A stretch of DNA of 63,056 bases, the filler included, from Sluysia triapertura (Eukaryota): the NCBI GenBank assembly GCA_046118255.1. It is 5 parts of 5 records of this genome, joined end to end, with 100 filler letters (N's around TTAATTAATTAA, not from the genome) between each part and the next. Parts side by side here need not be neighbours in the genome. Positions count along the whole stretch, not along the records: positions 1 to 14,174 come from JBJNIA010004335.1; 4 more parts are not named here. The stretch is one strand, 5' to 3'. The notes under the pieces are model-generated. The model did no database searches. It saw only the letters and a program-made list of their open reading frames with translations, and was not told where the DNA came from. How positions within the stretch are numbered: the first letter of the stretch is position 1; each line of letters starts with the position of its first letter. Shown here one piece after another: positions 1 through 63,056 of the stretch. A program made the translations under genes and the position numbers.

Positions 1-759
1 TATATAATTGGTGCTCACAAAAGTACCAACTTAGACATGTTATTGAAATCTACGTTCTACGTAGGGTTGACACATGACGTATTATATAAAAAAGAAATTT
101 GATATTTGATTAGTTTTATGTTTATTTTAAGTTGTTATATTATGTTCCTAACAAAATATTAGTGTAATAGTGATATTAAATCTTGATTGAGTTTGTTAAA
201 AAGTTAAGAAGATTTTTCCCAAATCCTATTATCTTTGGGTAATTTCAGGAGATAATATAATTGGAAGCCGACGAAAATTTCTACTGAAATTTAATTATTG
301 AAATAGGTCAGCTTATGACTGACTGCGAGAATGAATAACGATATGAAGTAATTATTTCCATGCTTCCATTTTTAATCTCCCAAGCAATTACCCAACTACT
401 ATAGATTATTCTTAATTGACTTTCAAGAAATTTTGTGACGAAATATTTTTCAAAAAGTGAATTACAAATTTTAAAATGATGTATTCACATTGCCTTTGTA
501 AACACACGCACAATAATTTTATCTAACTAACTTTGTATCGAACATTCAATATTTACCCAAGTGAAATTACGAGGAATTCAAATCTTCTACAGACATTATC
601 TTATTTATTTCATCGTTAGTTTAATTTGTATAAGTCTTTTGCAATATTTAAAATTGCATTTATAAAATACACGTAAATCCATTTCATTAAACTTTACAAC
701 TACTGTTTAAGTAAAGTAACTCAGTAATATTTTATTTTAAAAATAAAAATATAATAACC

Positions 760-1900
760 CAATAACAAACACATTAAAAATAATCCATTTAATACTTTCG
801 AACTCCTTATGTTATACTACACTTTAACAATTAATACCTAATATTTAATAACATTTATTCAATAATTTATTTGCTTAAACCTAATCACAATCATAAACTC
901 TTAACACAAACCACAAGTACATTTAATATAATTCCACAACACTAATAAATCTACTTGAAACGCATAAGATACATAATTCACATCTTCGAATCAATTATAA
1001 CGTCCCAAATGCACTATTCACCTATGCATAATCATGATCAACACAGTACAACACCAATAACATCAAAAAAATTAACAGAACAAAACATAGCATAATAACA
1101 TCTTAAATATGCGTATTGCAATTGTTCTTTTAGATTCATTAAATTACAACCCTCTCAATAAGCCTTTTAACCATGATATTTCAATACATAAATCTTGTTT
1201 TCAAATATAAACTTCAATCAATATCGAAGAATTTATTCTAACATTCTTTATTTCACTTCAAGACTCATATCAATTACTATATCTTCAAAGGTTAAATATA
1301 TTTCAATTTATCAATTCTTTCCAAACAATTCTTACTCAGTAATTTAGTTTCAAATACATTTTAATTCATTTTAACATGCTAAAACTTTTCAAGAATTTAA
1401 GGCAAATCGTATACAATTTTGAAGAATTCAATTTTATATAATGAAGTAACAACGATAACTCGAGCATAGTACACCCTGTTATCGTTGCAGTTTCATTCAG
1501 TTTTGTCAATTTTTATATTTTATTTTTATTCTTTATATGTTAAGAAGGTTTAATATTAAGAATAGGAAGATCGTGTAATTTTATTTAAAAGAGATTTATG
1601 CGGTTTTCTTATATTTATTTATTTTTGTTAATAATAATAATATTATTATTATCATTATTATTATTACCAATTATTAAATTAATTATTATAAAATTTTTAT
1701 AATTCAAAAATAGTTCAAAGAGTTGCTGCCATCGTCAGTATTGATACTGCTCGTCAAAATCTTCATTATTGTGTCAATACTGATGATGGTCAATCATCAG
1801 CAAAGCGTTTTGTATGCCAGATATAATTTTCTGGCCATCATCCAATCAGGACCGATTTTACTCATTTATCTTTTTTAAAGCCCTGATTGATGACCAACCA
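760..1900 (+). mobile_element. Structured promoter cassette, copy A (5' terminus eroded)
   Basis: C/A-rich arm shares motifs with other copies (TTCGAATCAATTA ~986; TTCATTAAATTACAACCCTCTCA ~1135). Hairpin 1440-1497. TATGTTAAGAAGG..AAGATCGTGTAATT..TTTATGC at 1536-1601. AAT/ATT hairpin. 20-bp stem 1728-1790. Inverted CCAATCAGG/CCTGATTG 1842-1889. Confidence 0.8.
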
Positions 1901-1995
1901 AAGCAAAAAATTAAATAGGAAAACAAAAAATAAAAATATCAACTAAAAACAATATAACGCGATATTATATGTGAATAATACAAAACGATAATCAT

Positions 1996-3470
1996 ATGAG
2001 TTCATTTAATAAATCCTTCTCAAATTATAGTCATGTAAACGACTTTTTACTAGATAAAAGTAAACAAAAAAATAAAGCACCTTTAAATGAATTTAAAAAA
2101 GCGATAATAAATGTTAGTGATGGTATTCGTCAAGTTTGATAATTTGGAATTTGAAAATTTGATAAACAATGCAGCTATACCTAATGAAAAATTAATGGAA
2201 AATAGCTTATTGAATTCTATAGACAGCTCGTTATCTAATTCACTCAGCGAAAATGTTTCATGTGAAGACGACGTACATAATTTGTGATTATATAATAAAT
2301 ATGCTCAATAATGTGTACAAACTTGATGGTAGAATACTTCATGAGTATGTGAACAATATTCAGAGGCTCTTATGTATAAATGCACATTTCAACGATGTAC
2401 CTAGATATGAACATTATAACATTCTATCGAATATATCATTAGACCATCATATTAATAAATGCCTCAAAATTGCATTTGATGAAAAGGAATTTAGCGATGA
2501 AATTAAAGTGATTATTGTCGTAGACGAAATTTCTAAGACTATTAAAGACTACAGATTAACTTTTTGTTATAATAAAAATGATTGCAGTATTAAAATACTG
2601 AGAATTAATAGTTATGATGTCTCGAAATTAAAATTATTAGTTAAAATTATTATTGATCATAGTAAAATGCTATTACAATATGAATTATTAGTAATGTTCC
2701 TTATCCTATGAGACACTCAAGAGAAGCTCACTTAGTTTTGTATAAAGAATTCGGATCATGTTACGAAGGTTTCGCTTCTTGACCTAATCAAGATTTATTG
2801 AATATGATGATGTAATTTTCCGAAGTATTCTTCTTGATGCATATGCGTCTTTTGACGTCTTGATTAAATTTTTCAATGTGGACACGAACAAACATAATAG
2901 AAGTTTGTCTACAAACTCTCCATTTCTTAATGATCTTATAAAAAAGTTGCTAAAAGATCAATAGAATTGTTGGATCAAAAAAATGAACCATATTATTTAG
3001 TAACATCCTCGTGTTGGGACGATCACGAGTTTTTGCAACAGTTAGATGTGTTAATGTACCTATTTAAAAGCAATGGTTCTCCGAATTTATTAAGTATTCA
3101 CAGTCCGATTGGAGATTCAAGATCAATCAATGAAGCTAATTCAATGTTCAGCTTTACTATAATTCATATTTCAAGTGGAGTTCTCGTTCATAAACATGGC
3201 TTGGTAATACAGTATCCGCCAATTCAAGAGTATGTGAAATCAATAAAAAATTCGCATTGTTTCCAATTGAAGTAACCACTTTCGGAACGGAAATCCATTA
3301 TTAACAATGTCTACGCTTTCAACTTAACTGTTCATTGGTAAATTTTAATCATTTGTATATAATTCATTGTTTTATTACCTTAATTTTTTAGATTACAATT
3401 AAGATACAAGGACTTACGAAATTCCGCGTCGTGCAGTATATATTTTGAAAGACTCTAGTTCAAAAATTTT
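1996..3470 (+). pseudogene. Disrupted cargo gene of unknown function downstream of cassette A
   Basis: ATG at 1996, ~100 nt after the CCAAT pair. Coding-like segments (ORFs 2253-2711 and 2967-3275) are broken by stops/frameshifts. Candidate GT-AG intron 3338-3391. No family recognised. Confidence 0.55.
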
Positions 3471-3529
3471 AACGATCCAAATTACATTTTTATATTTCAA
3501 TATATGTTCTATAAAATAGTTTGTTTAAT

Positions 3530-4130
3530 TTAAGGCAATTTCAAGTATCGAAAATCAAACTTAGTTTAATCCTAAGAATGTATTATCCTATAACGTTAAA
3601 AATAGAATTTACATTAAATAAGCATAAAGATTTAAACTCCAGAAGTACGACTTTTAATAACACAACAAATTTAGGAATTTATACAAAAATTAAGCCTATT
3701 TGGAAAGTAGGTCAAATAGTAACAATACGCAATGGTTATCCGACTTACAAACACAACTTCTACCCAAAATGCTGTCTGACATTAAAAACAAAATCCAAAA
3801 ATACGAAGGAAGTTTCATGTAACACCTTTTCTTAAAGAAATACCTATAAAAGCGACGGTGGAATCCAAAATCATAATTATAATTTATAAATTCTTGCACT
3901 AAGAAACACTTGTATATCCCTTTGAAATTATAAAACAATTCGGAAACCAAAATGAATATGTCTTTAAGTATAAAAATTTATAAAGAATCCACAGTGATAA
4001 TAAGTTAACTGATGGGTTATGCACCTTTATGTATCCAAACAGATCCTGCAGAATGTTAAATTACTGGAAGATTATAAAATATTTAAGAAAAGGCAATTGC
4101 TTTCTATTTCAAAAATATTATAGTAAATGA
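3530..4130 (+). mobile_element. Decayed L2/CR1-type LINE ORF2 3' fragment
   Basis: HVTPFLKE..PIKA..E.KIIIIIYKFLH at ~3816-3900, matching the cleaner copy at 37476-37566; TTNLGIY upstream. Confidence 0.7.
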
Positions 4131-4382
4131 TTTATTTTAACCGTTTTTGAGTACTTATTTTGGTACAATATAAATTAATGTATCGGAATTCCTAGTAAAA
4201 TGTCTCGGGTTTGACGTCTCAATCTATTTTCCTTATTACTAATTTATATATGAGGGTTACTATTAAGATCATCTATATATTTAGGTTTCTCTGATACATT
4301 ATCATTATCGTTTCCCAGAGTATTAACATTTTCAAGTATTTTGACATATTTTCCATTAATTGTTTCATAAAATAATGTAGAC

Positions 4383-5340
4383 TGTGGTGGCCAACTTTTC
4401 ACTATTAACAAATTTTATTAAAATATTTTCTTCTTAATACAACAAAATCATATACACCTTCAAAATCTACAATTTGCATTCAAAAATTCATCACAAGCAT
4501 TTTTACACACAGTTCAATACTAACAACCAAAATCATATCCCATTATCATCACACAAATACCCTTTGAATGTACCAAAATTTAGACTATAATTTATCTGTA
4601 CATTCACTAAACCACAATCCACTCAATGTATCTTTAGGTTACAATCTCCTAATATCCAAACATTATGGCCAATCAGAACATTAACGTATATATAAAAACC
4701 CACATAAAACATTTATATTATTGTAAATACTTAAGTTCATCTTCAGTCAAAAACATTAATTGACATCAAAAAATTCATTTTAAACGTCCTACACAATATT
4801 GTACAGCATTAGAACTAGAATCGCATCTTAAAACATCAACTATATATTTAAAACTAATTTTCATTTAAAGATGTTTAGTTTTAAATAAATTTAAATATGT
4901 TAAGAAGCATTAAAGAATACAAGGAAAGAGTATGTTTTAAGTAATATAAAGACTTTGTGCATTTATAACAATAATAACAATAACCATAACATTGTTATTA
5001 TTATTATTAATATTATTTGTATTTTAATTTTCATTACTTTAATTTTAAATACGTCCAGAAATATTCAAAGAAATTAAAAGAAAGTTCTCGTAAGATGTAA
5101 GGAATTTATGTATTTACAACAATAATAACATAGTTATTATTATTATTATTATTATTATCATTTTTATTCATTTATTATTTCTAACTTCTAATTCTATTTC
5201 GATCACTATCAATGGTTACTATGTACAAATTCTTGTCACCATTGATAGTGGCTTGTCTCTCAATTTCATGCAATGTTGCGCTATTAATATCTGTCCAACC
5301 AGAGTGGTCACGTTTATCATTTCAATACCTCCGGTTGGAG
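4383..5340 (+). mobile_element. Structured promoter cassette, copy B (full length)
   Basis: Starts TGTGGTGGCCAAC (4383). C/A-rich arm; two motif+AAY/RTT hairpin units (~4895-5170); stem 5203-5251; inverted TCCAACCAGAG/CTCCGGTTGGA 5294-5339. Confidence 0.85.
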
Positions 5341-5425
5341 AAGCAATAAAAATTTCCGTTTTAAATATACTCATTAGTTGGTATTAAATAATAAAAATCT
5401 GAATTTCAAAAATATCATTAAAAAT

Positions 5426-5692
5426 ATGACTCAGTGATTTACTGCAATTTTATAATACAATTATGCAATGATGAATCTTTTAAAATACCGAGATAATAGT
5501 TAATTATCGCATGTGATTTTCGAGGTAAATAGTCAAAATTTCAATCTTCATAATTTGTCGTTATCAATATCTTCGGATTATTTCAAAAAATGTTGTAAAA
5601 CCAAATTACTTATTAAAATTAGTAATTGTCCACAATATATAGAAAACTTTAAGAAGATTGTTAATCTTATTCATGTTAAGGATGTTGACTAA
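5426..5692 (+). pseudogene. BTB/POZ domain fragment (cargo of cassette B)
   Basis: Manual translation: MMNLLKYRDNS*LSHVIFEVNSQNFNLHNLSLSISSDYFKKCC..IKISNC..ENFKKIVNLIH. Fits the BTB pattern (SDV.F.V....F..H...LS..SDYF); in-frame stops. Confidence 0.7.
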
Positions 5693-5829
5693 TCTGATTA
5701 AAACAGATTTAAAATTACAAATATTCAAAAATTATATTCAAAAATTAAAAGGAATTACAAATTATTAAAATATTTACATATTTTTAAAAATAAATTACAC
5801 TCAAAATTGTATATTTACATTGCAATGTC

Positions 5830-7200
5830 TGGAAATGGAAACAATCTGTGATGTAACAGTTGGTTCCGGCTTCAAAGGATCCTGTAATAGCCAATTAGTT
5901 TCATACAATGGTTTTATATTCCTAATTTTATAGTGACATTTGACATTATGATAGTAGGAGATTTATGGGTTCATCATTTACAATATTATTTTGTTACAGA
6001 ATATCATGAACACTGTGTCCGGTTCCTGAAAGTTCAAAACTGTATTTTGGAAATTAGCTTCATCAACTATCTATTCTTGTCTATCCTTACTGATAAGTCA
6101 CTTCTTAAATCCTTTTCCCCAATTTGTTGTATTTGTAATGTAAAAATTTTAGATTCTTATATATATTTCGATATTATAAAATCCATTTCGTTTTTAAATA
6201 GAGATTATTTAAATGTAGTTAATAATTTTGATATCAATAATCAAGTTTATTTTCATAGTAAAAGTTTAAATGACCACAGATTAATAAAACTTAAGCTAAA
6301 TTTATTTTGCATTTCGTAAATGACAGAAGGTTTCATTACTTTGTTATGGTTTCCCAAATGATAACCGTAATCGTTCAAAAATCATCGCGCACTAAATTAC
6401 TATCGTAAAACAATTTTACATCTATTATTGATTATATAAATAACTTCTGTTACTAATGCGGTACTGGTAATTACTTAAGAACTTTAGCTTATTCATTCAT
6501 TATTAAATTAACTTTCATTAAAACTTTGGATTCTTCGATCCTCTCGCTTTTAACTGACCTTTCTTAACAGTTTTCTAGCTTTATTTTATAAGGGATGTAT
6601 TTCCTAATAAGAATAACTAAGTTTGGTTTAATACTCTCGGAATTATATCTGAAATAAGTAACTTATCTACAATTTTGTCAATATCTTTGCTTCTGCAACG
6701 CCTTTCGTAAACCATCTTACTTGATGTTGATTCTATGATATTTAACTCTCTATCTTCATTAACTGAGATTATTATTGGCTCATCTTCACTTAAGTTGTTG
6801 GAATCTGTTATTTATTTATTCACGAATAATTTAGTTTGTTTCTTCATTATTTACTGTACTTGTTTTTCTTTTATCAAATAGGTTTACTTCTTTACATTTT
6901 TCTTTCTTATCCTTAATCCTCTTTTTTGATCATACAAATATTGTCTTCTTGTTTGTCCTATCCTCTCAGAATTTCTTCCAATTTTCTTTATTTTTCTAAT
7001 TATTGTAAATCCTCTCCTATTTCTACGTCCTGGTTAATTGCTTCAACCTATTTTCTCTTTTTTTATTCTTCCTTTTTCTTTAAGAAATTCAGGAAATAAT
7101 CTTATACATATTGAAATACTAAACTTGGTAAAATTAAAACGAAGAATCTGACTTTTTTACTTTATCCGATATATGTTACCTTTAAAAGGTTTGTTGTCAA
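5830..7200 (-). mobile_element. Decayed paralog of the post-Gag region of the LTR element at 9209-12560, including the ubiquitin-like segment
   Basis: Minus strand 6340-6625 reads ..KARKLLRKV..KVLMKVNLIMN..LPV..DVKLFYDSNLVRDD..NDYGY, aligning to KARKLLIKI..KELMKISIIIN..LPV..DVDLYFYDRKLLPNDYINDYGY of ORF 11860-12252. Outer limits approximate. Confidence 0.7.
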
Positions 7201-8345
7201 GTTCAAAAACAAAATCTTTCTGTCCGTTCAGTTTAAATTTTAATTTTTTATAATTTATCTTTTCTTAAAACTTTCCATTTCAGAAAAACATATTTAATTA
7301 CGCCAATACCAAATAAATGATAGAATCATTAAAACCCAAAAAGAGTACAAAATTATACATTAATATACAAGAATAACATTAAAGATATGGAATTAATAAA
7401 AAATATCAATTAAAGTTAGATCAAAAAAGTCATTATCGTCATATGTGAACCATTGTTTTTCTTCTCTTGTCTTCAGTATTAATTCACGGTAAATATTCTC
7501 TTGAGCAGCCATGTCCAACCCAAATTACTCTTCGGGCCAAAATTTAGAAATGTACAAGGCACTGGGTCGCCACTCACCTGAACAAAAAAATTTCAATTGT
7601 AGCGCACACTCCCGCTCAAATGAGATACATACACACAAATTAGCATATATACAGATATACACAAAAATATATAGGTATTTTAGTAAATTACAATAGATAT
7701 TTAATACGAAACTTATTTATTATCGATTATTAAAATTTAAATATTAATTTGTGTGATTTCCTTTTTTTGTTATCGAGCCGCACTTTGGACATGACTGATC
7801 TAGTAAGTCATTTTCTATTAAGGCTGTTTTAATCAATTTTAATTAAACCTTTTAATGCCCCATTTACTGATGGTTAAATAATTTCTCTACTAATTAATAT
7901 TTATAAAATTAAAGACCTTAACAAAGTTTTAATTTTAAATTGTTTTATTTTTATTTCTTTTACTCTAATTGCTGCTTTACTATTAAGAACAATTTGTTAA
8001 TAAAAGTTTAATTACATTAACATTTGTGTTTTGTTATTTAGTTCTTTGTAATCACTTTTTATAATCACTTTTTCAATATGTCGGAGTTGTGACGTGTTAA
8101 AGCATTGTAATTACGATAATATATTAAAAAATGAATTATTTGAATTTTCTGTATAATAAGTTTATTATATTAAGACTCTAACTTTATAGCAATTAAAATA
8201 TATACAGTACGTTGAAGAGTAAGAAAATCGAAAGTTACATTTCTCTTTTTGTTATTTTGTTACAGAATTGCCAACTTTATGTTGTAAGTCCTTTAATTTT
8301 ATTTTGCCGTAAATTAGGAGTTAAGAAACCCACAGCATCATATTA

Positions 8346-8346
<1 letters not shown>

Positions 8347-8412
<66 letters not shown>
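8347..8412. repeat. (ATT)n microsatellite
   Basis: Direct tandem ATT; produces the poly-Ile ORF 8212-8550. Confidence 0.95.
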
Positions 8413-9208
8413 GAAATTATTATATTATTATTAAGTAAAATTATTGTTGTAAAGCATAAAAATATCTTTCTGCCCTATAAAGTTGAATCACTTTGTTTTT
8501 ATGAATGTTTGGTCCTATACGTATTTAACTTCTTACTGATTCAACACTAATGCTTTTTATTTATTTATTTCCTATCGAATGTAGTTATTTTCATTAATGA
8601 CAATCAAAGTCATTTAAATAAGTTCTTGTTAGTTGAATATTTATTTGTACATATATTTGTATATTTGTTAGTTGCATATGACTTTACAAAGGTCTTTTTC
8701 AAATGAATTGGAACAAATTTGTGCTGTGGATGAAGTGGTTTCCGTAAAAGAGAACGATTTAAAACACAGAATTAAAGATAAAAGAGTATATAAAGTATTG
8801 AAATCAACACAATTCACAAAAAAATTTTAAGAACAAAAAATTTTTAAACAAAAAATTTTTGAACACAAGATTTGGTTAATATAAACTTTGTTGGATCAAT
8901 CTTTCAAGCCTCTTGGTAATTTTCACAATTTATTGGATGAATAACTATTTATCTATCAACATTTTTAACATTAACTGTACATGTTAGTTTATTTTTTGTT
9001 AAGGCAGATATTATTTAAGAAATATTGAAAAATACAGGTAAATTCATTAACTTATTTTAATTTTCGTGATCTTGTAATAGATCAATGCAAAATCTTTTTA
9101 AAAATTTCAGTGACATTTGAATTACATTTGGTAATTCTAGAAAAATCTTTATCATTATTATTTTATTATTATATTTTGTACATATAATAAACCTTCCTAA
9201 AAGAAACG

Positions 9209-9495
9209 TGTTGAGTTATGATATAACAGAAAAATAAAATAGTCCTTAATTAAAAAATAGAATAAAGAATCCTTATTATAGGATCCATGCAAAATCACTC
9301 TTAGATTAATAGGATAAGTTAAAATAATATTAACAAAGTTACCTCCAGGTTTTTAGTTAGGAAGTTGATTGAAGTTTTGAGATTTTAAAACACCTTTTCT
9401 TTACGTAAAAATCCAACGGCTGGTCCTCGCTGGTGAACTCACGATATTTTAAATAAACTTTATTCTATACGCTTGCTTCTCACATATAGAATAAA
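9209..9495 (+). mobile_element. Putative 5' LTR (~285 bp)
   Basis: Begins TGTTG; AATAAA at ~9452; directly followed by a PBS. Core AAAAATCCAACGG..TGGTGAACTCAC..ACTTTATTCTA recurs in the inverted copy at 47582-47872. Confidence 0.65.
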
Positions 9496-9496
9496 C

Positions 9497-9514
9497 TGGT
9501 GCCCAGAGTGAGGA
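9497..9514 (+). promoter_or_regulatory. Primer binding site, probably elongator tRNA-Met
   Basis: TGGTGCCCAGAGTGAGGA. Its reverse complement CCTCACTCTGGGCACCA resembles the 3' end of animal elongator tRNA-Met (..CCTCAC....GGCACCA). Lies between LTR and gag. Confidence 0.65.
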
Positions 9515-9871
9515 CCAGTACTTGCAGTAATATGTAAATAAGATATAAAATTTTGATTAAGAAGAAGCTTCTTTTTGAAGAATTTAACAAGATTTTTACG
9601 AAGAATTAAGAGGATTTTGAATTAAGAAGTATCATTATTGAATAATTAAGCACTCTTTGAAGAATATTATTAAGAATTTAAGAAGAATTATTGAATAATT
9701 TGCGAATTAAGTATTTTTGAATAATTATATTAAGATTTCACTAAGAATAAAATAAATTTAAGTAAAATCATAACTTCCTAAGTTAATTATTGACAGATTT
9801 AGTAAACTTTAAGAAAAATAGATAAGCAATTAGTACTTTCAGAATAATAAAGATCAAATTTAAGGAACTAC

Positions 9872-12560
9872 ATGGCTTTACCTAATGAATTTAAAGATTA
9901 TATGGCACAATTAACCAGAGAAATGCGTCCAATAATATCTTTACCCGAAATGAAAAAATTTGACGGTGCAGGGGAAGATCTCTGCGATTTCTTATTTGAA
10001 TACGAAAGTATAGCAGAAGCTAACGACTGGAATGAAGCCGAGAAAATAAAACGGATCCAAAATTACCTAAGTGGAGTTGCTATCCAGACTTATAAGGAAA
10101 TAAGTGATAATAATAAGCAAACTCAGAATGAATTTCTTAATGCATGTACAGAAGAAATAGCCCTTGATGATATGGGTAAATATTAGACACAAAAGATTAA
10201 TACTAGAATACAAAAACCTAATGAATCCGTATATAAATATGCTCGCGCTCTTAAAAGCCTTGTTGCTGGAGCAAAAATTCCAGAAGTTAATAGAGAATTA
10301 ATATTAAAAGATAAATTAAAAACTGGATTACGCCATGAATTAATAACTTATGTTAATTTAATATATGGAAAACATTTTAAGGAAGTAATTAAAATTTTAA
10401 GGAGCATTGAACGCTCAATTATGCAAAAAAAAATAAGAATAAAATTGATTATGTAAGTGACAATGAAGAAAAAGGAGATAATAGTCCAAAATTAACAAGA
10501 AATAATTATAATGATTGATCTAATTATGAAGAATATAATGATAATAACTATAGTCAGGAACGACGTAATAGCCCACATAGAGGCAATAATAATTCAAATA
10601 ATTATAGAAGCAATAATAACTCAAATAATTATAGAGGTAATGATAATTATAGAAATAATTTAGAGGTAATTCAAGTAATTATAGAAGAAATAGTTCAAAC
10701 ATCACAGGGGTAATTCAAATAATTTTTGAAGAAATAATAATAGAGGATTCCAGAATAATAGAGAAAGCAATTATGGTGCTTCTATAAACAAAGACTGGCA
10801 CCGAGAAGGCCACTAAGTTCTAGTTTTAATAGGAATAGGAGTAAAAGCCCAACAAGATATGATAATAATAATAATCTTTGATAACTGTAATAAAAAAAGG
10901 ACATTATGCAAGAGATTGTAGGAAATTAAGGCAAAGTGTATTCACTCAGAATTTTAATAAGGTAAGGGGACATTACCAATGTCCAAATAGGAAAGTAAGG
11001 TTTAATGATAATAATAATAATAACAATAAGAAAGGACAAGTTAATTGTAATTATAAAAGCCAAAAGATTATGAATATAAAGATGAAGAAATAGAATCAGA
11101 AGACAATCAAGAAGAGCAGAAACAAGTAGTGATGAAGAAGATGACAAATACCTTAAGTTAATTTCAGGCGAAGAAAAGAATGCAATGCTACGAGAATTCT
11201 ATATTACTGGATTGGATTGTGACAAAAATAGATTTAAGAACAAACAAGAAAAAGAAATTTTTGAGTTATATGTACGACAGGTATTTAGAATTTCAAAAAG
11301 ATAAACAAAGAAGAGAACTAAGAGAAAAAGAAAATAGATTAACCATTCAACCAATTCAGGTTAGAATTCGAGAATTATTAGAACAACCTTCAGAAGAGAG
11401 TATTGAACAAATAAGAGATAAAAAAAGTAATATCAAGTGAAGATAAAAAAAAGAATTCAAGAATTATTGACAAATGGTAAGGAAAGACGAAGCAAGAATT
11501 AAATAAGCCAGTTGATAAAGAAATAGAAAGTAATGATGAAATAAAAGAATCAAGTATAGAATCAAGTTCAACGAAAGAAGAAATAAAATCAACAAAACAA
11601 CTCAGAATTAAGTGATGATCAAGAAGTGGAAAATGTCATTAATAAAGAAACAGATGATGTAGAAATGGAAATAGATGAAGATGCCTATTACAGTGCCACA
11701 GAAGAAATAGAAACAGGAGAGATGAAATCAATAAAAATATAGCTGCTAATGATAAAATAAATACCCAGAAACTAAAATTAAAGAAGTTAATCAAAAAGTT
11801 GAAGAATTTTTATCAAATATGACACATGTCAAAGACTTAAATGAAAGTTTAATGATTTATTGAATTCAGAATTAAATTTACAGAATGGATATGATATAAA
11901 ATTAGTATTAACTATTTTAAGTAAAGAAGACAGTTTATATAAGACTAAGGCAAGAAAATTATTAATAAAAATAGGACAAAAAGAAAGAAAAGATAAACCT
12001 AAGGAATTAATGAAAATAAGTATAATTATTAATAATGCTCTGAATACTACTATGGAACTCCCAGTTACTTCAATTGCTAAAGATATTATAGAATTACTCA
12101 AGTCAAATAACCCTGATATTACTGATGTTGATTTGTATTTTTATGATAGAAAATTGTTACCTAATGATTATATAAATGATTACGGGTATTCATCAATGAA
12201 TGGAAACCATGAGGAAGCATCAATGACTTCCGCAGTTATAATGGCGTACTAAGCCTTCCGATGATTTGAGAAAATTAGATGAATTTAGATGTTGATTTAG
12301 ACAGAATCCCACGTTCACTACTGCGAGAATTAATGGGAGATAATTACAATAAAAATAATAATAAAGTTATAGATAACCATAATGAAAGCAAGATTATAGA
12401 TATTACTAATGATAATGACGATTACACTGAAGATAAACCCGATTATATAATAGATTTAAATAAAAATCCGGTACAAATTTTTACAATTACAATGATACAA
12501 AATTAATCAATAGATCGCACACAATATCGATTTTATTCTGTCATCATAATATAAATCATA
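9872..12560 (+). pseudogene. gag: Ty3/Gypsy-like gag polyprotein pseudogene (capsid, N/R-rich linker, CCHC knuckle, acidic region, ubiquitin-like segment); no pol seen
   Basis: KFDGAGEDLCDFLFEYE..A..NDW.EAEKI..YLSG.A; read through TAG 10184-10186 to QKPNESVYKYARALKSL (Gag MHR-like); degenerate NCNKKGHYARDC knuckle ~10880-10920; many stops and frameshifts. Confidence 0.8.
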
Positions 12561-13051
12561 ATCATAACAATCCCATTTTTGACGGATCAGAGTAGTTACT
12601 GTAATACGAAAAGTGACAACACTAAAACACTAGTAATGATAGTGAGTAGAATATCTGTTAAATTAAAATTTCTTAATACTAAAGAGTTCTGAACATCTGT
12701 TGGAAATAATAGTAATTATATCTTATTAAGTTTAATATAAAAATAGTTAATAACATAAAATGTATGTGTGTAAAAGTAAGTAGACAAAGACAATGAATAA
12801 TTAAATGTGTTGTTATATTTTTTGTATGGGAGCTTGGAAAATTCCTTATTATCTTTGAATCACACCATACAATAATTTATATTTTTCGAATTTTATTTAA
12901 CAAACCCTACCAAAATCTAATATAATTAGAAACTTAAATAAACCGTAAAATTTAACCCTGAATCTAAAATTAGTAAACGTTGGCTTATTATTATAATTTT
13001 AATTTATAGATAGTATTTTAATAACATTTTTAGTGTAATAATAAATATACT

Positions 13052-13460
13052 TTGACAGTAGCAGTACAACACACTACAAGTATGTTCCAAAACCGATAGG
13101 GGAATATAATTATGTTACTGAAATATCAAAAAACATACAATATGAAGTTAGAGTTAATAATTAAATGTTTAATAATGTAGATTTTTGACAAAAATTACTT
13201 ACCCAACAAAGTCAGGATCACTATCTGGTGCATCTGGATCATCAACCTAATAAAATTAAATTTCATATATTCATTAAAATTACATCATCGCATAAACTGA
13301 AGTCAAATAATTTCGTAGATTCCATTTTCGGCTTAAAAAATATACTTAAATAAATCAATAAAAAAATTCTACCTCTTGTATTTCATTTCTTTTATTTATT
13401 GAAACTAAGTAATTATCTTTTATATCTTTCCATGCATTCTTATAATTATCGATTATTTCT
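13052..13460 (-). CDS. Short-exon spliced gene fragment, unknown function (possibly pseudogene)
   Basis: Four exons with short GT-AG introns join in frame: IIDNYKNAWKDIKDNYLVSINKRNEIQE|PKMESTKLFDFSLCDD|VDDPDAPDSDPDFVG|NIIIFPYRFWNILVVCCTATVK. An upstream hydrophobic segment (~13500-13600) contains stops. Confidence 0.5.
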
Positions 13461-14099
13461 AAATATAAATTGTTTAATAATTAAATTTTAATTACTTAGT
13501 TATTTTTGATTGTTATTAAATGTTAAGTGCAATGAAATTTGAATAATGATAATAATAATAAATAATGCTTATACAAAAAACATATCTACTACAGCATATC
13601 AATCATTCGAATAATATGTACTAATCTAATGCAACACGTTTATTATGTTAAGTTAATATCAACCAAGCCAAACTCGCATCTTTTTCTTCTTAAAGGTTAG
13701 TAGTGTCACTAATGTTGTTACTTTGACTTTGAATTTTTTATTTTAATAATTAAAATATCTAACTAATTAGTACAATACCTAACAAAACCATTATGTTTTA
13801 TATCTTTAAGCTGATGTCCTCACATAGGCTTCAAATACAGCAACTCTTAAATTAATAATAACTGTGTATCATCTTTATCTGTCAAGGTGCTATTATCATT
13901 GTGTCGATTCTTTAATAGTGATGCCACAATAAATTGACCAAAAAATGAATAGAAATGGAAATTGTCGTTCAATGTTTCGAACTTGTATTTTATCATTAAT
14001 TGACAAGCATTTATTTTTTAGCACACAATTCGCATTTGTCGTAATATTTTTAGTTCACTAATTTTTTTACAGTGACGCAGTAATTAATTTTAGTATCAC

Positions 14100-14102
<3 letters not shown>

Positions 14103-14174
<72 letters not shown>
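14103..14174. repeat. (ATT)n microsatellite running into a gap
   Basis: Direct tandem ATT. Confidence 0.95.
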
Positions 14175-14274
14175 NNNNNNNNNNNNNNNNNNNNNNNNNN
14201 NNNNNNNNNNNNNNNNNNTTAATTAATTAANNNNNNNNNNNNNNNNNNNNNNNNNNNNNNNNNNNNNNNNNNNN
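14175..14274. other. Artificial gap linker N44-TTAATTAATTAA-N44
   Basis: Identical 100-nt six-frame-stop spacer occurs four times. Confidence 0.97.
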
Positions 14275-14879
14275 TATTTGTATTTTATCACTGATTTTAT
14301 TGTTATCATTTCTGCTACATCTACTTATACGAGCTTCATTTTAATTCTTCTGAAACAAAAAGAATTTTTCCTTTTTACGAAAGTGACAATCATTTAAATA
14401 TACTTTTCAATGATTAGAATTTCGTCATAAATTAATTTAAATCTTACGTACTAAACAATGTCTTGTTTTGAACAAAAGATTATCGTCAATTGAATAGTCA
14501 ATTTTTAATATCATGCATAACTTTTATCGTTATATAACTGTAGGCAGGGCTTCTTCGTTGTAGAATCGTTTGATAATTTCTATGTAAAATTCTGTTTTTA
14601 ATTTTGAAAATAATGCTGCAAGGCACTTCTAGCCAAACAATAATGAAATAAAAATGTCTTTGTGTTACTAATATATTCAATTAAGAACTCATTTATTTAA
14701 AATAAACTCATTCATTTAAATTAAATCATTCACTATAATATTTCTAGAACAGGCATAACTTTACTTTTTTTAAAAAGCATTTTAAAAATATGTCAGAAAA
14801 TAATAATCTTTAATAATTAGAAATTCTCATTATAAAAAATCGATATTTTATTTTGTCGATGTTAAATTTTTATTGTGAA

Positions 14880-16012
14880 TGTGGTGGTCAACCTTCACTA
14901 TTATTAAAATCTATAAAAAAAATAACCTTCTAACACTCTAATATTCACATTTATCTCCTCCACACTCGCTAAAACAGTTCATCTGCCAAAATCAAGTCAT
15001 ATCCACAATCTCGTAACATACAAACCACACTCACACCCAATACCACCAATTTACATCAACAAATCCACCATAAATATGTTACTCGACATTCGTAACAATC
15101 AAACTTTTAACCACATTCGAAATTATCCACTCGACACTTTCGAATCAATTACAACATTTTAAATTAATCATTTGTTATCATATAATCCCTAACAGCACAA
15201 AACATAATACCACTTAAAAACAGCAAGAGAACAAATCACATTAGCAACACTTAACTTTCGAATATACCAAGAGTGGACTATAACTTATCTTTTTCACATT
15301 CACTAAACTACACCCTTCTCATTGTATCTTTTGTTCACAATCTTCCAATGTTCAAATGTCGCTTTCAGTCAAAAACATTAGTCATCATCTAGAAATTCAC
15401 TCTAACGTTCTACATTTTACTGCATAACAATGTAAAACGTCAATTATATACTAAAAACACATTCAAAACAACCTTTACGTAAAGATATTTAGTTTAAATA
15501 CATTTAAATTTATTAAAATATGTTTAGAAATCTAAAGTATTTAAAACAAGAATTCAAAAGTTTATGCAGTTCAATAACAACAATAACTATAACATCATTC
15601 CTCTTGTTATTGCACTCAATTCAATTGTTTTTAATTTTAACTCAAAATATGTAAGAAATTTAAAGAAAAATAAATAAAGATCATGAAAGCTTAGCAAGAA
15701 TTTATGCTTTTTTAACTTTTCAAAATAATAATAATAATAACAACAGTGTCCTTGTTATTAATATTATTATTAACAATTCATCATTATCATTTCTTAATTA
15801 AAATTTTGACGAACAAAATCGGCTGTGTTACTGCCATCATCACAATGACATATTTGTTTTACATTAACAATTTTTCTGTCATTGGTGATGAGGGTAGTCA
15901 TCACAGTTGATTGCTTCAACACCTAGTTAAAATGTTAAATGATTGCATTGGCTATCCAACCAAATGCGCTTCTATGAAAGTGTATTTGGATCATTTGGTT
16001 GGATGTCCAATC
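14880..16012 (+). mobile_element. Structured promoter cassette, copy C (full length)
   Basis: Starts TGTGGTGGTCAAC. C/A-rich arm; two TATGT.AGAA..TTTATGC+hairpin units (~15517-15780); stem 15823-15906; inverted ATCCAACCAAATG/CATTTGGTTGGAT 15954-16004 with outer ATTGG/CCAAT. Confidence 0.88.
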
Positions 16013-16127
16013 AGCAAGAGAAATGATAAAACATCAAAATTTTTAATCAAAAATTGTACACAATTTAATTGTTACAAAAGTTATAAAAAATTTAAAAGTT
16101 GGAGGAATATTAAAAAAGAATCAATTT

Positions 16128-17454
16128 ATGTCGAACCAAATGAATAAAGAATTACAGTGTAACTCTAAGCTTAATTTTGAAATCGAATTCATGGCATCAT
16201 TTCGTCAACTAGTAAATGAAATTAAAAAGTTGTATGGAACACAATATGATTCAGTTTGTCAAATATTTGATATCCTAATGAAGTTTTCTCTAGCATCAAC
16301 CGAGAACACCAGCAAATTATTTAGTTTAATAATTAGTAATTTATATGCAAAATTCAAATAGAACGATATTATTTAATTCGCGTACGCAATTCAGATTACA
16401 TAGTTCCAGTTTTAGAATGGATAAAAGTTTTCAATCATTGGATCCAATGTATACATATAGTAAGCGATTATTATTTTTTAATGAACTATTTCAGTCCCTA
16501 ATAGCGAACGTTTTAACAAGATATATTATATTTACTCATTTTACTTTTAGAATATGTTTAAAGAGAAAAATTAATACTACATTAAGTCAAATGAATAATA
16601 TGAATGAATCTATGATTCTCTTAATTGATTTTCTGAAAGGCTATGGTCGTATTAATGAGAGTATCGCCATTTTATTTAATATGTTGATGACTGCTTATAG
16701 TGGAGATAATTTAAAATTTGTAGCACAAGATAATGTTCTACTATATGTTACAGTTTTATTCAGCTATTTTACATCTTTTCATAATGATCCAACAATAACG
16801 TTTTGTGATCATTTACCTTATTTTGTGTTAAATACAAAAAAAGAAATAAATGTTCATCATGTTATGAGTTATCCATTTTATCAATGATAACATGACTTTT
16901 GATTTTATACTTACATTAATTGATCGAATTTTCAGAGATGTTCTCAAGTTACTAGATTTATCAAATGTTTTAAATTATAAAATAAACATCGTCTATAAAA
17001 TGTCAAATAAGGATAAATTGAATAAAATTGCTGATTATGATAATGTTATCAGTGATGGTTTTACAAACGTTTGTATGAGTATTTGAAGATGCGAATATTG
17101 TATGAATTGTATAATATTGATACAAAACTTATGCGAAAATTATCCAAGCTCGATACAACAGATGCTTTTACTCTATTAGAAAGTTATTTATTGCAAAATA
17201 ATGTCCAAATAAATGCTAATAAAAGTAATTGCACAGATCGTTTATGGTTTCGAGACCAAAATATAATGGCATGGACTATACAAGTCTTACAGCATCCTCA
17301 TAATGTAATTATTTCTTTTCTTTTCTTTGTCTATAATTTAAACCTTCATTTTAATTTAGATGATGAATCTTGGGCTAAGTCGAATGACATTCGTAAGAAT
17401 ATAACAACGAAATTTAAACTTTGTGTTATAACAAAAAATAAAAAACTATTGTAG
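16128..17454 (+). pseudogene. Frameshifted ~440-aa cargo gene of unknown function downstream of cassette C
   Basis: Four abutting or overlapping + ORFs (16128-16361, 16345-16887, 16892-17086, 17071-17454). ATG ~115 nt after the last CCAAT. Confidence 0.6.
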
Positions 17455-19717
17455 TAGTTAATGTTTTCTTAATTGACTTCCTTAATTTGTTCATAATAAA
17501 CCTAAATAAAATTTTAAAACATAATTCGCAACGAATTTAGATTTTATGATACAATTAAAATTTATATCAATTTTGATTTCAAAATTAAAAGATCTATTAC
17601 TAAACTAAATTGTTTTCATTTAAAATTAACATTTAAAAATACAACTATACCAAACAAATTTTAATATTTAATATTCAATTTTTCAATAATATCTATAAAT
17701 AATGAATAGATGCAAAATTAATACAAAACAATAATGGAGGAAACTTTTTAAAACCTATTAGATAAAATAGACAACTCATGATATTCGTGGTTATAGAACT
17801 ATATAGTGGATCTATTAAGTTAGACATTTAACTGTTCAAATCAAACTGTCGATGTCAATAGCAAACATAAAATTTAATTTCACTTAATTCGGCATATCTA
17901 TTATTGTTTTATTGGAATATGCTTAAACGAACTAAAAGCAAAAAAAGAAACAACAAATAAATTGTTGTTTTATAGATTATTATCAGTAATTAAGGGATTA
18001 ATGCAAACTGAAATAAATCAATATAAATTTTTTGTGTTTAATAATAATGTAAATTTTTTAAAAATTTTATATTAAATTAAATAAATCAATAAATTAAACA
18101 AATCAATGTACTTACTAAAAAAATCTTTAAATTTCAAAAAAAGCAATGCAAAATGAAAAAGCTTTTTCAGTAAAGCAAAATAATTATCGATTTCGTTAAT
18201 TATCATAAAATTCGCAACATTTTCGATTTTTTTGAAGTAAGTGTGCATCTTACGTATGAATTTTTGAGAGTTTATTTTATAAAGACTAAAAAATGTATCT
18301 TTAAAAGAATTATTAGTAATAAATGCATTAAAAATATCAAAAATTAATGATTTGTTGATATTTATATGCAATGATTGTAAAATCGTAATATAAAACTTAG
18401 TATAATAAAACAATTTTTAAAATAACTTTGACATTCACATTACGAAAGAGTTGCCTTAACTCTAGTTTATGAACGTCTCAGTATATTTCATTCACATTAA
18501 CATTTCATCCATGTCGAATAGAAAATTATAAATAAATCGAAAATAGACAATATTTAAACAAATCCAATAATAATAATAATAACAATTATAATAATATCTC
18601 AGCAGAATGTTTAACATTGTTCGTTTTATTCAGTCACTTTTAGTACAATATTTTGAATAAAAGATTGTCGTACGACACTAATTTTATACAAAAAATCATT
18701 TAATATATTTTTAAAATCATACAATAATTGTATGATTAATCGTTGTTTAGGTTTATTTCTTTTTAAATGTCTCAACCACTCATGACAGTTTTTTACTCAT
18801 AAATTCGTACCTAAATTTATACTCAACTGACGCACAAAACGTTTTCAATACATCACCAACTCATTGCATTCAATAGAAAATACAAGCCTTTTAATTAATT
18901 ACATCCCAGTTACAAACAGGAAATTGTATCACTATTCGTATTCAAATTACAAATCATAAAATTACAAAATATAAAAAATTCACAATAAAATTTACAATAT
19001 TACAATTGTAATAATTAATTATTCTAACATTAATTTTTTGATCGTCGGTACAAAATATTATCGACTTTCACGTTATTTTTGTAATTTAATTTTTGTGATT
19101 TATTTTCACCTTTAATCTTAGATTTCTAATATGAAAATGCTAAACTAATAATACCAAATACTCAAAAATATGCATTATTCGTGATAATATTGAAATAATG
19201 TCATGGTTTCCTTGAAAAATAAAAGAAAATAAGAAATGATGAATGAATTTTCGAAATTACACAAACGGCCTCGCATCGTATTGAATAGTTTTATGTTTCC
19301 AAATACGTTTATGATTTAATTGAAATAACGACTGAAAGAACTGAAAAATATTTGATAGATTATTACAATATTTATGCAAAGTCATCTAAAATAAACACTG
19401 GTGACAGAACCTCTTCTGGAAGTTATTCAACTGACTTGTTATAGTAAACTGGAAGCTGAATTTTCAAAGTCATTATAATATATAGTTCAGCAAAAATGTA
19501 TTTGCAACTAACGAAAGAAAAATAAATATTATCAAATTCTTTCAAGAATTGATTCAATGATTTACAGAAGCGTTTCACCAAACACTGATCATAAGCTTTG
19601 AATCAAAGTTTGTCATCTTTACTCCCGATATTGGAAATTATCACATTTTAATATTTATTACATATTTTATTTTAAAATTATTTAACATTTGTTATTATAT
19701 TTATTATTATTATAATT

Positions 19718-19752
19718 AATATTATTATTATTATTATTAATATTATTATTAA

Positions 19753-19804
<52 letters not shown>
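19718..19804. repeat. (ATT)n microsatellite, imperfect
   Basis: Tandem ATT. Confidence 0.9.
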
Positions 19805-22149
19805 TTACATAGTGAGCCATAGACAATTTTCATTTTTTTAACGTTTTTTTAAACAAAAATTTTTATACAAAAGTTTATTTAAAACAATACATAAAAGAAA
19901 TATATTTGTATGAGATCTTAAAAAAGAAAATAAAAATAAGATGAATGTAAAAATTAGCAAAAAAATAATACAATGAAATAAAGGATTATTTGAAAAAAAC
20001 AGAAAGTTATTTCTATTAATAAGGAATTAGAAAATACTATATGATGAAAAGATAAACCAATCAAAACTTCAGATCAAAAATCAAATAAAAATTAAAATTA
20101 AACAAGCAATTTAATTACACACACACAGACACAAGCAAATATACTTAACCCTTTAACCCTTTCAAATAAAAATTATTTACTTCAGTTAAGAGCAATATTT
20201 TAGTAAGAATAAAATTTAAAATTATCTTCTGCAATTTGAAGCTGTTTCTACGTCTATTTTTAGTGTAAATTTAAAATTTCAATTTGAAGTTTCGCATTTT
20301 AATCTCCTAGTAGAAATTGTACAGTCAAACAACTTCCATAAAAGGAATTTAAAATAACATGTTTTCTTTTGGTATGAAATAATATTTTCTATGTAAAATA
20401 TAGTCAACTTTCTTCAAATTTGAAATTGTCTCAATACTTATTTTAGCTATAAAAAATTATAATTTAAAATTACGTGAGTTTCTATGTCCTGCACATCTAA
20501 ATGAAATCAGTTATTCATAACATAGATAAGCGACACCCGCTCCCAGCAATTCATCAGATCGCTTATTGGTGACAGCCTCAATAACATTGGAAAATTCGTA
20601 ATTAATGATGTAAGTGATGTAGGTCTTATTAATTTTAATTCATTGAATAAAATTTACGATACTAAATGGAAAATAAAACTTAATGAATTTGTCTGTAGTA
20701 CGTGACAATTTTTATAAAGAAAATGTCAGACAAATAATCTTACGTACGAATGCTATATTAACAAATGTAATGCTCAAAATCTTACTTTTACATTAAATCA
20801 CAAATAACACTACTTTAATGTTTCTTTATATTAAGTTATTGTGGGATTTTAGAATGATAATTTGAATTTATAATATTTTTAATGTGAAATTTATTCACTT
20901 TATTCAAAATGAGAGATGATAAATACAGGATATCATAAAGGAACAATAGCTAATTAATATTTTTATAATAAACACGAGGAATATACAAAGTTGTATTATA
21001 CTTGACCTATTTAATTGACGTAATTTAATATTGATTTTATCAGTCTTTTTAAAATGTCTTTTAAACTACCCCCAAAAACAGATGATTAATTCGAGTTATG
21101 ACTTAATTATAAATTGGGTACCAAAATTAGCTTCTTTTTTTGTTAAAATAAAAGTTTGAAAAGATTTTAAAGTTTTTTTTAACTGTCTTAAATGTTCTTA
21201 TTTTTAAATCAATTTCTGTCTGAATTTTATGCTCCTTGAAGCGTTCCATATACAAATTCTGTTTGAGTGTATGCCTGGTACTATTACACAACAAATAATT
21301 TTTTGTACTAATATTCACCTTAAAGGTTATTTATAACTGAATTATTATCATTTTATTTACATTATTATTTTATTATCGTTTGAGTTAAATTTTCTAATCT
21401 TTATTTAAGTAATAAATTTAACCGTTTTTGATCTATTCGATAATTAACGAAAGCAGCCTATTTCTAAACATATTTTTTAAAGAAACATTGATGAAATTTC
21501 AATGTCACTACCAAAAAAATTTGCTTCGGCAGTCTTTATACAAATTATAATTTAAAATCTTTATTAAGATATATTTCGTATTTTTTAAAAATTATAAAAA
21601 TAGAAAAAATCATTTTAATTAAATGTTAATAGAAATAAAAAAAAGGAAATCGTCAATCAAATATGACAATTTAATACTCGAAGATATTATGCAATGTATA
21701 AATAAAATTCGTTATTTGTTGGTAATATTAAAACAACATGTTTAACGATAATTTATGAGTCACATTAATTAGAATACAATTAATGTTTTAAATATATTTA
21801 TTTTAAAACAAATAATAAAAAAATTTCTTTAATAATTAATAAATAACAATAAACTTATTTTAACAATTAATAATTTTGCAGATTATTTCATTAATTTAGA
21901 ATTGTACATTATTCGATCAAAATTAAATATTTATTATCTCTTGTTCTAAGATAAAATGTTGTACCTATTTATTTAAAATTATTAATAAATAATGAATTGA
22001 TAATTAATTAATTATTAACTTGCAAATAGTTAAATACTGGAAAATTATGTATAAATAATTAAAATTAATAATTACAATTTTAATTTTATGCAACGAATTT
22101 TGGAAAATATTAAGTTATGCCATCATTGTAATGATGTCAACATAATGAT

Positions 22150-22975
22150 ATAAACATAATGTACCTTTGAAACCTTCATTTTAAGTTTTGACACTTTGTC
22201 TGGATGCACTTATTTCGTCTGCCGGTATCGGTCGAGCAATTACAAGTAATGTATCATCTTGTAATCTTCTGAAATCTTCTAAAAGCAATATGAATGAGTT
22301 CTCAAATGGTCCAATGTTTTCACACAAATATTACAATGATCGATCGAGAGCCTTGAGTGATTTTTGTGTATTCATCTCAAACAATAATTTTTCATTTCTG
22401 CAACACTTTTTCCATATTGAATGCTTCAAGAATGTTTCACATGAGAGTTTCAATGAATTGTATATTCAATGGCAATTACAAAGTAGAAAGAGCAATTCAA
22501 AGTCTCAGCTATTCTAGCCGATTTAAGTGTTAATGATACGTCATTGATTGCTTCCAGAATCAATCTAATTAGGCGCATCTAAGAAGATTTACAGTTTTTT
22601 CTCAAGAGTTAGGTTTTGTAAGACAAATGATCCATGTTTTTTTAGGAGGTAATTATATACCAAAAGAAGCAGTAGCAGATTGATTAAGTGATGGTATTCC
22701 AATTTCATTAGTCAGCAGAAATCTTCAATCATTATAAATTTCTTCTGTGAAATTCATATTCATATTTGAATATCTTCAGCCATACCTGATTTATATATGT
22801 TTCTAATACTCTCTTGGATTTGATTCGGATGTAACGTTCTATCCCCGTTTAATTTTCCATTTGCAGAGATATTTCTTTCAATCTTAATAAAATTTTTGAC
22901 ACATTACTTCGTATCTCTTGTAAAAAGCCAGCTGATATTTGAAATAAATCTGCATTGATAAAGTTTTGGGTTTAG
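22150..22975 (-). mobile_element. Helitron RepHel PIF1-type helicase pseudogene fragment
   Basis: Minus-strand pieces YKSGMAEDI..FTEEIYND, IFLDAP (22571-22588), IRLILEAI, KVLQK*KIIV*DEYT, KSLKALDRSL, GPFENSFILLLEDFR, TLLVIARPIPADEISA follow the Helitron helicase motif order (FLDAPGGTGKT..IIWDE..ALDRSL..PFGG..GDFRQ.LPVI..ADE). Confidence 0.88.
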
Positions 22976-22997
22976 TCGAATAATAATTATTACATGA

Positions 22998-23726
22998 TGT
23001 GGTGGCCAACACATTATTTTATGACATCAAAATCATATTCAACATTGAACATCATCAATCATACATTTAAAAAATTAATTTAAAACATTTTAAATTTAAT
23101 TCAATAAATCGCACATTATACAACATTTTACTATTTTTCATCAAAAACTTTTCCATATTTTATTTCCTTTACATCCACTAAAACCTTATTCTAACATTTT
23201 CAAAAAAAAATTTCTATTTTATAACCTAGTAACATTAAATTCATATTCACTTTCAGATTAATAATAGATATTTAAAAATTCATTAAAAACATTTTTACTC
23301 ATAGTTCCATAACAACATAACCATAATCACATCTGTTAACATCCTTCAACTACTTTTAGAATCTATCAAAATCATCTTTCATATCTCAAAACATTTTATA
23401 ATTACAATCTGTTAACAACGAAATCATAAGTATTTTCAAAACTATCAATCTACATTTTAAAACTCAGTTAAAACATTTTACATATTGTCTAATAATATTA
23501 ATATCACAATTCCACCTAAATCTTCGAACATACATCTTAAATTCAATCCAAAACATTCCATTTTTGCAATCCTTTAACAATCACATTTTAAATTAGTTCG
23601 AATCAATAGAATCAAAAAGTTTCATTTATATTTAAACTAAATAAATTTATTTATATCGAGAAAAGTTTCAATAACAGAATGATCGTGTTTTAAAGAAATG
23701 AATTTATGGTTTTATGTTTTAATTTA

Positions 23727-23782
<56 letters not shown>

Positions 23783-23966
23783 TTATTCATAAATATATAC
23801 TATTATCATTTTCATGATTAGTTATCTAATTTGGCCTTCACCAGTTGAGAGAAGTATTAAACTAAATCATTATATTGTATCTAACTATCAAACTGGCAAT
23901 TGATGAGACATCCAATTAATTGCATTTCTGCTTTACGTTTAGTCTCATTTAATTGGATGCCCAATC
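22998..23966 (+). mobile_element. Structured promoter cassette, copy D (internally deleted)
   Basis: Starts TGTGGTGGCCAAC. TTTACATCCACTAAAAC ~23168; GATCGTG..GAATTTATG ~23680-23709; (ATT)n; residual stem 23841-23896; inverted CATCCAATTAA/TTAATTGGATG 23909-23959. Confidence 0.82.
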
Positions 23967-25599
23967 ACCAACAGAACTTTAAAGTAATATTAAATTTTGA
24001 CTTAATTATTTCTAATTTAAACCAGATCCTACATTTACAATATCTTTATTTTTTTAGAATGACGAGACATACTCAGAAGTATAATTTTTACCAAAATTTA
24101 AATATTAACATTAGCTATTCGTGCACAATAAATACATTTAGTTTTTGTTTTTCTATTTTTTCGTTAAGTCATAAAGTTAAAACTAGTTTAATTGACAATG
24201 ATCATATTTTTATTAAACAAACTTTTCTAACACTACTAAAATTAAATAAATCTATTAAATTCATGAATTTACTTGAATGTAACAATTTTAAGCTAAAATT
24301 TGAGGTAATGTACTATAACATATGAATTATTTGGATAGTCTTGAGACGATTAAAAGTATTTTTGTCTCACAAAGGAAAATTTTAAAAAATTATTTTTGTG
24401 AATTAAAGTTAGGTTAAAATGGATGAAAAAGTTTATCATAATTTGTACTAATTGTACTTCGATAATTTGAGATTTATTTAATTAAATTAAGAAAAATTAA
24501 ATTATTTGAAAATTAAAGAATATTCTGTTTTTCGTTCTTGTTTGATGTATTTTCATTCTTAAATTTTCTAACTTCAGCGACACATTATTCTCAAATCTCA
24601 CATCGGCATTAATTTTTTTCATTGAATATTTCACAGATTTTCCGTCATTTTGATTTGTTTTTCTCTTAACCACCTCTGTCATTTCAAATGTTACGTCTTT
24701 TGTATTTGCTATCAATCTTCAACTCGACATAATTGTAATTTTTATCACGAACTCGTATCAGGCATCCCCAATTTACAAAAATAGGAAACCATTGCGAGAA
24801 TGATGACGAAAAAAATAGATTTAGAAGAGAAAAGGAATAAAAGGAAACAAAGGAAGAGATTAAAAAGAAACGAAATACTATTACAGTTACATTAACTCAA
24901 ATATAGGCAACATAAATGAATCAGACTCATCAAAATACAATAATAACGAAGTAGATTCGACCACTAGTAAAGAAACCAAGTTAAACATCAGTGATGAATT
25001 AAATTTAGTATCAGAAAGTGAACATAAACCAATACTTGTATTTGTTAATGAAGATAGAAAATAAATACTCAATAATCAATTGTAAATAAATAAGTTAGAT
25101 TTAAATCACGGCATTACAAATATTGATGCGAATGTGGATGATTTATTCAATTCGGATTTAAATATAAGAGACGGGATGACAGTCAATCAAGTTTAGGACA
25201 AGAAGAATATAAAACAATAAGCCAGCTATAAAAATGTGAAATATCCAAATTGTAAATGAATGTTAAGATGATAAATAATAATTCGATAAATGATAATATG
25301 GAATTGTCAGTTACTACAAAGGTTGAGGAATATGGAAAAGTTTTGTTACACTTATTTGAGGAGTAGTTCTCCTGAGGGATGTGTCCCATAATGTGTTTAG
25401 GAAAAAACTTCTTACTGACCATTTAGAGGTGTAAAGTTTTTGAATATATGATTCTTGAAGGCATTCAAGAATAATTATAATCTTAGATTTAATAAGTGAT
25501 CTAACGAAATTTTTCTTAGTCGGAAGAACAATGAGTTTGTTCCCATCTTTAATTCTTGTCAGTCCAATTAATGTGTTCAAGATATTATAGGATATTATT

Positions 25600-26500
25600 T
25601 TTGTATGATCCATACTAACACGTAAGCGTATAGTTTCGAATATTTTAATATGTAAAGGTTACTGTCTGAGTATGAGAAATTCTCTATTAGAACTGTTTTT
25701 AAAACCTTGTTGAATTTAAAGTTTTGAGATGCTGAGGCTATATTTTGCCCTTGGGCTCCATAACAACCAACTCTATTCCTTACTATAAGGTATATAAAAT
25801 TTAACTTATTATCCGTTAGATACATAAATAACTCGGAAATACTAATGACATAAGAATTTATTACTCTACATATAACAATTAATTTATGATAGTATTTATA
25901 TAAAAATTAAGACTGTCACTTTCTTCTGCGGTTTTATCGCCCCATGGTGGATATTGTCGAATTTCAGGGATCCTGGACCTAAACACTTTAACTAAATAAA
26001 ATTTTATTATATATATTAACTCAAGCCTTACTCTGAAACAGTTAATTTTGCACGAATTGGATCAGCAAACTTCTGAATCGTCTTAAACACTAATTTACGA
26101 CATAAAATTTGTTTGTTATAAGTTCTTTCCAAAGTTTTTGGTTTGGTCTTTTAGATTCATCAATTAATTGAATTTGACAAGAATCATTTGACCGACGTCT
26201 AAAATAAAGTAGCGATCTCTTGGAAGTACAATATTGATGATATAAACTTGATGATATAAACTTGACATACTGTTAGACAGGATTGTTACTTTAACTTCAA
26301 ATTTACCCATTAAAAATAGGTCAACTGAAGAGTCGAATACGATCTTGATATTAACGTTGACATAACTTTGATAACCAGAAGAGTTATAATTGTGAAGAGT
26401 TATAATCGCAAACATGGTTTACGTAGCATTTCGAAATTTAACGTATTCTCAGATGATAAGTTTGCATGCATAACTATTAAAGTGACAGTTGTTACCGGTT
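25600..26500 (-). CDS. Possible spliced gene fragment, unknown function
   Basis: Minus-strand exons with short GT-AG introns (TIQKFADPIRAKLTVSE|SRIPEIRQYPPWGDKTAEE) flanked by ORFs 26164-26415 and 25595-25825. Confidence 0.35.
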
Positions 26501-26510
26501 TTACTAATCT

Positions 26511-26610
26511 NNNNNNNNNNNNNNNNNNNNNNNNNNNNNNNNNNNNNNNNNNNNTTAATTAATTAANNNNNNNNNNNNNNNNNNNNNNNNNNNNNNNNNN
26601 NNNNNNNNNN
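26511..26610. other. Artificial gap linker
   Basis: N44-TTAATTAATTAA-N44. Confidence 0.97.
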
Positions 26611-27130
26611 TCATTATCATACTGTGAAGCAACAATTAACGATCACACATTATACACTTAGTAATCGTTGCTCCTTCACAGTACATTTCTCTTTTTTACT
26701 TTTATTTTTATGTCAGAAGGAGTAAGAACAAAGAGAAAGATCGTGTAATTATGCTCAAGATTTTATGCGAAATTTATTCAGGTAATAATAATAATAATAA
26801 CAAAGTTATTGTTGTTATCGTTATTATTATTACTAACATTTGTACTAATAAATATTTAATAATCCAATTTCGTTAAAATAGTCACGACCGTCATCGGTAT
26901 TAATTCTAGTCATCAAAAATGTCAGCAAAACGACACCATAGATGACGGTGGTTATTACATTACTAATAATGAAAATTAATTTTTCTGAACCAATCAGAGT
27001 GCAAATGGTTTTAAATATTTTAAAACACTCTGATTGATTCAGCTAACGTGTATGTATGAACTAATTTCAACGCCAATCAGAGCACAGCTAACTAGATCAC
27101 TAAATACAAATATCAACGCTCCGATTGGGC
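26611..27130 (+). mobile_element. Structured promoter cassette, copy E (5' part lost in the gap)
   Basis: Hairpin ACTGTGAAGCAAC..GTTGCTCCTTCACAGT 26621-26682. TATGTCAGAAGG..AAGATCGTGTAATT..TTTTATGC. AAT/ATT hairpin. Stem 26877-26956. Two inverted CCAATCAGAG pairs, 26985-27042 and 27073-27128. Confidence 0.85.
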
Positions 27131-27212
27131 AAACAAACATAAAACCAGGCGAGATTAAAAATAGAAACTCAAATTGAGCATAGAATCACAATTAGAAATT
27201 TAACCGATTTAT

Positions 27213-29516
27213 ATGAGTACAATTAGAAGTTAAAAAATTATCCAAATTTACAGTTACAATTTGAAGTTTAAAAATTTAGTAGATACTGGTGAAATTTCCA
27301 AATTCAATCTAAGTGGTGATACATTATTAAAGCTTTAATGTTATCATTTAATTGTCATACAAATTATATTTTAAAGAATTTTAATACTAATTTGTTTCAT
27401 GGAATGTTTGATAATGCTAAACAATTACGGCTTCCGAATTCAATTTTAGTAGATTCACAAAAAGTTGTTATTGATATATTTAGTGAACGAGTTATGAGTA
27501 TTGGAGAAAGTATACGTCTTGCTAAACAGGTATCAGAAACATGTTACATAAATAGTTCACCAAAAGATCCTTTTCAATTGTATAATGTTAATGTGCATGA
27601 AAATTTATCATTATTCAATTATGAGGCAAAGCATATATCTGAAATTACAGTTCATGTTATAAATGAAAAGTGTACTAATATATTTCCTTATCAATTAGAT
27701 AAAATCATTTATTGTTTTGTGGATTCGGATAATGTTTTCAAGCAAGGGTATTACGATCCAGAATATATATTTATAATGAAACGATTATCTTACGAAAGTG
27801 ATGAATTGAACTGTTTTAGAATGGCTAACAAGTTAGATGAGGCAAAAGAGAATTTCATGGATGAACAAAGTTCAGAACCTCATAACTTACCTGCAAATTA
27901 TTTGGTGATAATATTGGCTGTGTCGACACGGATACAACAAGATTCAAGTGATTATGGACATCATAGAAAAGTTATGATGATTTCATATTATAGCGTAAGA
28001 GGATCTACATTTTTGAATTTTAGAACCAATCCATTCAAAGAAACTGTGAGTGTAACAAATCAAGCGATTTTGGAATTCATAACGAACAGAAAGTTATCAA
28101 TTATTACTTGGCATATACAAAGAACATCTATAAGTGTACAATTATCTTATTATCAGTCAAAGGCAAAATGTCCTCACTTCAAATTGTTACCTTGTGTAGT
28201 CAGTGATCAATATTCTTTCTTACAAAATATAATGAGAAATGTGGTATTATCAAACGTGAAAGATACTAAAATAAAAGAACGAAACTCCACGTGGACAATT
28301 CCGTTTGATACCTCAAGGATGTTTACATTCCAGTTAAATGTTAGTGTTAAATTTTATCATTTTTCCAGTGATCAAAAATATGTCATCAATAGACCTCTTT
28401 TTCTTATTCCCGTCGATGAATATTTTAAAAGCTTTGAAGGTGTTATTCCTACCACGACACATACGTTCGAATACAGTCATATAATGGATACAGTTTGGAT
28501 ATCACGACACGGGACGGCCAAATATAGAATCTACAAAGAAGCTGAGTGTAAATAAAAATTTATTCTATATAATAGATTTTCATTGTTCTTATTTAGTTAA
28601 TGTTACCTTTATTATAATTTTTTTGATGAATAACAATAATTTGAAAGTTAGAGATGAATTTATAAATGATTATTGTACAAAAGTTCTTAAGTTGAAGAAA
28701 CAAACATACGTTGATCGTTATACCAATAATAATAATATTCATGATCAAGATTTGAATACAACGCTGATCTTAATTTTAAATGATACCTTTAATCAAAAGT
28801 ATAATGAAGGAACTTTAAAAATGCTAAGCCTAATGTCAGAACGACATGAAACCAATTCTGCATATGCATACTTAGTTTTCAAACCACTTATATATACTTG
28901 CTACAATACTAAAATAAAAACGACGCCCTCAACCTTAAGTCTATCTTATTCTTACGAACACACTACACTACCCCCCAAATACGAAATGTGTTACAATAAT
29001 AACGAACAGCTTGAAATTGTGGCAAAATTAAAGTATGCTTATCAAAATGAACTTTTTTCTGTGATAATAGGGGATTAGATTTTATTATTGGTGTTATTCC
29101 ATTCATCATAGAAATGATATCACGTGGATCTTCTATAATTTTATCGGCCAGTTCAGAGCCTGCAATTAATGATATAACTCATTCTGAAATGGTTATACTA
29201 GTCAAATAATTATCCACCCAGTCACAAATTTTAGAAAATGCTCTCAAGACTAATAAGTTAATACTAGTTCCTAATGGACAAATGTCTTGATTTGAGATTT
29301 ATTTCAAGAAGGCTAAATTCGGTTTGTCAATATACCAGAGTTGATTTGGTACTAATTCAAGGCATAGCCCGTGCTATTCATACTAATCTAAACGCACGAT
29401 TTAAGGGTGATTCATTAAAATTAGCCAGTATCAAAAAAGCATGGCTAGCAAATAGATTGGGAGGAAGTGTATTTAGTGTGGTCTTTAAATATGAAAACGC
29501 GATATCATTACAATAG
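27213..29516 (+). pseudogene. Chimeric cargo gene: TRMT10/Trm10-like SPOUT fragment + unknown middle + PANK4/DUF89 phosphatase C-terminus
   Basis: KVVIDIFSERVMSIGESIRLAKQVSETCYINSSPKDPFQLY..IFPYQLDKIIYCFVDSDNV resembles Trm10. Intron 28548-28596 joins ORF 27338 to ORF 28623 in frame. From ~29054: FFCDNRGLDFIIGVIPF..RG..PAINDITHSE..CLDL..DLVLIQGIARAIHTN..SLKLASIKKAWLANRLGGSVFSVVFKYE, matching the PANK4 C-terminus. Frameshifts near 29055 and 29280; stop at 29207. Confidence 0.8.
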
Positions 29517-30343
29517 AATTATTATTAAACTTTAATTTTTCATTGTTACTTATATGTAAAATAGCAATGCTGTTTTTGCCCTATAATAAGATTTAAAATT
29601 TTGTATTGTTTTTTCTTTGTTTTTGAATGTTTATTTGAAGTTATAATATATATTATGGTTTTAGGAAATAAAAATTACAAAAAAATAAAATTAAATAAAA
29701 AAATCAATAATTTGTTTTTATGGCACGTTAAAAGCAGTAAACACTGTTTATCTTATATTTATTGTTATTGTATTTCGAAATTTTTATTATTCAATATATG
29801 GAGATACAGGCCTTATTTGTGTTAATTTAGGATCGAATTAGTTAAATCAAGTCTACAACGGTTCTCCGGCAGCTATTTTAGAGTTTTTATGGCACATTGT
29901 TCTTATTGGATGTATACAAGATATAAACTCTTATTTACGTCAAGAAATCTTCGAATAGAAAAAATCTGGTGGAAATACTGATGATGTTAAAGAATTATCA
30001 CCAGATGACATTAATGAAATGTGTTAATTTTCATTTAGCAAAAAGTGGTTTGAGACACATGATAAAGGGTTTTGATGATTTCGAAGATTGTATTACTTAT
30101 GCTCATTTAACGTGCCGAATTGCTCCTAAAGAACTAAAAATACAATGATTATGCCTGTACTATGACTAAAGAAAAATTTTCTGAAAACCCATGTTCAAAA
30201 ATTATAGAAAATTTAAAACTTTTAAATGCAGATACATTTTCAACTGAAGATGATTTTCTTAATTGTGCTTATAGAAAAGAAACATCAATTAAACTTCATT
30301 ATAGTGATTTAAACTTCATTATAGGACATTTATATGTTTTCTC

Positions 30344-30860
30344 TGTGGTGGCCAATCTATTTCCCTAATGAGTTTTATAAAAAAATTACATAAACTTTCA
30401 CTAACCTAATAATCATTCTCAAAATCTGCAAATCACATTCAAAAATCAAAAGAAAACAACAATAAACTAAATCAACACATTGTACATAAAACCATACTCT
30501 TAAACATTTTAACATTCTCATGTTTGTCTCTTTTACATCCACTAAAACATCCTTTTACATAAGTTTTATTCAACACAACTTTTACTCCCAAAATCTACAA
30601 CCTTGTAAGACATAAACTATAGTGACATTCAGTACCATCAAATTACATTAAAAATTCATTCAAAATATTTTGTTTTTCATTTCTTAACTATTTAATCACA
30701 ATCGCGTTCGAAATTAATCAACAGACATCTCCAAAACAATTCAAACATTCTAAATCAACGATCTTGTACCATTAGATCTTAACAATCATTCAAGACACAT
30801 TAATAAAAATTTAATGGTCAGTGAAAAATACTGACACATTATTATTATAATTATTATTAT
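30344..30860 (+). mobile_element. Structured promoter cassette, copy G (5' C/A arm only)
   Basis: TGTGGTGGCCAAT start; TTTTACATCCACTAAAAC ~30531; C/A skew; no hairpin/CCAAT half. Confidence 0.75.
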
Positions 30861-30961
30861 TAAAAATTGAGAGTTGACAACAGTTATAAAATTGATCTTG
30901 GATTTTGAATATGTTCATGAAGTGTGGCGGCTATAAACAGTTTTATGTCAAAACTAATAAT

Positions 30962-31260
30962 GATAAAGATGATAATGTCCAGTTATAAATACTCAAGATG
31001 ATCAGAATAAAGTTGATGATGTTAATTGTAACAACTATCAAAAAATGCAATTATAAAGATATGTTTAACCTGATTGACAACAGTAAAGATGATAATGTTC
31101 CAGTTACAAATGCTCAAGATGATCAGAATAAAGTTGATGATGTTAAATATAACAACTTTCAATTATGTAATGCTAAAGATAAATATAACTTGATCCACAA
31201 CACTAAAGAAGACAATGTTCTAGTTATTAATGTTAAAGATGATCAGAGGAAATTAATGGT
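30962..31260 (+). repeat. ~120-bp (40-codon) tandem repeat x3, Asp/Asn-rich coding-like
   Basis: AAAGATGATAATGT..CAAGATGATCAGAATAAAGTTGATG units start at ~30965, 31085 and 31205. Confidence 0.8.
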
Positions 31261-31368
31261 GATAACTTCAAAAACTTTCGAGCATATAATTTTGAAGATC
31301 AGCATAACGCGATTAGTAATCGTAGAAATGACGATTTCCAAAATAACAATCTCGAACATTACAGTGGA

Positions 31369-31539
31369 GAAGTCAATAATGCCGAAGTCAATAATGTCGA
31401 AGTCAATAATGCCGAAGTCAATAATGTCGAAGTCAATAATGCCGAAGTCAATAATGTCGAGGTCAATAATGCCGAAGTCAATAATGTCGAAGTCAATAAT
31501 GCCGAAGTCAATAATGCCGAAGTCAATAATGTCGAAGTC
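31369..31539 (+). repeat. 15-bp minisatellite GAAGTCAATAATGYC, ~11 copies ((A/V)EVNN)
   Basis: Direct tandem units, mostly alternating GCC/GTC. Confidence 0.95.
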
Positions 31540-33898
31540 GAATATTATGATGCTAAAAATGATATCCCTAATGATAACAAAGATAACAGTGTTGGAGATT
31601 ATGTTACACAAACTAAGAAGAAGGAAGATATAAATGATCAAGTTAACAACAATAAAAAACATGATGATTCCTTTTACTGCAACGAAGATAACATCCATGA
31701 ACTCGAACAGTACAAAGTTGATTTTTTTACTGTTTATAAAAATAATATATGTCTGCATGAATTTTATGATGATAAATTAATTGTATTTAATTTTCTTAAT
31801 GATAATAGTGATATTCATAAAAGTAATAAAAATAAATCCATGTCTTTTGAAATGTACACACTATAATATTATGATTTTGTTCATTTAATGATTATAAACG
31901 TGACGACTCTAGATTTAACGATAATGAGCATGAGTATTACATGTTCAACAATCAAAAATTTGTTCGTATAGCTGCCCTGTGTCCAGCTTCTACCGACAAC
32001 AAAGGTATTTGCTTAATGCGTCGAATGTTCTCTCGATACGCTCATTCTGTTCATGAATTGACGATCAGCAAAGAAGGTGAAGCAACTTACAATATACACT
32101 CACAAAGAATTACAGAATTACTAAAGAATATTACAGTTGTCTCTACTACATTTTCTAGCACTATTCTAACGGACAACAAAATCAAGGTAAATAGTTTTAA
32201 CTTTGATATCTTTAATGTTATCTATTGTTTTTATTATCATTTTTTATAGTGAGTGAAACCACAAGAAAAAGGATCATACATGGGAGTGTAATATTAAAAT
32301 TAAAATTAAAATTTTTTGTAAATAAAGTTTTATGGTGTTATTCTCAATCTTTGTCTAGAAAGAATATAATAATCAGTTTAGAATTGAAAATTTTAAATCA
32401 AAATATTTTAATAAAACTTAGTTATATAATTCATAAAAATAATTATAAATTAAATTTAAATTTTAAACACAATCATAACTTAAAAATCATAAACATCATT
32501 AACTTTTCACAACATTCTCTCTATATTTTGTTGTATTAATAAACTGTTAAATTTTGTTGTTGTTTGTTTAAAATAGTTATTTTTTAAAGGCCTTAAGCCT
32601 AGTTTAGTAATTAATAAGTTTAATTTTTCGTTAACTGTTTTAAAATTTCATTTTTCTAATAATTGTTTACAAAGAAAAGAAATAAACAAAAATAATTATA
32701 ATTTGATAATTTTAACCTATAAAAAGCCCTCCCCACAATTCTTTATAACAGCAGCGATAAAAATTATTATTTATAACAATACGAATGACAAATATTAGCC
32801 AGGGGTGACATAATTTATTTAAATACTCATCCGTATTGATACAAAATATAATCAATATAAAATAATTCATTAACCCTTATTCCTCGAAATACTTATTTTA
32901 ATCAATTACTAAAGAATAAGCCTCCATATCACCGTTAACCACAGATGAATCAAGGCAGCGTCTCTACATCTAGAAAGTTTTCTTTGGTTTTCTTAATTCT
33001 TGTCTCTATCGCTTTTCACTTTTAATTTTCTTGTAGAAATGTAATTGCTTATATAGTAGTTTTATGATAATTAGAGAAATTAAAAATCAGTAATTTGTCA
33101 ACTAAATTTAAAGATAAATTTAATGAATAAATAAATTTGTTTCTCACAGTAATTTTTTGCATAACCGTACGCATAATCTTTTGCGTCAACCGTACGTTGC
33201 TCATCAAGTTCAATATTTGAATTAGTTTCTCTGTAAGCATCAATTTGATATACACTTTATTAATACTTAGATATTGGAACATATTTAACTTTAATTTTAA
33301 AGTATAAAAATTAATTAAAATAACTAATTTTTACGTTATCTACGTCGTCTACTTCATCATTAAAATATTAATAAAACTCAATATTATATACTAAATCCAA
33401 TGTTACTATATCATAAGCAAACATTTTATTGACTTATCAAATTAAACAAATTTTAATTAAATTAATTAACTTTAATATTTTAACAAATAAAACATTGTTA
33501 AAGGTTATTTCTTCATATTTCTCATTACTTTGTTTTAATTCAAGTATTTTATATGCTTATTTTACCATTACAATTCATCATAATACTTTATCGATCTTTA
33601 TTTTTCACTAATCCCAATATATAAATCGATTTATTGATTCAAATATATTTGTCTTATTAATTTGAAAGGAATATTTTGAATTGATTTCTTATATATTTTA
33701 TCAGGAAATTTTATATATATATATAAGTCAGTGTCTAAAAATAAATATGTAATATGTGTTCATTTCTAAATGTCTGTATTATTGAAATAAATAAATAAAA
33801 TATGTATGTCTAAAATCAAATGTAATATGTGAGTAGTTTTATAATTTAGTTAAAAATAGTTTTTATTATAAATGACCTAATTACTATTGGTATTATTA

Positions 33899-33930
<32 letters not shown>

Positions 33931-36900
33931 GTTATTTATTGTTATTAACAATATTATGATTATTATTATTTTTAAAATCATTATCAATGTTATTTTAAAA
34001 TTCTTTTAATGAATCAAATTTTACACATCTCAATCGGTCAAGGTAAAATTAAAAAATATATAAATAGACAAAATATTCACAAAAATCACACAACATTGTA
34101 ATCACAAGTTCTTTATAAACACTCAACACAAGAATTGTTTTACAAAAATTATCGCAGCTTTATCAAACGTATTTTAGAAGATTCAATATTTGAATTACTT
34201 ATTCGACTTTCTCGACAAATCAGTCAATCCACGGATTATAATTTTTTTGACAAATTTCATTCTGTTAACCGTTAATTTGAATTTTATAAGTTTTATAATT
34301 ATTTTTAATTGATTGAAAATTATATACTTAATTTATTTTTTATTATTTTTATCCCCCTTTTTAAGAGGTGAGGAAATATTTAATAACATATACATTAATC
34401 TAGATAAAATTATTATTTATGTTATCATATTCTTTGTAAAAAGTTCACTAATATTTTATTATACGTTTGTCAATTTATTAATATATCATTTTTTATCTCT
34501 TGCTAAAATAAGGTCGCCGATTTTAATCTGACGTAAAATAGAGGTAATTTATAGTTAAAGAATAGATTTGTATTTAAGGCTCACCGTTTTTGAAATACGG
34601 TTGAAAAATATAACTTAAAATAACATTTGTATTTAAATTAAACATAATAAAAGTTTTTAACTGTAGTGTGAGTATTTTTGATTAACATTTAATAACTTCT
34701 TAAAAGAGCCAAAATTAGCATCGCATAAACCACAACAAATTTTGCCCAAAAATATATTCGATTTAACATAAACATACTTATACCTCCATATAAGTTCTTC
34801 TAAAATACTGCTTACAACTTAGCCCTTAAGTGAATAAGTCTAAAATTGTAAGGGACTCACATGTATAATGCAAGCAATAATACTGAATTTGTGTTGTATT
34901 TGTGATGAAATTCACCATAAAATTACAAATATAAAAAATTACACTTCTAATCAAATTCTAAATATTATTCTTGACTCATTCTACATTTTTGAAAATAACG
35001 ACATTTCATCCAATCAAGTGTTTCTGTCACATTTCAATTTATGTGCTGTTATTTCCGTTGAATTCATACATTTTGATCATATTTTGCCATTTGTTATAAT
35101 CATGGATTAAAAATTAAATTATCATCAACGATGAGTGACGCAAAAAATTATGAAACAATTATCATTTAATAGAAATGAAGCTACTTTTTATTTGTTGTTT
35201 TCTTTATAGTACTTACATTAATGAAATATGATGATGTAACTCAGTATTTATCTGAATCAAGCTTATTATTATTTACTTGTATTAGTATTGGTTTCCGTTT
35301 AAGATTACTTAATTATGATGATAGTAAGCAGGTTATTAATACAACACTCAGTAGTTCTGAAATTTGATTTCTAAATAAATTATCTAAATAAATAAATTAT
35401 TTACGTCTAATATTATCGGTATCCTTATCTTTGCAATAATTTCAAAAATTCTTAGTTTTATTCTTATTCTTTTTTTTCGTTGTCATTTTTAATATTTTTG
35501 AATTTATTTTCCAGTTTTCATAATTTGATGATAGTCTTATTATTTTGATTACTAATTGCATCAATTTATCCTGTATCTGTTTTAGCTATCTTTAATGATA
35601 ATGGGTTAAAAAATTTGTATTATTTGGTCAGTAATTATTAAATGATGCATTTATGGTTTTGTATAATGTTTTACAACAAATTTTTTCCATTCAATCATTA
35701 TAATTTTTCTCCCCTTTCTGTGATGTTATTTAATGACAATTTATTGATCAAGGACTTTGTTAGATTTATATTTTTGTTTAGTGTTTAATAATTTTTTGTT
35801 GTTTTGATTGGTCGTTTAAACTTTGTTAATTTAATTTCGTCAGATCTTAAGCCGGCTTTAAAATTCTCAAAATTAAAATCGCATTACTTTTATTCTAAAG
35901 ATATTTAAGATTTACTAATCCAATGAAAGAAGTCAGTCTATGAAACCAAATAGCTAATTATAATGAAAATATATGTAAAATCTTACGATAATGTTCATTT
36001 TCTTTTTGATAGGCTCACTATTTAATGCATTTTAAGCATTTTATTTATAAATAGAATAAGAATTTAATATTAAAATTAAAAATAATGTTTTTTTCAATTT
36101 TAAATTAATTATAATTTATAATTATAGACATTGTTAAATTCATTTGTTCGCTTGTAATCGTGCTTATAGTGAATATATATATTATGTTATTATAATTATT
36201 CTTATTGTACAGTTTTCTTTGCATTTTATTGAAAAAATAAATAATTAATAATTAATAAATAATTTAAAATTTAATTTTATTTTCAATGTCTTATTGCATG
36301 TATGTAAACAATAAGATATGTAAACATATTTGGTTAAAACATACTCGAATTATGTTTTTGAATCAAAAAGACTTAAGATTGAACCACATACCCAATGAAT
36401 TTGTCTTAGTCTTCTTTTTTGTTCCTCAAATTTATATTACGTTCAAGTTTTCATTTGAAATAATACTCCACACAAATTAAGTAATCATCACATTTAAAAA
36501 ACAAAACATTAAACTAAATATACAATCAATTAAATACTTAAACAGTTCAAAACATAAGGTCCTTAAAACTTAAAATTTACCGCAAGTAACAATTGAATAT
36601 AGCTATGAAATGTCTCTAAACGCGAATTTAGTTTTCTTTTTCTTTTCTTTCCTCTTCTTCGTAGTTTGCCTTATTCGTTTTTCTTAACAAAACTAAGCAG
36701 AAACAATTGGACTGAAATATTTCTTAGCAACAACGTCTTTGATACTATTTAATATCAGAACCGCGAAACAGTTACATTAATAAATATCGTACTAATTTTA
36801 ATATGGATTATTATAATCAGACCAACTTTATTTCTATAGAAAATCGTCAACATTTTTATCTATCGTTTTATACGAATACCCATTTTTATCGACATGTTGT

Positions 36901-37319
36901 TTCATTTCAACCCAATGTTGAAAAGCGATAATCATCAGCCTTAATAGTCATTGATCTACAGGACAATAAAAAGTTAAATATTCAAGCATTTTCGCAAAAG
37001 AATAAAACGAAGAAAACTAAAAATTACAGGCTATTTGATGAAATACAGACAATGCCCAAAGAGAATTTGTTAAACAATAGTTTAAAATCAGTAGTTTATT
37101 AGAAGAAATGTAGTTAAAACCTCCAAAAAAATTAGTAAAAGAAAAGTCCTTAGAAAAATTAAAATTTATGAATATACATTTATGCATTATTGTGATCTGT
37201 GGTGATAATAATAGATGAGATATAAAATTAATAATAATCAAAATAATAACAATAATAATTAGAATTTAGAGTAACAACAATAACACAATATTAATAATAA
37301 TAGTATTAGAAAATCAGCA

Positions 37320-37566
37320 CGTAAACTTTCTGTATTATTAATAAAGAAACAACTAAACTTACTGTTCATTCATTGATAACTAGCATCATAGATTTTAACA
37401 ATAGTTTGTTGTATTCAATTTCAATTAATAATTAATCAATCAGCAAGACTAATTCTCGAAGTGGGAAGAAGATCTCATGTAACACCTTTTCTTAAAGAAT
37501 TACATTGGTTGCCAATAAAAGCAAGAATAGAATTTAAAATTATGACAATAATTTACAAATGCTTAC
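37320..37566 (+). mobile_element. L2/CR1-type LINE ORF2 C-terminal fragment
   Basis: KLTVHSLITSIIDFNNSLLY..NQSARLILEVGRRSHVTPFLKELHWLPIKARIEFKIMTIIYKCL: the L2 HxTPxLxxLHWLPxxxRIxFK signature. Confidence 0.88.
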
Positions 37567-37666
37567 NNNNNNNNNNNNNNNNNNNNNNNNNNNNNNNNNN
37601 NNNNNNNNNNTTAATTAATTAANNNNNNNNNNNNNNNNNNNNNNNNNNNNNNNNNNNNNNNNNNNN
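37567..37666. other. Artificial gap linker
   Basis: N44-TTAATTAATTAA-N44. Confidence 0.97.
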
Positions 37667-37830
37667 AATATAAGTTGGTGAGGTGTTATGATTGTAAATT
37701 ATTATTTTATGAGATCTGTGGTGTTGTGATTCTGGATTAAGGAATATGACTGTTAAGAAAGTTGTTTTTTGACAAGTTTTGGTTTGGAGGTATTAATTTT
37801 AATTTTAAGTTATTAAAGTTGACCACTACA
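37667..37830 (-). mobile_element. Cassette 5' terminus, copy H (rest in the gap)
   Basis: GTTGACCACTACA at 37818-37830 (= TGTAGTGGTCAAC on -), preceded by G/T-rich sequence. Confidence 0.75.
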
Positions 37831-39201
37831 ACTTCGTTTTGTTGTTAAGGGACTGAAAACATGGTTGTTAAAATAAAATAAAGGTAATACTTTAAAGAAA
37901 TTGAACTATTAAGTTATAAAATGATAAAGTCCTAGAATATAGATTCCAAGAAGTAATTAGAAAATTTTTTTTGAAATTACTAAAAGCACTTCTACTTCGG
38001 ACATTCGAGACAAGTATGCAGATTAATACCTCCAGACAGTATAATATAATTAATATAAAGCTTGAGATTCAAAAAATCGCATACCACATAAATTCTACTC
38101 GAGATTATCATTTTTCATGCTTCCAAATAAGACAAGTACAGAGTATAAATATTATCAAAAAGGAAATTTACATAGTAACCGAGGAAATACATAAGTTTTA
38201 GTAAATTTAATTACATTCAAACAAAATAAAATGTACAATAATAAAATTTCATACATTCACATACCATTTTAAATTTTACATTGTCATATTATTAATATTA
38301 CAAAATCATTGTTTTTAGTATTTGATATTATTATTAATGAGCACACATTATTTTTGATCCGCATTGCAGATAAGAACCGAATATTGCAATCTTGCACGTA
38401 TATCGACTTTTATTATCTTACTTTTCGAATTTCTGTTTAGAAGAAAACATTATTATCAGTGAAAATATTCATTTATACTTTTCAACAGAAATAATATCAA
38501 TATCAATAAAACTCTATCCCGCTTGAATTAACTCGAATTAATTTATTATAATTATTATAATCTTTAGTATTTTTATATTTTAACCTTAACAATATAATAT
38601 AATTTATAAAAAATATGCTTTAGGTTTTTCATATTAACATTTAAGAATGTTTTATGTAAATTTATTTGTTTACATAATTTGTAATTATCAATCTATGTCG
38701 ATATCAAAGTTCTCATTTTTATAAAACAAATTAATCTACGTATTCATTATTATTATGATTATACTTAAGTCAGTATTTATTGAAGTTTATCATTGTTAAA
38801 GTAATGGAGTGACTTCTATTTTTAGATCTTCAACTAACGTTAAATTTGAATTATATACTAAATTGGTTTAAAATTAGACATCATTTTGATATTAAGAATT
38901 GAATAATTATTTTACTATCTTAGAAATTATGCACATTGTATTTCTAAAATAAAATTTTTTAAACCATAATAATATTTTGGTATTAGCTTTACTTTGGGGA
39001 CATGTAGTTTAATTTTAACATTCTTAATCTGTGGATATATTTTTTGAAATTACAATAGGTTTCACATTCGTAGTTTTACAAAGCATTATTTTCCAATTTT
39101 TTTGATAAATGATAAGTTACAACTAATTTTTTGTTATTTCCAAAATTCTTTTAGTTATATGAAAAATTACATTGTATAATGGATTATGTTATTTAATTAT
39201 A

Positions 39202-39354
39202 TTAACCTTCTATGGGCCCATGTAACTTTCAGGTCACAAGTTAATAACGAATAACAATATTAATGGCGGTTGGCAGCATCGTAAACCTGAAATTTCAAAA
39301 ATAAATAATTTTTTATATTTAAGAAAAAAATTCGGTCCATAGAGAGTAAGTTAA
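39202..39354. mobile_element. Small inverted-repeat element (piggyBac-like MITE)
   Basis: TTAA-CCTTCTATGGGCC ... GGTCCATAGAG..TTAA ends; inner TTTCAGGT/ACCTGAAA inverted pair. Confidence 0.45.
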
Positions 39355-40549
39355 ATCTTAAATGTGTTTGATTATTTTCAGTATAGAATGTTATTCGTTG
39401 AGCCCTTATAAATGTGGAAAAAAGGATCATTTTAGTAATTTACGAAATAAAAACAACTTTGTTGATACAATTTACTGATAATATCAAATTTTAATTATAA
39501 ATTTTGTTTTTTGATATACCATAAATGTATAAATAAACGTTTAACCTTATGTTACATAATAAATTAGTATTTAATCTTTTGTAAGATTCTTCAGTTCACA
39601 AATATAAACTAATTTAATTTTCAGAATTCAATGTTATCAAAAAAATGAATCTGGATTTATTTATCGTAAACATGCTCTGCTTTTGTGATAGTATGATTTT
39701 TAATAAATGTTTTCATTATTTTTATTGTGTACAAAAATTAATTTTTTTATTTTTTTAATCAATAGGTTTATCAATTAAAAATTTTCTATTTCTTTGGTTG
39801 ATATATTATTCATATAATCCTTTAAGTCATGATAAGTTGTTTAGAAATTTTAATTTAACACTAAACACACCGTTGGTCTATCTATAACTTATTCTTTTCT
39901 TATTAGAATAAGGTGTATTCTTACCATCACGGGTCAAATGACCTATGTCTATAAAATCCTATCTTTTATGTTATAGATCGAATTATTTCATTTGAAACTG
40001 TTGTATTTATATCAAATTAAACATTTTTATTAATAATTATTATGGTTTTTCCTTATTTTGATGTAGAATAAAACAACAAAGTTTATTTTTTATATTTATT
40101 TATTTAACAAATATATATTGAACTTGTAAATGTTATTAAATACTTTTGTCTTGTTTTGTCTTATGCTTAGATGGAATTGTGGACAAATTTGATTGCCTAG
40201 GTTCTAAACACTTAAAAAACGTTAAAATTCAAGCTATTCTCAAAATCAAATAATATAAAGTAAACTCGCTAAAAGTTTATTTGTCAAATGTAAGTAACAA
40301 ATACAAAGTCTACAAAAATAGTTCGGATAATATTCACAATATAAAATGTACCGCACGTAGTTATATTTAGGGTGCTTATAAATTTCTTTTATGATTAAAT
40401 TTAAATTTAGCACTTTAGTGATTTTAAATGTTATTCTGATGAACGTTCACAGTCAAAATCAAATATTAATGTATTTTAAGTTGTGAAATATCAATTATTC
40501 AAATACCTTGACTCGGATATAATAAATACCTTTAACTCGAACAGTAATG

Positions 40550-40660
40550 GAAACCAAATCGAAACTTGAAACCAAATCGAAACTTGAAACCAAATCGATG
40601 CCAATTAAATATTAAAACCGAATCGATACCAAATTAAATACTTGAAACTAAATCGATACC
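40550..40660 (+). repeat. 18-bp tandem repeat GAAACCAAATCGAAACTT, degenerating 3'
   Basis: Two-and-a-half near-perfect units, then diverged copies. Confidence 0.85.
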
Positions 40661-41449
40661 TTGTACCATGTGTTGATAAAACCCGTCTATTTATACCTGA
40701 TTTCTTCCATAATAACATTTTTCAATTTTTGCAACACAGTAATACATAGTATAATCACTTTTTTAATATTATTTCATTTACACTATAGTTTGATTTCATA
40801 TATACTATAGTCTGTTATTATTTGATAGGATATATGTTATTATTTTTCTCTTTTAATTTTAATTACTATTATCTTACTCACTTATAGTTTATTATTATGT
40901 TATTATTTTTTTATTTAATAATTAAATTTTATATGTAAAATGATTAATTTAAATTGGAAATGAAGATTTGAAATGAATTTTTTATTTTATTTTATTTACA
41001 TTTATATTAATATTTATTTTATTTACAGTATCATAGAAACAGCTTTAAAACTATCTTAAAAAGACAGATAAAACATCATAAAACTTTAATAATTGGTTTG
41101 TTTTTTAATATATACTTTTTATAACCACCGAAAAATAGTCAAATCGACTACGAAGACTATCAAAATTTTAACAAGGAGAGCTCAATGTATTTCTAAGTAA
41201 AAATAATTCTGCAAGCCTCCACTTAAGACCACTGCTATAGTACATAATACATTTTTCAACTGATCAATTAAACACAATAAAACACCATACTTGATATCGA
41301 TTTAGCTAGCTTTATTTGATTCAGAAGTATTTTTTGAAAGAAAAAACCACAATAAAATTTTATAAATGATGTTTTTAAAAATAATTTAAAATTATTAAAG
41401 CATTTCAATTTAATGAAAGTATAACTATTTATTCTATCGTAAATAGTAG

Positions 41450-42700
41450 AAACTTATTTAAATATTCAACATTGCATTTTCCTCTACAACCCCAATGTTT
41501 ATTATAGCTTTTAGTTTTTCAAAAGAAATAAAGTTTTATGTTTTATAATTTCAAAAATAAATTTTGATCATTACAATAATTTTTGTATATTTTAAAAATA
41601 GTTGATAGTAGCTTAGTGAAACTTTGAAAATATACATATTTTAATAAATCATCCACTAATATTTGTTATAATTTGTTGATTATGAAGATGTGACGTTACG
41701 AATCATCATCATGAGATTATACAATGTTATTACTGTCAAGTTTTGGGTCATACTGCTCATAATTCCATGTATACATCAAATTATCCAATTTGTTTATACT
41801 GTTCTGAAAACCACAGAGGAAAAATGAACAGTTATACAAGTTCATAAATTATGTCAAAAGTCAATGATTTTAATCATGCATCTAATTCTCATAAATGTCC
41901 AGAATATATGTAATTTTTAAAAATAAGATAAATTATGACTCTAAATCAAAAAACTAAGATTGTATAAAAGTCTGAAAAGCTCTAAAAAGTGATTATATAT
42001 TTAAATGTGATAAAATATTTAATTTATTTTTAATATTTAAATTAGTATTTATTTTTCATACATGTTGAACATTTAGAATTATTATTATTATTAGAATTAG
42101 TAGTTACATATAAATAAATAAATAATTAATTTTGAAAACGCTAGAGAAGTTTTAATAAAAATGAATTAAGAATACTAAGTATATTCAATTTAATGAATCG
42201 CGCAAAATTTAAAACTCATAAGTGTGTGAATATCTTAGATTTATTAATAACCAGTATTGATAGTAAAATTGTTGCGGATGTGAAAATGAATGAACTATTA
42301 GATATATTCTGATCATTATTTATTTACTTTTAAGGTAGAATTTAAAATTACAAATTGTATCACTTATCAAAAAATGACATCCGAGAAATACTAACTTTGA
42401 AAAAATAATACATTTTACAAATTATATAGATACATTAAGAAAATTATACAACAGAACGTTATCTTTTTATTTTGATAAGCATAACTTTAAAATTCAAAAA
42501 AATGGTATTAATGAGAAACTATAAAGAATAAAAAGATGCAACGAAAGGAAATGGATAAAACTGATGAAACAAAGAAAGAATATATATAATCTCGCAATAT
42601 TTTATTCCAAGCTATTAGAAAGAAAAATGTGGACTTCTATAAGGAACCATATATAATCAATGGTTTGTATCATATTTACAAGAAATAAAACAAAATCTTT
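41450..42700 (+). mobile_element. Decayed non-LTR retrotransposon (ORF1 zinc knuckles plus ORF2-like remnants)
   Basis: 41714-41910 reads IIQCYYCQVLGHTAHN..PICLYCSENH..NHASNSHKCPEY (LINE ORF1 multi-knuckle pattern). Lys/Arg-rich ERKWIK-type remnant ~42540. Limits approximate. Confidence 0.7.
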
Positions 42701-43004
42701 TATTAAATAATTTATTGGCTATAATAAAAGTTAAATAAACTGTATAAAATAGAATAGGAATTGATCATAAATCCAACTTGATACAATAAAATTTAACGCA
42801 ATAATTATGTGCTGCTTTATAGGAATTCTTGTTATATGGGGACTCCCGAATGTAGTACGCAACTATCACGGAATACAAAGCTAACATAAACATACAAACA
42901 TGGAACACTAAAAATAGTTTAATTATCATTGATAAATGTCGAACTCACCATGGATAATAATAAAATTAAAAGTTTCATTAATGTCTTGTATGAGGTTTGT
43001 CGCA

Positions 43005-43052
43005 ATTTTATCATCGCGCTATTAAGGTTCGTATTATATGGAGATCCACTGT
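43005..43052 (-). mobile_element. Pogo/Tigger-like terminal inverted repeat end
   Basis: TA-CAGTGGATCTCCATATAATACGAACC on the - strand. Confidence 0.4.
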
Positions 43053-43867
43053 AATCACCATATTGAAAGTAAAAACAATAAATAAAAACGTCTGCTTTTA
43101 TTACAATTCGAATAATTTAAGTTAATATAATATAAACATCAAAAATAAAATTTTCTACTACGAAAATACTTTCAAATGGAAGTTTAACAGAAAATAATTT
43201 TGACAGAAATAATTAGATGCAAGGTTTACTAAAAAAACATTCCCAGTTTAACAAAAAACTGAACTTTGTAAACGTAAGCGTAATGTAAAATTTTAATCAG
43301 CTAATATAATAATTGCTTGAAAACAACTATGGCCGACAAAAATATTTCCTTTAATAAAAACGGACCATAATGAATACAGTGTTTACTAGTGTGCATTAAT
43401 GCAATCTCCCAATCAACAACAAAATATAACATTCTACTAAACAGCTAAGAACCTTTTTGTACGAATATTAATGTCTTGAACATGTCAAAAGGTTTCCTCA
43501 AAAAATTTTAAAAATGCGTGATAATTTCAGTTTTTAGACATGCAAATTATGTTTATTTGATTAAGGCAGCATCAAATAATTTTAAAAAAGTGCGTTTTTG
43601 CGCAATATGAGGAAAAAAAGTGTACGTCAACGTGTTAATTGGATTACTTTCTTTAATTTAAGTTATGAATTCAAAAATTTATTCAAAAATAGCTTAATTT
43701 TAAATTAATAATTAAAAATGTATAAATTATTTTTAATAATTTATTAAATTTAAATTTTTTCATAATTTAAATCCATGTCTATAATCTCGCTTACTTTTGA
43801 AAAAACTAAAATATTGCCGGTAGCACAAATATTAAATTTAAAATATATTATCAAATTTTGTCTATAT

Positions 43868-45112
43868 TTAAAAATATACCACCATAAAGGTTTTTTCATC
43901 TTCGTCTTGTGGAATATTTCTTTTATTAAAATGCTGAAAAGCAATTTTAGATGTTTTCAAAATTTCGGAAAGTTCTACATTTTCTTCTTTATCGGCACGT
44001 AAGTAATAACTTCGATGCATTTGAATTAATTGAAATTCGAGAATTTTCAAATAATTATCTCTATCTACTTTTGCAATTGAATTACTACTTTTATTATTTT
44101 TATTTTCTTCCATTTCTATATAAATATTTGACAAAAATATATATTTAGGAACTTTAATGTATATGTTTTCATATTTTTCCCAATGAAAATCAGTATCATC
44201 CAAAATGCAAGTCATTGAAATAGGAAATTTTTCCGAAAGACTTTCTAACCAATAATATTTTTTCCATAATCCATCATCATCTTTTTCTAATGAAGAATTA
44301 AAAGCTCTTCCAATGTCTTTTTGACTGTAAATACGACCCTTAAAATATTTTCCTTCTGGGTCAATGAACTTTACAATATAGCTCGCATAAACTCTATCAG
44401 ACATTGTACAAACAATCATCTCAAATGATGGTTCTAATTTTTCAAGAAATTTTCTCAAACCTGGCCTTAATACAGTATAACTTTTCATTTCATGGAAAAA
44501 ACACAAAAAATCTGATTCTTTATTAGTATTCAATTTTTTAATAGAATCGGTGCATATAGTATTAATAATAGTTAAATCTAAATCTATAATTAACAACAAT
44601 TTTCGATTATTTATTAGATCCGATTTAATACATGAATTTTCGTATTCAACAGGATACATTATTTCAAATAAACGAAATATTAAAATAAATAAAATCAAAA
44701 CAAAAATCAAACCATTCTCATGACCTTGAATTGTTCGATTTATAAATTCATTACATGTGCAAATTAAAACTCCAGCATTATTTGAATAGGGATCATTATA
44801 GATTTGATTTGATGCATTGCCTAAACTTTGTGATCGAACTAAATTATCACGCTCCATGACATGAAATGAACGTGAATCACTTCGATTTATTAAACTTATG
44901 TAATTAATATAACTGTTCATATCTGATACTAAATTGTAATAAAGTACTAAAGGTCGTTGATTATAAAATCCATTAATATCTGCAGAGTAATACAATGGAT
45001 TTTTATTAGAATTATCTAATCTATCACTTAATCCCGCACATAGAGAACATCTATAAGGAGTATTATATTCCATAACATGGATGTGACATGATTTGAAAAT
45101 TAGACATTGCTC
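43868..45112 (-). CDS. FCP1: RNA polymerase II CTD phosphatase FCP1/CTDP1-like (HAD family), no BRCT domain in the ORF
   Basis: 401-aa ORF with KLLLIIDLDLTII (DxDxT), LRPGLRKFLE, YFKGRIYS, ILDD, DRDNYLKILE..H..YY. The frame extends upstream to an AG acceptor near 45112 (CHIHVM..CSLC, FCP1-like N-terminal Cys/His motif). Confidence 0.9.
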   Translation of the reverse strand, partial: EQCLIFKSCHIHVMEYNTPYRCSLCAGLSDRLDNSNKNPLYYSADINGFYNQRPLVLYYNLVSDMNSYINYISLINRSDSRSFHVMERDNLVRSQSLGNASNQIYNDPYSNNAGVLICTCNEFINRTIQGHENGLIFVLILFILIFRLFEIMYPVEYENSCIKSDLINNRKLLLIIDLDLTIINTICTDSIKKLNTNKESDFLCFFHEMKSYTVLRPGLRKFLEKLEPSFEMIVCTMSDRVYASYIVKFIDPEGKYFKGRIYSQKDIGRAFNSSLEKDDDGLWKKYYWLESLSEKFPISMTCILDDTDFHWEKYENIYIKVPKYIFLSNIYIEMEENKNNKSSNSIAKVDRDNYLKILEFQLIQMHRSYYLRADKEENVELSEILKTSKIAFQHFNKRNIPQDEDEKTFMVVYF

Positions 45113-45552
45113 TAATATTAAAAAATAGTGTTTACCGTTTACAGTAACAAATATTAAATGTTAATATAGATTATTATGAGATAATTATAATATTTCACAC
45201 TGTAGAAAATAAAGCTAAAAAGCGAAAATTTATTTTATATTGTACTTTAATAGATAAAAAATAATATTTGTTTAACAAACAAATTTTAATGTTTTTTCTT
45301 TTTAAAATTAATAACTAAATAATTACTCATATTTAAAATAGAATATTTATTTTAGTAAACGCTTTTCACTTTGTAAAACAATAAATTAATTGTTTGTTAT
45401 TTTTAAATTTTGTTAGTCGACTTTTTTTAATGATTTAATTACAAAAATGTATATAATTTAATAATAATGTAAAAAAATTAATAAAATAATTTAAAAATCT
45501 AGACCTAATTGTGACAAAAATGAAATTAGCAACATAAAATATTTAAATTATA

Positions 45553-45873
45553 ATGAAAAAATATTTTGGTTCTAAAAAAATTTTTGATATATTTTCTAAA
45601 AAACATCATAAAGAAACGGTACCTGAATTTAAAAAAAATGAAAAAGTAGTTGGAACCATAGTGGTATATTTTTATTTTTTATAATTATTTTGTTAGTTTA
45701 ATCATGGATCTAATCAAGCTATGATGAAAAGAATAATTGATCAAAGTTTAGTGGGAACTAAATTGATTGATAAAGCTGTCATTTGTACACATACTGGAGA
45801 AATTATAGCATGTAATCCAATAGATTATACTCCTTCGGTGCAGCAAATTGAAATTATTTACAACGGATTTGAG
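45553..45873 (+). CDS. Profilin-like protein, exons 1-2 (intron 45664-45696), N-terminally extended
   Basis: In-frame splice gives MKKYFGSKK..VGTIV|FNHGSNQAMMKRIIDQSLVGTKLIDKAVICTHTGEIIA..SVQQIEIIYNGFE|gt. IDQSLVGT..IDKAVI...G.I.A is the profilin N-terminal pattern. Confidence 0.75.
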
Positions 45874-46320
45874 GTAATTAAATTATAATGAAAAATATGT
45901 AAATAAATAATTACCTAAACGTTATTAATGTATAATACTAATAATGTTTAAATAATAATTTAATAAACATTAATGCATACTCTTTATGGCATCACATTTT
46001 ATTTAATATTCTAAAATTTGTACAAAAAATGAAATAATTTTGAGTTTACATAAGATGTAATCATTAGAAGCATCAAAACTGTGTTATTAAAGTCCGGCGT
46101 TGCCTATAATATCTGCTTAGTTAATTCGCTACAATTGCCTCACCAGACAATCATCGTGTATCTATTTAGTTGTGTTCGCCACGATCTCGTACAAACAATT
46201 ATCATAAACTGATAATGAACACTCATTTCACATTTGTGACGCTGGGCTCAGGCAAGAAGATTGTTATATATAACCATATATACAAATGGTTAAGATTCAT
46301 TATGTACTACCTCACATTAT

Positions 46321-46481
46321 TGATATAAATTTGTTGGGTTAAAAAGGCCTAAAGTGGCATTTGGTAAAATTGACTATAATAAAATAAAATTGTTAGACGG
46401 GGCTGATAACTCAGTGGTAGAGCAATCGAACTGCGCAGTGATGGTTCGATTTCCGGTCAGTCCACTTTACGAAGTCTAACA
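46321..46481 (+). mobile_element. tRNA-derived repeat (SINE-like), copy 1
   Basis: A box TAACTCAGTGGTAGAGC, B box GGTTCGATTTCC; core framed by TGTTAGAC/GTCTAACA; conserved upstream flank shared with 53155 and 57326. Confidence 0.8.
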
Positions 46482-47581
46482 CATTTTTGAAGTAAATAAG
46501 TTTTTATTTAATAACTTAATATTTTACAAAATCATTTTCTTTCTTGGAGGTTAGATTTTAATCTATTTATTGTTTCATAAATAATCCATATTTTAAATTA
46601 ACATTTAAAATTAACAATAACTAAAAACTCGATGATTGTTTAAATTTTATTGACACTTCAAAATTTTAATTTATTTACATTTTCATTTTCTATTTATCAT
46701 ACATTGATTTTCACCATTAAGGTTTTTTAATAAAAATTATAACAAATATAAATTTACGAATAAAATTTTTAAATTCAAAAGTAAAAATACTGTCAGTTAT
46801 TTTAGTCACTAATAAAACACAATTTTCAATCATGTAAAATTTAATTGGTTTTTTTGTTAATAGTTTGTGAACTGTTTAACAACTTTAATGCTTATAAATA
46901 AAAATCGATTTTATATTTACCATAATGTTTGGCAATAAACGATATGCTACATTATTGTTTTGTCCTTTTTTTGTATTGTTTTTCTTAATAATAAAAAAAT
47001 TAATTTGAATACAGACAGAAACATTAGTAAGCAAAACTTTTTATAGATTATACATTTTTAAATTAAAAATTATTTTCAATAAAATGATGTATTGTGTAAA
47101 ATTATTTTATAATCAGAATGCATACATTCTGTAGAATTTTTTTGTTAATTTAAACAGTAATTTACATAATTTTATTTAAAGTTATGGACTTTTCAAGTTT
47201 TATTTCCATTATGATAAGCAGTTTATTATTTAGTTTCATTTATGGTGGTTTTATGTATAATGATGGCGAGTTTTTTATGTGTTGGATGTGACGAATATGT
47301 TGAGTATGTTGAATACGTTGATGAATTGATGTTCTTATGCATTAAGTTGATGAATAATGTTTATAATCGAGGAAGTAATTATGTCTGATTGACACTAACT
47401 CCAAGGTATGTATTCATAATCTTTATAGTGATGATCATAGAACAAATAATCATATGGTTCATATATTAGATTAATGTAGTAATATAGAATATTATTAATG
47501 CCATAGAAATGAGAGATTAATGTTTGATTCGAGAATTTAGATATGTGCCTTGGTTTAATATTTAATCTGGAATAATTCTTT

Positions 47582-47872
47582 TGTTAGACTTGTGGGAATA
47601 ATTAGAGATAAAATAGAATAAAGTAGGATTTAAGGTGAGTTCACCAATGTACTAGGTATACCAGTTAGGGCTATCCGTTGGATTTTTTCTATAATTAAAA
47701 GGATTTTCATTAAGGAAAATACCTTAATGTTTGCCTAGGTTTTAAAGAATGCTCTAAAGTTAAGATCTGTGTGTATCTAATTAGTTTTTAAATTTTATAA
47801 GGACAATTAAATCTAGATCTTTAGGTATTTTAGTTATAGTACTGAAAATCGTTTATAATTTCAATTATAACA
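47582..47872 (-). mobile_element. Solo LTR related to 9209-9495
   Basis: TGTTA...TAACA termini on -; shared AAAAATCCAACGG, TGGTGAACTCAC and ACTTTATTCTA blocks; similar length; no clean TSD. Confidence 0.6.
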
Positions 47873-48378
47873 ATAAAAGTTGTTTATAAATGATTTTCGG
47901 TAATCCTATTCAAAGGATTTGGGTTTGAGATAAATAATTTTACGTTGTCAAAATTATATTTTGATCAAAAACTTTACTTCTAGTGATAAATTTACGCATT
48001 TTAAAACTATGAAAATTAATATTTATTCAATAATAATAAAGACGTTTTTTCGTGAAAGTTTATTTAACAAATACAACGATAAAAATAATAACAATAATAA
48101 ATTTAATTAATTTAGTTAATTAAATCCTCAATTTAGTTTAGAAAATAGATCTTTCGAGAAACTGTTAAAAGTTTCAATTATTGTACTGAATGTATTTTGA
48201 GTGTATTTTACGGAGATACTGTTTTAAAATGGAACCTTAAAATGAAATAAACTAACGTTACAAAATTAATTTATTGAAAGCCAAGATTGATCTGAAGTAA
48301 TATATAATGATGTGCAACTGTATTCCAAACACTTGTTAAAATTTGTGAAATCCGTATAAATTCTATATTTGTGTTAGG

Positions 48379-48536
48379 TTTCTTCTGTATAAAAGCTAAC
48401 AATTATGATCTTGCAAAAGAACGGGTTCGTCTGTATATTGCGCTTTATATCTGAGCGAAGGCGCAACTACAGATGTCAATTAAAATCAAAGAAGAGCGTG
48501 GGTCAATATCTTATAAACAATCTTATATTTCTCTAA
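48379..48536 (+). pseudogene. Candidate profilin C-terminal exon (frame-disrupted)
   Basis: TTAG acceptor, then GFFCIKAN..LYIALY and, in a shifted frame, SVGQYLINN, resembling the profilin C-terminus. Confidence 0.3.
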
Positions 48537-49929
48537 AAAATTTCTTTTTATTTCCTAAAGATTTATTAACAATTAACTTTAATACTTAAATGTTACTCAG
48601 AAGATTTCAAAATCGGTACTTTTAAATCTTGGTATTAAATCGCAAACGTTAAACTTCTTTTAATGTTAAACTTTATAAATAAACAAAATTACAAAGGCGT
48701 TAAGTTTTATTCTACAAAAATTATCAAAATTAAGTGAACAAAATATATAATTAAGAAAAGACAAACCGATATAATATGTATAATATGATTAAAAATAAAG
48801 ATTTTCAACTTTATTTTATGTTAAAAAACTTACAATTATAGTTTAGCCAGATGTGATACTTGGCTTTAAATTTAAAAAGATTTTTCTTGTGATTTTGACA
48901 CAAATTTTATAAATGTGAAAATCTTACAAGTTATCAACTTACGTATTTTCAATATATAAATTTCTCGATTTGACGAATTTTGAATAACTCCAAAATCGCG
49001 AATTATCTACCAGCGAGTAAATTCCGTAATAAATTTAAATTAATCTCCAGTAATCCGATTCCACGAAAGTCTATGTCTTCCAAACGAGTAGCTTCCACAA
49101 GAATTTTCAATAATTAAATTCCACACGAATAAATTCAACTTTTCAAAAAACAGTACTCTTGCTTAAGTTTTAAGTTGTGCAAAACTTTCACATAAATAGG
49201 TTTTTATATATGCGTTAACTTCGCTGTGAACCAAATTTTATATATATTTTATAATTATATTGTTATTTTTTACTGCATTAATTTCTCATAAAAAATTTTT
49301 TACGTGTCCATAAATCTTTTGTAAATATAATATTTTTATTACTAATATAATTCTTTTTTGTAAGTATAAAAATTTTATTAAATTATACAAATTTTTACTA
49401 ATGTAATTCTTTTGTAAATATAAAAAATTTTTATTAAATTATACAAATTTAAATTTACAATTTAAAATTTTTTACAATTTTACAAATAAAATTAGAATTA
49501 AAATTATTTACTGTTAAATTTATACAAATTTAAATTATTTACAATCTAAAAATATTTGTTTTTATTCTCTACAGTAAATATACATCGTTGTTTATGTAAG
49601 ATAGTTTTAAAAGTCAAAGTAAAAATCTAGGAAATTTTTAAATATGTTTTAAGATGTAAAATCGATAAAAGTGCGTTTGTTAAGTAACTTAATTAAATTA
49701 ATTAAAGTGATATTTTTCGAAGGATCTAAATTTAATGAAGGATCTAAAATTAAATTTGTTAGTATTGGATAGAAAACGAATGAAGAAGATGCAGAATTAA
49801 AAAACGCGGATAAATAAATTCAAAATGATAGACAAAATATAAGTGCAAGTGTTTAAACCTACTCTTACAAAATAATTATGGAGGTTAGTTCACCTAATAG
49901 ATACGACTTAAATCGGTAAAATTTAAATC

Positions 49930-50430
49930 ATTTATACACTTACTTAATATTATTTTCTTAACACTTCATATTTTACTTTTTCAGACTCATCAAAATTTTA
50001 TGTACTTCGGAGCATTTTAAAAACTATATTCTATATCACCAAATGTATATTTCAAATTTAATTTAAAACATTTCAAGTTCACAATTCTTCAACATTCACA
50101 TCATAAATATTATTGAGAAACATTAAATTTAAATCTCAAAACTATTTTCAAAATATTACTGTAATCAAATGCATTTTTTTAAAAATCTTTAATTACATTA
50201 CTACCTTTTTGTTATTTCTGCATAAATTCCGTTTAAATCTAAAATGATTAAGACAAAAAGATAGGAAACTAACAGAATTAAATAAAGAATTTAGGAATTT
50301 ATGAATTTTATTTGTAATAAGTTGTCTTATTTATTTATTATTTGTATCATTTATTTATGTTATTTTCATTTTTATATTTTTATCATTATTATTATGACCA
50401 TATTAGCCATTTTTATCATTAATTTAGCAT

Positions 50431-50498
<68 letters not shown>

Positions 50499-50755
50499 TT
50501 AATCATTATTTTTATGTTCACAAGTATTATTTACACAAATTCAATTATTATAGTCTGTCACCAGTCGACTGTTGATTTAAATTAAGTCAACATATTGTTT
50601 AGAGTGTCGACTGATGACAGTTACTGAGTGCATAATGTTAATTTTGTTTTTTGTGCCGGCTACAACATTTCATCTCAAATGTGTTTGATTGGACGTCCAA
50701 TCAGTTCTATTTTTAAGTTCTGTTTTTAGTTATTACCATTGGACGTCCAATCGAG
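49930..50755 (+). mobile_element. Structured promoter cassette, copy F (5' eroded)
   Basis: C/A-rich arm; purine run ending GGAATTTATG ~50294; (ATT)n; stem CTGTCACCAGTCGAC/GTCGACTGATGACAG 50555-50620; two ATTGGACGTCCAAT palindromes (50688, 50738). Confidence 0.8.
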
Positions 50756-50987
50756 ATCAATTATAGTTAATCAAAATCAATAAAGCAAAGTGATATACAA
50801 AAAAACGTAATTTATTATAAAAATCAATTTAAAGTAATAAACAACAATATATTGTGATAAATAAATAAAAGAAACGGCAGAATTGAGTTTAGGCATAAGT
50901 CTATTTAAGAAACAATTTCCAATTTTATAAATCTAAGATATTAGAAATCATTTAAATAATACTCATTTGCAGTAATATAAATAAAAC

Positions 50988-63056: not shown

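Follow-up and report, generated by a model that had tools for sequence, protein, structure and literature searches.

A covarying inverted repeat in a possible promoter module of a high-copy repeat from Sluysia triapertura

Layout of the repeat unit and the frames behind it

The stretch of Sluysia triapertura DNA analysed here (the window, 63,056 nucleotides) consists of five contigs of 11-15 kb each, joined by N-linkers (1-14174, 14275-26510, 26611-37566, 37667-52165 and 52266-63056), and has a GC content of ~24%. The DNA is animal-like, judging by a tropomyosin-like frame (Pfam E 7e-09), an NIF phosphatase and a PANK4 piece that best matches proteins of molluscs, nematodes and annelids. Several copies of a repeat unit lie in the window. 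In this unit a sharp TGT end is followed by a C-rich leader of ~0.6 kb, a stem (HP0), a second stem ('h'), an (ATT)n tract, the inverted repeat HP1, one or two CCAAT- or CCAAC-bearing stems and, last, frames on the same strand.

The sharp left end, TGTRGTGGYCAAC, begins four copies on the + strand and two on the - strand, with unrelated flanks. On the + strand, left end and leader were found in copies B (4383-4950), C (14880-15555), D (22998-23600) and G (30344-30830), the last without the stem module, and copy A has a leader (994-1411, +) for which the terminal motif was not found. On the - strand the terminal motif and a leader-like start lie at 37667-37830, cut by the contig end, and likewise at 52266-52409, where the fifth contig begins. 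The terminal word of 13 nt is thereby present at six ends, and its reverse copies occur only at these two contig starts. Judged by sequence, the two - ends could be either another subfamily's left end or an unrecognised right end. The sharp end reads TGTGG or TGTAG, that is TG and more fully TGTNR in 6/6 ends, and the base preceding the terminal T is C, A, A, C, T and T. The two - ends are more like each other (z 3.5) than like the four + ends (z <=1.8). A Helitron (HLE1), with its 5' TC start and its 3' hairpin plus CTRR, was rejected, as the sharp end reads TGT on the + strand and ends in ACA on the - strand.

The leaders are rich in C (19-24%) and poor in G (4-7%), as compared to 13% and 12% in the window, and local alignments showed them to be 59-72% alike between copies. 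Their GC skew of -0.5 to -0.7 (4383-4900, 14880-15520, 22998-23600 and 30344-30830) ends at the module, and the cargo has a skew of ~0. Such a skew is compatible with long single-strand exposure or with leftward transcription of the - strand. The terminal word is absent after every cargo at 0-2 mismatches and no far (right) end was found; likewise, the window search gave no target-site duplication and the window frames include no mobility enzyme (transposase, Rep/helicase). Because none of these three was found, the mobility of the unit is something that we infer.

The family is a large one. When contigs of run X1 were mapped to a 240-nt stretch, 461 matched, only 48 of them at >=99%. Depth, summed over contigs, was 12,000-34,000 in the leader and went up to ~35,000 in the 3' arm, with 10-28 for the longest single contigs, and the stretch after copy A had a depth of ~100-630. 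As depth is no copy number, we say 'many hundreds or more' copies and nothing finer. In metagenomes, an arm pattern of 18 nt found at least 119 loci; among the 119 listed, none has a partner arm and none fits a profile of HP2, of the upstream part, of the end or of the leader. Module A had no match among phage records, and in the open-access literature we found no description of the repeat family.

HP1 is one of 4-6 inverted repeats per module. The upstream part of module A (1440-1680) holds HP0 (1440-1497), the G-U-rich stem 'h' (1563-1611) and an (AAT)/(ATT) microsatellite. Homologous blocks are found in B, C, D, E and F, and the (ATT)n tract stands ahead of HP1 in A-F. Downstream of HP1 lies HP2, a CCAAT-bearing stem in copy A (1830-1902), a CCAAC variant in B (5288-5345) and an inverted-repeat stem in C (15943-16017) and D (23901-23967). 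Copy E carries HP2 together with a second CCAAT stem, HP3 (26985-27128), and in copy F (50685-50754) a 16-nt palindrome holding CCAAT is present twice. HP2 covaries too (p=0.0004), and the spacing of its boxes is 39-44 in 6/7. In B, C and D, HP1 is found 820-954 nt inward of the sharp end; its distance to the first CCAA box downstream is 42-77 nt. The modules make up 4.8% of the window and contain 16 of its 107 CCAAT/ATTGG matches (p=5e-5), an enrichment to be read with the fact that the modules are partly defined by the CCAAT-bearing stems themselves. No TATA-like word was found at a shared place in the modules. The DECA-CCAAT composite element was considered and rejected; its geometry, GAnnGAC 10-12 bp from CCAAT, occurs in 0/6 modules.

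The frames behind the modules are one-sided. Counting frames of 90 or more codons up to 1.5 kb downstream of each of the six modules gave ten on the + strand and none on the - strand, and this holds for 6/6 copies. An ATG lies 84-115 nt past the last stem in 5/6 copies, ATG being common in window DNA. Behind module E a 411-codon frame (27320-28555, +) has an N-terminal part that is weakly TRMT10C-like (E 0.18-0.6, not significant); queried as a 405-aa frame, it had no homolog with E<=0.001, nor did the Atlas give a usable hit. Also after module E lies part of the C-terminus of a PANK4-type (DUF89) phosphatase (29057-29507, +; E 1.6e-17). This piece is broken: it is colinear over 153 codons, without an intron, and carries one stop and one frameshift. 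A UNK-like CCCH zinc finger follows module F (51560-51652, +; E 1.9e-07, at the Pfam cut-off) and a degenerate CCCH finger follows leader G (31977-32060, +; E 0.011), both with AG-ending intron-like tracts behind them. Apart from these fingers, tblastx found no coding module common to the cargos. The frames after A and C had no match in a PDB search, PHROGs gave weak unnamed matches only, and of ten window proteins none is present in the cluster collection. By eye, a possible third and very degenerate CCCH-like motif lies at the end of E's cargo (30020-30120). After leader G there is a 15-bp tandem repeat (31300-31584), in which two + frames and one - frame are open.

Pairing and covariation of the HP1 arms

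HP1 in copy A (1728-1790), the stem under study, is a 20-bp stem around a 23-nt loop. The corresponding stem is 17 bp with a 15-nt loop in copy B (5203-5251), 20 bp with one bulge, a 26-nt loop and an extended lower stem in C (15831-15897), and 15 bp with a 36-nt loop in F (50555-50620), where both arms are equally 2 nt shorter. In copy E (26887-26949) the outer 9 bp are paired around a 45-nt loop and the inner stem is broken. The ten arm strings of the original prediction were each found once and where expected, with arm starts at 1728/1771 (A), 5203/5235 (B), 15831/15877 (C), 26887/26941 (E) and 50555/50606 (F). The loop range of 15-40 nt given there holds for A, B, C and F but not for E. 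A stem in each copy had also been proposed, which is right for A, B, C and F; copy D (23835-23896), absent from the earlier list, is eroded, E is broken in its inner part and G lacks the module.

In the listed arms 73 of the 81 pairs are Watson-Crick, 5 are G-U, 1 is A-C and 2 are other. Strong inverted repeats, defined as 14 nt with <=1 mismatch, a loop of 10-50 and >=5 G/C, occur at six places in the window, all inside modules, and in 0/30 locally shuffled windows. Folding z-scores, from windows picked around the stems, were +0.2 for D, whereas copies A, B, C, E and F scored -3.0 to -6.3.

The claim that pairing is kept despite sequence change is borne out, as covariation among five rows aligned with MAFFT was well above chance. 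The copies compared are those inside the window, of which 5-6 are alignable. The MAFFT alignment is wrong in the inner arms of B, D and F, so covariation was counted on 11 outer pairs with D left out. Over these pairs 51 of 55 cells pair in the five copies (92.7%), and 5/11 pairs show two-sided change, which was equalled in 1 of 500 shuffles. The covariation score was 0.50 vs <=0.21 for slid partners, and RNAalifold gave 13 pairs, 6 of them with two-sided change. Arm identity is 13.8/17 within a copy vs 9.35/17 for the same arm between copies, and the true assignment of arms was the best of 120 permutations. The stems had been described as of different sequence, and sequences do vary between copies, but the arms are homologous variants of one word: of the outer 10 arm positions 3-8 are common to copies, and 5-8 of 10 in the 3' arm.

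A and B differ by five mirrored substitutions in 17 bp, one of them a transversion, and A and C differ by three transversions, in both arms. For these transversions, as for the two-arm 2-nt shortening in F, there is no G-U route, and changes of this type are compatible with arm-to-arm copying. The span of HP1 is 61 nt in A, C and E, 66 nt in F and 49 nt in B, and the spans are constrained although the loops differ. The spacings suggest a possible helical phasing, noticed post hoc on 5-7 values. In E (26888-26948) the inner 5' arm is A-like (6/9) and the inner 3' arm B-like (7/9); judging by these words, the HP1 of E is possibly a recombinant between subfamilies.

Template switching has been described as homogenising arms and yielding multi-base compensatory changes, also in promoters (PMC8794818, PMC8604942 and PMC13100816). 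Could the symmetry then be functionless, with template switching alone matching old inverted repeats and only the CCAAT words of importance, either inside a repeat or in the promoter of a tandemly copied zinc-finger gene? Compensatory-looking change does arise without selection according to PMC8604942, and here D, E and G lost the stem wholly or partly and single copies show one-sided changes. On the other hand, the 4-6 stems keep their order and span though the leaders are only 59-72% alike, and single copies decay off symmetry, with 6/7 one-sided changes in A, B, C and F on the 5' arm (hand count). We consider such a functionless symmetry decidedly improbable. The reported template switches are single host-gene events, with mirrored multi-base changes as here and promoter repeats included, whereas in the window the pattern marks repeat subfamilies and comes with no spacer inversion. 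As to this signature of template switching, none of 36 loop pairs matched in reverse at p<0.1.

G-U pairs and strand preference

All three non-Watson-Crick positions in copy A are G-U on the + strand, as had been claimed. However, in the contigs of run X1, whose depth is unphased and not a copy number, the family majority is A at position 1734 (1177.8 of 1201.1 depth) and C at position 1745 (2720.7 of 2843.4 depth). As the majority is Watson-Crick at both, two of the three G-U pairs in copy A are private decay. The third is terminal and common to A and C, with G-C in 13% of depth.

In the listed HP1 arms the ratio of G-U to A-C is 5:1 (p=0.22), in extended HP1 alignments 9:7 and in 22 stems together 28:30, the extended (local) alignments having their ragged ends included in the count. 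Stem 'h' by itself is biased 14:2 toward the + strand (p=0.004), and HP0, HP2 and HP3 together 5:21 toward the - strand. Since neighbouring stems favour opposite strands, no single strand accounts for the module. The original prediction had named symmetric G-U and A-C mismatches as the sign of a mere dyad protein site or arm conversion, and the near symmetric counts (9:7; 28:30) come largely to that. Of its proposal that selection acts on a single-stranded RNA or DNA structure, the kept pairing stands, but for RNA or for a particular strand the G-U evidence fails. In 'h', at 1563-1611 and 26736-26775, tandem G-U pairs on the + strand are kept in A and E and the arm words are near-identical. 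From its sequence, 'h' is the module's best candidate for a true RNA structure.

Within the subfamily of A, variation of >=5% was seen at 7/23 loop vs 3/40 stem positions (p=0.029), and at 5/40 stem positions when the two private changes in A are counted (p=0.10). At position 1774 C makes up half of the depth (unphased), and no partner change is listed at 1744.

HP1 has the size of a microRNA precursor, a ~60-nt hairpin with ~20-bp arms, and it may be asked whether it is an RNA hairpin, pri-miRNA-like or a source of hairpin RNA, transcribed on the + strand. The span of 61 nt in 3/5 copies and the lower stem in C would suit this, as would the greater folding stability on the + strand in A, B and C, the G-U-rich 'h' upstream and the 5:1 ratio in the listed arms. 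Furthermore, maize transposon palindromes give small RNAs according to PMC4728375. Against this, no mature arm or seed is conserved among the copies (3' arm 5-8/10), two of the G-U pairs in A are private, the span in B is 49 nt, the CCAAT boxes come after HP1 and no known microRNA family matched. No window sequence reached gathering score in Rfam (sub-threshold matches were six in C and two in A), and the best scores were 14-23 bits vs gathering scores of 60-140. An RNA hairpin, such as the small-RNA precursor first suggested for this stem, is rated as unlikely.

A possible promoter module, related systems and other repeats

Our results can best be explained if HP1 belongs to the promoter module of a mobile element with gene cargo and acts as a symmetry in DNA, not in RNA; we give this reading a little less than an even chance. 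As the module lies just ahead of broken host-gene pieces, a DNA-level promoter is likely. The module would drive transcription of the downstream frames on the same strand, and the whole unit would have moved as a transposon. The symmetry may act as a hairpin or cruciform in DNA and may be under selection. In the replicating lineage, template switching or conversion would keep the two arms matched; each subfamily would thereby fix its own stem sequence, and dead single copies would then gather one-sided changes. Arm matching in the spreading lineage is likely, because single copies lose the symmetry and subfamilies keep it. A fixed protein site does not explain the mirrored sequence change. A replication origin or packaging site had been suggested, but a promoter fits better, as the only sharp end is 0.8-0.95 kb away from the stems, and CCAAT boxes and co-oriented frames come downstream of them; neither do the loops hold a conserved nick motif, as expected for the suggested nicking site. 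The + bias of 'h', the + stability of HP1 and the terminal G-U common to A and C speak against a promoter acting as DNA. So do copy G, in which cargo and a CCCH finger are present and the module is missing, the damaged stems in D and E, the unpartnered C at 1774, and the failure to find spacer inversion, a shared TATA-like word or the DECA-CCAAT geometry.

By analogy, the module would work most like the Sirevirus cis region and the MITE-derived Caenorhabditis promoters; for no family compared did the module show the full set of membership features. In maize Sirevirus LTRs (Ji, Opie; PMC4728375) several palindromes also lie upstream of a transposon promoter, with arms more conserved than centres, a structure kept across families of differing sequence and the capacity to form hairpins. 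These are plant Copia elements with paired LTRs, a PBS, a TATA box and short GC-rich palindromes, whereas here the arms are 15-20 bp, the spacers 15-45 nt, and neither an LTR pair nor a PBS was found. The Caenorhabditis repeats CERP2/CELE2 are MITE-derived germline promoters bound by HIM-17 (bioRxiv 10.1101/2022.01.21.477252). Like the present family they are high-copy, non-autonomous and without a known enzyme, and supply pairs of promoter motifs. Their m1 and m2 are two different protein-read motifs, unlike the mirror arms that shift by subfamily here, and the genes downstream of the present modules are multicopy broken fragments.

The stems could also serve a rolling-circle element of Helentron type as signals in single-stranded DNA, with cargo taken up by read-through. 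A single sharp end with variable cargo, mosaic host fragments on the same strand, the internal microsatellite and the co-oriented pairs A-B, C-D and E-G on three contigs would agree with this, and the leader skew of -0.5 to -0.7 is what single-strand deamination of the - strand would give. HINE/DINE-1 Helentrons (HLE2; PMC4067079 and PMC11417382) are likewise high-copy and non-coding with a microsatellite, and the 13-nt terminal word has the size of their paired 12-15-bp subTIRs. For circovirus, palindrome repair at its rolling-circle origin has been described (PMC2690592). However, HINE palindromes are 5-10 bp (PMC4067079), whereas the stems here are internal, much longer and at least 0.8 kb from the sharp end. 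HINE/DINE-1 inserts between T and T and has a short stem-loop 8-35 bp from the 3' end, an end that could not be located here. This terminus has no TC start or CTRR end, no partner subTIR stands behind any cargo at 0-2 mismatches, the loops share no conserved motif, the window holds no Rep/helicase and the stems disagree on strand. On balance a rolling-circle origin of the stems seems unlikely.

The TGTNR terminus in 6/6 ends is shared with Ginger1/Ginger2 and with Gypsy LTR ends (PMC2836005). Ginger has 40-270-bp TIRs and a 4-bp duplication, and here no paired end was seen in five contigs of 11-15 kb. If leader and module were instead the U3 of an LTR, with cargo acquired by LTR-mediated retroposition, the TG start, the palindrome-rich cis region ahead of a promoter (cf. 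Sirevirus LTRs), the G-poor sense strand and the PANK4 piece, intronless over 153 codons, would find their place, and chimeric partial retrocopies are typical according to PMC5131818. Yet there is no near-identical second LTR, neighbouring copies being ~60% alike; inspection by eye showed neither a primer-binding site nor a CA end common to the copies, the search gave no shared match of ACA plus flank and no target duplication, and AG-ending intron-like tracts stand behind both CCCH fingers. This makes an LTR very improbable.

The CRESS nonanucleotide and the hammerhead core were searched for with generally known patterns. A CRESS-type origin was rejected, the nonanucleotide (<=1 mismatch) being present in 2/6 loops and on opposite strands, and so was a Penelope pLTR or retrozyme, with the hammerhead core in 0/6 modules on both strands and no match in Rfam.

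If the promoter reading is right, new genes could arise in this lineage on a large scale from a portable promoter set before mosaic pieces of host genes, and the family would offer a natural high-copy test bed for covariation by structural selection vs arm-to-arm copying; HP1 alone is a detail of a repeat family. It also illustrates that covariation with a few G-U pairs can mislead, the G-U pairs here being mostly private decay. A bolder reading, which we hold to be quite unlikely, is an undescribed animal element at superfamily level, one-ended and gene-capturing, with thousands of copies, a promoter recognised not by its sequence but as several DNA cruciforms in a row, each of fixed span and with both arms rewritten per subfamily, and captured host fragments fused to its own RNA-binding CCCH finger. 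In such an element, arm rewriting might evade sequence-guided silencing.

Additional coding and repeat sequences were observed in the window. On the - strand an unbroken 430-codon frame (43868-45160) holds an NIF/CTD phosphatase domain (E 4.8e-20); its closest database relatives are 31-33% identical, and no module was found upstream. Three related decayed coding stretches (6339-7080, 11440-12252 and 24935-25345), one inverted and one behind module D, look ubiquitin-like by eye and had no Pfam match. The decayed frame at 9851-10900 has by eye the look of a retrotransposon gag, with no Pfam match at E 0.05. Three tRNA-like short repeats (46322-46484, 53154-53319 and 57323-57497) are 71-73% alike, and ARAGORN called no tRNA in the window, these repeats included. 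Finally, the fragments at 3785-3895 and 37445-37564 seem to resemble the C-terminal part of the reverse transcriptase of L2/CR1-type LINEs, and the first of them adjoins a very high-depth repeat at ~4050-4162.

Follow-up and report, generated by a model that had tools for sequence, protein, structure and literature searches.

We identified in Sluysia triapertura the remains of a retroelement that we read, on balance, as Burro-like: a broken, 3'-cut member of a multi-copy family, with Gag, a spacer and a likely ubiquitin/SUMO-like domain. For the segment at 12010..12249 (+), the reading that we favour as the most likely one is a ubiquitin-like domain that lies in a repeated retroelement, behind its Gag. 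The window, by which we mean the whole stretch of DNA that was analysed, is 63,056 nucleotides long, has a G+C content of ~24% throughout and consists of five joined parts of assembly GCA_046118255.1.

The sequence-only reading had placed a ubiquitin-like peptide at 12010 on the plus strand, and this peptide reads exactly from the ATG, with every letter in agreement. It sits within a stop-free frame of 135 aa at 11845-12249 (+), which is closed by a stop at 12250-12252. The proposed end of the domain at 12200 was too short, as the last predicted strand occupies 12229-12246 and the likely domain extends to ~12249. We therefore list a likely ubiquitin/SUMO-like domain of 80 aa at 12010..12249 (+), on the basis of Pfam, the ESM Atlas, alignment, secondary structure, and core and patch positions. 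The in-frame segment preceding it (11845..12009, +), delimited by translation and similarity, is common to a second copy in the window from ~11884 onwards.

The near-gapless likeness to ubiquitin was confirmed. Residues 1-60 of the domain align end to end with ubiquitin 1-61 with one 1-residue gap and 11 identities (BLOSUM45), and identity to ubiquitin is ~18%. With Met1 fixed, the end-to-end score was reached by 15 of 10,000 shuffles with BLOSUM45 and by 12 of 10,000 with BLOSUM62, and the domain ranked as the top-scoring of 3,700 stop-free 60-mers in the window with BLOSUM45 and among the 3 of 3,700 (itself counted) at or above its score with BLOSUM62; these shuffle and rank figures are optimistic, because the end points were picked after the match was known. 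The ubiquitin references came from 121 IMG/VR loci, which gave 117 units, 96 of them distinct, with loci L122-L123 left out; 25 of the 96 entered alignment A3, and Pfam verified the identity as ubiquitin for 2 of the IMG/VR units. A broader collection of ubiquitins, drawn from genome contigs, proved to contain near-canonical ubiquitins only and was left out.

Given the one-gap alignment, hydrophobic residues occupy 14 of 17 ubiquitin core positions, versus 47% overall; the list of core and patch positions is one that we presume from the ubiquitin structure. The same alignment, on which these assignments depend, replaces ubiquitin L8 with Asn, I44 with Tyr and F4 with Ser. An insertion of ~9-11 residues precedes the last strand and is partly retained in the second copy. 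Gly-Gly does not follow the last strand in any frame of either copy.

Local comparisons with ubiquitin were not significant. The Smith-Waterman score was reached by 632 of 5,000 shuffles and the score against a ubiquitin HMM by 419 of 2,000 (1,882 reported), and hhalign gave the pair a probability of 0.2%. Thus, the likeness is a dispersed pattern rather than a strong local match. All three results favour an explanation in which the element has, at this place, a small and conserved spacer domain of alpha/beta type instead of a beta-grasp, and in which the ubiquitin likeness is a chance hydrophobic pattern. We consider this explanation unlikely, since Pfam, the ESM Atlas and the alignment all indicate one clan, which had been named in advance, and since PF11976 is described at a comparable site in gypsy elements in the relevant part of PMC6431247.

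Pfam PF11976 (Rad60-SLD) was the sole family matched by two of four trims of the segment, at E 0.13 and E 0.084. Both matches are weak (12.6 and 13.1 bits, below the curated cut-off of 23.8), such matches are commonplace (8 of 46 translated windows have one at E <= 0.3), and these two carry weight only because the ubiquitin clan was named in advance. As for the other two trims, the 135-residue frame had no Pfam match and the fourth trim gave an unrelated family. In the ESM Atlas, the top three clusters (61-76 aa, 0.92-0.94) carry no family, which suits a spacer domain; the named rows among those listed of 30 are ubiquitin or Rad60-SLD in three of three cases (0.90-0.91). All ten of the best family-bearing matches have a common family or clan, a level of ten same-clan matches that one third of shuffled proteins also reach. 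The matches share 146-154 features, below the 170 typical for true family members, and the two Atlas results count as a single source of evidence.

Prediction of the fold had been proposed as the check on a beta-grasp. From one sequence, AlphaFold (pLDDT 66) placed a strand, a helix, a strand and the last strand where the alignment expects them, with the second strand missing; the predicted strand-helix-strand-strand order coincides with the ubiquitin-aligned positions. When the second copy was included as two additional rows, the model deteriorated (pLDDT 55), again with the second strand missing. The beta-grasp match itself did not appear: four fold searches of these two low-confidence models with Foldseek and VIA-align returned no ubiquitin-like chain and instead gave generic alpha/beta rows, the best being MinE at Z 4.7 and 4.9 (VIA-align). 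PDB sequence searches found designed helical repeats and chance rows, or nothing, and no ubiquitin-like protein. The fold and PDB searches are again what a spacer domain would lead one to expect, but models built from 1 and 3 rows at low confidence test little.

Relatives of the domain were found neither in three word-index protein searches nor among metagenome and viral contigs. HMMER against 1.84 billion representatives gave 1 match, a bacterial HEAT-repeat protein, which we rejected as a repeat artefact because it aligned through six repeated stretches. The fold call is no firmer because no relatives were found; we hold it likely that the 12010-12249 segment has a ubiquitin-like (beta-grasp) fold.

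The domain lies in the remains of an element that runs along the plus strand. At its upstream side, a stretch at 9317..9497 (+), starting with AGTT and ending with AACT, is possibly the 3' part of a 5' LTR with uncertain limits, and contig depth climbs from ~9302, near this putative LTR part. A PBS-like motif beginning with TGG follows at 9497..9514 (+), and it may resemble the complement of the 3' end of elongator tRNA-Met; tRNA genes and Rfam families were not found in the window. The unit had been spoken of as LTR-bounded; no LTR pair was found in the window, in which the copy is cut. Separately, a short diverged repeat links 47613-47702 (-) to 9393-9468 (+), with several exact words in common, including a 12-mer; 2 of 300 shuffles reached the score of a wider alignment. 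The plus-strand member directly precedes the PBS-like motif, and the minus-strand member, which has no PBS after it, may be a related LTR relic.

A Gag capsid region at 9872..10453 (+), with one stop at 10184-10186, was recognised by Pfam: with X at the stop, it matched PNMA at E 2.7e-4 and Retrotrans_gag at E 0.048, both below the curated cut-offs. It is followed at 10875..11090 (+) by remnants of nucleocapsid zinc knuckles, namely one weak CCHC match in Pfam (zf-CCHC, E 0.035-0.041, below cut-off) and at most two more by eye, with no complete CCHC pattern in the knuckle region. A charged spacer at 11086..11844 (+), probably helical or coiled judging by its translations, is interrupted by stops and frameshifts and has no informative Pfam match. 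Behind the domain, a broken Asn/Asp-rich continuation occupies 12253..12470 (+), and contig depth puts the end of the repeated unit at ~12470. A Gag capsid together with a zinc knuckle, one of the features of Ty3/gypsy elements, was found with all scores below cut-off, and the element is likely of the Ty3/gypsy kind.

The domain had been described as embedded in a Gag polyprotein. It does lie downstream of Gag, at ~710 codons from the Gag start; in this copy, however, capsid, knuckles, spacer and domain are scattered across three separate frames with many stops between them. Because of this scatter, a single polyprotein is something that we infer. The decayed frames of this cut copy gave no Pfam match to a protease, RT, MATH, BIR, BCL-2 or env, and neither here nor behind the second copy did such frames match BCL-2, BIR, ankyrin or env. 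The present copy is broken, is 3'-cut ~220 bases past the domain and is unable to make protein.

It is clear that the domain is part of a repeated unit. Three public runs (X1, X2 and X3) contain the stretch, X2 and X3 being filed under other organisms; RNA runs are absent from those listed, an absence that has no bearing on expression. In X1, which may be the source of the window, 8,718 records were placed on 9000-13500, most of them <95% alike. Summed depth in X1, which is not copy number, was 4,322-290,549 in all bins of 9302-12472, 105,566-290,549 over the capsid region and 98,145 over the domain (12020-12170). It dropped from 59,757 (12322-12472) to 246 (12473-12623) and stayed at 27-246 beyond 12473. 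Beyond the unit, a single contig without differences covers 12540-13500 at a depth of 15. X2 and X3 contain the domain with 14-26 differences, and their loose ends lie at 12469. The PBS-like motif, capsid, knuckle remnants, spacer and domain are thus all shown to be covered by many diverged contigs; none of the pieces listed links Gag to the domain in one contig.

A diverged homolog on the minus strand had also been reported, and it is real. At 6310..6650 (-) both the domain and the segment before it occur a second time in broken form, supported by tblastn (E 0.001) and by a score of 89 versus a shuffle maximum of 71 (n=150). The similarity runs from ~11884-12240 in the first copy to 6644-6319 (-) in the second. 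The two domains share 35% identity, by which we rejected a recent duplication, and the second copy contains stop codons, a gap and, near 6380, a frameshift. Pfam detected no Gag upstream and no protease downstream of it; protease-like words seen by eye behind it were discarded, as 21 windows gave no Pfam support. Since Gag is not detectable there, the second copy may be part of another element. It supports conservation of the module, not of Gag in every carrier. The claim of a family feature therefore stands for the domain, which many diverged contigs of the element's family cover, but not for Gag upstream of the second copy.

Upstream of this second copy, a splice-site-like stretch at 7510-7590 (-) consists of a pyrimidine run and CAG, then GTGAGT, and overlaps a TGG motif that is a possible PBS. 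An ATG at 7512 (-) begins a short frame.

The window contains other repeats and coding remnants. One dispersed repeat family has copies at 4742-5193 and 15364-15805, another has three copies at 46322-46484, 53154-53319 and 57323-57497, and both are 64-73% alike. A short frame at 37392-37565, with a 73% copy at 3815-3895, has no Pfam match and by eye resembles the final portion of a reverse transcriptase of the LINE kind. Frameshift-broken runs at 27320-29078 (+) and 15911-17454 (+) hold frames of 411, 197, 184 and 132 aa with no informative Pfam match, and a 15-base coding-like tandem repeat (x13) at 31300-31584 is open in three frames. A 430-codon stop-free frame at 43871-45160 (-) matches a NIF/FCP1-type phosphatase (E 4.8e-20) and has no sign of an intron. 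Pieces resembling UNK CCCH zinc fingers occur at 51440-51724 (+) (E 5.9e-7) and 31875-32246 (+) (E 0.039), and a tropomyosin-like exon at 58538-58963 (+) (E 7.4e-9) is the main sign of an animal host in the window. Together with the phosphatase and the low G+C content, it points to an AT-rich animal.

The closest published counterpart is found in planarians. According to the portions of PMC6431247 that describe them, Burro/GYPSM1 gypsy elements carry a Ubi2/SUMO-like PF11976 domain in a Gag-led polyprotein, in which Gag has two or three CCHC knuckles together with Smc-like and MATH parts, and in which BCL-2, env and Pol come after the Ubi2/SUMO-like domain in one ORF of ~5,000 aa. The same portions describe decayed Burro fragments in Dugesia japonica and a Burro-like ORF1 without MATH in Dugesia tigrina, and name a role of the Burro domain in host ubiquitination as a possibility in the authors' view. 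The novelty that the sequence-only reading implied for a fusion of Gag with a ubiquitin-like domain is therefore lost, as a PF11976 domain behind Gag had already been published for Burro/GYPSM1 (PMC6431247). Judging by literature listings, that source is the sole description found of a ubiquitin/SUMO-like domain behind Gag; the main text of PMC13524379 does not contain "ubiquitin" or "SUMO", and its supplements may bear on flatworm elements.

The present element is like Burro1-4/GYPSM1 of Schmidtea mediterranea and the D. tigrina element in its order of a leading Gag, what are probably CCHC remnants, a probably coiled stretch and then a domain that is weakly matched by PF11976, and like Burro/GYPSM1 it has many copies. 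Unlike Burro, the present copy has no visible MATH, BIR, BCL-2, ankyrin, env, protease or RT. The later Burro-type parts are not visible because this copy ends at ~12470. With MATH, BIR, BCL-2, env, protease and RT missing, it is therefore the layout that carries the kinship with Burro. We judge a Burro-type layout to be somewhat better supported than not, and the element probably adds a further family to the published layout of Gag plus a ubiquitin/SUMO-like domain.

An integral ubiquitin-like domain has precedents among host proteins. Rad60/Esc2-type SUMO-like domains (PF11976) and the UBLs of Ddi1 and Rad23 are integral ubiquitin-like domains, and likewise they have no Gly-Gly, sit within a longer protein and have the beta-grasp that is likely here. 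The present domain differs from them in its ~18% identity to ubiquitin, the insertion before the last strand and the changed L8/I44 patch, and also in its retroelement setting, with no adjoining protease found. The Ddi1 order of a UBL, a helical linker and a retropepsin suggests an alternative, in which the ubiquitin-like domain belongs to a compact gypsy lineage outside Burro, lies immediately ahead of the protease and regulates or targets it. Compactness would fit the short distance from the Gag start to the domain, only ~710 codons with no MATH match between. What the second copy has in common with the first is limited to the domain and the segment before it, with no Gag upstream, so that the module apparently exists in more than one context. 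However, neither copy is followed by a protease (retropepsin) match or a D(T/S)G motif, a search made in decayed frames, where the first copy stops ~220 bases past the domain. The absence of MATH does not separate this alternative from a Burro-type element, because the D. tigrina ORF1 also has none. We consider the Ddi1 order improbable, and keep to the Burro-type layout as the preferred reading.

Host ubiquitin or SUMO as such does not explain the segment. We rejected a host gene for free ubiquitin or SUMO, as the domain has no Gly-Gly, has 18% identity and is located in a repeat. A cleavage signal of the pestivirus type, which requires Gly-Gly, was rejected for the absence of that motif. With no Gly-Gly and a changed L8/I44 patch, the domain would therefore not be conjugated to other proteins as a modifier, and it is unlikely to serve budding through ESCRT. 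Its sequence indicates that the domain, if ubiquitin-like, is an integral domain rather than a modifier.

Budding dependent on ESCRT was among the roles suggested for the domain at the outset: it would mimic ubiquitin on Gag and recruit ESCRT. As far as the relevant section of PMC2958808 describes, foamy virus and EIAV Gag proteins that were engineered as fusions with a ubiquitin devoid of Gly-Gly are released in an ESCRT-dependent manner, and release by the fused ubiquitin requires L8 and I44. That a Gly-Gly-less ubiquitin at the end of Gag can drive release speaks for the idea, and the present domain is like these fusions in having a ubiquitin fold (likely here) at the C-terminal side of Gag without Gly-Gly. 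Burro elements are also described as possessing env (PMC6431247), and PTAP and PPxY are absent from the three decayed frames of 9872-12500, so that a substitute could help. Unlike the fusions, which contain true ubiquitin, the domain is natural, highly diverged and devoid of L8/I44. The replacement of these required residues by Asn and Tyr weakens the budding idea (PMC2958808); in addition, F4 is changed to Ser, env was not found here, and the frames scanned for late motifs are decayed. We therefore regard ESCRT recruitment as very unlikely.

For the favoured reading, a ubiquitin-like domain behind Gag, we propose the following course. Working copies would make Gag with a long C-terminal extension bearing the domain, in one polyprotein. 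The domain would fold as a beta-grasp and either stay joined to Gag or be excised by the element's protease. It could then bind the host in the manner of SUMO-like domains, through a surface other than the I44 patch; candidate partners are E2 enzymes, ligases, SIM proteins and components of the proteasome. Such docking might shield particle proteins from turnover or dampen SUMO- or ubiquitin-dependent defence. A built-in docking surface for the host ubiquitin/SUMO machinery is wholly what we infer, and we put it forward tentatively, as somewhat less than an even prospect. Further still from the evidence, and quite improbable in our estimate, is a helical and SUMO-like module that is mobile between unrelated retroelements of this animal, following Gag in one family and lacking Gag in another. 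Such a module would mimic SUMO and so jam SUMO-dependent piRNA silencing, or else give a Ddi1-style handle on the protease of the element.

The gain from this copy is modest, because its layout was known, it is defunct and truncated, and its ubiquitin-like fold is likely rather than proven. Published cases of Gag followed by a ubiquitin/SUMO-like domain are nonetheless rare. A further, much-repeated family means more sources for an 80-residue piece that can be folded and assayed. If the domain binds proteins of the SUMO pathway, this would connect retroelements with the step of piRNA silencing at which SUMO acts, a step treated in part of bioRxiv 10.1101/533091. Were the module indeed mobile, it would represent a transposon-encoded counter-defence made from the ubiquitin fold.
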